Notes: generated from the letters alone by a model not told the origin. A stretch of DNA of 64,000 nucleotides from Spirochaetia bacterium (GCA_965140585.1 OZ223269.1:736001-800000), one strand, 5' to 3'; positions 1 to 64,000 are shown, numbered from the stretch's first letter. Program-made: numbers and translations.

Positions 1-2
1 CC

Positions 3-1232
3 GTATTTTTAAATAACACCCGGAAGTACATTGAAAATCTTAACTACCTCATTGAGGAAGAGCGAATGGCCGTAGTAATACAGGAAGTCGTAGGGCGTAC
101 ATATGACAGCTATTATTACCCGCATGTTTCCGGTGTAGGGCAGTCGTTTAATTACTATCCACTGGGAAATATGAAAAATACTGATGGAGTTGCTTCGATT
201 GCCGTGGGTCTTGGGCAGGCTGTCGTTGACGGTGAGAAGAACTATAGATTCTGTCCGGAATATCCTACTGTTTCGTATCTTTCCGATGAGGAGATTGTAA
301 AGTCTACGCAGACTCATTTCTATGCGATAGATCTGGATAAAAAAGATACTGACATCCTGAAGGGCGAATATGAAACACTCTCCAGGCTGCGCGTGAATGT
401 TGCCGAAAAGCACCGGAATCTTTATCACATGGCATCAGTCTGGGATTCTCAAAACCAGAGGATGGTGGATGGTATCAGTTCGCCCGGGCCCAGAGTAATT
501 AATTTTGCAAATATTCTGAAATACAATGTATTCCCCCTCTCAGATATTGTTAAAGAAGTTCTTGAGATGGCACAGGCTGCACTTGGAGTTCCTGTTGAAA
601 TTGAATTTGCTGTTGATTTAACTAAAACTACTGATGAACTGCCGTCCTTTTATCTGCTTCAGGTTCGTCCTATGACAGTTAATCTTGATGAGGCTTGTAT
701 CGATTTTAAAAGTCTTGATAAGGATGATTTGATTCTCTATACAGAGGAAGGGCTTGGAAACGGGCTCATCGATGATATCAGGGATATAATTTTCATAGCC
801 CCGGAGGATTTTGATAATACAAAGACTATGGAAATGCAGCTGGAAATTGAAATGCTCAACGATAAGATGAAAGAAGCGGGTAGGGAATACATCCTTATTG
901 CTCCCGGACGCTGGGGTTCACGTGACAGATTTCTCGGAATTCCTGTTTTGTGGTCTCAAATAAGCAAAGCCAGGGTAATTGTTGAGGTTGGACTTGAAAA
1001 TTTTGATATTGAACCCTCACAGGGTACTCATTTTTTTCATAATGTCGTTGCAATGAATATTGGCTATTTTAATGTTCCTCATAAGAAGAAAAAAAGGTCA
1101 AATATTGATTGGAATCACATAAAAAGCTTTAAAGGTGCTGTAAAGTATCAATATTTCACGCATATTGTGAATGATACACCATTTAAAGTTATCATGGATG
1201 GTAAAAACTCTATGTCTATCATACAAAAGTAA
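3..1232 (+). CDS. PEP/pyruvate-binding (PPDK_N-like) domain protein of the gdhA-associated family, 5'-truncated by the window edge
   Basis: Frame is open from base 3 (VFLNNTRKYIENLNYLIEEERMAVVIQEVVG). It has PEP-synthase-like motifs MAVVIQ, SGVGQS, VGLGQAVVDG, EIEFAV and LLQVRP, plus the family C-terminal motifs PGRWGS and PSQGTHFFHN. Confidence 0.8.
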   Translation, partial: VFLNNTRKYIENLNYLIEEERMAVVIQEVVGRTYDSYYYPHVSGVGQSFNYYPLGNMKNTDGVASIAVGLGQAVVDGEKNYRFCPEYPTVSYLSDEEIVKSTQTHFYAIDLDKKDTDILKGEYETLSRLRVNVAEKHRNLYHMASVWDSQNQRMVDGISSPGPRVINFANILKYNVFPLSDIVKEVLEMAQAALGVPVEIEFAVDLTKTTDELPSFYLLQVRPMTVNLDEACIDFKSLDKDDLILYTEEGLGNGLIDDIRDIIFIAPEDFDNTKTMEMQLEIEMLNDKMKEAGREYILIAPGRWGSRDRFLGIPVLWSQISKARVIVEVGLENFDIEPSQGTHFFHNVVAMNIGYFNVPHKKKKRSNIDWNHIKSFKGAVKYQYFTHIVNDTPFKVIMDGKNSMSIIQK

Positions 1233-1276
1233 GAGATATAACAGAGATTTATGTGAAAAAAATGAAGTAAAATTTC

Positions 1277-2695
<1,419 letters not shown>

Positions 2696-2735
2696 TCAGG
2701 TTAAAAATTTAATCACTTTTTCCAACTAATATTTT

Positions 2736-2770
2736 GAGCTGTCCGTAGTGTTACTTCGGACAGCTCTTTT
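2736..2770 (+). terminator. Rho-independent terminator after gdhA
   Basis: GAGCTGTCCG...CGGACAGCTC hairpin followed by TTTT, between convergent genes. Confidence 0.8.
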
Positions 2771-2785
2771 AATTTAAAACAATTT

Positions 2786-3985
2786 CTATATTAAAGATCT
2801 TAAAGATGACTTTTTAATAAGATCATGAATTCCTGAAACAGGATTCCTGACCTTGCTTAAAAAGATCATGGCAGCAATTATATAGGGTTTATACCCTGCT
2901 TCTATATAAGTTGTTTTTCTATACCTGTCAAATACAGATGCTGCTACCTCTCCATGTTCACAGCTTACACCGCTTATGTCTGCAGGCAGGCAGTGCATAT
3001 AAACAGCCTTTCCATCTTTTGTCTTTCTCATCAGTTCTTCACTGCATTCCCATGACATATAATCTTTGTTCTGTTCTAGACAGTTTTTCTCTAACTGAAC
3101 CAGACCTTCCCGATCATTTTCACGAAACAGCTTGGTGCGTTTTTCCATTACGCTGAAAGGCGCCCAGCTTTTCGGGTACACAATATCAGCCCCTTCAAAG
3201 GCTTCTTCCATTGAGTTTGTGACATTAAAGCTTCCGCCGCTTTTGGTAGAAAATCCTTTTGCAATTTCAACGGTTTCATCTATTAGGTTATACCCCGGCG
3301 GATAAGCAAGACTCACATCCATTCCAAAACGGCTCATTAACCCGATTACGCCCTGCGGAACAGAAAGAGGTTTTCCGTAGGATGGGGAGTAAGCCCAGGT
3401 CATTGCAACTTTTTTCCCCTTTAGCTGGTCAACACCGCCGAAGGTATTTATTAGGTGAAGTGTATCAGCCATAGCCTGGGTTGGATGGTCAAGATCGCAC
3501 TGAAGGTTAACAAGTGCAGGTTTTGAAGGTATAATACCGTCCTTAAAATCTTCACTTAGAGATTTTGCAACCTCTGTCATGTAGGTATGTCCTTCACCTA
3601 TGAAGATATCGTCTCTTATTCCGATTGCTTCTGTTAGAAAACTAATCATACAAGCGGTCTCTCTGACTGTTTCACCGTGTGCTATCTGAGATTTCTGTTC
3701 ATCAAGATCCTGTACCGTAAGACCCAGAAGGTTTGCAGCGCTGGCAAATGAAAACCTTGTTCGAGTGGAATTATCCCTGAAGATTGAAACAGCAAGACCG
3801 GAATCAAATATTCTTGGAGATATATTGCTTTTACGCAGCAGCCTGAGCAGTTCAGCAGTTTTAAAAACAGCATCAATTTCTTCGAATGTTTTATCCCAGG
3901 TGAGAAGAAAATCTCCTCCAAACATTTTAGACCAGTCAAGGCCGTTAAGTTCAGTCAGTAATTTTTTTATTTCCTTGTTCTCCAT
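2786..3985 (-). CDS. ygeW: knotted carbamoyltransferase YgeW
   Basis: FRDNSTRTRFS, NLQCDLDHPTQ, WAYSPSYGKPLSVPQG and MHCLPAD motifs typical of YgeW. Confidence 0.95.
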   Translation of the reverse strand: MENKEIKKLLTELNGLDWSKMFGGDFLLTWDKTFEEIDAVFKTAELLRLLRKSNISPRIFDSGLAVSIFRDNSTRTRFSFASAANLLGLTVQDLDEQKSQIAHGETVRETACMISFLTEAIGIRDDIFIGEGHTYMTEVAKSLSEDFKDGIIPSKPALVNLQCDLDHPTQAMADTLHLINTFGGVDQLKGKKVAMTWAYSPSYGKPLSVPQGVIGLMSRFGMDVSLAYPPGYNLIDETVEIAKGFSTKSGGSFNVTNSMEEAFEGADIVYPKSWAPFSVMEKRTKLFRENDREGLVQLEKNCLEQNKDYMSWECSEELMRKTKDGKAVYMHCLPADISGVSCEHGEVAASVFDRYRKTTYIEAGYKPYIIAAMIFLSKVRNPVSGIHDLIKKSSLRSLI

Positions 3986-4015
3986 CTTTATCCTCTCTTT
4001 CAGAAAATTCGTCTT

Positions 4016-5377
4016 TTAAAATTTATTAAGAAGTGCTGAAGAAATTTCCCTTGTTTTGAATGAAAGTTCATCTTCATCAAATCCTGTAAGTTCTCCTTTG
4101 CAGACGGTAATCTTTCCGTTAACTATTGTATATTTAGTTGTATGATTATGACCGCAGAAAATAAGTGATGCGAGCGGGTCGGACTCTGAGCCTGCGTATT
4201 CCAGTCCTGAAATATCAAAAACTGCAACATCTGCAGCATAGCCCTGTTTAATATATCCGATAGTATCGTAATTAAGTGTTTTGGCTCCACCTGCAGAAGC
4301 GATACCGAAAGCCTCTTTGACTGTCAAACCGGATGCTCCGTATTTGATTCTCTGCAGCATCAGAGCAGTTCTTATCTCACCCAGCATGTCGCAGCTGTCA
4401 TTTGAAGCTGAACCGTCAACAGCAAGACTGACATTTATTCCACGGTCAATCATCTCTCTGACTCGCGCTATTCCTGAGCCAAGACGCATGTTCGATGAAG
4501 GGCAATGACATATACTGCATCCGGAATCTTTGAGGTAAGAAAGTTCTTCATCATTGAAATGTATTCCATGGGCAAAAGAAACATCATGACCGGTAAAATC
4601 ACAGCTTTTCATCAGCTCCAGTGGCCTTATTCCATGTTTATTGATACAGAAATCATTCTCATCGTGGGTTTCGGCCAGATGAGTATGCAAAAGTACATTC
4701 TTCTCACGAGCAAGTAAGGCTGTTTCTTTCATTAGTTCTGTTGTCACTGAAAAAGGGCTGCATGGGGCCAGTATAATTCTCTGCATTGAATATTTATCAG
4801 CATCATGGAAATCTTTTATTACCCGTTCACTGTCTTTGATTATTTCTGCACCTGTCTGTACCACTGAATCAGGAGGCAGGCCTCCATCCTTTCTGCTGAG
4901 CGACATGGAGCCTCTTGTGGGTGAAAAACGTAATCCCAGCTTTCCAGCTGCTTCAAACTGAAGCCCCATAATATCTCCGCTAAAGCCGGAAGGATAAAGA
5001 TAATGGTGATCTGTTGAACATGTACATCCGGTTTTCATCAATTCAGCAGCAGCGCAAAGTGAGGAATAATATACAGCATCAGAGTCAATATTCTTCCATT
5101 TTTCATAGAGAAAAACCAGCCATTCAAACAGTTCGGCATTCTGAACTTCCGGAAGGTTGCGAGTAAGGACCTGGTAGAAATGATGATGTGTATTCACAAA
5201 CCCTGGAACCGCTATACAGCCGCTGCAGTCTATTATTTCATGAGAAGGATAATGGGAAAAGTCCATGTCAGCTGTACTTATAACGGCCTCAATGGTATTT
5301 CCATTGATAATAAGGTTCACATCAGAATAAAGCTGTGATCCGTTGTATAAAGATTTAAGATTTTTCAGTATCAGCAT
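4016..5377 (-). CDS. 8-oxoguanine deaminase-like amidohydrolase
   Basis: PGFVNTHHHFYQ, APCSPFSV, HTHLAET, HCPSSNMRLGSG, VDGSASND. Confidence 0.85.
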   Translation of the reverse strand: MLILKNLKSLYNGSQLYSDVNLIINGNTIEAVISTADMDFSHYPSHEIIDCSGCIAVPGFVNTHHHFYQVLTRNLPEVQNAELFEWLVFLYEKWKNIDSDAVYYSSLCAAAELMKTGCTCSTDHHYLYPSGFSGDIMGLQFEAAGKLGLRFSPTRGSMSLSRKDGGLPPDSVVQTGAEIIKDSERVIKDFHDADKYSMQRIILAPCSPFSVTTELMKETALLAREKNVLLHTHLAETHDENDFCINKHGIRPLELMKSCDFTGHDVSFAHGIHFNDEELSYLKDSGCSICHCPSSNMRLGSGIARVREMIDRGINVSLAVDGSASNDSCDMLGEIRTALMLQRIKYGASGLTVKEAFGIASAGGAKTLNYDTIGYIKQGYAADVAVFDISGLEYAGSESDPLASLIFCGHNHTTKYTIVNGKITVCKGELTGFDEDELSFKTREISSALLNKF

Positions 5378-6278
5378 TTTTATCTCCGGTGGAAATGATA
5401 ATCTCTTTTATCAGCCGAAGTGCAGTATTAAATCTGTACCTTGCGGTACTGCGCTGATCGTTAATGGGTTTTAAAAGGCTGGAATAAATTTCAACTGCAC
5501 TGTCAATTTTTTTATGGTCTTCTGCAGGATTTATACCAATCAGCAGATCTTCAGCTTCCTCACTTCTTATTATCTGCGGACCGCATGCCCCGACTGCTAT
5601 TCTTATATCTTCCAGAGATCCCTCAACCAGCTTCCATGCTGCTGCAATGTTCAGTTTGGATAATGCATTAGCAGCCCTTGTTCCGATTTTGATAAATCTC
5701 GTCTGTAATTCTGAATCATATGTCATGCTGATGCCGCGAAGAAGTTCACCTGCTTTAAGGTCGGTAGAACCCGGTCCTGTGATAAAATCATCTATCGCAA
5801 TTTTCCTTATTGCTGTCCCGGCTTCACTGTTTTTTGTATTTACTAATGAGATACATTCAATTTCAGTATCAAGTATATATAAAACAGGTAAGGAATCGGC
5901 GGCCGGACTTGCGTTGCATATATTGCCCGCAAGAGTCGCGGTATTTCGGATTCCCGGAGAGGCAATGTGCTTTAATGCTTCTACAAGAGGCGGAGGGGTA
6001 TCACTGTGTTCAATCAGGTCGGACAGAACAACAGAAGCCCCGGCATAAAACAGCGAGCAGTCTTTTTCAATCACATCAAAATCTTTAATTCGTCCGGTAT
6101 AGAAAATTTCAGAAAAATCTTGAATATTATTTTTTGAAGGAAATGAAGAAGACTGATTGAATATGGCATGACGTCTGACCATCAAATCTGTACCGCCTGA
6201 TACAGGCACAAAACCTTTTTCGAGCAGAAGCAGTGCATCTTCTACATTTTTGGGTGAGAGATTCATTATTTCCGCCAT
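5355..6278 (-). CDS. xanthine dehydrogenase family FAD-binding subunit
   Basis: SGGTDL, IRNTATLAGNICNASPAAD, DQRSTARYR. Confidence 0.9.
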   Translation of the reverse strand: MAEIMNLSPKNVEDALLLLEKGFVPVSGGTDLMVRRHAIFNQSSSFPSKNNIQDFSEIFYTGRIKDFDVIEKDCSLFYAGASVVLSDLIEHSDTPPPLVEALKHIASPGIRNTATLAGNICNASPAADSLPVLYILDTEIECISLVNTKNSEAGTAIRKIAIDDFITGPGSTDLKAGELLRGISMTYDSELQTRFIKIGTRAANALSKLNIAAAWKLVEGSLEDIRIAVGACGPQIIRSEEAEDLLIGINPAEDHKKIDSAVEIYSSLLKPINDQRSTARYRFNTALRLIKEIIISTGDKNADTEKS

Positions 6279-6760
6279 ATGTGAGCTCCGTTTTCAGAGG
6301 CCTTTTTTACAGCTTCTATAATCATACTGTATCCAGTGCAGCGGCAGAGATTACCTGAAAGGCCTTCTTTTATTTGTTCACCGTCAGGAACCGGATTTTT
6401 TCTAAGCAGAGCAGCAGTTGCCAGAATAAAACCGGGAGTACAGAATCCGCACTGCACAGCGCCGCATTGAGCATATGCTTCTGAAATTATCCGGAATTCC
6501 TCGGTTTTGCTGAATCCTTCGATAGTTATTATTTCATCGCCATCTACTGCTGCCGCAGGAACGGTGCAGGAATTAACAAGCCTGCCGTTTCTGAAAACAC
6601 TGCAGGCTCCGCATTCTCCCTCACCGCAGCCTTCCTTTACGCCCGTAAGTTGAAAATTATTCCGCAGAATATCAAGCAGCCGATCAGAAGGGCCGGCGGT
6701 TATTTCAATGTCTTTTCCGTTAAGATTAAATTTCAGGTTAATTTTTACCTTGCTGTTCAT
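6266..6760 (-). CDS. xanthine dehydrogenase family 2x[2Fe-2S] subunit
   Basis: GCGEGECGAC, QCGFCTPG, GNLCRCTGY. Confidence 0.93.
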   Translation of the reverse strand: MNSKVKINLKFNLNGKDIEITAGPSDRLLDILRNNFQLTGVKEGCGEGECGACSVFRNGRLVNSCTVPAAAVDGDEIITIEGFSKTEEFRIISEAYAQCGAVQCGFCTPGFILATAALLRKNPVPDGEQIKEGLSGNLCRCTGYSMIIEAVKKASENGAHIWRK

Positions 6761-8895
6761 GACTGTTCCTCGAGCATTTCCGGTGTTACAGGTATGCTGT
6801 ACTGTATTTTTCCCACGGCCTGTGATACAGCTGCTGCTACAGCGGCAGCAGGACCTTCGTTTGGAAGTTCACCTGCAGCCTTGGCCCCAAAGGGGCCGCG
6901 GGGGTATGGGTTATCCATAAAATGGCATTCTGTCTCAGGAAAATCCATTGTCGTCGGGATGGTATAGTCTGTGAAAGAGGCCTGAGCGAATTGCCCTTTA
7001 TGAAGTACCATGTTCTCTATTGTTGAATACCCGAAAGCCTGGGCTGTTCCTCCATGCATCTGGCCCTTCAGTATGTTTATGTCGATCGGTGTTCCTACAT
7101 CATAAACCGCCCAGGAACCCTTTATTTCAATCTGCCTGGTTAAACTGTCAATTTCGACTTCTACAACATTTACTGACCAGCTATACCCCGGATAAGCATC
7201 ACCGCTGAATGTCTTTTCATCCCAAACAAGTTCTGCTGGATGCATATACCGCTTTTCTACGGTAATTTCATCTGAATAATTTCTTACAGAATCTTTGAGT
7301 TTTAATGATAGTTCAGCTGCAGCATCAGCGAGAAGCTTGCCGACAATCATTACCGTGCGGGAAGCTACCGTCGGCCCAGAATCAGGAACCTCAGCAGTAT
7401 CAGGCTGCTGAAAAACAATGTTACAAAGCGGGATATTCATTGTTTCAGCAACGATCTTTCTAAGAGTGGTTGATGCTCCCTGACCCATTTCAACATTTGA
7501 AACCAGCACTGTTATTACGGGTTTCTCAGGGTCGGAATCGGCCGGAGAAGCTTTCAGCCTTACGAGACTTTTTATGATTTCCTGTTCACCGCTTCCGGTA
7601 AAGGCGCCTCCGTGTGCAGCATATGAAATACCTATGCCGCGTATCTTATGGCTTTGCAAATTTTCCGGCTTTGAATAACGTTCATATTTTTCTGTATATC
7701 CGGATACTTTATTAACCTTCTCAAACATCTGTTTAAGAAGTATATCATCGCGGAAAAGCCCTCCGGTAACCGACAGGTCTCCTTTTTTAAGCAAATGATT
7801 TAATTTAAACTCGGATGGATCCTGTTTAAGTGCCTTTGCGACTGCATACATATTCATCTCTGCGGCAAACAAAGCCTGCGGGCCTCCAAACCCTCTGAAC
7901 GCTCCTGAAGGCACATGATTTGTTTTCATGGTTCTGCCGCGGACATTCAGATTCTCTATATTGTAAGCTCCGCTGCAGATAAAAACTGCTCGTTCAAGAA
8001 CTACCCCCGATAGAGTCTGAAATGCCCCGGCGTCAATTTTTGTATCAATATCAAGTGCTGTAATCCGGTTATCTTTATCTACCGCTGTACGGATACGTAT
8101 GACTGAAGGATGGCGTTTTGGAGTGACGGTCATGTCATACCTGCGGTCAAGTACTATTCTAACAGGCGAACCGGATTTTATTGCTGCGGCTGCCGCCTGT
8201 GATGCCAGTATGGAAGGATAATCCTCCTTGCCTCCAAAGGCTCCTCCCGTGACAGACTGGATAATCCGTATCTTCTCGGGGGCAATTTTGAAACTGGCCG
8301 CAAGTGAGTTTTTTACGTAGTAGGGACATTGCAGGGAGCCGTAGATCATCAGGGAGCCGTCATTATAGACTGCAGTCATTGCCTGGGGTTCCATATATGC
8401 CTGTTCCTGAATACCTGTACTGAATTCATTAACAAATATTTTCCATGCCGAACTGAAGCTTTTTTCAGGATCACCTTTTTTGATATGATAGTCATTGAAC
8501 CACTCTACAGCTTCACTGATTCCGGAAATAGCGTCTGTCCGGATATAATCAATTTTAATATCCGAAGCCAGTTGCCTGCATATGTTCCGGTCAGGTCCTG
8601 ATACAACACATAAGGTCTGGCCGTAGAAGGAAATTTCCTTTGCAGCAAAAATCGGCCAGTCCTGTGCAACAATGCTTGCTCTGTTCAGGCCGTCTATATC
8701 ATCTGCTCCAGTTATGAAATAACCTTCAGGCAGTTCGGGGTAATGGATAGATTCAATAGTTCCGCATTGAATGGAGGAGGCTACCGGTATGCCCCAGGTA
8801 AGTCCTTCAAAATCGAGATCCGCGGTGTACTTCGCTTTTCCTGATGCTTTAGAAGCGGCATCTGTTCTGATTACCGGATTACTGATTTTGTGCAT
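6757..8895 (-). CDS. xanthine dehydrogenase family molybdopterin-binding subunit (set 2)
   Basis: GGAFGGK, AFRGFGGPQ, EMGQG, TVASR, GAKAAGE. Confidence 0.92.
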   Translation of the reverse strand: MHKISNPVIRTDAASKASGKAKYTADLDFEGLTWGIPVASSIQCGTIESIHYPELPEGYFITGADDIDGLNRASIVAQDWPIFAAKEISFYGQTLCVVSGPDRNICRQLASDIKIDYIRTDAISGISEAVEWFNDYHIKKGDPEKSFSSAWKIFVNEFSTGIQEQAYMEPQAMTAVYNDGSLMIYGSLQCPYYVKNSLAASFKIAPEKIRIIQSVTGGAFGGKEDYPSILASQAAAAAIKSGSPVRIVLDRRYDMTVTPKRHPSVIRIRTAVDKDNRITALDIDTKIDAGAFQTLSGVVLERAVFICSGAYNIENLNVRGRTMKTNHVPSGAFRGFGGPQALFAAEMNMYAVAKALKQDPSEFKLNHLLKKGDLSVTGGLFRDDILLKQMFEKVNKVSGYTEKYERYSKPENLQSHKIRGIGISYAAHGGAFTGSGEQEIIKSLVRLKASPADSDPEKPVITVLVSNVEMGQGASTTLRKIVAETMNIPLCNIVFQQPDTAEVPDSGPTVASRTVMIVGKLLADAAAELSLKLKDSVRNYSDEITVEKRYMHPAELVWDEKTFSGDAYPGYSWSVNVVEVEIDSLTRQIEIKGSWAVYDVGTPIDINILKGQMHGGTAQAFGYSTIENMVLHKGQFAQASFTDYTIPTTMDFPETECHFMDNPYPRGPFGAKAAGELPNEGPAAAVAAAVSQAVGKIQYSIPVTPEMLEEQS

Positions 8896-8896
8896 A

Positions 8897-10063
8897 TTAA
8901 ACTCCGTCTAATTCAAGCCCTTTCATCGCTCCGTCAATATCTTTTAAGCCGCTGCCTGTTACAAGAAGAACCACAGTGGCCCTGTCAGATATATGTTTTC
9001 TGACAGAAAGAAGTCCGGCGAGTACAGAGGCTGATGATGGCTCTGCAAATAATCCTGTGGATGATGCTAGTTTTTTCTGAGCTTTCAGAATTTCAGCGTC
9101 TGAAACATCTATCCCGACTCCGGAATGCTGTATCAGTTTTTTCATGGCAAGATAACCGTTTCGGGGGATATCAACTGAAATTGAATCAGCAATCGTGGCG
9201 GATGAAACAGGGTCTGAAAAATCTCCGTTTTTTAAAGCTCTGTTTATGGCATTTGAACCCTCGGCCTGAACACTGTGAATAACCGGAATTTTTTCTGAAA
9301 GCCCCAGACGGATTAGATCTTCAAAACCTCTGTACAGTCCGCCAAGAATTACTCCGTCTCCTACCGGAACAAAGATATAGTCAGGAACCTTTCCGAGCTG
9401 AAGAAATATTTCAAGCGCTGCTGTTTTTTTACCTGCGAGTGTGAGGGGATTAAAAGCAGTATTCCTGTTCAGACCTCCGTTTTTCCTCGTGTAAGCGATT
9501 GACTGATCAAAGGCCAGATCATAAGTGCCGTCAACAAGAGTTACTTCTGCTCCATACTGAAGGGACTGAACCATTTTTGCTTTAGGTGCAGATTTAGGTA
9601 TAAAGATTTTTATTTTCTGTCCTGCTGATGCTCCGATTCCGGACATTGAGGATGCCGCATTTCCTGTCGAAGCAACCGTTATTTCATTTATCCTGTATTT
9701 TTTAGCAAATGCCGAAACAAGGTAGGACGCACGATCTTTAAGGCTTCCGGTAGGATTCAGTGTATCGTCTTTGATAAACAGTTCTTCAAGATTAAGTTCT
9801 TTGCGTAGATTTTCCGGTTTCCATAGCGGAGTGCTGCCCACCGGAGCGGGAGGGAAATATTTTTTTTCTACAGGCAGAAGTCTGTGAATGAAACCCTGGC
9901 GGTCCTTTGTATTTGTATCTGTTTTTCCTTCAAAGGTGGTTTCAAGAACTCCTTTAAGCGGTCTGTTTTCAGGCTGCCTTGAAGTGCATGAAGGACATAG
10001 ATATACATCAGGCTTAATGTCATAGGTTTTACCGCAGTCAGTGCATCTGTAATAGAATTTCAA
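8897..10063 (-). CDS. threonine synthase-family PLP enzyme (fold type II)
   Basis: N-terminal CxxC...CxxC, NPTGSLKDR (PLP Lys), STGNAA, PVGDG, TGSGLKD. Embedded in the purine operon and overlapping ygeY. Confidence 0.85.
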   Translation of the reverse strand: MKFYYRCTDCGKTYDIKPDVYLCPSCTSRQPENRPLKGVLETTFEGKTDTNTKDRQGFIHRLLPVEKKYFPPAPVGSTPLWKPENLRKELNLEELFIKDDTLNPTGSLKDRASYLVSAFAKKYRINEITVASTGNAASSMSGIGASAGQKIKIFIPKSAPKAKMVQSLQYGAEVTLVDGTYDLAFDQSIAYTRKNGGLNRNTAFNPLTLAGKKTAALEIFLQLGKVPDYIFVPVGDGVILGGLYRGFEDLIRLGLSEKIPVIHSVQAEGSNAINRALKNGDFSDPVSSATIADSISVDIPRNGYLAMKKLIQHSGVGIDVSDAEILKAQKKLASSTGLFAEPSSASVLAGLLSVRKHISDRATVVLLVTGSGLKDIDGAMKGLELDGV

Positions 10064-11280
10064 TTTTCGTTTCCTTCAAGCTGCGCATCAAGCGAGTAGA
10101 CAAGAGCGGTGTAGAAGGCACTGCACAGCATGAGATCATCAATCCTGTTAACTTCATTCGGTGCGTGAGCCTGATTTTCATCACCGGGCCCGAATCCTAT
10201 TGAAGGAATTCCGTGACGGCCGCAGACTGAAACAGCATTGGTAGAGAAGGTCCACTTATCGACCTTTACATCCCTGTTAAACAGGCTTTTATATGCAGCT
10301 TCGCCTGATGTGACAAGTTTATGATCACGTCCTATCTTCCATGTAGGAAAATAAAGCGGCTGACTGTATTTAGTTCCTTTCCAGCTGATTTTATCGTAGT
10401 AGGGCACTGTAACTGATTCAGCATCAGGCATGATTTTTTTGATTTGCTCTACAGCAAGTTCTTCGGTTTCTCCCCATGTCAGTCTTCGATCAAGGTAGAG
10501 TTTTGCCTGATCGGGTACCGCACATTGAGACGGTCCGTGGGCTTCCATAACAGAAACAACAACTGTTCCCTTTCCGAGAAAATTATCCTCATCAGGTTCC
10601 AGTTCTTCATTGAGTTTTTCTGCTGCTAATGCTCCTTTCGCAGCCTTATATGCAGCACTTACTCCGCGTTCAGGAGCACTTCCGTGACAGGAGATTCCCT
10701 TGAAAATTACTTCCATTTCCATTCGGCCGCGGTGGCCGCGGTACAGATTGCAGGATGAGGGCTCGGTACTTACAAAGTAATCTGGTACAAGCTTTTCTTC
10801 TTCAATAATGAATTTCCAGCACATGCCGTCACAGTCTTCTTCCATGACTGTAAATGTGAAAAACACTGAGAACTTTCCGTCATAGCCTAGTTCTTTCAGC
10901 ATACGGCCGGCTGTAATCATGGATGCGGCGCCGCCTTTCTGATCTGCTGTTCCCCGGCCTTTTACCAGCTCATCTGTTATTTGCCCGGAGAAGGGCGGAG
11001 TTGTCCATTGTTTTTCATCACCGACGGTGACTGTATCAATATGCGCATCGAAGGCAATTTTCATCGGACCGTTTCCTACACGTCCAATCAGATTTCCGAG
11101 TCCGTCAATATAGACATCATCAAAACCGGCATCTGCACATAGCGTCTGAAGTCTTTTGATAACATCCTCCTCCTGACCGCTGAAACTCGGTATCTGAACA
11201 ATCTTCGACAGATTGTCTGCTGTGTAGTCCCTGTATTTTTGGGAAAGGTCTTCTATGAGGCTGTAAATTTCGGATGTCAT
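10060..11280 (-). CDS. ygeY: YgeY family M20 metallo-hydrolase
   Basis: DAHIDTV, GRGTADQKGG, VMEEDCDG, GHRGRME, WTFSTN, AHAPNE. Confidence 0.92.
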   Translation of the reverse strand: MTSEIYSLIEDLSQKYRDYTADNLSKIVQIPSFSGQEEDVIKRLQTLCADAGFDDVYIDGLGNLIGRVGNGPMKIAFDAHIDTVTVGDEKQWTTPPFSGQITDELVKGRGTADQKGGAASMITAGRMLKELGYDGKFSVFFTFTVMEEDCDGMCWKFIIEEEKLVPDYFVSTEPSSCNLYRGHRGRMEMEVIFKGISCHGSAPERGVSAAYKAAKGALAAEKLNEELEPDEDNFLGKGTVVVSVMEAHGPSQCAVPDQAKLYLDRRLTWGETEELAVEQIKKIMPDAESVTVPYYDKISWKGTKYSQPLYFPTWKIGRDHKLVTSGEAAYKSLFNRDVKVDKWTFSTNAVSVCGRHGIPSIGFGPGDENQAHAPNEVNRIDDLMLCSAFYTALVYSLDAQLEGNEN

Positions 11281-11297
11281 TCTAAAAACTCCTGATA

Positions 11298-12188
11298 TTA
11301 ATTTTTTCTATAAAGTCCGATTATTTCCTTTATTTCTGAATAATTATTGGCATCAAGCCAGGTGTTTATTTCATCAGCAATCCTTCCGTATACTGATGGT
11401 CCCTCATGTATGGCCGCTGTACAGACCTGAACTGCGGAGGCTCCCGCCATAAGAAACTTAACCGCATCTTCACCTGTGGTGATTCCTCCGACGCCTATAA
11501 TCGGTTTTTTAACCGCCATAGACAGTCTGTGAACAACAGCCAGGGCAATCGGCATCAGCGGAGGTCCGGACATCCAGCCCTGACCCCATTCAGATCCTAA
11601 AGCAGGTCTGCATTTTACAGGATCAAAATCCAGTGCAGGGCCGAGTGAATTAACCGCAACAAAGGCGTCAACAAAAGGTTCTGCTGCAAGTACAAGTTTT
11701 TCAATGTCAGGAAAGCCCGGAGAAATTTTCATCCATACCGGAGCCTTAATACTGTTACGCAGTGATTCTGCTACGTCAACCAGCGGTTCAACATTATGGC
11801 CTGTATAATGTGTTGAGAATTCAACTGCATCGGGTTTTATTTCTCTTTCAAGAAGACTTCCAAGGAAATTTACATCCTCTGCGCTGTATCCAATGGAAAC
11901 AATGAGCGGAATATTGTTTTCCTTAACTTTATGCAGTTCATCAATGAAATTGCTGTAGCTGTCTTCAAGCCAGGTTTCACAGTTCAGAAGTCCTCCGTCT
12001 CTGATTTTTTTCATCGTCGGTCTGGGATCTGATGCTGGTTTTACCGAAAAGGTTTTTGAAACTATTGCCCCCGCTCCAAGCTGCGCTGCCCTCGTCATTA
12101 GAACGGCCGTTTTGACATTAGGTCCTGCAGCCGGCATTACAGGATTTAAAAAGTCTATTCCATTAATACTTACTGATAAATCAGCCAT
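11298..12188 (-). CDS. dihydroorotate/dihydropyrimidine dehydrogenase-like FMN protein
   Basis: NPVMPAAGP, VSKT, WMKISP, GWMSGPPL, IIGVGGI, AGASAVQVCTA. Start MADLSV at 12188 behind GGAGGT. Confidence 0.85.
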   Translation of the reverse strand: MADLSVSINGIDFLNPVMPAAGPNVKTAVLMTRAAQLGAGAIVSKTFSVKPASDPRPTMKKIRDGGLLNCETWLEDSYSNFIDELHKVKENNIPLIVSIGYSAEDVNFLGSLLEREIKPDAVEFSTHYTGHNVEPLVDVAESLRNSIKAPVWMKISPGFPDIEKLVLAAEPFVDAFVAVNSLGPALDFDPVKCRPALGSEWGQGWMSGPPLMPIALAVVHRLSMAVKKPIIGVGGITTGEDAVKFLMAGASAVQVCTAAIHEGPSVYGRIADEINTWLDANNYSEIKEIIGLYRKN

Positions 12189-13488
12189 AGTACCTCCGGT
12201 GAAGATCCGCAGCGGCTTTCCTGATTTCTGTCCGGAGACTGCTTTCATAAGTAAAATTGATGTTTCCGCTGCTGTACAGTATATTTCCACGTGCAATGGT
12301 CATATATGTGTTTCCGCCCTTTGAACCAAAAATTAAATGTCCAATCAGATTATCCGCGTTTATTTCAGTCTGTGGAATATAATCCAGTACGGCAATATCT
12401 GCATCTTTCCCCTCTTCAAGTGTCCCTGAAGAAGGAAAATAATCCTGAACAAGTTTTGCTGTTTCTCCAAAAAAAGTGTCATGAAGCTTTTTCATGTCTT
12501 CGGTATATCCTCTGCCGAGCAGATACATTGAACGAAGCGATGCAATCATATCAAAACTCATACCGTCAGTTCCCAGTGTGAAAAAAGGAAGAACGGAACG
12601 ATCCATTTTTCCTACACGGTTGTTAGCATTTGATTCGGGGTTGGTAACGATATGGGGTTTAACCTCATGCAGTATTTCATAGTCTTTATGAGAAAGGTGA
12701 ACACAATGTGCCAGAATTGACTTTGAATTAATCAGTCTGTAACGGTTAAGCCGGTCTACAGGGCCGTAATATCCGCTTTCCAGGCAGAAATCAAGATCGG
12801 CCTTGTCTTCGCCGCAGTGAATGTGTATAGGAATTTCGCCCAGGTATTTTGAGATCACTTCTGCTGTCTCGGCAAGTGCAGAATTGCTGAGAGTAAAGTT
12901 TGCATGAAAACCAAGCATTCCCTTGATGTGAGAGTCATGTGTGTGACGCTGAAGAAAATCAAGATTCTCCTCTACATGTGAAGGAACCTTATCCATACCG
13001 TAACGTCCGCTTGTTTCATAGCACAGTACTGCCTTTATACCGGCTAGTTTTACAGCTTTTTTAATTACATCAAGGCTGCCTTTTACAAAACTCATCGAAG
13101 CATGATGATCGAAAATACAGGTGACTCCATGTTTGACAGCATCAAGTATTCCGGCCACGGCACTGTAGTAGACAGACTGCTCATCATGAACCTTATCCAG
13201 AGGCCACCAGTAATTTGAAAGTATTTCCGAGAAATTCCTCGGTGTACTTAGTGGCGACAGGCCTGTAGCAAGCGATGAATAAAGGTGAGTATGCGGATTT
13301 GTCAGACCGGGGAGAAGCAGGCGTCCCTGCAGGTCGAAAATGTCGGTTTCATTAACATCAGGTTTGATAGAATCGGAGTCTGCAGAAATTTTACTGATGC
13401 TTCCGTCTTCAATCAGCAATGATCCGTTCTTTATGAATAACGTTCTATCTGCGATGACGCAGTTTTTAAGTAGTATCTTCTTTTTCAT
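12181..13488 (-). CDS. ssnA: SsnA-like aminohydrolase
   Basis: PGLTNPHTHLYSSLA, GVTCIFDHHAS, HANFTLS, NPESNANNRVG, GTDG. Confidence 0.85.
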   Translation of the reverse strand: MKKKILLKNCVIADRTLFIKNGSLLIEDGSISKISADSDSIKPDVNETDIFDLQGRLLLPGLTNPHTHLYSSLATGLSPLSTPRNFSEILSNYWWPLDKVHDEQSVYYSAVAGILDAVKHGVTCIFDHHASMSFVKGSLDVIKKAVKLAGIKAVLCYETSGRYGMDKVPSHVEENLDFLQRHTHDSHIKGMLGFHANFTLSNSALAETAEVISKYLGEIPIHIHCGEDKADLDFCLESGYYGPVDRLNRYRLINSKSILAHCVHLSHKDYEILHEVKPHIVTNPESNANNRVGKMDRSVLPFFTLGTDGMSFDMIASLRSMYLLGRGYTEDMKKLHDTFFGETAKLVQDYFPSSGTLEEGKDADIAVLDYIPQTEINADNLIGHLIFGSKGGNTYMTIARGNILYSSGNINFTYESSLRTEIRKAAADLHRRYYG

Positions 13489-13489
13489 C

Positions 13490-15808
13490 TTAAACCCTGT
13501 TAAGTTTTTTCCATACCTTTTCCGCAGTAAACGGGGTCTGGGTAAGTCTTATTCCAACAGCGTCAAATACAGCATTTGCAATTGCCGGTGCCGGACCGTT
13601 AAGAGCAATCTCCCCGACGCTTTTTGCACCGAGGGGCCCGGTTTCTTCAAAACTGTCCGCAATAATTGTAACCATCTCCGGGGCATCTGCTGCATTGAAG
13701 ATTTTATAGGCTCCGAAGTTCGGATTAGTCATACGGCCTTTTTTATTGAACAGATATTCTTCTGTAAGAGCATATGAAATACCGTTCATTACGGCTCCTT
13801 CTATCTGACCTTCTGCAAGCATCGGGTTCAGTGCTGTTCCGCAGTCCATGCCTGTTACAAATTTAACAACTTTAATTTCACCGGTTTCCGTGTCAACAGT
13901 TACTTCAGCAAACTGTGCGGTGAAAGGGGGCGGTGATTCACTGCCGACATATGATTCGGTTGCCTGAATCTGGAACTGACCTGATGTGTAAAGTCTGTAG
14001 GCGCAGATTTCGCCGTAGGTTATACTTTTCTTTCCGTTATCTGCTGTTACTATTCCTGATTCCGCCTTGAGTTTATCGACCGGTATTCCAAGCATTTCAG
14101 AGGCTGCCTGCATAATCTGACTTAAAACAGATTGAGCGCATTTTTTAACAGCATTCCCGGTTACATATGTAGTCGATGACGCATAGGCTCCGGTATCAAA
14201 GGGAGTCGTGTCGGTATCTGATGAGAGGACGATAAACTCTGCTGTTTCAGTGTGCAGTACTTCAGCGGCAATCTGAGCAAGGATGGTATCAGAACCCTGA
14301 CCGATATCAGTTGCGCCGGTCTGCAGGTTGAAGGAACCGTCCTCATTCATCTTGATATAGCAGCTTGCCATATCAATCTCGGGAATTCCGGACCCCTGCA
14401 TGCTTACCGAGGCACCGACGCCGCTTACAAGGCTTCCGTTTTTTATTTTCTTTCCGCGTTTGTTTTTCCAGTCTATTTCAGATGCGCCCTTTTTAATGCA
14501 CTCCTCAAGTGCGCAGGAGCGAATGTACTGACTGACACCTTCTTTTCCCTCGCCGAGGGCTTCAAAAACCTTTGATGTTTCACCTGATTTAATATGCCAT
14601 TTCATTACATAGTCGAGAAAATCTATGCCGCAGCGTCTTGATATCTCATCTATATGCTGATTCAGGGCAAAATAGCCCTGGGTGGCTCCGTAGCCGCGGT
14701 ATGCGCCGCCGACGGGAAGGTTAGTATATACAGACCTTCCCGTGAACGCCATATTTTCAATTTTATTGTAGAGCGGCAGTACCTTTGCGCCTGCGTTTGA
14801 AAGAACAGTAAGAGCATGCGGTCCGTAGGCTCCCGCGTTCATCAGATCGTCGATTTCCAGAGCGGTTATTTTACCGGATTTCTTAAAACCGATTTTCACA
14901 CGGCTCCGCATTGGATGTCTTGTTCTGCTGCTTATGAAAACTTCTTTTCTTGAAAGAATAATACGAACGGATCTTTTAAGATCCCAGGATATCCAGGCAG
15001 CTACAGGTTCAAGAAAAACTTCCTGCTTTCCGCCGAAACCTCCACCGACACGCGGTTTAATAACCCGTATCTGTTTCAGTTCGCGGCCGCAGACTCTTCC
15101 GGTAATGCGTCTTACATGATAGGGAACCTGTGTGGCTGAAACTATTACCAGCCTGCCGCGGCTGTCAAAATATGTGATTACAGAGTGGGGTTCCATGGCG
15201 CAGTGGGATGCATACTGCATACTGTAGCTGTCTTCGAGTATTTCATCAGCAGAGTCGAATCCCTTTTCCATATCACCGAAACCGATAATAACTTCAGCAG
15301 CAAGGTTGCTTTCAGGCTTATAAGTTACCGGAATGGCAGGGTATTCGTCATCAAAATGAAGCCTGGGTGCATCGGCTTCCATCGCTGATTCAATATCAAA
15401 AAGCGGGGCTTTTTCCTGTAATTCAACATTAATCAGGTTAACAGCTTTTTCGGCAGTTTCAGGATCATCGGCTGCGACAGCAGCTATACGATCGCCGCAG
15501 AATCGGACATAACGATCAAACATCCTGCAGTCATACGGGGATGGTTCAGGAAAACCCTGACCTGCTGTCGTGTACAGTGTGGAAGGGGTATTTCCATAAT
15601 GATATATCCCCTGTACACCATCAGCTTTTTCAGCTTCAGAAGTGTCTATTGATATGATTTCACCGAAGGCTATTTTGGAATAAAGAAAGGCAACATAAAC
15701 AGGATTATCAGTCTTATAGTCATCCGTGTAGTGTTCTGTCCCGCAAGCAAGTGAAAGTGCATCATATTTAGGGTGAGATACAGAGGCTTCTTTAAAACTA
15801 TGCTTCAT
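13490..15808 (-). CDS. XdhD/YgfN-like molybdopterin-binding oxidoreductase subunit (set 1)
   Basis: YTTAGQGFPEPSPYD, GGGFGGKQ, AYRGYGATQG, GAYASSTT, GAKSVGEI. Confidence 0.9.
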   Translation of the reverse strand: MKHSFKEASVSHPKYDALSLACGTEHYTDDYKTDNPVYVAFLYSKIAFGEIISIDTSEAEKADGVQGIYHYGNTPSTLYTTAGQGFPEPSPYDCRMFDRYVRFCGDRIAAVAADDPETAEKAVNLINVELQEKAPLFDIESAMEADAPRLHFDDEYPAIPVTYKPESNLAAEVIIGFGDMEKGFDSADEILEDSYSMQYASHCAMEPHSVITYFDSRGRLVIVSATQVPYHVRRITGRVCGRELKQIRVIKPRVGGGFGGKQEVFLEPVAAWISWDLKRSVRIILSRKEVFISSRTRHPMRSRVKIGFKKSGKITALEIDDLMNAGAYGPHALTVLSNAGAKVLPLYNKIENMAFTGRSVYTNLPVGGAYRGYGATQGYFALNQHIDEISRRCGIDFLDYVMKWHIKSGETSKVFEALGEGKEGVSQYIRSCALEECIKKGASEIDWKNKRGKKIKNGSLVSGVGASVSMQGSGIPEIDMASCYIKMNEDGSFNLQTGATDIGQGSDTILAQIAAEVLHTETAEFIVLSSDTDTTPFDTGAYASSTTYVTGNAVKKCAQSVLSQIMQAASEMLGIPVDKLKAESGIVTADNGKKSITYGEICAYRLYTSGQFQIQATESYVGSESPPPFTAQFAEVTVDTETGEIKVVKFVTGMDCGTALNPMLAEGQIEGAVMNGISYALTEEYLFNKKGRMTNPNFGAYKIFNAADAPEMVTIIADSFEETGPLGAKSVGEIALNGPAPAIANAVFDAVGIRLTQTPFTAEKVWKKLNRV

Positions 15809-16286
15809 TATCAGCCTCCTTCATTCTTGCTGCAGACAACTGAACCGCCTCAATTATTTTTTTATAGCCAGTGCATCTGCATAAGTTGCCGTCGAGAGCT
15901 TTTTTAATTTCACTTATTCCGGGCTCTGGATTATGCATCAAAAGCGCGTATGTACTCATTATTTGTCCGGGTGTACAGAAACCGCACTGAATTGCTCCTG
16001 CCTCTGCAAAGGCTGTCTGTATGGGATGCGGATGGTGAACGCTTCCGATCCCCTTAACCGTGATTATTTCACGTTCCGAAGCAGTGGCGGCAAATACAGC
16101 ACAGGAATTAACCGTTCTGCCATCCATGATTACGACACAGGCTCCGCAGTCGCCGCTTTCACAGCCGTTATGGACTTCGGTATGTCCGTTATCACGCAGA
16201 ACCTTAAGCAGCGTTTCGCCGGGCTTGAAACTGTACGATTCTTTTTTGCCGTTGATTATAAAATCCATTTCGATAAAATCAGACAT
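15798..16286 (-). CDS. 2x[2Fe-2S] subunit of Mo-hydroxylase set 1
   Basis: GCESGDCGAC, QCGFCTPG, GNLCRCTGY. Start MSDFIE at 16286 behind GGAGGT. Confidence 0.92.
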   Translation of the reverse strand: MSDFIEMDFIINGKKESYSFKPGETLLKVLRDNGHTEVHNGCESGDCGACVVIMDGRTVNSCAVFAATASEREIITVKGIGSVHHPHPIQTAFAEAGAIQCGFCTPGQIMSTYALLMHNPEPGISEIKKALDGNLCRCTGYKKIIEAVQLSAARMKEADNEA

Positions 16287-17046
16287 TGCTGCTACCTCCG
16301 GCATTTGCGAGAGTCCTTTTAAGTTCAACCATAAGACGGTGTTTAAGATATTCTGCTCCGGTGCCTCTTTCATCGCTGAATCCGGCCTGTGAGTCAATCT
16401 GTTCAATAATTTCTTCAGGTTTACCGCTGCAGAATAAATTGCCGCCGGAAATGCCGGTTACTGCCGCGTTCAATTTTCCATCTGATGCTGCTCCAGCAGA
16501 GACTGTAAAGAAGGGGTAATCGAAATCGGTCCGGATATATCTGAAATAGCTGCCCTTTAAGTTTTTACGGCTTACAAGTATTTCGCTTATAATTCCTGAT
16601 TTTCTAAGTTCACTGCTTCTGTAATAGTCTTTTGCTGAAACAGGAAATTCAGAACCGCTGATTCGGAATCCGGCATCTGAAACAAGAAGCGGGCCGGTGA
16701 TATCGGACCACTTCGGAGAGGCATAGATACTTCCGCCAGCTGTTATCCGGTTGCGAAGCGGAGTAGCCGCAGCATTGCCGACAGAAGCTGTGAAAATATT
16801 TTCCGCCTCTATTTCTGACATAAACTTTGAAATATCAGTATAGGTGCTGTTGGCACCGATTCTGATAATGTCATCAGTAATTTCAATTGTATTCATCTGT
16901 GTGATATGTTTTAAATCAATCAGACCGGGAGTGTTGAGTGGAGATTTGAAAAGAAAGGTGCCCCCGCCATGAAGTTTGTAACCAGCGGAAAATAGTTCAA
17001 CTGCAGCTGAAAGATTATCCGGAAAATACCATTTGAGATCTTTCAT
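16279..17046 (-). CDS. FAD-binding subunit (YgfM-like), first gene of the purine operon
   Basis: HGGGTFL, LRNRITAGGS; short CoxM/YgfM-like protein. Confidence 0.8.
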   Translation of the reverse strand: MKDLKWYFPDNLSAAVELFSAGYKLHGGGTFLFKSPLNTPGLIDLKHITQMNTIEITDDIIRIGANSTYTDISKFMSEIEAENIFTASVGNAAATPLRNRITAGGSIYASPKWSDITGPLLVSDAGFRISGSEFPVSAKDYYRSSELRKSGIISEILVSRKNLKGSYFRYIRTDFDYPFFTVSAGAASDGKLNAAVTGISGGNLFCSGKPEEIIEQIDSQAGFSDERGTGAEYLKHRLMVELKRTLANAGGSSNV

Positions 17047-17053
17047 AATATTT

Positions 17054-17083
17054 ATTGTAAAGGCAAAAAAGAAATAAAAGCAA
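17054..17083 (-). promoter_or_regulatory. putative sigma70 promoter of the purine operon (leaderless geometry)
   Basis: Minus strand reads TTGCTT, 18 bp, TACAAT, 7 nt, ATG (17046); no SD. Confidence 0.55.
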
Positions 17084-17145
17084 GTAAAAACCTTTATCAG
17101 TGCAAATTGTCAAATTAAAAATAATAACATCAAAAAATAACATCG

Positions 17146-17174
17146 TTGACAAAGCGTTAAAGCGCCGGTAGGAT
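17146..17174 (+). promoter_or_regulatory. putative sigma70 promoter of the 642-aa gene (leaderless geometry)
   Basis: TTGACA, 17 bp, TAGGAT, 8 nt, ATG (17183); no SD. Confidence 0.6.
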
Positions 17175-17182
17175 TACTGTTA

Positions 17183-19111
17183 ATGGCCGCAACCAATATT
17201 CTGACAAGAATCATAAATGCTTATTCCAAAAGAAAAAATATCTGGGAATTTGACTACGACAGCCTGCTGGAATTTATTCATCAGCTTATTTTAAACGACG
17301 AAAATGACCGGTATTCAGTTTTTGAGACTAATACCGATGATATTCTGACTGCAATGCTTATTGACCTTGAAAAATCAGGTGACTGTAAGCTCGTTTATGA
17401 GGGCAGCCGGATATCATTGATTCAGAACACCAGTTTTCAGGCCACGGCAATTGAAGCGGAATTTGCCAAAGTTGAAGCAAATTCGGACTATCCCTTTCCT
17501 ACCGAAAACAGTATTAACATCAGAATACCTGAAGACAGTCTCTTTAACCTGAACATGCCTGATGAAATGACAATAGTCCTCAATTCTTCAAAGGATAATC
17601 AGCTGTACCGGCTTAAGTTCAGCAACGGTATTAATAACATAATTGCTCCGGGCGCACAGATTAAAAACCGGCTTCTTTCACTTGCGGTTAACAAGATGCG
17701 AAATTATCTGGTTCATAAGAATAATTCCAATTATATCTACCACAAGATGATTCCCCTGTTTAAGCAGAATACAAGGGCTCTGGGAGAACTTATCAAGATG
17801 ATCCAGGGAAACCCCGGCAGAGCGGTAACCAATATCCGTAAGCCTGATGAGTTTATTTTCACATTCTGGACCCAGCTTTCTGCCTTTATCAGGAAAGAAC
17901 TTGCAGACAAAGAAAATAAAACGAGTCAGGATGAGGGTATTCTTCATTCTTCCATCCTTGTTCACGGTTATCTCCTTTATTACAAGGGCATAGTTCAGCG
18001 GCAGAAACTGAAGGAAAGTGCCCTTAAAAGTGTAGGGGATCAGCTCAAGAAGGAACCCTTTTATTACTCAATCAGCGATATTTATGATTTTAAAGATAAA
18101 TCAGGTCCCTACCTTAACAGCAAATTCTCAAAAAAAGACCTTCATGATTTTATTGAAGGTAAGCTTAAGATTAAGGAAGATGAAATACTTCCTGAGCTTG
18201 TTAAGATTAAAACTGTAGACAAGAAGATATATTACATTCATAAGTCTTCAATTCTGACTCTTGCACACCGGAAGGTTGCGAATGCTCATGATTTTTACCG
18301 TAAGAAAATCCTTGATAACTGGATTGATGTGATGAATGAATACAGAATGCTTCCTGCCATGACGAGTGATGACGTATATCATGCAGAACTTGTGAAGGAC
18401 ATAAAAAAGGAAGACCCCCTTCTTTTTGCTCTTTTAAGTTACGAACTTCTATATCTTGCAATGCAGGAATCCAAGAATATCAAACTGAAGGCGGTAGTCC
18501 AGGGCTGGATGGAGGAAAAGGCCGTTCATATGAAGCCGATTTCTGTTATTCTGGATCTCCGTAGAAAAGATCTGTATTCAGTAGCCAGAAGTTCCATGCC
18601 GTTCTGGATGAGTTTTTCTTTTCTCAGAAAGCTTGTATTCATGTTTCGAGGTAACCGCAAGCGTAAGGTTAAAAAGTCGGCTTCTGAAATTAATGAATCT
18701 AAAATTACTATTTCAGATTCAAAACATGTACCAAGGTCTACAGCCTCAGGTTCTGTCAAAAAGGTTCCCTCTCAGGATTATAAAAAGGGTGTTGAACTGC
18801 TGAAGCTGAGATATAACTATACAAGCTTTACAATTGAAAATACCCTTACCGAACTTCAGGAGGAATGGAATCCTCTTCTCGATTATGAGGCACGAAATAA
18901 CCTGGTTAAGGATGTTAAAAATATGGTCCGCGACTATATGAGAAAAATTCTCAGGGAAACAGCCTTTGCAGTCCCTGATCCGGAGCGTGTTGAGAATATT
19001 GCTGAGCTGCTTTCAAGAAACAGTGCCTTCAATGTTATAAAAAAGAAGGAAAAATTCAGGCAGTATCTGTCATTGTATATAATAAAAGTTCTCAACGATA
19101 CAAAACCCTGA
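17183..19111 (+). CDS. hypothetical protein (642 aa, helical, resembles spirochaete-conserved hypotheticals)
   Basis: Long ORF with normal codon usage and its own promoter; no catalytic motif recognised. Confidence 0.85.
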   Translation: MAATNILTRIINAYSKRKNIWEFDYDSLLEFIHQLILNDENDRYSVFETNTDDILTAMLIDLEKSGDCKLVYEGSRISLIQNTSFQATAIEAEFAKVEANSDYPFPTENSINIRIPEDSLFNLNMPDEMTIVLNSSKDNQLYRLKFSNGINNIIAPGAQIKNRLLSLAVNKMRNYLVHKNNSNYIYHKMIPLFKQNTRALGELIKMIQGNPGRAVTNIRKPDEFIFTFWTQLSAFIRKELADKENKTSQDEGILHSSILVHGYLLYYKGIVQRQKLKESALKSVGDQLKKEPFYYSISDIYDFKDKSGPYLNSKFSKKDLHDFIEGKLKIKEDEILPELVKIKTVDKKIYYIHKSSILTLAHRKVANAHDFYRKKILDNWIDVMNEYRMLPAMTSDDVYHAELVKDIKKEDPLLFALLSYELLYLAMQESKNIKLKAVVQGWMEEKAVHMKPISVILDLRRKDLYSVARSSMPFWMSFSFLRKLVFMFRGNRKRKVKKSASEINESKITISDSKHVPRSTASGSVKKVPSQDYKKGVELLKLRYNYTSFTIENTLTELQEEWNPLLDYEARNNLVKDVKNMVRDYMRKILRETAFAVPDPERVENIAELLSRNSAFNVIKKKEKFRQYLSLYIIKVLNDTKP

Positions 19112-19129
19112 ATATAAAACAATTTCAGG

Positions 19130-19184
19130 TTGCCTGATTAATATATAGGTATTAGAATGTAATTGTTCACGCTAACATCGTGAA
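19130..19184 (+). promoter_or_regulatory. hydA sigma70 promoter with downstream palindromic operator
   Basis: TTGCCT, 17 bp, TAGAAT (19130-19158), then TTCACG-N7-CGTGAA (19166-19184). Confidence 0.55.
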
Positions 19185-19207
19185 TGTAATTTTTCGGAGG
19201 TAATACA

Positions 19208-20611
19208 ATGAAGACCCTTATTAAAAACGGTACAATTGTAACCGCCAGTGACACCTATAAGGCTGATGTCCTGATTGACGGCGAGAAGATTGCCATGATC
19301 GGTACAAACCTTCCTTCAGAAGGCGCTGAAGTTATTGATGCTTCAGGAAAATACCTTATACCCGGTGGCATTGATGCGCATACCCACCTGGATATGCCAT
19401 TCGGCGGTACAATAACAGCTGACGATTTCTACACAGGACAGTCAGCAGCTGCATTCGGCGGCACTACTACCCACATTGACTTCGCTTTACAGCAGAAAGG
19501 TCAGACCCTGAAACAGGGTGTTGAAATGTGGCAGGAAAAGGCTAAAGGCAATACCATAATCGATTATGGTTTCCATATTGCAATAACCGATCCTACAGAA
19601 GAATCTATCAATGAAATTTCCACCCTCAATGATATCGGTGTTTGTTCTCTGAAGGTTTTTCAGGCTTACAAAGGCGCTTTTATGGTAGATGATACTGCGC
19701 TTTATAAGGCAATGGAGAAAACTGCAGAGGCTGATATAATGCTAATGACACACTCCGAGAACGGAGATGCCATTGCGCTGCTTACTGAAAAGCTTGTTGC
19801 TGAAGGTAAACTGGAGCCAAAGTATCATCTTGTTGCTCACCCGCGTGAAATTGAAGGCGAAGCTACTGCAAGAGCGATTGCCATGGCTGCAATAACAGGC
19901 GCAAAACTCTACGTTGTACACATGTCCTGCAGTGATTCTATCGAACAGATGGCTATCGGACGTTCAAAGGGTTACAAGGTAATGGGTGAAACATGTACTC
20001 AGTATATGTTCAAGTTTGAAGACGATATGCGTGTTCCCGGTTTTGAAGGTGCCAAATGGGCATGCGGTCCGCCCGTAAGAACTCCGGAAGATGCAAAATA
20101 CATCTGGGAAGCCCTCAGAAACACAACACTTCAGTGTGTTTCTACTGATCACTGCTCTTTCAACTATGAAGGCGGAGTTGACGGTAAGAAAGCAGGAAAG
20201 GAACTGGGTAAGCCGGGCTGGCATATGATTCCTAACGGAATTCCCGGCATTGAAGACAGAATGATGGTTATGTACCATAACGGTGTTAATTCCGGTAAAA
20301 TCGATCTTAACCGTTTTGTTGCAATTACATCAACAAATACAGCAAAGGCTATGGGCCTCTATCCAAGAAAGGGTACAATTTCAGTCGGTTCAGATGCTGA
20401 TATTGTATTATGGGATCCTGAGAAGACCCATACAATCTCTGCCAAAACACATCATATGAATGTTGACTACAACGCATACGAAGGCATGGAAATCAAAGGA
20501 ATGCCTGTGAGAACAATCATCCGCGGAACTACCGTTACCGACGGAGATAAACTCTGTGTTGAGAAGGGCTTTGGACAGTACCTCATGAGAAAAGGTCCGC
20601 AGATAGTTTAA
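19208..20611 (+). CDS. hydA: dihydropyrimidinase / D-hydantoinase (HyuA-like)
   Basis: PGGIDAHTHLDMPFGG, AAFGGTTT, YVVHMS, STDHCSF, IPNGIPGIEDR; GGAGG SD. Confidence 0.93.
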   Translation: MKTLIKNGTIVTASDTYKADVLIDGEKIAMIGTNLPSEGAEVIDASGKYLIPGGIDAHTHLDMPFGGTITADDFYTGQSAAAFGGTTTHIDFALQQKGQTLKQGVEMWQEKAKGNTIIDYGFHIAITDPTEESINEISTLNDIGVCSLKVFQAYKGAFMVDDTALYKAMEKTAEADIMLMTHSENGDAIALLTEKLVAEGKLEPKYHLVAHPREIEGEATARAIAMAAITGAKLYVVHMSCSDSIEQMAIGRSKGYKVMGETCTQYMFKFEDDMRVPGFEGAKWACGPPVRTPEDAKYIWEALRNTTLQCVSTDHCSFNYEGGVDGKKAGKELGKPGWHMIPNGIPGIEDRMMVMYHNGVNSGKIDLNRFVAITSTNTAKAMGLYPRKGTISVGSDADIVLWDPEKTHTISAKTHHMNVDYNAYEGMEIKGMPVRTIIRGTTVTDGDKLCVEKGFGQYLMRKGPQIV

Positions 20612-20625
20612 CAGATTTATAGAAT

Positions 20626-20657
20626 AAAAAAGCAGCCTGTATCGGCTGCTTTTTTTT
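20626..20657. terminator. bidirectional terminator between hydA and lipA
   Basis: AAAAAAGCAGCC-tgtatc-GGCTGCTTTTTTTT. Confidence 0.85.
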
Positions 20658-20671
20658 GACTTATGTAAAAA

Positions 20672-21538
20672 TCAGGATTTAATATTTTTCATTGCTTCAT
20701 CTGCAAGATATGAACTGCGGACCAGCGGTGCGGATGAAACATGTAGAAATCCTAGTTTCATCGCTTTTTCCGCGTACATGTCAAACTGTTCCGGTGTAGT
20801 GTATTCGATTATCGGGTGATGTTTATCTGAAGGTGAAAGATACTGTCCGACTGTAAGAAAATCACAGCCGGCCTTTCTGAGATCACTGAAAACCTCAATA
20901 ACTTCATCGGTTTTTTCACCGAGTCCGGTCATCAGCCCTGATTTAGTGTAGATTTTATCAGAAAAAGTTTTTACTTTTTCAAGAAGTTCAAGTGACTGCC
21001 GGTAGTCGGCCATCGGACGCACTTCATCATAAAGCCGCGGTACAGTTTCAATGTTGTGATTTATAATATGAGGACCGGCATATATAACTTTTTTCAGGTC
21101 ATCGGTAACGCCCTGGAAATCAGGTATAAGAACCTCGATAATTACATCTGAATATGCTTTTTTTATTGCGGTAATTACATTCGCGAAATGATCGGAGCCG
21201 CCGTCGGGGAGATCGTCTCTTGTAACCGATGTTATAACGACATGTTTCAGCTTTAATTCTTTGACAGCCTGCGCAATATTCTCCGGTTCAGAAGATAATA
21301 CATCTTCAGGAGTTCCGCCTGATACGTTGCAGAAGGTACAGTTTCTCGTGCATACCTTTCCCAGAATCATAAAAGTAGCTGTTTTTCTGTTAAAGCATTC
21401 ACCCTTGTTCGGGCAGGCAGCTTCTTCGCAGACAGTATTAAGATTAAGAGACTCAAGAAGGTTTTCAACAAAGGAAAAATCAGCTCCCGCACGGTATCTT
21501 ACTTTAAGCCATTCCGGCCTGCCTGAATTAGATTTCAA
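20672..21538 (-). CDS. lipA: lipoyl synthase
   Basis: [20 protein letters not shown] and RSSY motifs. Confidence 0.97.
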
Positions 21539-22205
21539 GTATTTCTCCTATGCTTTTCTCAGCAATGTCTACTCTGAAGACCTTCGAAAAATGTTTAAGT
21601 GTCAGTTGTTTTACCAGTTCAAAGTCGACTGCTTTCCGAAGTTCTTTCTCAAGAGACGTTACGCTGCGATCAGCCAGTCCGCAGGGAATTATCCAGTCAA
21701 AATGCCTCAGGTTGGTCTTTACATTAAATGCAAAGCCGTGAAAACTTATCCACTTCCGTACAGCTATCCCGATTGCTGTTATTTTTCTCGATCCGATATA
21801 TACGCCTGTGTATTTACCCTTGTCCGATGTTGTTTCAATTCCGTATTCTTCTTTAAGCAGATTCTCAATTACACTCTCAAGCATGCTGACATAAAGATGA
21901 AGATCCTTTCCGAATTCTTCAAGCCTCAGTATCGGGTATCCAACTAGCTGGCCGGGACCGTGATAGGTTACATCGCCTCCGCGTTCAACATCAAAGAGTT
22001 CAACGCCTTCATCTTTTAGCATATCGTCTGTGGCAAGAATGTTTTTTCTTTCGGTTCGCCGCCCCATAGTTAATACCGGGTTGTGCTCAACAAAGAAAAG
22101 GGTGTTTGAAAGTTTGTTCTGCTGAATGAGGGATACAGCCTTATGCTGTATCTCCAGGGCTTCACCGTAATTCATTCTGCCTAAATCAACAAAATTCAAA
22201 ATCAT
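21528..22205 (-). CDS. lipB: octanoyltransferase
   Basis: [38 protein letters not shown]. Start probably MILNF at 22205. Confidence 0.95.
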
Positions 22206-22331
22206 AAACAGGAGTATACTTAAAAACAGCAATTTTTAATAGAGAGGAAAATATTCTGAATTATTAACCAAATGTTGGTTTGCGAAAATTCGAAACTTCA
22301 TTATATAATATCCATATATGAGGAGAGGAAT

Positions 22332-23615
22332 ATGGACAGAGTGATTATCATTATTTTGGGCGGCGGAAAGGGTACCAGGCTTTATCCTCTTACAAAGGAA
22401 CGTGCAAAACCAGCAGTTTCTTTCGGCGGAAAATACAGACTTATTGACATCGCCATATCAAACAGTATTAATTCCGGTTTCAGACAGATTTATATTCTTA
22501 CCCAGTTTGAATCGGCATCGCTTAACCTTCATGTCAACAGGGCATATCAGTTTGATGTATTTTCAAAGGGCTTTGTTGAAATCCTTGCAGCCTCACAGAC
22601 TCATTCAAGCAGCGGATGGTATGAGGGCACAGCTGATGCTGTAAGAAAAAACCTTCAGCGTTTTGCAGATAACCAGCCCACGCATTATATGATTTTATCC
22701 GGAGACCAGCTGTATAAGATGGATTTAAAAGATTTCCTGAACAAGCACAAGGAACGGGCTGCCGAAATTTCTATTGCATCCACCCCTGTTACAAGGACAG
22801 ATGCTAATGAACTTGGAATACTTCAGACGGATAATAAAAATACAATCGACATGTTTCTTGAAAAGCCGGGTCCCAGCCTGGATATAAATGATTATAAAAT
22901 TCCCCAGGAAGTTGCCGAACGTAACTCGATACGACCGGAATCCGGAAAAGACTATCTGGCTTCTATGGGTATCTATCTTTTTAATGCTGATGTTATGCAC
23001 AGATGTCTGGAATCTGACTTCACCGATTTCGGCAAGGAGATTATTCCGGAGGCTATAAAAAGTCTTAATGTTAAATCATATGTATACAACGGCTATTGGG
23101 AGGATATCGGAACGATTAAAAACTTCTATGAGGCTAACATCAACCTTGCTTCAATAGAGCCGAACTTCAATCTGTATGATGAAGAAAACCCTGTATATAA
23201 CTATAGAAGGCATCTTCCTCCCTCAAAAATCAATTCCTGTACTTTCAAACAGTCTCTTGCAGCTGAAGGCTCAATTATAACTGATGCATCAATCTCATAT
23301 TCAATTGTCGGTGCAAGAACCATAATTTCAGATGGAGCTACACTTGACGGCGTATACTGTATGGGTGCCGACTTTTATGAAACACCCGAGCAGATAGAAG
23401 ATAACAGAAAGAAGAATATTCCGAATGTGGGCATAGGCCGCGGCGCTATCATAAAAAGGGCAATAATCGATAAAAACGCCAGAATAGGCGCTCACTGTCG
23501 TATAGGAATAGATAATTTTGAGCGCAGGGACGGAGATTACGGCAATTATCATATAGTTGACGGAGTTCTGATTATTCATAAAAATGCAATTCTTCAGGAT
23601 GGAACTGCAATCTGA
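22332..23615 (+). CDS. glgC: glucose-1-phosphate adenylyltransferase (plant/cyanobacterial-like type)
   Basis: ILGGGKGTRLYPLT, RAKPAVSFGGKYRLID, GTADAVR, MGADFYE; AGGAG SD. Confidence 0.96.
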   Translation: MDRVIIIILGGGKGTRLYPLTKERAKPAVSFGGKYRLIDIAISNSINSGFRQIYILTQFESASLNLHVNRAYQFDVFSKGFVEILAASQTHSSSGWYEGTADAVRKNLQRFADNQPTHYMILSGDQLYKMDLKDFLNKHKERAAEISIASTPVTRTDANELGILQTDNKNTIDMFLEKPGPSLDINDYKIPQEVAERNSIRPESGKDYLASMGIYLFNADVMHRCLESDFTDFGKEIIPEAIKSLNVKSYVYNGYWEDIGTIKNFYEANINLASIEPNFNLYDEENPVYNYRRHLPPSKINSCTFKQSLAAEGSIITDASISYSIVGARTIISDGATLDGVYCMGADFYETPEQIEDNRKKNIPNVGIGRGAIIKRAIIDKNARIGAHCRIGIDNFERRDGDYGNYHIVDGVLIIHKNAILQDGTAI

Positions 23616-25612
23616 AAAACAATAAACCTTTTAACCAGCTGATTCAGGAAGATTCCTATCTCTCGCCCTATGCCGGAAATCTTCAGAGACGAATAGATCT
23701 GTATAACTACAGGAAGCATCACCTGCTTGAAAGTATCGAAGGTTTCGGCAGGTCATTTGAATATTACGGAGTTCATAAACAGGGCAAAAACACCTGTATA
23801 CGCGAATGGGCTCCTAACGCTGATGAAATGTATCTGCTATCGGACCGGACCTCATGGCTCTGTTCGGATGATTACCGGTTCAGCCGTCTGAATGAACACG
23901 GGGACTGGGAAATTATACTGCCTGAAGGTGTGCTGGAACATGGAGATTATTTCAGGCTTTATCTGAAGTGGAAGGGCGGTGAAGGTGACCGTATTCCTGC
24001 ATATGCCACAAGGGTTGAGCAGGACAGTCAGACATACATTTACTGCTCACGAATGTGGAACCCGGCGCAGGAATATAAATGGTCTGTAAAAGATTTTACC
24101 CCATCCAGGGAACCGGTTATTTACGAAGCCCACATTGGAATGGCGGCGGAACATTATGGTATAGGGACATTCAATGAATTTCGTGAGAATGTCCTGCCGA
24201 GAATAATCTCTGCGGGCTTTAATACCGTTCAGTTTATGGCCCTCATGGAACATCCTTATTACGGGTCCTTCGGTTATCAGGTTGCTAATTTCTTTGCATT
24301 AAGTTCCAAATACGGGACACCCGATGAATTCAAGTTTCTGGTAGATGAATGTCACCGCAACGGTGTAGCTGTAATTATGGATCTTGTTCACAGCCATGCG
24401 GTTAAAAATGAACTTGAGGGCTTAAGTAATTTCGATGGAACCCCCTATCTGTATTTTCATGAGGGGCCCCGCGGATATCATCCGGCATGGGATTCAAGAT
24501 GCTTTGACTATTCCAACAGCAATGTGATTAATTTTCTGCTTTCAAACTGTGTCTACTGGATTGAAGAATACCATATTGATGGCTACCGTTTTGACGGTGT
24601 GACAAGTATGCTCTATCATGATCACGGTCTGGGAGCTTCCTTTGATAACTATGACAAGTATTTCGGCGCCAATACTGATGAAGATGCCGTATGCTACCTT
24701 TCTCTTGCAAATCATCTGATACACAGCATTAAACCTGATTTTATTACTATTGCCGAAGATATGAGCGGTATGCCGGGAATGGCAAGGGAGGCAGAAGCGG
24801 GGGGCTGCGGCTTTGATTACCGCTTGGCAATGGGTATACCTGATTTCTGGATAAAGTTGCTTAAGGAAAAGAGCGATGAACAGTGGAGTCCCGGCGAAAT
24901 ATGGGGAGTGCTTAATAACCGCAGATTTACTGAAAAGCATATAGCATATTCTGAAAGTCATGACCAGGCGCTGGTTGGCGATAAAACCCTTATATTCCGC
25001 ATGCTTGATTCTGCTATGTATACAGATATGTCTATCGGTACCCAATCGTTAACAGTCAGCCGGGGAATTGCCCTTATAAAGATAATAAATATGCTTACAT
25101 TCTCCCTGGGCGGAGACGGTTATATGTGTTTTATGGGGAATGAATTCGGCCATCCGGAATGGATTGATTTTCCAAGGGAGGGAAACGGCTGGAGCTATCA
25201 TTATGCAAGGCGTCAATGGTCTCTCAGCAGCAACAGGGATTTGAGGTACGGAAGAATACTGGAATTTACTGGTGATATGCTTCATCTGTGCAGTGATGTT
25301 CTTAAGAGCAGTCATCCGGGCCTTCTTTGTCTTCACGAAGATGATCAAGTTCTTGCCTATAGCCGGGGAGAGCTGTATTTTATAGTCAATATGAGCGGAA
25401 CTAAGTCATACCGTGACTACAGAATAAATGTTCCTGCGGGAAGTTATCATCTTCTTCTTGATTCTGATTCAGAAAAGTACGATGGTAGTGGAAGGATCCC
25501 CGGTAATCTTGTACTTAAAGCTGCAGATTACAAAAGCGATTCCGGTTGGATTACTCCATACCTTCCGACAAGGACAGTCCTTGTCTTCAGAAGGACAAGT
25601 CCCGGAGGATAA
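23612..25612 (+). CDS. glgB: 1,4-alpha-glucan branching enzyme, GH13_8 (eukaryote/Bacteroides-like); probable CTG start
   Basis: EHPYYGSFGYQV, DLVHSH, DGYRFDGVTSM, AEDMSG, ESHDQALVGDKT, FMGNEFGHPEWIDFPR. The conserved N-terminus (LIQEDSYLSPY...YYGVH...REWAPNA) lies in frame upstream of ATG 23828. Confidence 0.93.
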   Translation: MKNNKPFNQLIQEDSYLSPYAGNLQRRIDLYNYRKHHLLESIEGFGRSFEYYGVHKQGKNTCIREWAPNADEMYLLSDRTSWLCSDDYRFSRLNEHGDWEIILPEGVLEHGDYFRLYLKWKGGEGDRIPAYATRVEQDSQTYIYCSRMWNPAQEYKWSVKDFTPSREPVIYEAHIGMAAEHYGIGTFNEFRENVLPRIISAGFNTVQFMALMEHPYYGSFGYQVANFFALSSKYGTPDEFKFLVDECHRNGVAVIMDLVHSHAVKNELEGLSNFDGTPYLYFHEGPRGYHPAWDSRCFDYSNSNVINFLLSNCVYWIEEYHIDGYRFDGVTSMLYHDHGLGASFDNYDKYFGANTDEDAVCYLSLANHLIHSIKPDFITIAEDMSGMPGMAREAEAGGCGFDYRLAMGIPDFWIKLLKEKSDEQWSPGEIWGVLNNRRFTEKHIAYSESHDQALVGDKTLIFRMLDSAMYTDMSIGTQSLTVSRGIALIKIINMLTFSLGGDGYMCFMGNEFGHPEWIDFPREGNGWSYHYARRQWSLSSNRDLRYGRILEFTGDMLHLCSDVLKSSHPGLLCLHEDDQVLAYSRGELYFIVNMSGTKSYRDYRINVPAGSYHLLLDSDSEKYDGSGRIPGNLVLKAADYKSDSGWITPYLPTRTVLVFRRTSPGG

Positions 25613-25613
25613 G

Positions 25614-27587
25614 ATGACTCCATTAGACAGAATCAAAAGTATAGTAACTGACACCTTTGAAGGACTGACATCCGAATGGCTGATAACTAATTCAAAGGGC
25701 GGATTTTCATCATCTACTGCCATAGGCTGCCATACAAGGAAATATCACGGACTGCTTGTTACCACTCTTCCGGAAAGAGAGGGGCGCATTCATTTTCTCT
25801 CATCCATAGAAGAAAATATTAATAGCTCCAGTCAAATCAGGCTTGGGAATAATATATACCCCGGAGTGATGTATCCGGAGGGATATGGATATATCAGGGA
25901 ATTCGGTACTCTTCCGGTTCCGACATGGATTTACAGTTTCGGTGATATTCTTTTGAAGAAAGAGATACTGATGCGTGATGAAGAGGCTTCAGTATTAATT
26001 GTATATACCCTTATGGAAGGTGAGGAAACTCTTCCCGTTGAACTGAGGCTGCTTTTTACCTTTCGCGACAGCCACACAACAACCAGAGAAAATATAGATT
26101 TAAAAAAAGATATCAGCTTCAGTCAGGATGGGTATAGTATTCAGCCTTATTCAATGCTGCCTCCGGCCTATGTTTCATTCAGCGGAGACTGGGCGCATTT
26201 TGGTGATTTTTACTGGGATCATAATGTCATATATGAAATTGAACGGGAGAGAGGTCTGGATTTTGAAGAGGATCGCTTTGTTCCCGGACATGAAAAAATC
26301 ACACTGAATAAGGGGCAGCCATTCGTTGTAAAAGTTTCAGCAGGTGCAGAAAACAGATCTGACGGAGATACTGTTGAAGAATACGGTAAAATCCTGGCTA
26401 AAAAGATAAGTTTTACAGAAAACATTAAAACAGATAAGGATCTGCTTTCACTGGGAGCAAATGATTTTCTTGTCAGCAGTTTTTCCGGTCTGAAATCGGT
26501 TAATGCCGGTTATCCGTGGTTCGGAGAGTGGGGTCGGGATACCATGATAGCGCTTCCGGGGCTTACCTGGTGCAACGGCAATCTTGCCTGGGGGCTTGAT
26601 GTTTTAAAAGATTATGCTGGTATGATTAAAAACGGCATGCTGCCTAATACTATCGGTGAGTCACAGGGCTTTACGTCCTACAATTCAATTGATGCAGGTC
26701 TGCTTTACTGCAGGGCGGTTATGAAACTCTTAGAGTACGGCTACGGAAATAAGTCCGGTGAAGTGGATTTTATACGTTCTGTTTTGTTTCCGGCAGTCAC
26801 GAGCATCGTGGAAGCCTTTTTGAATAATATCGTCCCTGAAACAAGACTTGATTCCAGCGGGCTGATATCCACCGGAAATGAAAATACTCAGCTCACCTGG
26901 ATGGATGCTACTTCCAAAGGGAAGCCTGTAACATCAAGGCACGGCTATGCAGTAGAGCTTAATGCAATGTGGTATGACAGCTTTATCCTCATTAAAAAGC
27001 TCTGCGCAATGATAAAAACAGACGTACCGGCCTATGCGGATGAGTATATCAATAAATTACCTGCAGCTTTTAAAGAGGCTTTCTGGAATGTGGAAGATGG
27101 CTTTTTAAGCGATACCTGTGTGAACGGTGCGGCGGATCATAAGCTGAGGCCTAATCTTCTGTTTGCAACCTCAGCTTCAGATGGTCTTATTGATCGTGAT
27201 ATAAGAAGAGCATCAATAAATATGGTAAAAGAGAAACTTCTTACACCAATGGGATTAAGAACCTTGTCTCCGGATCATTCCGATTTCCGGGGAGAATATA
27301 CAGGCGGTTCTGATGAAAGGGATGCAAAATACCACCAGGGAACTGTATGGCCCTGGCTGATTGGTGTCATGGTTGAATCAAGTCTTCTATATTGCGAAGA
27401 TAAGAAAAAAGAATTAAAATTCTGGGGTGATTATCTGGATAATCTTCTTGATAATCATTTATACAGGCAGGGTGTGGGTTATATTTCCGAAATCTTCGAC
27501 GGGGCAATGCCGGAGAACGGAAAGGGATGCTTCGCACAGGCCTGGAGTACCGGTGAATTATTAAGGGCATACTCTCTGCTGAAATAA
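25614..27587 (+). CDS. amylo-alpha-1,6-glucosidase (GH133, GDE_N + GDE_C)
   Basis: EWLITNSKGGFSS, TRKYHGLL, AGYPWFGEWGRDTMI, QLTWMDA, YHQGTVWPWL, AQAWS. Start MTPLD at 25614 behind GGAGGA. Confidence 0.92.
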   Translation: MTPLDRIKSIVTDTFEGLTSEWLITNSKGGFSSSTAIGCHTRKYHGLLVTTLPEREGRIHFLSSIEENINSSSQIRLGNNIYPGVMYPEGYGYIREFGTLPVPTWIYSFGDILLKKEILMRDEEASVLIVYTLMEGEETLPVELRLLFTFRDSHTTTRENIDLKKDISFSQDGYSIQPYSMLPPAYVSFSGDWAHFGDFYWDHNVIYEIERERGLDFEEDRFVPGHEKITLNKGQPFVVKVSAGAENRSDGDTVEEYGKILAKKISFTENIKTDKDLLSLGANDFLVSSFSGLKSVNAGYPWFGEWGRDTMIALPGLTWCNGNLAWGLDVLKDYAGMIKNGMLPNTIGESQGFTSYNSIDAGLLYCRAVMKLLEYGYGNKSGEVDFIRSVLFPAVTSIVEAFLNNIVPETRLDSSGLISTGNENTQLTWMDATSKGKPVTSRHGYAVELNAMWYDSFILIKKLCAMIKTDVPAYADEYINKLPAAFKEAFWNVEDGFLSDTCVNGAADHKLRPNLLFATSASDGLIDRDIRRASINMVKEKLLTPMGLRTLSPDHSDFRGEYTGGSDERDAKYHQGTVWPWLIGVMVESSLLYCEDKKKELKFWGDYLDNLLDNHLYRQGVGYISEIFDGAMPENGKGCFAQAWSTGELLRAYSLLK

Positions 27588-27615
27588 AGGAGAGTCCTTG
27601 CCGCAAGGAGCGGTT

Positions 27616-30060
27616 ATGCAGAATACCTATGGGTTACCTGAAAAAGGTATAAGTACCGAAGAAATCAAACAGGGATTTCTTGAACATCTTAAATACAGCC
27701 TTGCTGTGAAGCTTGAGAACAGCCACAGTACAGACAAGTATATTGCCCTTGCTTTTATGGTAAGGGATCGAATAATTGACCGGTGGTTTGCCTCCAAAAA
27801 AACACACGAAGAGCAGAAATTAAAATTCATTAACTATTTCTCTTTTGAATTCCTTATGGGCAGATCAATGTCAAATAACATGATCAACCTCGGGATAAAG
27901 AATGAAGTAGATGCAATGCTTGAGGAAGTAGGTGTTGAATGGGAGGATATAAGCGCTGCGATGGTTGACAGCGGCCTTGGGAACGGCGGCCTTGGAAGAC
28001 TTGCCGCCTGCTTTCTTGATTCGCTGGCTACTCTGGAGTTTCCTGCCTACGGGTACGGGCTGCGGTATAAGTATGGTTTTTTCAAGCAGACCATAGTCAA
28101 CGGCTACCAGGTTGAGGAGGCTGATGACTGGCTTCGTTTCAAGAATCCATGGGAGATAAGGCGGAATGATATTCCGGTTACCGTACAGTTCGGCGGCCGT
28201 GTAGCGAGAAACAAGAAAGGCCGCTGCTTCTGGGTTGATACAAACGATATTATCGGTGTTCCGTATGATACGCCTATAGTCGGTTATGGAGGAAACACTG
28301 TTAATACCCTGCGACTCTGGGATTCCAAAAGTTCGGAACAGTTTGATTTTCAGGCGTTTAATCAGGGGGATTACTATAACACTGTTGATGAAGAGGTTCT
28401 TGCTGAAACATTAACACAGGTTCTGTATCCGAACGACGCAATTTATTCAGGCAAGGAATTGAGGTTCAAGCAGCAGTTTTTCTTTGTCAGTGCTTCTTTG
28501 CAGGATATATTCAGAAGATTCAAACGCCTGAATGAGCCTATAGAGAATCTCAGTAATTATATGGCTATTCAGCTCAATGATACCCATCCTGCAATTGCAG
28601 TCCCGGAACTTATGCGTATTCTTGTGGATATTGAAGAAATTGACTGGGATACAGCCTGGGATGTAACAAGAGCATGTCTGGGATATACGAACCACACATT
28701 GATGCCTGAAGCCCTTGAAACATGGCCTGTAAGCATGTTTGAACGCTTTCTGCCGCGTCATCTTGAGATAATCTACCAGATTAACCATTTCTTCCTACAG
28801 AAGGTCACAGGGATGTATCCGGGTGATATGGGAAAACTTTCCCGGCTTTCGCTTATAGAAGAGCATGGTGAAAAAAGGATAAGAATGGCACCTCTTGCAA
28901 TTCTTGGTTCACATTCTGTAAACGGGGTTGCTGAAATCCATTCAAAACTGATTAAAGAACGGCTTGTTCCCGATTTCTATGAAATATTCCCGGAGCGTTT
29001 TAATAACAAAACAAATGGGATAACTCAGCGAAGATGGCTTCGCAAGGCAAATAAACCGCTTTCCGAGCTGATCACCTCGAGTATCGGGGATGGATGGATT
29101 ACAAATCTCTCGGAACTCAAGGGTCTTAAAAAGCACGTTGATGACAGTTCCTTCCTTGAAAAACTAGATCAGGTTAAAAAGCAGGGCAAGATTGATCTTG
29201 CAGCGCACTGTAAGAAAGAATTCGGTTTCATAATGGATCCGGAATCCATTTTTGATATTCATGTTAAACGTATACATGAATATAAAAGACAGCTGCTTAA
29301 TGTCCTGCATATTATAGTTTTATACAACAGGATAAGATCCGGGGAGAGAATATACCCCAGAACTTTTATATTCAGCGGTAAAGCTGCTCCGGGCTATGAT
29401 ATGGCCAAAATGATAATTAAGCTTATAAATAATGTAAGCCATGTTATTAACGGCGATCGAAAAGTAAGTGAGATGCTGAAGGTCTTTTTCCTTCCCAATT
29501 ACAGCGTTTCTCTTGCTGAGAAGATTTTTCCGGCTGCAGAGATTTCTGAACAGATATCCACCGCCGGCACAGAGGCTTCAGGTACGAGCAATATGAAATT
29601 CATGCTTAACGGAGCTCTTACAATGGGAACGCTGGACGGAGCGAATATTGAGATTGTTGAGGAAGCCGGTGAAGAAAATATGTTCATCTTCGGAATGAAA
29701 ACAGAAGAAGTCACTGAAAAAAGAAACGGTTATAAACCGGTAGACTATCTTCTCAATTACCCGGAGATAGCTGAAATCTTCAAACTTATGAACAGCGGCT
29801 TTTTCAATATCAGCGAACCGGGGATTTTTGATCAGCTTATAAAGAATCTTATGGATTATGATTACTATATGAATCTTGCTGATCTTCCGGCATACATCGA
29901 TGCACAGAAACTTGTTGAAACCAGATACAGGGACAGGGAGTCCTGGCTGAAATCTTCACTGATTAACATTGCAAGCGCAGGGAAATTTTCTTCAGACAGG
30001 ACTATAAATGAGTATGCTAAAGACATATGGGACCTGAAGCCCTGCCATGTTAAAAAATAA
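27616..30060 (+). CDS. glgP: glycogen phosphorylase
   Basis: GLGNGGLGRLAACF, QLNDTHP, KRIHEYKRQ, EASGTSNMK. ATG 27616 behind AAGGAG; TTG 27598 is an alternative start. Confidence 0.97.
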   Translation: MQNTYGLPEKGISTEEIKQGFLEHLKYSLAVKLENSHSTDKYIALAFMVRDRIIDRWFASKKTHEEQKLKFINYFSFEFLMGRSMSNNMINLGIKNEVDAMLEEVGVEWEDISAAMVDSGLGNGGLGRLAACFLDSLATLEFPAYGYGLRYKYGFFKQTIVNGYQVEEADDWLRFKNPWEIRRNDIPVTVQFGGRVARNKKGRCFWVDTNDIIGVPYDTPIVGYGGNTVNTLRLWDSKSSEQFDFQAFNQGDYYNTVDEEVLAETLTQVLYPNDAIYSGKELRFKQQFFFVSASLQDIFRRFKRLNEPIENLSNYMAIQLNDTHPAIAVPELMRILVDIEEIDWDTAWDVTRACLGYTNHTLMPEALETWPVSMFERFLPRHLEIIYQINHFFLQKVTGMYPGDMGKLSRLSLIEEHGEKRIRMAPLAILGSHSVNGVAEIHSKLIKERLVPDFYEIFPERFNNKTNGITQRRWLRKANKPLSELITSSIGDGWITNLSELKGLKKHVDDSSFLEKLDQVKKQGKIDLAAHCKKEFGFIMDPESIFDIHVKRIHEYKRQLLNVLHIIVLYNRIRSGERIYPRTFIFSGKAAPGYDMAKMIIKLINNVSHVINGDRKVSEMLKVFFLPNYSVSLAEKIFPAAEISEQISTAGTEASGTSNMKFMLNGALTMGTLDGANIEIVEEAGEENMFIFGMKTEEVTEKRNGYKPVDYLLNYPEIAEIFKLMNSGFFNISEPGIFDQLIKNLMDYDYYMNLADLPAYIDAQKLVETRYRDRESWLKSSLINIASAGKFSSDRTINEYAKDIWDLKPCHVKK

Positions 30061-31675
30061 CTGTGTTCTAACCAGTGTAAAAAACTGGAAGTTTGAAATA
30101 TCCGATATAGACGGAATCCTGAACCCTGTTAAAGATTTTAACAGGGTAACAGGTTCTTCAGAACTGATACTGCGCCTTGTATTTGAACAGCCTCCTGATT
30201 CGGATGAGTTTTATATACACACAGATCTCCCTGAAACTCAATGGGGCAGGATTAAATTTAAAAACAATGAAGATTCCTGTATCTTCACGCTTTCCATAGA
30301 TCTCCCGAAAGGCGGCTTTTTCAGTTTCCGCTTTTTTATGGTACAGGGTCATGATGCCTTCTGGGAGCCCGGCGGCTATCACCGTCTGCTTGTTGATCCT
30401 GAGTTTATGCATAACCTGCGAATGTATACGCTTATTCCTACTGTATCAGGTACTATAGCGGACTGGATTGAGAAACTGGATGAAATCTCTGATCTTGGTT
30501 TTAATGCGGTTCATATACTTCCGTTCACAGCCATGGGGCCTTCTCAAAGTCCTTACGCTGCAGCGGATCTTTTTAAACTCGATTCGAGGTACAGTGGTGA
30601 TGAAACTGATTTTGAACTGTTTGCTCAAAAGGCTGCGGATAAAGGCATCAGGATATGCTTTGACATAGTATTAAACCATTTGAGTGATAAAAATGAACTA
30701 ACAAGAACCAATGGACACTGGTTTATTTCCGACAAGGATCGTAATGACGGACTGAAAAGAGCCGGCTGCTGGCATATGAACAGCTGGATTTCCTGGGAAG
30801 ACCTGGTGCTGATAAACTATGACCATCCTGCAGAAAAAATCAGACATGATATCTATGAATATATGCTTTCATATGTGCTTTTCTGGGTTAAGAAGGTTGA
30901 GAAATGCGGTGCAATAATCCGGCTTGATAATCTGCATTCATCCAATATGGACTTTATAAAGTGGTTTATTCACCGCTTACGGAAGTTCGCACCTGGAATT
31001 ATTATTCTTTCTGAATTTTTTGGTTCAGAAGAAGATCTTATTAAAGGTGTCTCATCACTTGGTCTAAATCTTCTGACGGCAAATACCTGGGAACAGCCCT
31101 TTGCTCCGAGACTTCAGCAATATCTTCAGTTTATCCATGACAGCAAGGATACTCTCCGATACATGATTCAGCCTACTTCACATGACACCGGCGCTGCTGC
31201 ACAGCTTTTCGGAACAGCAATATCTTCAATACCAAGGTATTTCTGCTGTGCTCTTATGGGTACCGGGCAGTCCGGAGCCGTTCAGGGCTTTGAGGCGGGA
31301 TATCCAAGAAAGGTAGAGTTTATCGGTTATCAGGGAAAGGTCGATTTAGGCGGTAACCTTGATTTAACAGATTTTATAAGATCTGTTAACAGCATTCTTT
31401 CAGCTGAGGCGCTGCTGAGAAAGGGCGGAAATATCAAGTTTATTGAAACCGGTAACGACAGCCTGATAGTCTGTGCGCGTACAGACAGTAAGAGCGGCAG
31501 AAAACTGCTTCTTGCCGCAAATTTTAACACTAATGCAGGCGAAAGTTTTTCAGCAGGACATATACCTGATTTTAAGTTAATATATGCTCTGGATGCACAT
31601 ACCGAATATGTAAATGAGCATCTTATTGTTAATTTTGAAAAATGCGGGGTCGCTGCATTACTTATAAAAGAATGA
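30047..31675 (+). CDS. GH13 protein resembling the 4-alpha-glucanotransferase half of eukaryotic glycogen debranching enzyme
   Basis: GGYHRLLVDP, GFNAVHILPF...SPYA, DIVLNH, ISWEDLV, RLDNLHSS, LSEFFGSEED, TSHD. Confidence 0.8.
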   Translation: MLKNNCVLTSVKNWKFEISDIDGILNPVKDFNRVTGSSELILRLVFEQPPDSDEFYIHTDLPETQWGRIKFKNNEDSCIFTLSIDLPKGGFFSFRFFMVQGHDAFWEPGGYHRLLVDPEFMHNLRMYTLIPTVSGTIADWIEKLDEISDLGFNAVHILPFTAMGPSQSPYAAADLFKLDSRYSGDETDFELFAQKAADKGIRICFDIVLNHLSDKNELTRTNGHWFISDKDRNDGLKRAGCWHMNSWISWEDLVLINYDHPAEKIRHDIYEYMLSYVLFWVKKVEKCGAIIRLDNLHSSNMDFIKWFIHRLRKFAPGIIILSEFFGSEEDLIKGVSSLGLNLLTANTWEQPFAPRLQQYLQFIHDSKDTLRYMIQPTSHDTGAAAQLFGTAISSIPRYFCCALMGTGQSGAVQGFEAGYPRKVEFIGYQGKVDLGGNLDLTDFIRSVNSILSAEALLRKGGNIKFIETGNDSLIVCARTDSKSGRKLLLAANFNTNAGESFSAGHIPDFKLIYALDAHTEYVNEHLIVNFEKCGVAALLIKE

Positions 31676-31689
31676 TACCGGAGCTGTAA

Positions 31690-33162
31690 GTGAAAGAAGT
31701 AAAGAAAATACTCATGGTTTCAAGTGAAGCTGTACCATTTGCAAAAACAGGCGGTCTTGCAGAGGTAGTTACAGAGCTCTCACTTCAGTTAAAAAGACTG
31801 GGGTATGATGTAAGAATAATAATGCCGAGATATTATCATATTGATCGTTCAGAACTTAAAAAGCATGATGAAGCCCTGGGAATATGGCTTGGACATGGTG
31901 AAGAATGGACAGCCGTATATGAAACAGTTCTGCCTGATTCTGAAGTTCCGGTTTATTTTCTAGATCATGAGCGTTTTTATGGACGGGACGGTATATATGG
32001 CCATAGACCGGACGAAGGCTTTAAGGACAATGCAGCCCGTTTTGCTTTGCTGTCCAGGGGGGCTTTTCAGCTTTGCCGAATGCTGCACTGGATTCCTGAT
32101 GTCCTGCATTGTCATGACTGGCCGTCAGCGCCGGCATGTTATCTGCTGAAAAAAGAAGAACAGGCAACAGAGTTTTCTGACACATCAAGTGTTCTGACCA
32201 TTCACAATCTCGGCTATCAGGGTATTTTTGATCTGAATGATGTTGTTTACCTTCAAAAAGAGACTGATCGACTGAATCTTTCGGCGCTTGAGTTCTCGGG
32301 CGCACTGAACTTTCTGAAATCAGGAATAATAACCGCTGATAAAATTACAACAGTGTCTCCGAATTACGCCGAAGAAATTAAACGTCCTGAACACGGTTTT
32401 AATATGGACGGACTGCTCAATTACAGGCACGAGGACCTTCACGGAATTCTTAACGGTATTGATTACGACGTCTGGTCACCTGAAAAGGACAAGTACATCG
32501 AGCCTGATAATTTCAGTGCTGATTCACTTAAGAATAAAGCTTCTGTCAAAAAACTCCTGCAGAAGGAAATTGGCCTGAAGGTTGATCCGAAGGTGCCGCT
32601 GGTTGGAATGATAAGCCGACTGGTAGAGCAGAAGGGCTTTAAGGAACTATGCGCTCCGAATTATGGATCTCTGTATTCGATTTGCAGCAGTATGAACGTA
32701 CAGTTTGTGCTTCTCGGCAGCGGAGATCGCTGGTGTGAAGATGAACTCAACAGTCTGGCTCAGGGGCTTCCTAATTTATCTGTTTATATCGGGTTTAATA
32801 ACCGTCTGGCACATCTGATCGAGGCCGGTTCTGATTTTTTCCTTATGCCCAGCATTTATGAACCCTGCGGCCTGAACCAGATTTACTCGCTTTCCTACGG
32901 AACGCTGCCGATAGTTCGCTCTACAGGCGGTTTAGCCGATACTGTTGAAAATTATAATCAGGAAACCGGCAGCGGTACAGGCTTCGTCTTTGATGATATA
33001 AACCCGGAGGTTCTGTATAATGTAATTCACTGGGTGGTCGATACATGGGAGAACAGACGGCCTCATATTACAAAAATGCGGAAAGCTGCTATGAAAAAAA
33101 GATTCGACTGGGTGAAATCCGCCGAAGCTTATATCGAAATATATGAGAGTATGAAGGATTAA
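31690..33162 (+). CDS. glgA: glycogen synthase (GT5)
   Basis: SEAVPFAKTGGLA, HCHDW, HNLGYQG, EPCGLNQ, TGGLADTV; GTG start. Confidence 0.96.
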   Translation: MKEVKKILMVSSEAVPFAKTGGLAEVVTELSLQLKRLGYDVRIIMPRYYHIDRSELKKHDEALGIWLGHGEEWTAVYETVLPDSEVPVYFLDHERFYGRDGIYGHRPDEGFKDNAARFALLSRGAFQLCRMLHWIPDVLHCHDWPSAPACYLLKKEEQATEFSDTSSVLTIHNLGYQGIFDLNDVVYLQKETDRLNLSALEFSGALNFLKSGIITADKITTVSPNYAEEIKRPEHGFNMDGLLNYRHEDLHGILNGIDYDVWSPEKDKYIEPDNFSADSLKNKASVKKLLQKEIGLKVDPKVPLVGMISRLVEQKGFKELCAPNYGSLYSICSSMNVQFVLLGSGDRWCEDELNSLAQGLPNLSVYIGFNNRLAHLIEAGSDFFLMPSIYEPCGLNQIYSLSYGTLPIVRSTGGLADTVENYNQETGSGTGFVFDDINPEVLYNVIHWVVDTWENRRPHITKMRKAAMKKRFDWVKSAEAYIEIYESMKD

Positions 33163-33165
33163 ATT

Positions 33166-34131
33166 TCAGTCTTCCTGATCATCAATCTGCAGTATTTCTT
33201 CATCATCAAGGTAAAGTCCATGCTGCTTTGGAATGGCTCCGGAACTTATTTTCTGAATCAGCCGTAGAAGTTCCCTGCTGAAAGGGCTGTCAGGCGATTC
33301 AAGTACTGCAGGTTTTCGTGAAAATATTGACCGTCCGACACTTTGATCATCAGGCAGGCTGCCGATATCTTCAACTTCAATTCCAATATTTTTAACAGTT
33401 ATTTCTCTCAACTTTGAACCAAGAGCACTGTTGCCTGCATCAGAAACCCGGTTAAGTACTATCCAGGGGAAAAAGTCATGCAGTTTACTTTCTGCAACTT
33501 CACCGGAATGCCTGGAATATCCGTATAATTCATTTATTAAATCGGCACTGAAAGATCTACCCGATCCTTCAAGCTTCTGTGAAACAAAGTCCTGTATAAT
33601 TTTTCTTTCATCACTTTTCGCCTTGAAACTTCTGAAAAGCAGTCTGAAAACAGCGGTTTTTATAAAGGAGTAGGCATTCAGGATTGATGTAGTTTCAGGC
33701 GTGGTAATAATAATTCCGGGACTTGAAATAAGAAAAAAATCTATAGTGTTGTAGGCAGTGCCGGCACCAAGATCGAGCAGTACATAATCTGCTTCAATTT
33801 CAAGAATCTGTTTTATTATCCTTTGTTTAATAAAAAAGGGCAGATTTCCAGTCCCGGGATACAGCATGTCGCCTGGAATCATAAAAAGATTATCGTTGAT
33901 TGCCGGTACCATAATATCTTCAATATTCGATTCCTGTTTATTGATGAAGGCTCCCATACCGTTATGACGGTTTCGTACGCCAAGACAGGTGTGAAGATTA
34001 CTTCCACCTAAATCGAGATCAATTAACACAGTTTTAAATCCTAAGTTGGACAGGTGTACTCCGGCCGATCCGGTGATTACTGTTTTTCCGACGCCGCCTT
34101 TTCCGCTTGCTATTGGTAAAATTACTGCCAT
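33166..34131 (-). CDS. MinD/FlhG-family P-loop ATPase
   Basis: ASGKGGVGKT, DLDLGGSNLHT, DLGAGT, TPETTS. Start MAVIL at 34131. Confidence 0.88.
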   Translation of the reverse strand: MAVILPIASGKGGVGKTVITGSAGVHLSNLGFKTVLIDLDLGGSNLHTCLGVRNRHNGMGAFINKQESNIEDIMVPAINDNLFMIPGDMLYPGTGNLPFFIKQRIIKQILEIEADYVLLDLGAGTAYNTIDFFLISSPGIIITTPETTSILNAYSFIKTAVFRLLFRSFKAKSDERKIIQDFVSQKLEGSGRSFSADLINELYGYSRHSGEVAESKLHDFFPWIVLNRVSDAGNSALGSKLREITVKNIGIEVEDIGSLPDDQSVGRSIFSRKPAVLESPDSPFSRELLRLIQKISSGAIPKQHGLYLDDEEILQIDDQED

Positions 34132-34209
34132 ACTTTCAGAATAGCGGAGGCCCGTGTATATTGCAAACAAAAAATTGTATTTAAAATTAAAATAAGATAT
34201 CATTAGCTG

Positions 34210-34869
34210 ATGAAAGTAACTGCATTCAGCGGAAGCCCGCGTAAAAATTCAAACAGCAGAAGAATATTGGATTCTTTTTTAAAAGGAGCAGAGACTGCAG
34301 GCGCAGAGATTAGTCTGTATGAAACTGATAAACTTGATATAAAGCCCTGTACGGGCTGCCTTGTGTGTAATGTAAAGAAGAAATGCATTATTAAAAATGA
34401 CGAATGGCAAGCCCTAAGCAGTGAGATACTGGCTTCGGACATCCTTGTTTTTGCAACACCGGTTTATTTTCATCATATGACAGCTTCACTGAAAAAAATA
34501 CTTGATCGGTTCAGATCATTTATCACGGTTCAAATTACAAGGGAAGGTATTCTTCATACTCCCAACATAGCCTGGTCGAAGAAGTTTCACCTTATAACTG
34601 CTATGGGCAGCAGCTCGGATGAAGATGCGGAGCCTCTTGTAGATCTTTTTAAATTCATAACTTCAGATTTTGGTGAAGGAAACAGTTTTACCTGTCAAAA
34701 CTCAACCAGACTTGCTGTTTCAGGTCAGCTTGATATGAATGCTTCAAGACTGAAGGCTCTGTATCGAATGATGAAGATTCCCGAAGATCTTGCCCAGCCA
34801 GATTATGAACGCAATCTTCAAATTCTGAAAGAGGCTGAAGAAACCGGTTATAAACTTGCCATGGAGTAG
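34210..34869 (+). CDS. flavodoxin family / iron-sulfur flavoprotein
   Basis: GSPRKNSNS, CTGCLVC..C, ATPVYF. Confidence 0.85.
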   Translation: MKVTAFSGSPRKNSNSRRILDSFLKGAETAGAEISLYETDKLDIKPCTGCLVCNVKKKCIIKNDEWQALSSEILASDILVFATPVYFHHMTASLKKILDRFRSFITVQITREGILHTPNIAWSKKFHLITAMGSSSDEDAEPLVDLFKFITSDFGEGNSFTCQNSTRLAVSGQLDMNASRLKALYRMMKIPEDLAQPDYERNLQILKEAEETGYKLAME

Positions 34870-34872
34870 TTT

Positions 34873-37092
34873 ATGTTTGATATAGAAAAATCACTCGAAC
34901 AGCAGATCCTGTCATTTAATCGCTCAAGACCGGTGGTGATCTTCACTGAATCTGTTGATATCAGGGTGCTCGAAGCCGTATCGTACCTATGCCGTTATAT
35001 AAAACCTGTTCTGCTGGTATCTGAAGACCGAATTCGCTCTCTATATGAGAACGAGGCGGCTGATATTGACAGGAGCCGTGTAGAATTCACAATTTCAGAA
35101 TCACGATTTATAAATATTGCAGCTGAACATGGTATTCTGGATGAATTCTGTGTTTTTTACAGCAGCCAGCTTGAATCTGAAGGAATCAAACCAAAGCTTG
35201 AGGAGGTAAAAGCTTCAGTTTCGGATCCGTGCCTGTTCGGAATTCTATGTGTTAAATTCGGATATGCGGATATGGTCGTGGGCGGAATAACGCATGAACC
35301 AATATCTTTTTTCAGACCGATGCTGAAGTATCTGAAAAAAAGGAAAGTTCAGTGTGAAACAGGTATTTTTGTTTTATCAGATGAGCATTCTGAAAAGGTT
35401 TTTCCAAAGAATATAATTGTATTTGGGGATGTCGGTGTTAATGCGACCATGGATGAAGAAACCCTTGCAAATATAGCCGTTGATATCTGCACTATTACAA
35501 GAAATATTATCCCTGAAGAGGTTCTGTCCAATATAAACGGAGCAATTGTTTCATATTCCAATCACGGCTCGGATGAAGGCCCTTCACCGAAACTTGTTAA
35601 TAAGGCTTCCTCCCTTGTTCCCGGACTGCTCAAAAAGTACATCAGTATGGATCGGCGTTACCTGACAATAAACATTGAAGGTGAGGTCAAGGTCAATGTT
35701 GCCCTGTCTGAAAGGTCTGCAATGTATTACAGCAAGCCTGGAGAAAAAGACTGGAAGGGAGGAACAAATGTAATAATATGTCCAAACCTTGATATGGGAA
35801 ATATGCTGTACCATCTTTATGCTACACGTTTCCCCGATGCCAAAAAATTTACCATAATTTCAGGCATAGGGTTTTCTGCTGTTGATCTTGCAAAGGACTG
35901 CAGCGCTGATGACATCCGTCTTGCTATTAAAGCAACAATGCTTAATCTTTTTCAGAAAGAAAATTGGGATAAGACTCCGCATGATCATTTTTTTCCGATG
36001 TATCGAATTCTGTCTATTAATCCCGGGTCAACTTCAACAAAGGTTAGTCTTTATGAGGGAGAATACCGGATTCTCTCAGAAGAACTGCAGCATAAGCCTG
36101 AAGAATTGAAAGAGTTTGAGAATAAACCTGTAACAGCGCAGTTTGAATACCGCAAGAGGATGGTTGAAAAATTTCTTACGGACAATGGCTACTACATTAA
36201 GGATCTTGATGCTGTGTCGGCCAGGGGCGGCCTGCTCAAGCCAATTCCACATGGAACCTATGCCGTAAATGAACTTATGCTTAAGCATTTAAAAGCTGGT
36301 ATAAGCGGGGAGCATGCATCAAATCTTGGGGGAATAATCGCTGATTCTCTTACAAAAGGCAGCGCTGTCCCCTCATTTATTACTGACCCCGTGGTTGTTG
36401 ATGAGGCTGATGACAGGGTTAAGATAACCGGAATAAAAAGCATTAAAAGAGAAATTATCAGTCATGCCTTGAATCAGATAGCCTCGGCCAGAAAGTATGC
36501 GTATGAGAACGAGACTTTCTATGAAAACATAAATGTCATTGTCTGCCATATGGGCGGCGGTATTTCCATCGGAGCGCATCACAGGGGGCGATATGTCGAT
36601 GTAAACAATGCTCTGAACGGTGAAGGCCCCTTTTCACCTCAGAGATCCGGGACTCTACCGGCCGGCGCTTTGATAGATCTCTGTTTTTCCGGCACATTAA
36701 GCGAAAAAGAGATAAGACGTCTGAATGTCGGAGGCGGAGGTTTATATGACCTGCTCGGAACTACAGATCTGAGAGAAATCATTGAACAGGCAAAGACCGA
36801 TACCTATGCTGAAACAGTACTTGAAGCCCTCGTATATCAGACTGCAAAGACGATAACCTCCTTACTTCCGGCTTTTAACGGGGAGGCGGTAGAGCAGGTA
36901 ATTCTTACCGGAGGAATGGTTAGGAGTGATTTGCTGGTTTCCAGGATAGAGGGTCTCATCATTCAGCTTAACTGCGGAATAACAGTTTACCCCGGTGAAA
37001 ACGAAATGGACGCTCTTGCAGCCGGTGCGGTAAGAGTACTCCAGGGGAAGGAGCAGATAAAACAATACAGTGCTGAACTTTTTACTAATTAA
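34873..37092 (+). CDS. fusion of phosphate acetyl/butyryltransferase and butyrate kinase
   Basis: N-terminal PTA_PTB-like half (ESVDIRVLEA, GDVGVN, SYSNHGS, PNLDMGN, DLAKDCS); C-terminal Buk (INPGSTSTK, RGGLLKP, HASNLG, DPVVVDE, HALNQ, HMGGGIS, YPGENEM). Confidence 0.9.
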   Translation: MFDIEKSLEQQILSFNRSRPVVIFTESVDIRVLEAVSYLCRYIKPVLLVSEDRIRSLYENEAADIDRSRVEFTISESRFINIAAEHGILDEFCVFYSSQLESEGIKPKLEEVKASVSDPCLFGILCVKFGYADMVVGGITHEPISFFRPMLKYLKKRKVQCETGIFVLSDEHSEKVFPKNIIVFGDVGVNATMDEETLANIAVDICTITRNIIPEEVLSNINGAIVSYSNHGSDEGPSPKLVNKASSLVPGLLKKYISMDRRYLTINIEGEVKVNVALSERSAMYYSKPGEKDWKGGTNVIICPNLDMGNMLYHLYATRFPDAKKFTIISGIGFSAVDLAKDCSADDIRLAIKATMLNLFQKENWDKTPHDHFFPMYRILSINPGSTSTKVSLYEGEYRILSEELQHKPEELKEFENKPVTAQFEYRKRMVEKFLTDNGYYIKDLDAVSARGGLLKPIPHGTYAVNELMLKHLKAGISGEHASNLGGIIADSLTKGSAVPSFITDPVVVDEADDRVKITGIKSIKREIISHALNQIASARKYAYENETFYENINVIVCHMGGGISIGAHHRGRYVDVNNALNGEGPFSPQRSGTLPAGALIDLCFSGTLSEKEIRRLNVGGGGLYDLLGTTDLREIIEQAKTDTYAETVLEALVYQTAKTITSLLPAFNGEAVEQVILTGGMVRSDLLVSRIEGLIIQLNCGITVYPGENEMDALAAGAVRVLQGKEQIKQYSAELFTN

Positions 37093-37139
37093 AGATCTGA
37101 TATAGAAAAATATCAGCAATTTAAATATACTCCTTTGCA

Positions 37140-37784
37140 ATGAAAGAATACAAGTACTACTTTTTTGATGTCGACGGCACCCTTCTCGATACTATAGAGC
37201 TTATTTACCAGACTTTTCACTATACATGTCTAAAATACGGTAATTATGAAATTGACCGTAAAGATGTTACAAAGCATGTAGGTATCCCCATTATGCAGCA
37301 GATGAAAATGTATTTTAAAGATTATTCTGATGAACAGCTGAATGGAATTCTCGATTCTCACAGGGAATATCAGAAACAGATTTACAGGGAATATCTTAAG
37401 CTGTTTCCGGATACCATAGATATTCTGAAAAAACTGAAAGATAAAAAGAAAAAAACTGCTCTGGTTACTTCAAGATCTCTTGATTCTCTGAACAGATATC
37501 TGCAGCACTTCAAGCTGGAAGATACCTTTGATCTGGTAGTTACACCGGAATCGACCGAAAAGCACAAACCGCATCCTGAACCGGTATTGTTTGCACTTGA
37601 TTATTTTAATGCCGGAAAGGAAGATGCTGTCTTTATTGGTGACGCAGAGTTTGATATTAAAAGCGGCTTCACTGCCGGAGTAGATACTGCATTTGCATCA
37701 TGGGGTCCGAACAATCCCGATGAACTTAAAACCCGTCCTGTGTATATACTTAATAATCTCAAGGAGCTTATTGCTGATATTTAA
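37140..37784 (+). CDS. HAD-superfamily hydrolase (PpaX/Gph-like)
   Basis: FDVDGTL, KPHPEP, IGDAEFD. Confidence 0.9.
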   Translation: MKEYKYYFFDVDGTLLDTIELIYQTFHYTCLKYGNYEIDRKDVTKHVGIPIMQQMKMYFKDYSDEQLNGILDSHREYQKQIYREYLKLFPDTIDILKKLKDKKKKTALVTSRSLDSLNRYLQHFKLEDTFDLVVTPESTEKHKPHPEPVLFALDYFNAGKEDAVFIGDAEFDIKSGFTAGVDTAFASWGPNNPDELKTRPVYILNNLKELIADI

Positions 37785-38746
37785 TGAATCAAAAATTGAA
37801 TTTGCCTGCAAACCTATCTGTAAAACAGGATGGCTGGGGAGTCTCTCCATGTTCCGATTGTGATAATACCCCCTGTTGTAAAAATCTTCCGCTGGATATA
37901 TTAAAACTGCAGAATTATTCCGATATGGTAAACCTTCAGTTAAGTTCAGTATTCAGGGATATATATCTGGTATTGAAAAAAAGCGGTGAATGGAACCTGT
38001 ATCTACGGCGTAACTGTTTATTTGTTGATGCAGACAGCGGCAAGTGCCTTATTCATGCAATGCCGAATCAAAGTCTTATCTGTAAATCATATGATGCCCA
38101 TAGATGCTGGTATAAAGAAGCATTCAAGGCACACAGCAGTACTCTGATTAAATTTACTGGTGGAATGCTTGACGATTTTGAACATTCTTTAACCTGTGCT
38201 AACGGGAAATTTGACTGTGAATCCTATGATTTTGATACTTTGAGATCTACAATAACTGATGATTTTAATAAGCCGGTCAGTCAGAGACGTAATAGTAAAA
38301 GAGATTACAGACAGTACACTCTCTCTTATAAAAAAGCCTATGACCCGGATTTTCTCTTTCTTCCGCCCTATATAAAACCTTCGAGTATTAATCACCTTGA
38401 ACTTGCAGAATTCCGGCTTGGATTCCCCGGTGTCTATCTGGCTGTAGCAGATAACTGCTGGGCTTATTTGATAAAAACTTCTTTAGACCTTAAACGGCTG
38501 CAAATTATCCGGAAGAACCTTCCCTCAGTTGCTCCACAGGATTTCAGTTACAGTTTTAAAAGTTTCCAAAGAAATAGTCAGCCCTTTTCTGAAATAGGGG
38601 AAAAATTCGTTGTATTGCGAAAGGATAATCTGCCACTTTTAAAAAGTATGGTTAAGACGGATGCTGCCGGCAGAATAAAACGATTGCCGACAACTTATGA
38701 AATATATTTCGCACTCAAAAAAGACCGCCCTGAAAGGGCAGCCTGA
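37784..38746 (+). CDS. YkgJ/CxxCxxCC-like cysteine-cluster protein
   Basis: CSDCDNTPCC...CLF...CLIH...ICKSY...CWY. Confidence 0.7.
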   Translation: MNQKLNLPANLSVKQDGWGVSPCSDCDNTPCCKNLPLDILKLQNYSDMVNLQLSSVFRDIYLVLKKSGEWNLYLRRNCLFVDADSGKCLIHAMPNQSLICKSYDAHRCWYKEAFKAHSSTLIKFTGGMLDDFEHSLTCANGKFDCESYDFDTLRSTITDDFNKPVSQRRNSKRDYRQYTLSYKKAYDPDFLFLPPYIKPSSINHLELAEFRLGFPGVYLAVADNCWAYLIKTSLDLKRLQIIRKNLPSVAPQDFSYSFKSFQRNSQPFSEIGEKFVVLRKDNLPLLKSMVKTDAAGRIKRLPTTYEIYFALKKDRPERAA

Positions 38747-39586
38747 CTAAAGTTTTTTATCTAAAAGTTTATCCAGTGATTCCTGAGACGCATGCAGGGT
38801 CTGTGAAATTGAATTAGCGTCCTTAAGCAGGGCAAACACCTTTTCAAGTGATTTCAATCCATCAGTCATCGCATCCGTCTGTTCTGTGACTGCTGCGTTG
38901 ATTTCCGCAAGTCTGTATCCGGAATCAGAGAGACTTTTTTCGTTCTGCTGAAAGGTTTCACTGGTATTTGCAAGTTCATCACGTGAGCTGTTTAACAGCA
39001 GTACGAGTTTATTAAAATTTTCCTGAATTTTGTTAATGCCGCTGTTAAACTCATTAATAGTGCCGGATATTGTTGTAGCAAAATCCTGGGTTTGCTCGGA
39101 AAGCTTTCTGATTTCCTTTGCAATAATATGAAAACCACGTCCTGCATTTCCGGCACGTGCAGCTTCAATTGATGCATTTATTGCAAGAATATTTGTCTGC
39201 TGGGCAACATCTTCAATTGCCTCAGTAATTTCCCGAACCTTGTAGGATTGCTGTTCAAGAGAATTGAAAAGTTTAAAAATCTTTTCAGATTCAGTGGTCG
39301 CTGTGGAAATTTCACTCACATTCTTTTGAATGTTCCTGTTTATAAGCGTTGAGGACTCGATAATGCTGTCCATTGCATTATTAATGCTCTTGGTATTGGC
39401 TGAAGTGCTTTGAGATGTTGCACGGACTTCTTCAAAGCTGGTAACAACGGTTTCAAGGGCATTATGGATAGCTGATATTTTTCTGGCTATTATATTCATC
39501 GCATTCTGAGTAATGCGGGAAAGTATAATACCCTTATTGTATCCGACTGTCAGCAGAGTCAGAGTTTTGCGAATAAATTTATTCAT
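38747..39586 (-). CDS. soluble methyl-accepting chemotaxis protein
   Basis: [23 protein letters not shown] signalling hairpin; no transmembrane or sensor domain. Confidence 0.92.
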
Positions 39587-39603
39587 ATTCCAATCAGCCT
39601 GCC

Positions 39604-40377
39604 TTAGTTGTATAAATCGTCAATTATATCGATGCCGCAGCTTAGACCGGAAAACCAGTCCAGAAACTTATTGACATTGTCACCCGTATAAATGGCACCA
39701 TGCTGAGGAGCTATCATACTGATGTTCATGCCACTAAGTTTGCTGATCCATTTCTTGATTACTTTATTCGAGCTCATATAGCGTTTGTGGAAACCTTCAC
39801 AAATTTTAATATGCTCATTAAAATCCTCAACAAAAAGATACTGATTGCCGGGTTTAAATACCGCGGCTCCGATGTCTCCAGTGAAAAGAATTCCTGATGT
39901 TTCATCAAAAAAAGAATAACATCCGGTTGAGTGGAGAAAATGTGAAGGAACCATTACAAGTTCCCTGTTCTGTGATATTTTCAGCCTTCCACCCAGATTT
40001 TCAATAGATGAAATCCTGCTATTATCAACTATTCCGAAATGCGGAATAAATCTGAGCCACAGGCCTGAAATGTATATTTTCGCATTTGTAACGCCCAGCC
40101 ACAGTGCAATACCGCTGGAAACATCAGGATCCTGATGCGAGTAGAAAATATTATCAATGTGATCGAGATCTATATACTGACTTACCAGGGCTACTACTCT
40201 TGAAAAAAGGTGAATCCCACCCGGATCTACGAGAGTTCCCCTTCCATTGTTAATTATTAGGTACTGATTGGTCTGTACTACACCAACTTCTTCTTCCTCA
40301 TCGGCGCCAAGCCAGATAAACTGATGGCCTTCTGTCTGGAATAAAATCTTTCCGTTTATATCTTCAGAATTAATCAA
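39604..40377 (-). CDS. oxygen-binding di-iron protein (ODP), MBL fold
   Basis: NQYLI, DPGG, SHQDPD, HFLH, FTGDIG, PQHG; lies directly upstream of a soluble MCP; TTG start. Confidence 0.85.
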
Positions 40378-40480
40378 TTATTTCCCCGTTATATAAAAAT
40401 TTAGTATTATAATATAATTAATATATGGAAATGGCAAATAACTTTCATATTATTAAATTATTATAATATAAGGAGTTTTA

Positions 40481-40990
40481 ATGAAGCGGATTTTTTTTAT
40501 AAGTTTATTGGTGCTGTCCGCCGTTTTGGTTTTCGGGCAGGAAGTTACAGTAACCATCAGTAATGATACGGGCTATGATATAACCAGTCTTTATTTTTCA
40601 CCTACCGACTTTGATGACTGGGGAGATGATTTTCTTGAGGGAGATATCCTTTATTACGGTGATGAAATTACAATTTCACTCGACATGTATGATGCTGAAG
40701 CTGTTTTGTATGATCTGCAGGCTGTTGATATCGATGACGATTATTATTCGAAGTATGAAATCGATATTTCGGCTGATGATGTAATCTATCTTACAATTGA
40801 TGATTACGAAGGATTCGATGATTATGATGACAGTTATGATGATTACTCAAGTTATGATGACGGTTATAATGACGGATACAGCGAAGGTTATAAGCAGGGA
40901 TATACTGACGCATTCAGGGATGCATATCTCGAAGGATTTAAAGCCGGCCAGGAATTAAATACCGATACTGCACCTGACAGGTGGAGATGA
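40481..40990 (+). CDS. secreted acidic hypothetical protein
   Basis: Signal peptide (MKRIFFISLLVLSAVLVFG), NDTGYDITSLYFSP...WGDDFL domain, D/Y-rich linker and GYxxGY repeats; AAGGAG SD. Confidence 0.85.
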   Translation: MKRIFFISLLVLSAVLVFGQEVTVTISNDTGYDITSLYFSPTDFDDWGDDFLEGDILYYGDEITISLDMYDAEAVLYDLQAVDIDDDYYSKYEIDISADDVIYLTIDDYEGFDDYDDSYDDYSSYDDGYNDGYSEGYKQGYTDAFRDAYLEGFKAGQELNTDTAPDRWR

Positions 40991-41021
40991 TTTTTAAGTA
41001 TCAATTAACAATTTATAAATT

Positions 41022-41051
41022 AAAAAAGGCCGGATATACCGGCCTTTTTTT
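41022..41051. terminator. bidirectional terminator
   Basis: AAAAAAGGCCGG-atata-CCGGCCTTTTTTT. Confidence 0.85.
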
Positions 41052-41401
41052 CAGCAGAAGGAGCTTATCACCGTTTCTTTGAAAAGATTAAGTTCTTCAA
41101 ATATGAATGATTCAAACTTCCCGGCTTTTACATAATCACCAATTGAAGAATGTTTTTCGTATTCCGAAAGAATAGAACTTATACGGGTTCCGCCGTTCTT
41201 TTCTGTAAAAGATCTGATTTCGGACACCGCCCTGCAGATAGTCTTATTTTCTCGCGTTATTATAGACTGCTCCAGATTAAAAAGCAGATTATGGTATCTG
41301 TCAAGAAAATAGCCTATCCTGCTGCCGCCATAATTGTCTTCACTGCTGTAACCAAGGAACTTTTTAAAATCCAGTACAGCTTCATCAAATATCAGTTCCA
41401 T
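41051..41401 (-). CDS. hypothetical protein, degenerate Hpt-like
   Basis: 116-aa helical ORF at the end of the gcv operon; pattern resembles Hpt domains. Confidence 0.55.
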   Translation of the reverse strand: MELIFDEAVLDFKKFLGYSSEDNYGGSRIGYFLDRYHNLLFNLEQSIITRENKTICRAVSEIRSFTEKNGGTRISSILSEYEKHSSIGDYVKAGKFESFIFEELNLFKETVISSFC

Positions 41402-41419
41402 ATAACAAGAATAAGATCT

Positions 41420-42892
41420 TTAAGTACCGTTTTCAACTAATTCAGCTTTAAAATAATTTATATCAAGCTGTTTTACTGCTTTGACTTCATCCAGTCTTGA
41501 AACAACAGTTGTTCGGGGACATGTCTTGAAAAATGCAGGTTCATGGTCCGCTTTCCTGGAAAGCTCAATAAGTGTTTCTGCAAAATGATCAAGTGTTTCA
41601 GGACTTTCTGTTTCAGTCGGTTCAATCATAAGCGCTTCCGGAACGTTAAGAGGGAAATACACAGTAGGAGGATGCATGCCGTAATCGATAAGCGCTTTTG
41701 CAAAATCAAGTGCTTTTACACCCCTGGAGGCATAATCTTTTGCGCTTATAACAAACTCATGCAGGGTGCCATTTGGGTAGGGAATGCTGAAATCATTTTG
41801 GAGTTTCTTTTTCAGATAATTGGCATTCAGAACAGCATTTTCACTGACTTCAATTAAGCCGTCCCTTCCCATATAAAGTATATATGCATATGCGCGAAGC
41901 AGTATCCCGAAATTACCGTAAAACGGAGAGATATATCCAATCGATTCCGGTTTATGATAATCAAGGGCAAAGGTTCCGTCTTCCCGCTTTGAAATCCTCG
42001 ATGTCGGAAGAAACTCTGCAAGAAAATCCTTAACGCCTACTGGTCCGGCTCCTGGCCCTCCGCCTCCGTGAGGAGTTGAAAAAGTCTTGTGTAAATTTAA
42101 ATGCACGATATCAAACCCCAAATCTCCCGGACGTGCCTTTCCCATGATAGCATTCATGTTTGCACCGTCGTAATATAGAAGGGCTCCGAAAGAATGTGCC
42201 AGATCCGCTATTTCCCTAATATGAGGATTAAAGATTCCAAGTGTATTGGGACAAGTCAGCATAACTCCTGCTGTATTCTCATCAAGAACCTTTTTGAATT
42301 CATCCATATCCATCAAACCATCTGAATCAGATTTTACAGTTATAACCTTAAAACCTGCTATAGCCGCGCTGGCCGGATTTGTTCCATGACCGGAGTCCGG
42401 GATAATGATATTTTCTTTTTTAACCTTATTGTGTTTGTGATAGGCAGCTATCAGCATTACTCCGGTTAGTTCTCCATGTGCTCCCGCCATAGGCTGGGTC
42501 GTGAAGGCCGCCATTCCGGTAATTTCAGAGAGCTGCTTTTCCAGTTCATAAATCACCTGCAGCGCACCCTGAGTGAGAACTCCGCCTTTAACAAGCTGCG
42601 GCTGAAGCGGATGCAGGCTTGCAAAACTCTCAAGTGATGCAATTTTCTCTGTAAATCTGGGATTGTATTTCATGGTACAGGAGCCGAGAGGATAGAAGTT
42701 GGTATCAACACTGAAATTCAGCTGTGATAGTCTTGTATAGTGCCTGACAACCTCTGATTCTGAAAGGGCAGGAAGCTTTGGAGTTTCAGTATTAAGATAA
42801 TGATCTTCAAGTTTCTCTGCTGCAGGAACGTCTGATACTGGAAGTTTTATACCACGGTGATCAGGGTTTGATTTCTCAAAAATCAGCTGCAT
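41420..42892 (-). CDS. gcvPB: glycine dehydrogenase subunit 2
   Basis: YPLGSCTMKYNP, HGTNPAS, HLNLHKTFSTPHGGGGPG, EPTETES. Confidence 0.96.
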   Translation of the reverse strand: MQLIFEKSNPDHRGIKLPVSDVPAAEKLEDHYLNTETPKLPALSESEVVRHYTRLSQLNFSVDTNFYPLGSCTMKYNPRFTEKIASLESFASLHPLQPQLVKGGVLTQGALQVIYELEKQLSEITGMAAFTTQPMAGAHGELTGVMLIAAYHKHNKVKKENIIIPDSGHGTNPASAAIAGFKVITVKSDSDGLMDMDEFKKVLDENTAGVMLTCPNTLGIFNPHIREIADLAHSFGALLYYDGANMNAIMGKARPGDLGFDIVHLNLHKTFSTPHGGGGPGAGPVGVKDFLAEFLPTSRISKREDGTFALDYHKPESIGYISPFYGNFGILLRAYAYILYMGRDGLIEVSENAVLNANYLKKKLQNDFSIPYPNGTLHEFVISAKDYASRGVKALDFAKALIDYGMHPPTVYFPLNVPEALMIEPTETESPETLDHFAETLIELSRKADHEPAFFKTCPRTTVVSRLDEVKAVKQLDINYFKAELVENGT

Positions 42893-44226
42893 ACTGCCTC
42901 CTCCAAAAGATCCGCATAAAGAGCGAGTTCATGCTTCGTTCTTCTTTCTGTAACAGCAATCAGAAGATAATTCTGCATTTCTGTGTAATATCTTCCCAGT
43001 GGGAAACCTGCCGCAATACCTTTTTCGATAAGCGAACCGATTACTTCATTTGCGTTAACCGGAAGTTTTACTGTAAATTCGTTGAAGGTGGGTGACGATT
43101 TCATAACCTCTATTCCAGGTATTGCAGAAAGTCTGCTCTTGAGATATTCGGTTTTATCGCGGCATAAGCCGGCAAGCTGTTTCAACCCCTCTGAGCCCAG
43201 AAGAGACATGTATATTACAGCGCGCAGCGCACAGAGCGACTGATTTGAACAAATATTTGAATTCGCAGTTTCACGTCTGATGTGCTGTTCTCTTGTCTGC
43301 AGAGTCAAAACAAAACCCTCTCTGCCGTTGCGGTCTGTTGTTTTTCCGCAGATCCGTCCGGGCATCTTACGGACGAGTTCCTGTTTTGCTGCAAGAAAAC
43401 CGAGATATGGTCCTCCAAACGACAGGGGGATACCTAGCGACTGTCCTTCACCTGTTACTATGTCGATATCCATCGTGGACGGTGGTTTAAGCATTCCAAG
43501 ACTTATCGGGTAAACACTTGAAATAATCAGAGCCCCGTTGCTGTGACAGAGTTCAGCAATATCTGTATGATCATCCACAGCGCCGAAAAAATTAGGGTTC
43601 TGGACTATTACCGCAGCTGTATCATTATCAATAAAGGCTTCAACGGCCTCTCTGCATGTCTGGCCATGACAGACAGGTACCTCATAAAAGTCTATTGAAA
43701 GGTTTTCTGAATAGCTTTTAATCATTTTGCGGTAAATCGGATTTACTCCGCCGTCCATAACCACCTTTTTACGTCCGGTTGCTCTTATCGCCATCATCAT
43801 GGCTTCATATAATGCTGTGCCTCCGTCATACAGGGAGGCATTTGCCACATCCATACCGGTTAACCCGCATATACAGCTCTGATATTCATAGATAGCCTGA
43901 AGAGTCCCCTGAGATGCTTCCGGCTGATACGGTGTGTAGGCGGTGAAAAACTCTCCGCGGCTTACGAGTGCATCAACTGCAGACGGAATTTCATGATCAT
44001 AAAATCCGCCGCCTACAAAATAAACAAGATTATGAACGTTTTTATTTCCAAGTTCTTTTAACTGTCTTATTACTTCATACTCTGATTTACCGGCGGGTAA
44101 ATTAAAGCTTGAAGCCCGTAACCCCGGTGGAATTATTGAGAATAATTTATCAAGTTCATTCTGTTCCACTCCAATAAAATCAAGCATCTTATTTCTACCG
44201 GATTCGCCGTTTGGAATGTAACTCAT
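42883..44226 (-). CDS. gcvPA: glycine dehydrogenase subunit 1
   Basis: TAYTPYQPEASQG, NASLYDG, QTREQHIRRE, SNICSNQ. Confidence 0.96.
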   Translation of the reverse strand: MSYIPNGESGRNKMLDFIGVEQNELDKLFSIIPPGLRASSFNLPAGKSEYEVIRQLKELGNKNVHNLVYFVGGGFYDHEIPSAVDALVSRGEFFTAYTPYQPEASQGTLQAIYEYQSCICGLTGMDVANASLYDGGTALYEAMMMAIRATGRKKVVMDGGVNPIYRKMIKSYSENLSIDFYEVPVCHGQTCREAVEAFIDNDTAAVIVQNPNFFGAVDDHTDIAELCHSNGALIISSVYPISLGMLKPPSTMDIDIVTGEGQSLGIPLSFGGPYLGFLAAKQELVRKMPGRICGKTTDRNGREGFVLTLQTREQHIRRETANSNICSNQSLCALRAVIYMSLLGSEGLKQLAGLCRDKTEYLKSRLSAIPGIEVMKSSPTFNEFTVKLPVNANEVIGSLIEKGIAAGFPLGRYYTEMQNYLLIAVTERRTKHELALYADLLEEAVCS

Positions 44227-44235
44227 GTTGAACTC

Positions 44236-44625
44236 CTATTCATTTTCAAGTGATTTCAGATATTCCTCATATTCTTCTGAATTAAGAAGCTGGTTTTTTA
44301 AGCCTGAAGTCATTTTCAGCTTAAGTATCCAGCCTTCATTGTAGCAGTCTGTATTTATCAGTTCCGGAGTGTCCTCAAGCAGTGTGTTGATTTCAATTAC
44401 ACTTCCCGTTGCAGGGCTGTAGACGGGGCTTACTGCTTTTACAGACTCAAGTGTGACAACACTGTCGCCCTCGCTGAATGAAGTTCCGGGAGCGGGAAGT
44501 TCCACATAGGTTATATCACCAAGTTCATCACTGGCATGCTGGGTTATTCCAATGGTTCCGGTATCTCCTTCGGTAATAATCCACTCATGTTCCTTTGTGT
44601 ATCTTCGGTCTTTGGGTATCATCAT
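44236..44625 (-). CDS. gcvH: glycine cleavage system H protein
   Basis: YTKEHEW, ESVKAVS (lipoyl Lys), GWILK. Confidence 0.96.
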   Translation of the reverse strand: MMIPKDRRYTKEHEWIITEGDTGTIGITQHASDELGDITYVELPAPGTSFSEGDSVVTLESVKAVSPVYSPATGSVIEINTLLEDTPELINTDCYNEGWILKLKMTSGLKNQLLNSEEYEEYLKSLENE

Positions 44626-44636
44626 TTTCTCCTTTT

Positions 44637-45719
44637 TTAAACAAACGGAAGTCTGGCAATTTCCGCTTTAATTATAGTATTCTCATTCACGCATGTAATA
44701 TTTAACTTTTTATCATAATATTGCCGGTCCAGGAGGGCAAGTCCTATTCCCTTTTTTAAAACAGGTGAAAAACAGCCGCTTGTAACGATGCCTATTCTTC
44801 TTTCTTCAAGATATATTTCGTAATCATCCCTTGCGGTCTGTCTTCCTTCACAAATAAACGGCGTAATTATGACGTCAGGTCCTTTATTTTCAATATCAGT
44901 GAGTGCTTTTTTTCCTATGAAATCTTTTTCAATATCGACAAATTTCATAAGATTTGCTTCAGAAGGGGATATTTTAAGTGAGAGTTCATGACCGTAAAGG
45001 GAATAACCCTTTTCAAGTCTAAGGCTGTCTCTTGCACCAAGACCGGCAGGTTTCACAACACTATTTTCTAAAAATCTTGTCCATAAAAGTCCTCCGGCCT
45101 CAACAGGAATGTATAATTCAAAACCATCTTCGCCTGTATATCCGGTTCTGCTGATAATTATATGAAAATTTTCATAATTAACATCAGTAAATGCGAATCG
45201 TTTTAAATCCTGTAATTCCTTTGAATTAAATATATGTGAAATTGCTTTTAATGATTCAGGTCCCTGTAAATCGAGTTTGACAGTCTCGTCCGAAATATTG
45301 ATCACATTATTTTCAGAGGATAGATTGGAAAGGAGCCATTCAAAATCTTCATCAATACGGGATGAATTTACAACAGCCATAAATTTATTTTTAGAAAATC
45401 TGTACAAAATAAGGTCGTCAATTGTAAAACCATCGTTATTGAGCATGAATCCGTAACGGCAGGAGTTATCGGGAATTTGCTTTATATCACGTGTAAACAG
45501 CCTGTTAAGCTCTTCCTCTGCAGTGGTTCCCTCAATGATAATTTCACCCATATGACTTATATCAAATAAGGATGCAGCCTTCCTTGTATAATTATGTTCC
45601 GCAATAATAGAACCGTAATGAAGGGGCAATGACCAGCCGGTAAACGCTGTCATACGGGCATTGTGTTCAAGATGAAGATGGTTAAGAGGGCTATGTTTCA
45701 GGTATAAATGATCTGACAT
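44637..45719 (-). CDS. gcvT: aminomethyltransferase
   Basis: FDISHMGE, SRTGYTGEDGFE, GLGARDSLRLE. ATG 45719 behind GGAGG. Confidence 0.95.
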   Translation of the reverse strand: MSDHLYLKHSPLNHLHLEHNARMTAFTGWSLPLHYGSIIAEHNYTRKAASLFDISHMGEIIIEGTTAEEELNRLFTRDIKQIPDNSCRYGFMLNNDGFTIDDLILYRFSKNKFMAVVNSSRIDEDFEWLLSNLSSENNVINISDETVKLDLQGPESLKAISHIFNSKELQDLKRFAFTDVNYENFHIIISRTGYTGEDGFELYIPVEAGGLLWTRFLENSVVKPAGLGARDSLRLEKGYSLYGHELSLKISPSEANLMKFVDIEKDFIGKKALTDIENKGPDVIITPFICEGRQTARDDYEIYLEERRIGIVTSGCFSPVLKKGIGLALLDRQYYDKKLNITCVNENTIIKAEIARLPFV

Positions 45720-45745
45720 AACAGGGCCTCCTGAAATCTGAGACA

Positions 45746-45774
45746 ATTATATGATCTGTATTTTTAAAATACAA
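45746..45774 (-). promoter_or_regulatory. sigma70 promoter of the gcv operon with overlapping palindrome
   Basis: Minus strand TTGTAT, 17 bp, TATAAT; palindrome TGTATTTT-T-AAAATACA at 45757-45773. Confidence 0.65.
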
Positions 45775-45783
45775 GTAAATGTA

Positions 45784-46578
45784 TTATTTTGTGTGAATCT
45801 TGAGCGCCGGGTATGCGAATTCTATTTTTTCTTTTTCAAATGCTTTTTTTATTTCGGGAATTATCGAGTTTTTAAGCTGAAGGTAGCTCGTTTTTTCAAA
45901 CCACATGCCCAAAAGTATTTCGCAGCCTTTTTCGCCGAAGCCGTTATATACAAATAGAGGTTCCGGTTCGGTCAGACAAAGCGGATTCTCTGAAGCTGCT
46001 GATAAAAGAATATTTTTTACTTTTTCAAGGTCTGTGTCATAAGGTACCGATATATTGATATCCATCCTTCGTATCGGAAATCTTGTAACGGTAGTAACGT
46101 CTGAATTGATAATATTCTCGTTTGGAATGCGGACAAAAAGGTTGTCAAAGGTTCTGAGTTTTATGGACAGCAAATCTATTGAATAAACTATTCCGGTTTT
46201 ATCTCCAATTTTAACAACATCACCAACCTGGAAGGATTTTTCACTGATTAGAAAAATACCGCTGATTATATTACCCACACTGTTTTTGGAAGCGACACCT
46301 ATGGTCAATCCGGCAATTCCGGCTGCTCCCAGAAGTGCGGTAAGATCAATATTAAAAATAGAAAGTACTGTCAGAATAACGATGAACAGTCCGGAATAGA
46401 TGACAATTTTGTTAATCAGCATGAAACTCTGCTGGGAGATTTTTTTCTTAACTGTACGTTTTAAAACAGCTGTAATTATCCTGATTATGATAAGCCCGCA
46501 GACAGCAATAATTACTGCTTTTAGAATAGTTTGATATGGAAAATTGTTAAAAAATTGATTCAAACTTTTGAAATCCAT
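45784..46578 (-). CDS. mscS: small-conductance mechanosensitive channel
   Basis: Three TM segments, GAAGIAGL, FQVGDVV, IPNE. Confidence 0.9.
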   Translation of the reverse strand: MDFKSLNQFFNNFPYQTILKAVIIAVCGLIIIRIITAVLKRTVKKKISQQSFMLINKIVIYSGLFIVILTVLSIFNIDLTALLGAAGIAGLTIGVASKNSVGNIISGIFLISEKSFQVGDVVKIGDKTGIVYSIDLLSIKLRTFDNLFVRIPNENIINSDVTTVTRFPIRRMDINISVPYDTDLEKVKNILLSAASENPLCLTEPEPLFVYNGFGEKGCEILLGMWFEKTSYLQLKNSIIPEIKKAFEKEKIEFAYPALKIHTK

Positions 46579-46590
46579 ATTTTACTCCTG

Positions 46591-47385
46591 TCAGCCTAGA
46601 TTCTTAAAAAATCTGAAACTTCTTCTGATGAGACTTTTCTCATCAGCCTTTCTTGGACTGGTAAGCAGATTATCGAACTCAATCTCTTTCCCGGGGGTAT
46701 CGTGATAATTATACTGAAGCAGCTGTTCCGGACCTGAAACTATTACATCAACCTTGTTGGATGAAAGGTATCTGCCGTTCTGGAAAATCTTAAGCGAAGG
46801 TGTGTTAAGAAAAATTTTATAAAAACGGAATGCTTCAGAAGATTTATTGGTGAAATGAATAAGTATTGCTGCTCTGTCAGGCTTGAGGTTTTCAAGATCC
46901 TTCTTCTCATGAAATACAGCATTGAAAGAAAAACACAAATCACCGGATTCAAAATCACCCGACCAGGTATTTGACAGTTTCCATGTGGCGAATTCTTTGA
47001 TAATAGCCTTTGGGGTCTGTTTTACAATTGCCGGAGATACAGGCAGACTGCAGAGAAAACTTACATTTGTGTCAGGATTAAGCGTGAAAGGGGTATCAAA
47101 CATCAGAATGAGCGGTCTGTCGGGAAATACTGGACATAGGCTGCTTTTCCCTATGTTTTTAGAACCCAGCATTTCAAAGTTAAAAGAGTCTGAGAAATTA
47201 TCTGATATTTTATCGGTTAAACTGAATTTTTCACGGCCGTCTGTGATTGTATTAAAAGCTGTATACAGAGAATCTGCTTTTCTTAGAATGCAAATTTCAC
47301 TTAAACCGTAATTGATTATGAGTTTTTCCGGTATTTCTGCAGGAATTATCGACCAGAAAAAAGTGTTTGAATTATCGATAGACAT
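46591..47385 (-). CDS. DUF432-like protein
   Basis: PVFPDRPL and LSNTWSGD..GDLCF motifs; adjacent to mscS as usual for this family. Confidence 0.65.
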   Translation of the reverse strand: MSIDNSNTFFWSIIPAEIPEKLIINYGLSEICILRKADSLYTAFNTITDGREKFSLTDKISDNFSDSFNFEMLGSKNIGKSSLCPVFPDRPLILMFDTPFTLNPDTNVSFLCSLPVSPAIVKQTPKAIIKEFATWKLSNTWSGDFESGDLCFSFNAVFHEKKDLENLKPDRAAILIHFTNKSSEAFRFYKIFLNTPSLKIFQNGRYLSSNKVDVIVSGPEQLLQYNYHDTPGKEIEFDNLLTSPRKADEKSLIRRSFRFFKNLG

Positions 47386-47397
47386 TTGATTTCCCTT

Positions 47398-48471
47398 TTA
47401 TAACCATTTCTTCTTTTTAAAGAAAACAAGCATAGCTACACCGATTATAAGCATCACAAGCAGTACTGCAAAATAAGCCCATTTGATAGAAAGTTCAGGC
47501 ATATAGGAGAAATTCATACCGTAAATACCGGCAATAAATGTCAGCGGAATAAAAATTGTAGCAATCAATGTCAGGACCTTCATTATTGAGTTCATACGGT
47601 TGCTTATAGTTGAGGTATATGTATCATATACACCGCTTAGAATTTCACGGAAAACATCGATAAACTCAACTACCTGTATTACATGGTCAGAAACATCGTT
47701 GAAGAAAACCAGAGTGTCTTCACCGATTAGTTCAGTTTCTTCGCGTTTAATGTTATTAGCGATTTCCTTCAGAGGCATCGTAATTTTTCGAAGGTAGAGA
47801 AGTTCCTTTCTTAAATCATGGAGCTCTGAGGTATGTTCGTTGACAGGATTTTTGAGTACTTCATCTTCAAGATTATCTATACGTTCTGAAAGAATGTCTG
47901 TGACTGCCATGTAGTTGTCAATAATGATATCAATCAAAGCATAAAATAGATAATCATTTCCCTTTTTTCTAATTTTACCGAGGCTGTTTCTAAGCCTTGC
48001 TCTGACAGGATCAAAAAGATCGCCTGGTTTTTCCTGAAAACTGATCAGGTAATCCTTGCCCAGAATGAAACTTACCTGTTCAGAATCAATACTTCCGCTA
48101 ATTTCATCCCAAGATATCATCTTAAGAATTAAAAGCATTTGATCATCAATTATGTCAATTTTGGGAAGAATTGTAGTGTTAAGAATATCTTCAAGGAGCA
48201 GGGGATGTATATTAAAAATAGTCCCTGTTCTTTTTATCAGTTCTGTATCATGAAGTCCGTCAATGTTAATCCAGTTGACATAATTAACCTGTTTTCCGAT
48301 TAAAGCAGAATTAATATCATCCGGTACAGTTTCTGATAAGTCAGTTTCATCATATCTCATTAGAGATATCAATGCCTTATCAGTTTTTTTTCTGCCGATA
48401 TGAACCAGTGAGCCCGGAGGACTTCCAATGCTTTCTTTACGGTTTTTAAAAATTTTGTTGTACTTCATCAT
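47398..48471 (-). CDS. corA: magnesium/cobalt transporter
   Basis: GSPPGSL, WINIDGLHD, YGMNF, MPEL. Confidence 0.95.
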   Translation of the reverse strand: MMKYNKIFKNRKESIGSPPGSLVHIGRKKTDKALISLMRYDETDLSETVPDDINSALIGKQVNYVNWINIDGLHDTELIKRTGTIFNIHPLLLEDILNTTILPKIDIIDDQMLLILKMISWDEISGSIDSEQVSFILGKDYLISFQEKPGDLFDPVRARLRNSLGKIRKKGNDYLFYALIDIIIDNYMAVTDILSERIDNLEDEVLKNPVNEHTSELHDLRKELLYLRKITMPLKEIANNIKREETELIGEDTLVFFNDVSDHVIQVVEFIDVFREILSGVYDTYTSTISNRMNSIMKVLTLIATIFIPLTFIAGIYGMNFSYMPELSIKWAYFAVLLVMLIIGVAMLVFFKKKKWL

Positions 48472-48486
48472 GAGATATTATACATC

Positions 48487-48513
48487 AAAAAGCCGCCTTT
48501 GAAAGGCGGCTTT
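48487..48513 (-). terminator. terminator after rubrerythrin
   Basis: Minus strand AAAGCCGCCTTT/AAAGGCGGCTTTTT hairpin with T tract. Confidence 0.8.
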
Positions 48514-48532
48514 ACTCTCAGGAAAGTTAAAT

Positions 48533-49054
48533 TTAGAGGTCGAGGTTGGCGGGTTCAAAAAGTTCTTTTCCGCTTTTGCAGCATGGACATTTTACAGGCG
48601 GTTCTGTATTTTCAACAATGTATCCGCATACACTGCATTTCCAGAGAATAGGTTCATCTCTTTTGTAGACTGTACCGTTGTTTACCATTTCAAGAAGTCT
48701 TTTGTATCTGTCTCTGTGATGAGCTTCAACTTTGAGAATCTGTTTAAAAAGATTCATAGCATCTTTTTCACCTTCAGCTTCTGCTTCTTTTGCAAAATCA
48801 GCATACATTGTCTGTACTTCGTAATCTTCACCTTCCATGGCGGCTTTAAGGTTTGCTGCAGTATCACCGATACCTCCGAGCATAGTAAACTCGTCAAAAG
48901 CATGCTGCATTTCATTTGCTGCAGTTTCTTCAAAAATTTTTGCTATGTAGTTGTAGCCTTCTTCTCTCGCTACCGCGGCCCAGAATGTATATTTGTTTCT
49001 GGCCTGAGATTCACCTGCGAAGGCGGACTGCAGATTCTCTGAAGTTTTTCCCAT
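48533..49054 (-). CDS. rbr: rubrerythrin
   Basis: AFAGESQARNKY, ExxH motifs, C-terminal CxxCG...CPCC. Confidence 0.93.
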   Translation of the reverse strand: MGKTSENLQSAFAGESQARNKYTFWAAVAREEGYNYIAKIFEETAANEMQHAFDEFTMLGGIGDTAANLKAAMEGEDYEVQTMYADFAKEAEAEGEKDAMNLFKQILKVEAHHRDRYKRLLEMVNNGTVYKRDEPILWKCSVCGYIVENTEPPVKCPCCKSGKELFEPANLDL

Positions 49055-49108
49055 AATAATACTCCTATAAATATATTTTTATCATCTGTATAACAGAATG
49101 ATGATTCC

Positions 49109-49546
49109 TTAGTTATGCTTACAGCTGCTGCATATACCGCTGTATACTATTCTCATACCTGTAATTGTGAAATTTTCAGGAAGGACTGTCAAATTTTCAA
49201 CTTCTTTTTCATTACTATTCAGTTCTATATCATAGATATTTCCGCATTCAGTACAGTGAAAGTGATTATGACTGTGAGTCTGGGTATCAAAACGTCTTGT
49301 TGATCCGTAGGTTTCGGTTTTTTGAATAAGTCCGCAGTCATGAAAAGTCTGCATTGTTCTGTTTACTGTATCATAAGTTACTGAAGGGATAACCGGTTTT
49401 ACAAGTTTGAAAACTTCATCCACGGTAGGATGGGTTTTAAGAGGCTTAATCAATTTGAATATGGTAATTCTGTTGGGAGTCATGCGCAAACCGCACTTCT
49501 TGAATTCATCTCTTATATGAGTCAAGTCCTCTGCCTGTAAATGCAT
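49109..49546 (-). CDS. Fur-family regulator, PerR-like
   Basis: HPT, HNHFHCTECG, CSSC; directly upstream of rubrerythrin. Confidence 0.88.
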   Translation of the reverse strand: MHLQAEDLTHIRDEFKKCGLRMTPNRITIFKLIKPLKTHPTVDEVFKLVKPVIPSVTYDTVNRTMQTFHDCGLIQKTETYGSTRRFDTQTHSHNHFHCTECGNIYDIELNSNEKEVENLTVLPENFTITGMRIVYSGICSSCKHN

Positions 49547-49694
49547 GAATATATTATATAATAGAAATACTTATTTAGCAATGGATTTTATCCGGAAAAA
49601 ACATTTTGCATTTTTATAGAAAATATAACTTAATTAGTTATTATGCAATAATTTATATCGTATTAAAAATATTAAGAAAACTTTTAAATACCCG

Positions 49695-49723
49695 TTGACA
49701 TAAAAATTAAATTCATTTATCTT
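49695..49723 (+). promoter_or_regulatory. tRNA promoter
   Basis: TTGACA, 17 bp, TATCTT. Confidence 0.75.
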
Positions 49724-49740
49724 AACCAAGCATTAAGCAA

Positions 49741-49813
49741 TCCCCTGTAGCTCAGCTGGTAGAGCGGGTGACTGTTAATCACTAGGTCGGCAGTTCAAGT
49801 CTGTCCGGGGGAG
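49741..49813 (+). tRNA. tRNA-Asn(GTT), CCA not encoded
   Basis: Acceptor TCCCCTG/CGGGGGA, D arm GCTCAGCTGGTAGAGC, anticodon arm GGTGA-CTGTTAA-TCACT, T loop TTCAAGT, discriminator G. Confidence 0.97.
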
Positions 49814-49816
49814 TAT

Positions 49817-49854
49817 AAAAGACTGTCTGTAATAATTTCAGACAGTCTTTTTTT
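49817..49854. terminator. terminator after tRNA-Asn (bidirectional)
   Basis: AAAAGACTGTCTG...CAGACAGTCTTTTTTT. Confidence 0.85.
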
Positions 49855-49889
49855 ATTTAAATTCTGTATTCATTCTGCTGTTAAGTCTG

Positions 49890-51650
49890 CTATAAATAGG
49901 TAAAAAATTTGAAATCTTCGATAAAAAAATGACCTACCAGAATTTCTTCAAGAATGAAGTCGAAGAGGGCTTCGGGACTTTTTATATAATGTTCAATGTT
50001 GTCTTTTGTACGGTTGATACTGTTTAGAATGTGGCTATGTATCATTTTATGATCTTCAAGAAACGGATATCCTGCTTTGAAAAGAATACCTTCCTCATAT
50101 CTGAAGTGTTTTGTCAGTGATTCGATGAAATCTGAATAGAGCAAGTGAAATTTTTCAGGATTAACTTCAAATAAATCGATCATGGTGTTTGCATCTGCCA
50201 TTAACTGCTTATGCTGCTGATTGATTGCATTGTTACTGCAAAACCATTCACTCTTCTAGTCAAGAGTTTTAAGTTCTCTTTTCATCGGCTCACTTTCCAT
50301 ACTGATAGATAACCTGTTTCTGCCATCATGCTTTGCTTTATATAGGGCATTATCTACCCGTTTAAATAAACTTCCCCAGAACTCAAATTCAAGACGCTGT
50401 GCAATTCCAAGACTTATTGTGACATTCCCAATATCGTCATAGTTAATCTTTCCAATTTCTGTACGCAGTTTCTCAGCAATACCTGTAGCGATATTTAAAT
50501 TCCCGCCTGAAACAATAATCAAAAATTCTTCACCTCCCCATCGGACAAGAAGATCACTTTTTCTGATTATTTCTTTTGCTTTTGCGGCAGTACTCACCAA
50601 TACACGATCACCTGCTTCATGACCATAATTATCATTAACCTGTTTAAAATGATCCAAATCAAAAAGAATTATTGAAAGGTCGTATTCCATTCGATCAGCT
50701 CTATCCATTTCGCTGTGTATGTTTCTTTCAAGCATTTCTCTGTTAAAGACACCTGTAAGTCTGTCGGTTATAGCAGTCTCGTTTAAGGAGTTATTTTTTT
50801 TTCTAAGCAATATATGTTTAACTGAAATACGATATAAACTTACAGTAGCAGCCAATATCACTATAATACCAAGGGAAATTACTAGATAGATTATGCTGTA
50901 ATTAAAAGTGTTTGCAAATTCATCCGGAATATAATATATTTCCCACTCTCCAAAATCTGATTTTTTAAGAACTTTTTCAGGGTTCATATCGAATATGTCC
51001 GGGCTGCCGTACATTATCAGTGAATCTTCGGTTTTGTCTAAAATAAGTACTTTAATTTCAGCATCTTTGCTGATCTGATCGATATATTCATTGAATTTTA
51101 AACCATCAAGAACAATACTGGCCTGTCCCCAATATAGACCATCTTTCAAAAGTGGAATCCGTATAATATACCCGATTCCTCCCTGAACAAGGTTTACAGG
51201 ACCCTGGAAAACGTGTTTTTGTTCGTTTTTTACTTCGAGAACCTTCCTGGACTGGCCTTCAATTTTTGATAAATCGACTCCGATTGCTGCTGCATTATTT
51301 TCTCTGGGGAAATTCCATTCAAGTGTAGTATCCTTAAGAATCCCTACATTTCGTATATATTGACTTCTGCCATGCATTAAATTCGCTAAAAACTCATAAA
51401 TTTCTTCATCCTTAAAATTATCGAATGTCTCTATATAGGCTGAAAATCCAAAAAGGATGTCCTTGTGTGATAATATAAAATTCTCAAGGTTATTATTAAA
51501 ATTCATATATCTATTATATGAATCTAATGTTCGCTGTGACTCCACCTGACTAAAAAGAAGACTGCTTATCCATATGAGCATACCGCTGAGAATGACAAAA
51601 ATAAATCCGGCCAATCCAAGCGCCTGAATATATCTGGTTTTATTTTTCAT
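49890..51650 (-). pseudogene. CHASE-GGDEF-hemerythrin diguanylate cyclase interrupted by an in-frame TAG (50256-50258)
   Basis: ORFs 50256..51650 (CHASE-like plus RWGGEEF) and 49890..50201 (HFRYEE, HKMIH, HFFIED) are in the same frame: LKTLD*KSEWFCSNNAINQQHKQLM. Confidence 0.8.
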
Positions 51651-51767
51651 TTGAATCCTTTTTTTTTAATTATAATCAATCCGAAGTTGGAAAAAAGACT
51701 TGGGATAAGATATTTTTAAAATTTAAATTTCCATGTTAAAATATTTTTTCTAATATTAGGAGAAAGT

Positions 51768-52292
51768 ATGAAGACTCTGGTTGTATATTATTCGCATTCA
51801 AATAATAACCGTTTTATTGCTGAACAGATCTCAAAGAGATTAAAATGCAGTATTGATAAAATCAGACCCAGGGGTAATCTGCACCTGCTTCAGTTATTAT
51901 TCTCCGCTTCGCGAACCGGCTTCGGTATACATTCCTCAAAATATTCACCTGCTGATTTTGACAGGGTGATAATCTGCGGGCCTATCTGGATGGGAACCGT
52001 GGTTTATCCGGTATACAAATACATACAAAATAACCGTAAAAGTATTAAAAAACTGAATTTTGTTTCATGCTGCGGTTCAACAGAGGAACAGAAGGATTCA
52101 AAATTCGGTTATGAAACTGTTTTCAAAAAAATAGAAGAACTTATTGGAGATCGTTTTGAAGGGGCATATGCTCTGCCGATAGGAATACTTTCTCCGGAAA
52201 CTGAAAATGTTATGTAGCTTAGTCTTAATCAATCTAATTTTCAGGGTAAAATTTCCGACCACTTTGAAAAAATAGTTTCTTATATAGAATAG
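51768..52292 (+). pseudogene. flavodoxin-like protein with probable premature TAG at 52215-52217
   Basis: MKTLVVYYSHSNNN, GPIWMG. The frame continues after the TAG as LSLNQSNFQGKISDHFEKIVSYIE*, a plausible final helix. Confidence 0.6.
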
Positions 52293-52393
52293 ATAAGATT
52301 ATAAGCAGCAATTGTTGTATATTTAAGAATAAATAAGCTTTCTGCAAAACTCGGTTAGTTTTGAAAATCATCATAATAACAGACAGGTTAAAT

Positions 52394-54318
52394 ATGAATA
52401 AAAGTATAAGGTCTAAAGTTTCCCTGATTATTCTGGTTTATATATTATTAACTGCAGCTTTTTCTATCTATATATATCGCATTGAGTATAAAAATAAAGA
52501 AGAGCAGCTTAATAACAGTCTTTACGCCGCTGCAAAGTCACTTGATATGATTATTGGTCCTGATTTTTTTGATAAATATGATTTTTATAACAGAATTTCT
52601 GCATCCGAATACGAAAAAATAACAAAAGTATTGAATAATTTTGCGGATTCACTGGGTCTTGAATATGTTTATGCCATGGTTCGTCAGAATAACACTATTT
52701 ATTTTGTAGTTAGTAATGAAACCGAAGATGATTTAATTCGTGGAACTCCAAGTATTTTCTATAATCCTTATCCTTTTCCGCCTAATGATCTTACAGATGC
52801 ATTTGACGAGGGAAAAGTTACATACAGGTATTATTCTGCATACAGAAATATTTGGAACAGTTATTATTCGATTTTTCTGCCCGGTATAAGTCCGGGAGGA
52901 AATAAGTACATGCTTGCTGCTGATATTAAACTTCAGGATCAGATCAGTATACTTCGAAGCAGTATTTATAAAGCTATTATTCTAATCATCATTTTTATGA
53001 TTCCGCTGATTCCTTTACTGTATATTCTAAAAAATGGAGCGGATCGAAGGGCCAGAGATCTTGAGAAACTTATCTATACGGATAAATTAACACATCTGCC
53101 CAATCGTGATGGATTTATCCGTGATACTGCTCCTGTAGAACAAGAGTGTATGTCTGTGATTATGATAGATATCGATTCCTTCAGGGACATTAATAATCTT
53201 TTCGGAGGAATTGTAGGAGATAGAGTCCTGCTCCGTATTTCTGATATCATCAATGAGATTTGTACTCCGAATTTCAAACTTTATAAATTTCCTGTAGACG
53301 AATTCATACTTCTGGCTAAAGACTGCATGGAACTTGAATTCATTATTCAGATTACGGAAAACATTATAAATACTATTTCAGATGAGAGTTTTGTAAATAT
53401 AGGGCAGCCTCTTGATTTAACCGTCACTGCAGGTATCGTATATCAGGAAACAATGTATATGGATCTTCTAAGTCATGCAAATATTGCAAAGAACAAAGCA
53501 AAGCATGAAAAGAAGGGTTGGATTCTTTATGATGATTCGATGAAGGTTGAGACAAATTACAACAATAATTTCAAAACTATAGGTTTTATAAAAGAAGCTA
53601 TTAAGGCAGACATGGTGGTTCCTTACTATCAGCCGATTAAAAATAATTACACGGATGAAATTGAAAAATATGAGGCCTTGATAGGAATCCAGAGAGAAAA
53701 CGGTGAAGTACTGCTTCCTGGGGGCTTTCTGGAGGTAGCCAGAAAAAGTAAACTATATAAAGAGCTCACTTTATGCATGATTAGGAAATCATTCAGGGAT
53801 TTTCAGGGATGGGAAAAACCATTTCATTGAATTTTAGTGCCCGTGATATTGAGGACGATTCTACAGTAGAATTCCTAATGAAATGCTGTAAAGATTACAA
53901 TATGCAGAATTATGTAATAATCGAACTGCTTGAATCAGAATCTATCATTCATTATGAAACAATTTTCCGAAATATCCAGCGGCTTAAAGAACATGGAATC
54001 AAGATAGCTATTGATGATTTCGGCAGCGGATATTCAAATTTCATTTATCTGTCTCAATTTCATGCTAATTATATAAAAATTGATGGTACTCTGATAAAAA
54101 AGCTGCTTACTGAAAAACATTCGGAGGCCATTATTACGGCAATATCGGCTTTTGCCCGGGATCTTGATATATCTTTAATTGCTGAATTTGTATCAAATGA
54201 AGAAGAAATAACACGTCTGAAAGAATTGAATGTAGAATTTTCTCAGGGTTTTTATATTGGAAAACCGAAGCCGTTCAAAGAGCTTAATATTAAAAGAAGT
54301 CCGAAAGTGAAAATTTAG
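52394..54318 (+). pseudogene. membrane-anchored degenerate GGDEF-EAL phosphodiesterase, frameshifted near 53815-53825
   Basis: The first ORF has PVDEF and YEALI; the second frame continues ISLNFS...IELLESE...DDFGSGYSNF...IKIDG...AEFV...QGFY. Confidence 0.85.
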
Positions 54319-55283
54319 TTAGCTGTTATATCTGAATTGAGCCAGTTTAAAATTTCTTCAGAAATTGTTTCAATCGAACCTGAATTAATAAACAGTTTTG
54401 TATTTCTATCTCCATCGGATGAATACAGAAATTTGCTTTCAAGCAGGATATTTACATGTCTTGAAACTGTAGATTTAGCAAGCCCCATTTTAATTGTGAG
54501 CTCTTTCTGTGTCATAGGCTGCTTTGATAGCATAAATAATATTTCAAGTCTGGTCCGATCTGAAAGTGCGAATGCTTTTGTGCTTATTGAAATCGAACCT
54601 TTCAGACTGTAATCATTATCGCGAAAAGGCAGATCCATACATAAACTGAAAATACCTTCATCATGACAATCATCAATTACAAGGTGAGGGAAAGAGAAGA
54701 GGCTTAGCTTTATATAGAAAACATCAAGAACCTCAGAGTTGAAAGATGCACTGTACATTTTTTCCATTACTATCTGATTTCTTTTTATTGAAACTCTTGG
54801 ATTCAAACGTTTTACATAATCGGTGAATGCAAGTTTACTGTATAAGGATGTTTCATCTTTAATTGATGATTTAATTAAAATTTTATGCTCTTCAATAATA
54901 TCAATAAAAAAATTCCTGCAGTATGTTTCCAGAAAGAAAATCAGGCTTTCAGGTTTGATATCTTCCGGAAAACATTTCCAATTACTGTGGTCATTAATAA
55001 AACTGATAATCTGCTCAGAGCTGTCTATATTAAAATTAAGAAAAGTATACTGTTTAATATATTCGTCAAGATGAAGCCAACCGCCGATTTTGCTCTCAAT
55101 CAGTCTGAAAAGATCTTTTTCCTTTCTTGAAAAGCTTTTGTACACTTCTATTGCCCATACAGCGCTTGGACCGTGATGGCCCGGATCTGATATTACATCG
55201 AGTGACATGGCCATTTCGGAGATTGGATTATAGGTTATTTTTATCCTTTGTTGCAGATTTTTATAATCATTAATATATATCAT
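54315..55283 (-). CDS. ArsR-family regulator with long N-terminal domain
   Basis: C-terminal ALSDRTRLEIL...KSTVSRHVNIL HTH. Confidence 0.8.
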   Translation of the reverse strand: MIYINDYKNLQQRIKITYNPISEMAMSLDVISDPGHHGPSAVWAIEVYKSFSRKEKDLFRLIESKIGGWLHLDEYIKQYTFLNFNIDSSEQIISFINDHSNWKCFPEDIKPESLIFFLETYCRNFFIDIIEEHKILIKSSIKDETSLYSKLAFTDYVKRLNPRVSIKRNQIVMEKMYSASFNSEVLDVFYIKLSLFSFPHLVIDDCHDEGIFSLCMDLPFRDNDYSLKGSISISTKAFALSDRTRLEILFMLSKQPMTQKELTIKMGLAKSTVSRHVNILLESKFLYSSDGDRNTKLFINSGSIETISEEILNWLNSDITAN

Positions 55284-55315
55284 GTTCGACCGCTGATTAT
55301 AAATCAGAGGATCCT

Positions 55316-56140
55316 TTATGTAAAGGTCAGGTTACCTTCAACTTTACCCCGGTATTCCGCATATCGGAGGATTAGAGATGAAGCGACCAGGTATATTACC
55401 GCAAGTATGGATAATGAGATCAGCTCTCTGTATATGAAGCTTATATCTATCACTGGTGAGTAAGCTGTTCTTAAAAGTTTTGCACAATGAGAAAGCGGGT
55501 ATGCAAGTGCTGCAAAAGATAAGGCCCAAGGCAGAGCTTTGACAGGAAAACGTATTCCCGACAAAAACTCGGACGGTGTTTCAACGAGTGCATAAACCAG
55601 CCGCATGTTTCTGCCTGTCAAAAAGATCGCACAGACGAGACTGCCCCAGGGAAGGCTAAGTATAAAAATCAGAATAGATAAAATGAGAAAAAGGAGAATA
55701 TTCGGAGGCTGAACCCTGAATACTATATGAGCTGAGATTAGAAAACCTGCGTATGAAGCCATAAAGGAAGGCAGTACTCCCGCGGTATTGGAAATAAGCC
55801 AGAGAGTTCTGTTTACCGGTGAAATATAAATTGGTTCAAGTATGCCGTAATCTCTCTGTCCGCCCATTGCTGCTCCTGTATTTATATACTCGTTAAATAG
55901 GGAAAGCACGAGAATACCGGGAATAATATAGCTCATTATCTTAAAGAATCCGCTGTCAAAAGAAGCCGGCATCTCAGTACCTTCAAAAAGCGGTGAGTAA
56001 AACAGATAGTAAATAAGGCAGTTCAGGAGCGGCCATGATATCTGCTGCATAAGAAAAAAAAGTTTATTGAAATGCTGTGATTTAAATACTTTTAAGCTCT
56101 GCCAGTATATGAAATTAATTATTATCATTATTTTCTCCAT
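55316..56140 (-). CDS. ABC-2 type permease
   Basis: About six TM segments, LSGIRFPV..LP, PLSH. Confidence 0.85.
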   Translation of the reverse strand: MEKIMIIINFIYWQSLKVFKSQHFNKLFFLMQQISWPLLNCLIYYLFYSPLFEGTEMPASFDSGFFKIMSYIIPGILVLSLFNEYINTGAAMGGQRDYGILEPIYISPVNRTLWLISNTAGVLPSFMASYAGFLISAHIVFRVQPPNILLFLILSILIFILSLPWGSLVCAIFLTGRNMRLVYALVETPSEFLSGIRFPVKALPWALSFAALAYPLSHCAKLLRTAYSPVIDISFIYRELISLSILAVIYLVASSLILRYAEYRGKVEGNLTFT

Positions 56141-57084
56141 TCAGCAGGCTGACAGTTTTATTATCGCATCTTCAAGCGATGGAAGTCTCTGCGTATATTC
56201 CAATCCGGTAGTTCCATCAAAATCAATATTTTTTAATAAATGATATCCGTCTTTTTTGTCCAGGGTGATAATAAATTTACCGCCTGAATTAATCACGGAT
56301 GATTCATCTAATTTTATAAGGCTATTTATTTTATTTAGAAGCCGGTGGTCGGAAAAACTGAAATGATGCTTCTCCTTTAAATCGGTCAAATTATAAAGCT
56401 CGCTGTATGTTCCGTTGAATATGAGGCGGCCTTGCTGCAGTATTCCTACATTTTTACATATTTGTTCAATTTCCGACATATAGTGGCTTGTAAGTATTAC
56501 TGTCCTTTCTCATCAGAAAGCAGAATTTCCTTAATGAAATTTCGAATTTCTCCAGCTATTGCCACATCAAGCCCAAGTGTAGGTTCATCAAGCAGTAGAT
56601 ATCTTGGATTATTTATCAGGCCTCTGGCAATTGTAAGTCTCTGTTTCATCCCTCTTGAATAGGTTTCAACTCTCTTGTCTGCCTTGTTTTCAAGTCCAGT
56701 GAGTGAAAGAAGTTCATTAACACGTTTTTTAGATTCACGGTAGGACATCCCGTACAGTGATGAAAAATAGAATAGATTTTCTTTGCCTGTAAGGCGGAAA
56801 TACAGCATACGGTCACTGCCTGTAATCATATTTATCTGAGACCTCAGAATTTTTTCATTTTGAACAGTATCAAGCTCATCGAGTTGGATAGACCCTAAAC
56901 TTGGTCGAAGCAATGTGGCAATCATTTTTAGAGTTGTTGTTTTACCTGCACCGTTAATACCAAGAAGGCCGTATGCTCCTGCGGGTATTTTCAAATCTAT
57001 TTTTTGTACTCCGGTACTATATTCAGATTTTCTGAAAACTTTTCCTGTTTTATAAATTTTGGATACATTATCATTTGTGATCAT
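56141..57084 (-). pseudogene. ABC transporter ATP-binding protein, frameshifted near 56505
   Basis: GINGAGKTT, YSRGMKQR and LDEPTLGLD are in ORF 1; the H-loop TVILTSHYMSEIEQ is in the other frame (GAGAAAGGACA, one A short). Confidence 0.85.
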
Positions 57085-57093
57085 GCAATTCTC

Positions 57094-57888
57094 CTAAGAC
57101 AGATAATTTTCGAGGGCTGTACGCTCAACAAGCGGAAGCAGCAGGTAACCTGCTGTTATAAGAATTATGGCTGGGAGCAAATTTATTAGATATTCACTGA
57201 AACTGCCCATACTGTACGCTGTAAATAAGCCGGTTCGAACAAGTTTAACTCCGTAATTTACAGGTATCAACCTGCTGAAAAGCAATAATGGAGGTGGCAG
57301 TGATTCGACTGTGAACAGATAACCGCCGCTCAGGAGCATTAGAGGAAGCAGGGTATTCTGAATTATGAATGTGTCACGAAACGTGATCATTAAAATACTT
57401 GTTATTAATGCAAGACCATGAAGTGTAAACAATATCTGTAATAACCCCAGTAAGACAGTACATATATTAACGTTATATCCGATACCGGCAAAAGCGGAGA
57501 TAACCGAAGCAATCATAAAATCAATTATGGACAGTGATAACTGATGCAGCTGGTTTCCAATGTAATACTGTTGACGTTTGAAAGGAATTATCAGAATACA
57601 CTCTAGAGTACCTTCCCGGCGTTCAGTCATAAGAGTTCTGCTCACATTTAATAGAATTCCCTGGGTTGTGCCGTATAATGCAGATCCGATGATAATAAAA
57701 CCTCTATAGTCACTGATTCCTGAATCTCTGATGAATGAAGATGAAACGGATCCGCTGTTAAGACGGAACAGTATAAATGCAGTTGCGACTGTAAAGAGAA
57801 TAAATGTGAGCCTGCTTATGAAAAAGTCGGTATATTCGCCTCTAAGTGCTGAGATGAGATTTTTTTTAAAGACATTAAATATAATCAT
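57094..57888 (-). CDS. ABC-2 type permease
   Basis: ERREGTLE, LSGGYLF...LP, multiple TM segments. Confidence 0.85.
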   Translation of the reverse strand: MIIFNVFKKNLISALRGEYTDFFISRLTFILFTVATAFILFRLNSGSVSSSFIRDSGISDYRGFIIIGSALYGTTQGILLNVSRTLMTERREGTLECILIIPFKRQQYYIGNQLHQLSLSIIDFMIASVISAFAGIGYNVNICTVLLGLLQILFTLHGLALITSILMITFRDTFIIQNTLLPLMLLSGGYLFTVESLPPPLLLFSRLIPVNYGVKLVRTGLFTAYSMGSFSEYLINLLPAIILITAGYLLLPLVERTALENYLS

Positions 57889-57993
57889 AAAAATCCTGAA
57901 GTACGTAAAATAACGAACTTAAAGTAAAACAAAATTTCAAAAATGTCAAATTTATTTAGAGTTTTAATGTCTCAGTGTTTATACTAAATACAT

Positions 57994-59226
57994 ATGGAGA
58001 AATTTAAGAACAATTTCAATGAGCCGGATTTGCGTAATAATAAACTTGAGCTCATAAGGTTATCACCAATGGTTGAAGATGCCCTGGTCAGGAGCTCATT
58101 TTTTCTAACATTCCCGGCCTTGCTCGAAGATTTTTATGAGAAAGAAACCGGTGACCGTACAAATAAACATTTTTTTAAGTCGGGTTTTCTGGCATTATTT
58201 GTTTATAATCTTTTTATAGTCACCGACTATTTTATGATTCCCGATCTATTAAAAACTGCAATAATTATGAGAACCTGCATTGTAACTCCGGTTATCATTT
58301 TTACTATGATTCTGGTTAAAAGAAATCCGAAGCCATTCGTCAGGGAATTTGTCGAATCGGTTGTAGTCTTTATTGTGGGATTGAGCTTGATTTTTATCCT
58401 TATACTAAGTAACTCTGAAAATGCAGGGGCATATCATCCCGGAGTAACTTTGATACTGATATTTTCCAACCTTTTTGTAAGAATCAAGTTCAGATACAGT
58501 TTTTTTGGAACCATATTTTTGTTTCTTATTTATCTGCTGTGTACTCCTTTTTTCTATCTTATAAAAACTCCAATCATGGTAAATAATTTAATTTTTCTAT
58601 TTTCAACAGGCCTATTCACTTTAATCAGCAGTTATACAACTGAAAAATATCTTCGAAAAAATTACCTGCTGATTTTGAGAGAACGAATACAAACCATTAA
58701 TCTGAATGAAATCAACACTGAGCTGGTTATGCTGTCCCAAATAGATGCCTTAACCGGACTGCCGAACAGAAGGCAGATCGATGAATATATTGATAAACTC
58801 AAGAGAAGCGGGATAGAAGAAAATATTGCAGTAATTCTTATGGATTTGGATAATTTCAAAGCTTATAATGATTACTATGGTCATCAGGCCGGAGACGAAT
58901 GTTTGCGTATGATATCTGAATCCCTGAAATCAATAACCAGAAGTAAGGGCGATCTTGTTGCAAGATATGGCGGTGAGGAATTCCTACTGATTCTTTTATC
59001 AACTGATAATAAGGCGGCTTTGAATGTCAGCGGCAGAATTACTAAGGCTGTATATGATCTGGGAATACCGAATGAAAAGTCAGAAGAATACGGAGTTGTA
59101 ACTATAAGCGGCGGACTTGCAGTCAGCCGCAGAAATGATGATATTGAAAATCTAATAAAAAAAGCTGATGAAGCTTTGTATAAGGCTAAAAAAGCAGGAA
59201 AAAACAGAATAGCGATATCAGGTTAG
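57994..59226 (+). CDS. membrane-bound diguanylate cyclase
   Basis: N-terminal multi-TM domain; DALTGLPNRR, DNFKAYNDYYGH, RYGGEEF. Confidence 0.92.
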   Translation: MEKFKNNFNEPDLRNNKLELIRLSPMVEDALVRSSFFLTFPALLEDFYEKETGDRTNKHFFKSGFLALFVYNLFIVTDYFMIPDLLKTAIIMRTCIVTPVIIFTMILVKRNPKPFVREFVESVVVFIVGLSLIFILILSNSENAGAYHPGVTLILIFSNLFVRIKFRYSFFGTIFLFLIYLLCTPFFYLIKTPIMVNNLIFLFSTGLFTLISSYTTEKYLRKNYLLILRERIQTINLNEINTELVMLSQIDALTGLPNRRQIDEYIDKLKRSGIEENIAVILMDLDNFKAYNDYYGHQAGDECLRMISESLKSITRSKGDLVARYGGEEFLLILLSTDNKAALNVSGRITKAVYDLGIPNEKSEEYGVVTISGGLAVSRRNDDIENLIKKADEALYKAKKAGKNRIAISG

Positions 59227-59228
59227 TT

Positions 59229-60281
59229 TTAAAGATGAAGGCTGTGAGCCTTGAAAAGACAGTAAATATAATCATCTGTCTGAAGATTCAGACGCTTGAA
59301 TGATTCTCTTGTCAACTTGGTTATCAGCTGGATTCCTGCATCAATTATACAGATATTAGCGTTATCAGTGCTGTAAATATTTGTGATCTTTCCCGGTATC
59401 TGATTTTGTATTGAAATATCATGATTATATTTTTTAGAGAGTGCAATTTCATCCGGCTGAATTGTAAGTGTAAATTTTCCTCCCGGTGAAACTGCTGATT
59501 TAATATCATAATTATGAATTTCTTTTATTCGGCAGCTGTATAATCCTTCACAGATTTTTTCAGAAGAGTCTATGTCGATTGTATTTATTAAATCTTCCTT
59601 TGAGGCAATTCCTTTGTCCTGCGACAGTACATCAATAATGTTGCCGAAACCTTTGCATCTTCCGTCTTCAATAAGATAGACTTCATCTGTCATACGCTGA
59701 ATATCGGGCAAATCGTGGCTTATAAGCAGCATTTGTATCTTAAGAACATCACGTATACGTTTAAGATACGGCAGCATGCTTGTTCTAAGGTCGGAATCTA
59801 CTGCATTAAATGGTTCATCAAGAAGTAGTATCTCAGGCATTGTATAAAGTGCCCTTGCAATAGCCGTTCTCTGCTGTTCACCTCCTGAAACCTGTGAGGG
59901 ATAAGAGTATGAAATTTTTTCAAGTTCAAACAATTCTATTAGTTCGTTTATGTTCAGATTATCTTCACGGTTGTATTTTTTACTGAAAAGAATATTCTCT
60001 TTTATATTTAGATGGGGAAAAAGAAGCTTTTCCTGAAAAACTACACCAATTTTTCGTTTATACGGCGGTATAAAAATATGTCTTTCAATATCCGTCACCG
60101 GTCTGCCGTTTATTGTGATAAATCCTGAATCGGGCTTTATTAAACCGGATATAAGATTAAACAGTGTTGTTTTTCCAGCACCTGACGGTCCGAAAATCCC
60201 GGTGGTTTTATTGTTTATCTGAGCTTTTAAATCGACTGAGAAATTTTTCCTGTTTAATTTCAGATTAAAGCAGATACTCAT
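59229..60281 (-). CDS. modC: molybdate ABC transporter ATP-binding protein
   Basis: GPSGAGKTT, VSGGEQQR, C-terminal TOBE (ISIQN). Confidence 0.93.
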   Translation of the reverse strand: MSICFNLKLNRKNFSVDLKAQINNKTTGIFGPSGAGKTTLFNLISGLIKPDSGFITINGRPVTDIERHIFIPPYKRKIGVVFQEKLLFPHLNIKENILFSKKYNREDNLNINELIELFELEKISYSYPSQVSGGEQQRTAIARALYTMPEILLLDEPFNAVDSDLRTSMLPYLKRIRDVLKIQMLLISHDLPDIQRMTDEVYLIEDGRCKGFGNIIDVLSQDKGIASKEDLINTIDIDSSEKICEGLYSCRIKEIHNYDIKSAVSPGGKFTLTIQPDEIALSKKYNHDISIQNQIPGKITNIYSTDNANICIIDAGIQLITKLTRESFKRLNLQTDDYIYCLFKAHSLHL

Positions 60282-60970
60282 TTTTGTTCTTCCCCGTTCT
60301 TCAGATTATTTTTTACAAAATATGAGGATAAAATTACAGCTATCAGTGATATTCCCGCAGATATCGACACTAATACTACTGCTTCTCTTTCTTTGCCTGG
60401 TATCTGAAGCATGGAATAAACGGCAAGAGGAATAGTTCTTGATACACCTTCAATATTTCCTGCAAAGGTTATAGTTGCTCCGAATTCACCAAGACTGCGG
60501 GCAAATGCCAGAACGACTCCGCTGATAATTCCGGGTTTCATAAGAGGAAGAGTAACTCTAAAGAATACGGAAAGCTTTCCCGCCCCTAGAGTAAATGCAG
60601 CTTTTTCAAACATCGGATTAATCATTTCAATCGAGACTTTCAAACTTCGAAGAAGAAGAGGAAATGAGACAATCATCGCTGATAGAACTGCTGCAAGAGT
60701 TGTAAAAGCTATTCGTATTCCAAAGAAGCTGTATATATAACTTCCGATAAGTCCATTCTTTCCAAGTATTAAAAGTAAAAGAAAACCGGTAGTAACCGGG
60801 GGCATAACAAGTGGTAAATTGAAAATTCCTTCAATAATTGAGCTTCCTTTTATTCTGTATCTATGCAGCAGATAAACTACAATAAGGGAAGGCGGGAGAT
60901 TGGCTGCTGTTGCCAGCAGCCCAATCTTCAAAGAAAGGAAAACACAGGTAAGGATCTCAGTGGAAGTCAT
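60278..60970 (-). CDS. modB: molybdate ABC transporter permease
   Basis: LPLVMPPVTTG, FARSLGEFGAT, TIPLAVY. Confidence 0.95.
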   Translation of the reverse strand: MTSTEILTCVFLSLKIGLLATAANLPPSLIVVYLLHRYRIKGSSIIEGIFNLPLVMPPVTTGFLLLLILGKNGLIGSYIYSFFGIRIAFTTLAAVLSAMIVSFPLLLRSLKVSIEMINPMFEKAAFTLGAGKLSVFFRVTLPLMKPGIISGVVLAFARSLGEFGATITFAGNIEGVSRTIPLAVYSMLQIPGKEREAVVLVSISAGISLIAVILSSYFVKNNLKNGEEQK

Positions 60971-60976
60971 TGCCTT

Positions 60977-61747
60977 CTAACCATGGAAGGTAAATCCATA
61001 TTTGTTGTATATGTTTTTTACATCTTCATCCTGCAGCATAAAGTTGTAGAATTTCTGTGTTATTTCATCATCAGTCAAAGCTGATATGAAATAAACGATT
61101 GGTATATGTGATTCATCCGGAAATACCGAAATGATTTTAACCTTATTTGATTTTTCCGCATCAGTGCGGTAAACAATTCCAAATTCACATTCTCCAAGTT
61201 CAACAACCATTAATGCTGCACGAACATCTGCTGCGGGCTGTATTCTCTCTGAAAGAACTGATTTCCAGTTAAAGTAATCAAGAGCCTGCTCTGCGTACAT
61301 CCCTGCCGGAACATGAGCCGGATCTCCGATGGATAAACGCCCCTTAAATAGTTCAGGTAAATCTGCATCAACATTAAGTGTGAAGGAGGTGGCAGTACTT
61401 TCCTCCGGTGCAATTAGTACAAGGTCATTAACAAGTAATGATGCTGTCTTAACTGGATATCCGGTATCAATTACATAAGTCATCCATTTCTCGGAGGCTG
61501 ATATATATATATTGGCGTTGGCTCCTTCAGTAATCTGCCTGGCAAGAGTACCGCTTGAAGCAGGATTGGATCTAACAAGAATTCCGGTTTTATCATAAAA
61601 GATTTTACCAGCATCATTAACTAAATCTGTTGTGCTTGCTGCATTAAAAACGATCAGTTCTGTGTCTTCATTCTCCGGAGTCCCGGTAGCAAACAAATTG
61701 ATGCTGATTATCATAAATACAAGTAAAAGATAAATCCTGTTAACCAA
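60977..61747 (-). CDS. modA: molybdate-binding periplasmic protein
   Basis: AASTT, ASSGTLARQI, VPAGMYA, VYRTDA; TTG start behind AAGGAG. Confidence 0.93.
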   Translation of the reverse strand: MVNRIYLLLVFMIISINLFATGTPENEDTELIVFNAASTTDLVNDAGKIFYDKTGILVRSNPASSGTLARQITEGANANIYISASEKWMTYVIDTGYPVKTASLLVNDLVLIAPEESTATSFTLNVDADLPELFKGRLSIGDPAHVPAGMYAEQALDYFNWKSVLSERIQPAADVRAALMVVELGECEFGIVYRTDAEKSNKVKIISVFPDESHIPIVYFISALTDDEITQKFYNFMLQDEDVKNIYNKYGFTFHG

Positions 61748-61780
61748 ATATCCGCTCCTTTAATTTCTCAATTATCCTTC

Positions 61781-61797
61781 AGCATAAAACATGCCAA
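61781..61797 (-). promoter_or_regulatory. sigma54 (-24/-12) promoter of modABC
   Basis: Minus strand TTGGCATGTTTTATGCT (GG-N10-GC). Confidence 0.75.
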
Positions 61798-61893
61798 GTC
61801 TATTTTTAGAGGTGATATTGGATGATATAACTGAAAAATATCGATTTCCTTCTTATATAAGTAATGATTAAAAATTTTGATTTAAATATTGCC

Positions 61894-61937
61894 CTACAAA
61901 ACAGTAGTTTACATATCCGCAACCTACAAAAGTGTAG
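61894..61937. promoter_or_regulatory. tandem palindromic boxes CTAC-N6-GTAG, putative enhancer (UAS)
   Basis: CTACaaaacaGTAG (61894-61907) and CTACaaaagtGTAG (61924-61937), 30 bp apart. Confidence 0.65.
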
Positions 61938-62034
61938 GTTTTTTTTAATCTGAAAATATAAAATTTATTATTTTTATACCAAAAAAGGCTGTTTTACCCC
62001 TAATTACTATCAATTTGAATGACATAAGATAATA

Positions 62035-62050
62035 TGGCTCAATTCTTGCT
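62035..62050 (+). promoter_or_regulatory. sigma54 (-24/-12) promoter of nifV-nifA
   Basis: TGGCTCAATTCTTGCT (GG-N10-GC). Confidence 0.75.
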
Positions 62051-62061
62051 TTTAAAACGAT

Positions 62062-63204
62062 ATGGATTACAATGCCCATAGTTCTATAATACAGATTATT
62101 GATTCAACTCTAAGAGATGGTGAGCAGGCTCCGGGAATTTTTTTTACGATAGAGGAAAAGAAAAGAATTGCAATGCTTCTCTCGGAATCAGGAGTTGATC
62201 TGATAGAAGCAGGTATTCCTGCAATGGGAGCGGATTCTGTCAGCTTTTTAAAATGGTGTTCAAAAAGAGGGATAAATGCCTCCTGCTGGTGCCGAGCCGC
62301 TGAACAGGATATTGATCTTGCAGAAAAAACAGGTCTTGGGACAGTACACATAAGTTTCCCTCTATCAGATATACATCTGAATGTCTTTAATAAAAGCAGA
62401 ACCTGGCTTTTCGATAATATATGCAGTTTATATGATTATGCTGAATCTAAATTTGCTAATGTAAATATTGGTTTCATGGATATTTCCAGGGCTGACCGTC
62501 TGCTGCTTGAAACAGTTATCAGGACTGCAGATAGGTGCGGATATTCCATGATAAGACTCGCTGATACTGCGGGAATAATGACTCCTGATGATATTTTTAA
62601 ACTGGGCAGTCTTTTATATGAATATAAGCCGAAACTGGAAATGCATGCACATAATGATTTGGGAATGGCAACTGCTAATGCAGTCACAGCTGTAAATCAG
62701 GGTTTCTCAGCCGTAAGCGTAACAGTTTCAGGAATCGGTGAGCGTGCCGGAAACGCAAGACTTGAAGAAGTTGCTGCCTATCTCGATGTTAATAAAAAAA
62801 GAAGTTTTGAACTAAGAAAGCTTAATCATCTATGTAAGCTGATATCAGAAATAACCGGAAGGGATATACCACTTGATAAACCAGTTACCGGTCAAAATAT
62901 TTTTTCTCACAAATCAGGCATTCATGTAGCGGGTACGTTACAAAATCCAACAGCTTTCATGCCTTTTAACCCTGAAGAGAAGGGGCTTGGAAGTATTAAA
63001 CTTTCCGCAGGCTCACACAGCGGGAGAAAGGCTGTTAAGCATATACTTGCTCAAAAATCAATATTTATCAGTGATTATCAATCTGAGATTATTCTTGACC
63101 TGGTCAGAAAAGAATCTTCAGCCAGAAAAAGAGATCTAAACCAAGAGGAAATTGAGAGAATATACTATGAGTTTGAACACAGCAGAAAATCTGCCGCAAT
63201 ATAA
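62062..63204 (+). CDS. nifV: homocitrate synthase
   Basis: IIDSTLRDGEQAPG, EAGIPAMG, RLADTAG, HAHNDLGMATAN, GIGERAGNA, HKSGIH; no LeuA regulatory domain; mod/nifA context. Confidence 0.88.
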   Translation: MDYNAHSSIIQIIDSTLRDGEQAPGIFFTIEEKKRIAMLLSESGVDLIEAGIPAMGADSVSFLKWCSKRGINASCWCRAAEQDIDLAEKTGLGTVHISFPLSDIHLNVFNKSRTWLFDNICSLYDYAESKFANVNIGFMDISRADRLLLETVIRTADRCGYSMIRLADTAGIMTPDDIFKLGSLLYEYKPKLEMHAHNDLGMATANAVTAVNQGFSAVSVTVSGIGERAGNARLEEVAAYLDVNKKRSFELRKLNHLCKLISEITGRDIPLDKPVTGQNIFSHKSGIHVAGTLQNPTAFMPFNPEEKGLGSIKLSAGSHSGRKAVKHILAQKSIFISDYQSEIILDLVRKESSARKRDLNQEEIERIYYEFEHSRKSAAI

Positions 63205-64000
63205 CGGCTGTTCTGATTGCGAATCCTGCAATAAATACCAGCTTAATCTTCTCTTTGAAATCAGCCGTTTACTATTGAGCGAAGATGATCTGTCGGTCGT
63301 CCTAAACACAATGCTAAAACGGCTGTCATCATTTCTTAATTTAAAAAGCAGTACCATAACAATCTTTAATAGAAAAACTGGAAATATTTCGATTGAAGAA
63401 GGTTTCGGTATTTCGGCCGAACAGCGTGCCCTGGGAGTATATAAGCCCGGAGAGGGAATTACCGGAAATGTAATAGAAACCGGTTTGCCTTCCGTAATTC
63501 CGGATATCTCACGTGAACCGAAGTTTCTTAATAGAACAAAATCTTTTCCGGAGGGGCAGGAAAAAAAGAAGACTGCATTTATTTCAGTTCCAGTAAAAGC
63601 GGGAAAAGAAGTCATAGGTACACTCAATGCTGAGAAAATAAATGAAAATACAGAAAGCCTGGAAGATGAGCTGTATCTGATTCAGATTGTAGCTGCTATG
63701 ATTTCCCAGGCTGTTCAGCTGTACCAGGCTCATCATGAAGAGAATGAACAGCTTCAGCTTGAAAATGAAAGGCTGCATAGAGAACTACAGGATAAATTTA
63801 ACCAGAACCTGTTTATTGGTACCTCAAAGGTTATTCGAAGGGTATTCGACTATGTCAATAAAATAGCCGATACTGTTGCAACCGTGCTGATTCTTGGTGA
63901 AAGCGGGGTTGGAAAGGAGCTTGTCGCAAAATCCATTCACTATGCAAGTAACCGGAAGAATAAACCCTTTGTAAAGCTTAACTGCGCTGCTCTTCCTGAA
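63167..64000 (+). CDS. nifA: NifA/AnfA/VnfA-type sigma54 activator (GAF + AAA+), 3'-truncated by the window edge; absent from the ORF track
   Basis: Translated by hand: MSLNTAENLPQYNGCSDCESC...YKPGEGITG...EPKFLNRT...AFISVPV...VLILGESGVGKELVAKSIH...PFVKLNCAALPE. Confidence 0.88.
   Translation, partial: MSLNTAENLPQYNGCSDCESCNKYQLNLLFEISRLLLSEDDLSVVLNTMLKRLSSFLNLKSSTITIFNRKTGNISIEEGFGISAEQRALGVYKPGEGITGNVIETGLPSVIPDISREPKFLNRTKSFPEGQEKKKTAFISVPVKAGKEVIGTLNAEKINENTESLEDELYLIQIVAAMISQAVQLYQAHHEENEQLQLENERLHRELQDKFNQNLFIGTSKVIRRVFDYVNKIADTVATVLILGESGVGKELVAKSIHYASNRKNKPFVKLNCAALPE

Follow-up and report, generated by a model that had tools for sequence, protein, structure and literature searches.

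The glycogen operon described here raises the question whether indirect debranching of glycogen can be carried out in bacteria by two separate proteins. Eukaryotic AGL/Gdb1 fuses a GH13_25 4-alpha-glucanotransferase to a GH133 glucosidase. [quoted passage not shown] A 2014 phylogenomic survey, in the part available, lists prokaryotes with GDE_N-GDE_C proteins only (PMC4236520). The operon lies within a stretch of 64,000 nucleotides from a Spirochaetia bacterium (GCA_965140585.1, OZ223269.1:736001-800000; the window).

The glycogen operon and its putative debranching genes

The operon consists of six genes, all on the + strand, with glgC first and glgA last. The glgC gene (22272..23615) encodes a glucose-1-phosphate adenylyltransferase (NCBIfam NF002772, 581.8 bits, cut-off 537; Pfam NTP_transferase and LbH_GLGC) and is followed after 212 nt by the gene of a 594-aa GH13 branching enzyme (23828..25612). 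The next genes encode a GH133 protein (25614..27587; Pfam GDE_N, 206.9 bits, and GDE_C, 309.8 bits), the 820-aa GT35 glycogen phosphorylase GlgP (27598..30060; Pfam Phosphorylase, 1065.5 bits; TIGR02093, 1142.2 bits), a 542-aa GH13 protein termed GH13x (30047..31675; Pfam hDGE_amylase PF14701, 62 bits, and Alpha-amylase, 52.6 bits) and the ADP-glucose-type GT5 glycogen synthase GlgA (31690..33162; TIGR02095, 505.1 bits, cut-off 328.45; Pfam Glyco_transf_5). Intergenic gaps from the branching enzyme gene through glgA are 1, 10, -14 and 14 nt, the 3' end of glgP overlapping the GH13x gene by 14 nt. The open frame of GH133 spans 25428-27587; its ATG at 25614 yields 657 aa and is the start used in public gene calls (P0140). 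Open reading frames and Pfam matches agree with the first-pass annotation, which had placed a GH133 and a 542-aa GH13 gene on either side of glgP; both adjoin the phosphorylase gene.

The branching enzyme scored below every bacterial GlgB equivalog cut-off of NCBIfam. Its best solved relatives are eukaryotic branching enzymes (human GBE1 4bzy, 569.5 bits, E 8.8e-170; rice BEI 3amk, 555 bits), against at most 198.8 bits for bacterial GlgB structures. From these matches it is predicted to be of the eukaryote type, and the label GH13_8 is read from them. In operons of this kind GH13x occurs together with GH133, a phosphorylase of family GT35 and a branching enzyme of the eukaryote-type GH13_8 group.

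Alternative enzymes were searched for in the whole genome (completeness 98.49%). It contains no match to GH77, the family of MalQ; the best match to the GlgX model TIGR02100 (cut-off 640.9) scores 54.6 bits, and neither a GlgE N/S domain nor a TreS above the cut-off was found. The claim that the operon has neither glgX nor malQ thus holds for the operon and for the genome as a whole. Two GH57 genes are located elsewhere in the genome, one of the alpha-amylase/4-alpha-glucanotransferase type, which counts against a split debranching module.

All eight matches of the GH133 protein among solved structures were GDE, the eukaryotic debranching enzyme (8zeq, 1.8e-15). Residue D431 (TWMD) aligns to human D1261, and E626 (ISEIFDG) is placed by its spacing, 15 residues ahead of a QAWS motif, at C. 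glabrata E1492; both are invariant in 24/24 homologues. The structural model (pLDDT 91.5) is best matched by residues 899-1523 of C. glabrata GDE (Z 39.0). By sequence and model, the protein corresponds to the C-terminal (GC) half of eukaryotic GDE, with a predicted glucosidase role.

Relationship of GH13x to the GDE transferase domain

The sequence assigns GH13x to a small, widespread bacterial family, publicly annotated as 'alpha-amylase family glycosyl hydrolase'. No description of this family was found in the open-access literature (subscription journals and CAZy listings lay outside the search). The first-pass annotation had matched GH13x to the transferase half of AGL and proposed Pfam models as a check. 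The hDGE_amylase model (cut-off 27) is passed by GH13x and by 27/27 family members (best E 1.1e-24); the GH13x alignment is limited to model positions 6-108 of 439 because the model includes the eukaryotic insertion. The hGDE_N model was matched by 1/27 members, and an HMM of the GH13x N-terminal domain alone retrieved no eukaryotic GDE, which counts against the match.

A profile built from the 27 family sequences was queried against solved structures. The top matches were human GDE (8zeq, E 2.5e-25) and C. glabrata GDE (3.4e-20), followed by an amylase (2.7e-17) and GlgE (2.9e-15). Two results point the other way. With GH13x as a single sequence, GlgE 5cgm (4.1e-10) came before human GDE (8.2e-08), and the family profile scored small bacterial GH13 proteins of ~430 aa higher (131-170 bits) than eukaryotic GDEs (66-90 bits). 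In the HMMER alignment to 8zeq, colinear blocks pass directly from human residue 233 to residue 447, leaving out an insertion of ~210 aa; for the eukaryotic homologues P0127 and P0123 the skip measures 220-251 residues. The large insertion is indeed lacking, as had been proposed. All seven motifs on which the proposed match rested (GGYHRLLVDP, GFNAVHILPF, DIVLNH, ISWEDLV, RLDNLHSS, LSEFFGSEED and TSHD) occur in the translation of GH13x. The human strings given as their partners (GGGYIVVDP, GYNMIHFTPL, DVVYNH, ICWGDSV, RLDNCHST and VAELFTGSED) are seen in the same alignment, and THD in that to C. glabrata GDE. No fused form of the GH13x clade was found among longer proteins, the best 10 of 16 longer matches being eukaryotic.

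Unrooted maximum likelihood (ML) trees were calculated from 39 rows in six groups, including 14 of the 27 family sequences and 10 eukaryotic GDEs. Over 546 columns, the GH13x family is sister to the 10 GDE transferase domains (support 95/91), and the catalytic domain alone (433 columns) gives the same position (94/91). In these trees the family stands apart from GlgE and the small amylases, the alternatives against which the proposal was to be checked. In AU tests, however, grouping with GlgE was not rejected (p 0.071), nor was grouping with small amylases plus bacterial fusions (p 0.054).

Further support for a relationship to GDE is provided by the active site. GH13x begins with an N-terminal beta domain (~1-118), continues with a (beta/alpha)8 barrel whose B domain is short, and ends in a C-terminal beta domain. 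The putative nucleophile D294, acid/base E323 and transition-state residue D380 align to human GDE D526, E555 and D627; R292, N295 and H379 align to R524, N527 and H626; W225, F325, D206 and N210 align to W461, F557, D215 and N219. All ten are invariant in 27/27 family members, and the human GDE paper describes W461 and F557 as stacking on the bound sugar. Region I reads DxVLNH in the family, DIVLNH in GDE and DIAL-QC in GlgE, and region II reads IRLDNLHSS, IRLDNCHST and FRVDNPHTK, respectively; region IV has THD in the family and GDE, and TPD in GlgE. In regions II and III, small amylases carry GFRCDAAY and AETLG where GH13x, GDE and GlgE have RLDNxHS and AE[FL]F. The phosphate site of S. coelicolor GlgE comprises N352, K355, Y357 and N395, according to the accessible text of PMC4526890. 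In the sequence alignment K355 and Y357 are replaced in GH13x by Ile248 and Trp250, as in eukaryotic GDE, while both Asn are kept.

In fold searches with the GH13x model GlgE ranks first, both in Foldseek (2.0e-34, GDE at ranks 29-34 with about 1e-23) and in VIA (Z 38.7, rmsd 5.7 A, 497 residues). Amylase 3dhu follows in VIA with Z 36.9 and GDE with Z 35.7, where the model superposes on residues 4-867 of the C. glabrata enzyme over 508 residues (rmsd 4.1 A). Among the neighbours at Z 35-37, 3dhu bears the title alpha-amylase and 4gkl the title maltogenic alpha-amylase AmyB. The fold is common to GlgE, GDE and small amylases, so a fold match does not discriminate, and the structure comparison ties all three.

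Taken together, profile, trees and residues agree, and we have moderate confidence that the GH13x family is homologous to the transferase half of GDE. The proposed homology is thus borne out by the family profile, Pfam, the trees and the residues, while it is qualified by the AU tests, in which neither alternative is rejected, and by the single-sequence and fold searches, which rank GlgE first.

Gene linkage and the proposed debranching mechanism

A GH13x family gene is linked to a GH133 gene at 15 of 80 loci, mainly in Spirochaetia, and the tightly packed order branching enzyme-GH133-glgP-GH13x-glgA recurs in 15/80. A glucan phosphorylase gene lies within 10 kb at 22/80 loci. The remaining 65 of 80, including that of Syntrophus buswellii, have no GH133 neighbour, which counts against a module. 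At the genome level, GH133 was present in 24/24 Syntrophales genomes with the family versus 59/97 without it, in 4/4 Spirochaetota genomes with the family, and in 5/5 genomes traced from loci of the family and titled Syntrophus, Spirochaetia, Bacteroidales, Phycisphaerales and Fibrobacterota. As GH133 occurs much more widely than the GH13x family, it does not need GH13x, a further point against a module. Also counting against it, no anticorrelation of the family was seen within Syntrophales, either with GH77 (9/24 with the family, 32/97 without) or with GlgX (3/24 and 4/97, respectively).

Bacteria also have independent GH13-GDE_N-GDE_C fusions, about 1385-1489 aa long. In these, a single chain holds both a related GH13 and GH133, which counts for a split module. 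In the ML trees their GH13 clade differs from that of GH13x, and hhalign relates the GH13x family to fusion P0139 with a probability of 99.6 (E 6e-24). Among Spirochaetota, GH133 was found in 25/35 genomes with small ~430-aa GH13 proteins versus 23/162 without. Fusions of hDGE_amylase-like GH13 domains to full GlgE also exist (P0337, P0343).

The sequences suggest that GH13x and GH133 correspond, as separate bacterial proteins, to the GT and GC halves of eukaryotic GDE. Counterparts of both halves in one operon suggest that two-step debranching, considered eukaryote-only, may occur in bacteria. We put at about 0.5 the probability that the operon encodes a two-protein debranching module, split into transferase and glucosidase, for phosphorolytic glycogen breakdown. 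From homology, operon position and co-occurrence we infer that transfer would be followed by glucose release, together with phosphorylase. GlgP would shorten outer chains to stubs. GH13x, as a retaining enzyme with a GDE-type active site (D294, E323, D380), would shift the alpha-1,4-linked part of a stub to another chain end, and GH133 would hydrolyse the leftover alpha-1,6-linked glucose. This scheme presumes transferase rather than hydrolase chemistry for GH13x, as it does the substrate, the sequence of the steps and any contact of the two proteins.

It is possible, though rather doubtful, that GH133 debranches directly in the manner of GlgX, with GH13x as a MalQ-like 4-alpha-glucanotransferase or maltodextrin enzyme returning oligosaccharides to GlgP. 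A transferase and an alpha-1,6 hydrolase would again act together, though not by the indirect mechanism of eukaryotes. The stand-alone GH133 of Thermococcus gammatolerans (7vma), to which the GH133 model matches with Z 33.8, is reported in the accessible text of PMC9142091 to debranch maltodextrin and starch with an optimum of DP 13-24; release of chains of this length means direct debranching and counts against an indirect module. According to the available part of a review, glycogen accumulates to excess in a Sulfolobus null mutant of GH133 (PMC11046441). GH133 also occurs in the 59/97 Syntrophales genomes without the family, and in the present genome, which lacks GH77, some enzyme must process oligosaccharides. 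On the other hand, profile and tree place GH13x nearest to GDE transferase domains, and these act on polymer; the sugar-stacking positions W461 and F557 (human numbering) are invariant in the family, and the best structural match of GH133 is the glucosidase domain of GDE. Since family and GH77 occur together in 9/24 Syntrophales genomes, GH13x is not simply a MalQ substitute.

That GH13x chiefly hydrolyses, as an intracellular alpha-amylase or a maltogenic amylase cutting glycogen or dextrins beside GlgP with no specific GH133 partnership, seems unlikely. The high profile scores of small bacterial GH13 proteins, the amylase titles of 3dhu and 4gkl, the public annotations and the 65/80 loci with no GH133 neighbour would fit such a role. 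However, RLDNxHS and AE[FL]F are common to GH13x and the transferases GDE and GlgE and are not found in small amylases, GH133 is present in every GH13x family genome examined, and the ML trees split the family from the small amylases, albeit with the AU value of 0.054. A GlgE-like maltosyltransferase making alpha-glucan from maltose-1-phosphate is highly improbable: the single-sequence and fold matches, the DNxH motif, the AU value of 0.071 and the GlgE fusions speak for it, but two of the four phosphate-site residues are changed, the canonical NH and HD of regions I and IV, missing from the two GlgE sequences compared, are kept, GlgE_dom_N_S (PF11896) is found neither in GH13x nor in the genome, TreS is likewise missing above the cut-off, and the operon already holds the glgC-glgA route.

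The idea of a 'pre-fusion state of AGL', put forward in the first-pass annotation, is compatible with the sister position of GH13x in the unrooted trees. Only tentatively, the family may be the closest surviving relative of the GDE transferase half, and such operons may retain the two halves as they were before fusion, the starting point of the eukaryotic indirect debranching enzyme and perhaps of much of cytosolic glycogen catabolism. If so, indirect debranching would not be a eukaryotic invention.

Comparison with known systems

Three findings bear on the divide drawn between bacterial and eukaryotic debranching: a sister family of the GDE transferase domain in bacteria, with operon linkage to GH133 and phosphorylase, the independent bacterial GH13-GH133 fusions, and the eukaryote-type branching enzyme of the present operon. 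If its function is confirmed, the module would make the two-step mechanism testable in a bacterial system, with each step in a small protein of its own, explain limit dextrin clearance in bacteria lacking GlgX and MalQ, and bear on the origin of the enzyme mutated in glycogen storage disease III.

With eukaryotic GDE, GH13x shares the catalytic triad, the region I-IV signatures, several sugar-contact residues and its sister position in the ML trees; both models superpose on GDE (Z 35.7 and 39.0), and GH133 keeps both catalytic acids. In contrast to the single eukaryotic polypeptide of about 1500 aa, ordered as hGDE_N, amylase with the large insertion, central part and GDE_C, there are two here (542 and 657 aa), GH13x lacks the barrel insertion of 210-250 aa, and GH133 carries a bacterial GDE_N domain. 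At sequence level, the HMM of the GH13x N-terminal domain links it to no eukaryotic GDE.

The small GH13 proteins and the fusions have barrels related to GH13x, and GH133 is tracked by the former and joined in the latter. Unlike GH13x, they have a canonical GFRCDAAY region II and form a separate clade, the solved structures nearest to them carry amylase titles (3dhu, 4gkl), and the small proteins lack the N-terminal domain. GlgE (GH13_3) resembles GH13x in its N-terminal beta domain, its barrel with short B domain, its C domain and the DNxH after the nucleophile. GH13x differs by lacking the N/S domain, by Ile and Trp in place of the phosphate-binding Lys and Tyr, and by canonical regions I and IV; its profile ranks GDE above GlgE, and the ML tree separates the two.

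The GlgX and MalQ pathway, also encoded within glg operons, does the job proposed for the present module: it clears the branch points at which GlgP stops, and phosphorolysis can go on. The proteins are unrelated in detail, GlgX being a CBM48-GH13_11 isoamylase-type enzyme (GH13_11 label from the accessible text of PMC7965971), and neither is found in this genome. The product proposed here is glucose, not the maltotetraose given for GlgX in the accessible part of PMC4829877.

A six-gene glycogen cluster

The glycogen cluster comprises six genes, all on the + strand by ORF calls: glgC (22272-23615), a GH13 branching enzyme of 594 aa (23828-25612), the GH133 protein (25614-27587), glgP (27598-30060), the 542-aa GH13 protein GH13x (30047-31675) and glgA (31690-33162). 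Five of the six were named plainly by Pfam and NCBIfam. GH13x fell below every NCBIfam cut-off and matched hDGE_amylase (62 bits, covering model positions 6-108 of 439) and Alpha-amylase (52.6 bits) in Pfam. Intergenic distances of 1, 10, -14 and 14 nt from the branching enzyme through glgA suggest that this part of the cluster is one transcription unit. A scan of 21500-34300 for promoter and terminator consensus sequences revealed no difference to shuffled sequence (26 vs 29.0 and 13 vs 10.7).

The operon's branching enzyme resembles those of eukaryotes. It scored 569.5 bits against human GBE1 (4bzy) and 555 bits against rice BEI, bacterial GlgB scores reached at most 198.8 bits, and it remained under all NCBIfam GlgB cut-offs. 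Homologues of this enzyme adjoin GH13x in spirochaete loci and lie near GH13x in loci L053, L056 and L080.

The lack of malQ and glgX, which the first-pass annotation had remarked upon for the operon, extends to the whole genome (98.49% complete), where no GH77 and no GlgX above cut-off were present. The three other GH13 genes of the genome are phosphotrehalase-like, alpha-glucosidase-like and sucrose-phosphorylase-like. Two GH57 genes are located outside the window, one on contig C6 at about 499,100-501,100 (L111:1447-3453) and one on contig C4 (L110:1474-3072). One has middle and C domains of the alpha-amylase/4-alpha-glucanotransferase type; the second resembles branching enzymes, carries BE_C and has 2b5d as best solved relative (461 bits). 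The two could be a source of transferase or of a second branching activity. Within the window, a 739-aa ORF (34873-37092, +) carries a PTA_PTB domain (17-349), phosphotransacetylase/phosphotransbutyrylase-like, and, at residues 376-733, a complete butyrate kinase (NF002834, 435 bits), and looks like a putative fused two-step acyl-phosphate pathway. A 642-aa ORF (17183-19111, +) was matched by neither Pfam nor NCBIfam at E<=0.01.

Sequence family, active site and phylogeny of GH13x

Searches with GH13x yielded 286 homologous proteins at E<=0.001 (8000 candidates scored), and all of the 120 matches listed have PF00128 and PF14701. Across 1.84 billion representatives, all scanned, 143 proteins reached E<=1e-30, roughly 70 of them of the GH13x type. 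Hosts of the family are Spirochaetia, Syntrophia (among them Syntrophus buswellii, which is in culture), Phycisphaerae, Verrucomicrobiota, Kiritimatiellia, Fibrobacterota, Bacteroidota and Armatimonadota. Searches of open-access papers and preprints yielded no account of it. Six proteins of ~413-478 aa (P0316-P0321, 381-426 bits) begin at profile position 129-157 and have no N-terminal beta domain; some lineages seem able to do without the N domain, unless the gene calls are truncated.

The closest solved structure depended on the query. The single GH13x sequence favoured GlgE (5cgm, 4.1e-10) over the human glycogen debranching enzyme (GDE, 8.2e-08), and a profile of 27 family members reversed this order (human GDE 2.5e-25, C. 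glabrata GDE 3.4e-20, amylase 4gkl 2.7e-17, GlgE 2.9e-15). The profile aligned to GDE in colinear blocks, namely 29-236 to human 16-233, 223-346 to human 447-566 and 387-526 to yeast 665-803. The jump from human residue 233 to 447 means that the large eukaryotic insertion is skipped, and its proposed absence from GH13x was thereby borne out. The first-pass annotation had matched GH13x motifs to human GDE strings; all of the former were found in the translation and the latter were seen in the alignment. In the Pfam search that it had proposed, hDGE_amylase was matched by 27/27 members and hGDE_N by 1/27.

Residue roles were taken from the passages of PMC12219210 on human GDE and mapped via the family-profile alignment. 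GH13x D294, E323 and D380 correspond to the human triad D526, E555 and D627. Around it, R292, N295, H379, W225, F325, D206 and N210 correspond to human R524, N527, H626, W461, F557, D215 and N219, and the triad and these seven residues are invariant in all 27 members. Region I reads D[IMVL]VLNH in GH13x, DIVLNH in eukaryotic GDE and DIAL-QC in GlgE; region II IRLDNLHSS, IRLDNCHST and FRVDNPHTK; region III [SA]E[FY]F, AELFT and AEAFTRP; and region IV T[STN]HDT, THDN and NTPDI, respectively. Small bacterial GH13 proteins of ~430 aa instead carry GFRCDAAY and AETLG.

Maximum likelihood trees (IQ-TREE, LG+C20+F+G4 PMSF) were built from 39 rows: every second family sequence (14 of 27), 10 eukaryotic GDEs, 3 bacterial fusions, 6 small GH13, 2 GlgE and, as outgroup, 4 other GH13 proteins of the window's genome. 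GH13x was sister to eukaryotic GDE with all 546 columns (95/91) and with the 433 columns of the catalytic domain only (94/91), and GlgE and a clade of small GH13 and fusions were placed elsewhere. Constraining GH13x with GlgE cost 7.93 lnL (AU p 0.071) and with small GH13 plus fusions 8.43 lnL (AU p 0.054). The kinship with the transferase half of GDE proposed initially thus stood in the trees, but by the AU test not decisively. Long outgroup branches fix the root, and the sister placement carries no direction of descent.

In the AlphaFold model of GH13x (pLDDT 90.8, pTM 0.90), beta domains at the N and C termini flank a barrel that has a short B domain. Foldseek placed GlgE first (2.0e-34, TMq 0.71-0.73) and C. 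glabrata GDE only at ranks 29-34 (about 1e-23), yet GDE had the highest TMq (0.72-0.77). With VIA-align, GlgE (Z 38.7, rmsd 5.7 A, 497 residues), amylase 3dhu (Z 36.9, 2.7 A, 385 residues) and GDE (Z 35.7, 4.1 A, 508 residues; model 21-542 on chain 4-867) were tied within ~3 Z units, and the fold was therefore rejected as a discriminator. The N domain may be equivalent to the GDE M1 domain. An HMM of this domain, searched against 13,003 genome ORFs and 21 eukaryotic-GDE, fused, GlgE and small-amylase sequences, recovered no eukaryotic GDE, only GH13x itself and a weak bacterial-fusion match (E 0.097).

Association of GH13x with GH133, and related GH13-GH133 fusions

The GH133 protein matched GDE in 8/8 hits to solved sequences. 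Its D431 aligns to human D1261, E626 was set at yeast E1492 by spacing, and both are invariant in 24/24 homologues. Among 80 family loci, GH133 was found within 10 kb in 15 (14 spirochaete, 1 Planctomycetota) and glucan phosphorylase in 22, six of the latter with the DUF3417 type (five titled Phycisphaerales/Phycisphaeraceae, one unclassified bacterium). In the subset of 44 loci flanked by 5 kb or more on each side, GH133 was near in 14 and phosphorylase in 21. The genes neighbouring the S. buswellii family locus are unrelated.

At the genome level, the family was present in 24 of 121 sampled Syntrophales genomes; GH133 occurred in 24/24 of these and in 59/97 of the others (Fisher p 4e-05, overstated since the genomes are kin). 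GH133 also accompanied the family in 4/4 carriers among 201 sampled Spirochaetota genomes and in 5/5 genomes of differently titled lineages reached via family loci. Anticorrelation in Syntrophales was seen neither with GH77 (9/24 with the family, 32/97 without) nor with GlgX (3/24 and 4/97). S. buswellii carries the family, GH133, GH77 and GlgX together.

ORFs of ~1430 aa with GDE_C were detected in 6/121 sampled Syntrophales genomes, and 0/6 of these genomes have GH13x. The ORF at L083:6825-11096 (+, 1423 aa) combines Alpha-amylase, GDE_N and GDE_C and adjoins a DUF3417-type phosphorylase gene; the excised N-terminal halves of two further Syntrophales fusions matched the family profile. The representative scan added GH13 + GDE_N + GDE_C proteins of 1385-1489 aa, and scanned P0374 and P0386 have the same architecture. 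The fusion GH13 half aligned with GH13x (hhalign probability 99.6, E 6e-24) and belongs to the small ~430-aa GH13 clade, not to the GH13x clade. In Spirochaetota the small clade tracks GH133 (25/35 genomes with the clade, 23/162 without any match). On at least one occasion, and separately from eukaryotes, bacteria have therefore joined a GH13 of the wider group to GH133. These architectures support a probable functional GH13-GH133 partnership; they are no evidence that the eukaryotic fusion descends from GH13x. A weak search for a fused bacterial form of the GH13x clade found none among 16 longer matches (the top 10 eukaryotic GDEs, the rest long bacterial amylases).

Fusion proteins of this kind include those at L083, L084 and L085 and P0373-P0376, P0380, P0386, P0388, P0390 and P0400-P0405. 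A protein of 1501 aa from a genome of the window's class (L109:1708-6213, -) carries GDE_C at 280-650 and, after it, CBM48, weak similarity to Alpha-amylase and an all-beta domain of the pullulanase kind. It would amount to a GH133 joined to a GH13 of the direct-debrancher type; GH31 and GH13 genes are its neighbours. In P0337 and P0343 (~1110 aa), a complete GlgE (N/S domain, barrel, GLGE_C) is fused to an hDGE_amylase-like GH13 domain, which scored 212 and 184 bits, respectively, with the family profile.

A predicted split debranching module

On the most likely reading, about an even bet (probability roughly 0.5), GH13x and the GH133 protein form a split transferase and glucosidase module, predicted to clear the branch stubs left by GlgP. 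GlgP would leave stubs, which the pair would then remove. The main rival, a tentative one, is direct debranching by GH133, with GH13x handling the released chains. The Thermococcus gammatolerans GH133 has been suggested, in an abstract, to debranch directly, and the available part of PMC11046441 treats archaeal GH133 without a dedicated GH13 partner. The GH133 model (pLDDT 91.5) matched C. glabrata GDE 899-1523 best (Z 39.0), the archaeal structure 7vma being second (Z 33.8). That GH13x is a plain hydrolase is unlikely. A GlgE-like enzyme, as the first Foldseek hit would have it, is very improbable: the GlgE donor phosphate is held by N352, K355, Y357 and N395 (per an extract of PMC4526890), the Lys and Tyr positions being Ile248 and Trp250 in GH13x, like eukaryotic GDE, and a GlgE pathway was rejected for the window's genome (98.49% complete), where neither a GlgE N/S domain nor a TreS above cut-off was found.

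The split transferase and glucosidase module can be set beside earlier accounts of debranching. The accessible portion of PMC4236520 gives prokaryotes GDE_N-GDE_C proteins only, and PMC4829877, a 2016 commentary, states in its available text that no bacterium had ever been seen to carry a GH13-GH133 fusion and that indirect debranching is a defining trait of eukaryotes. The bacterial GH13 + GDE_N + GDE_C proteins reported here bear on the former statement.
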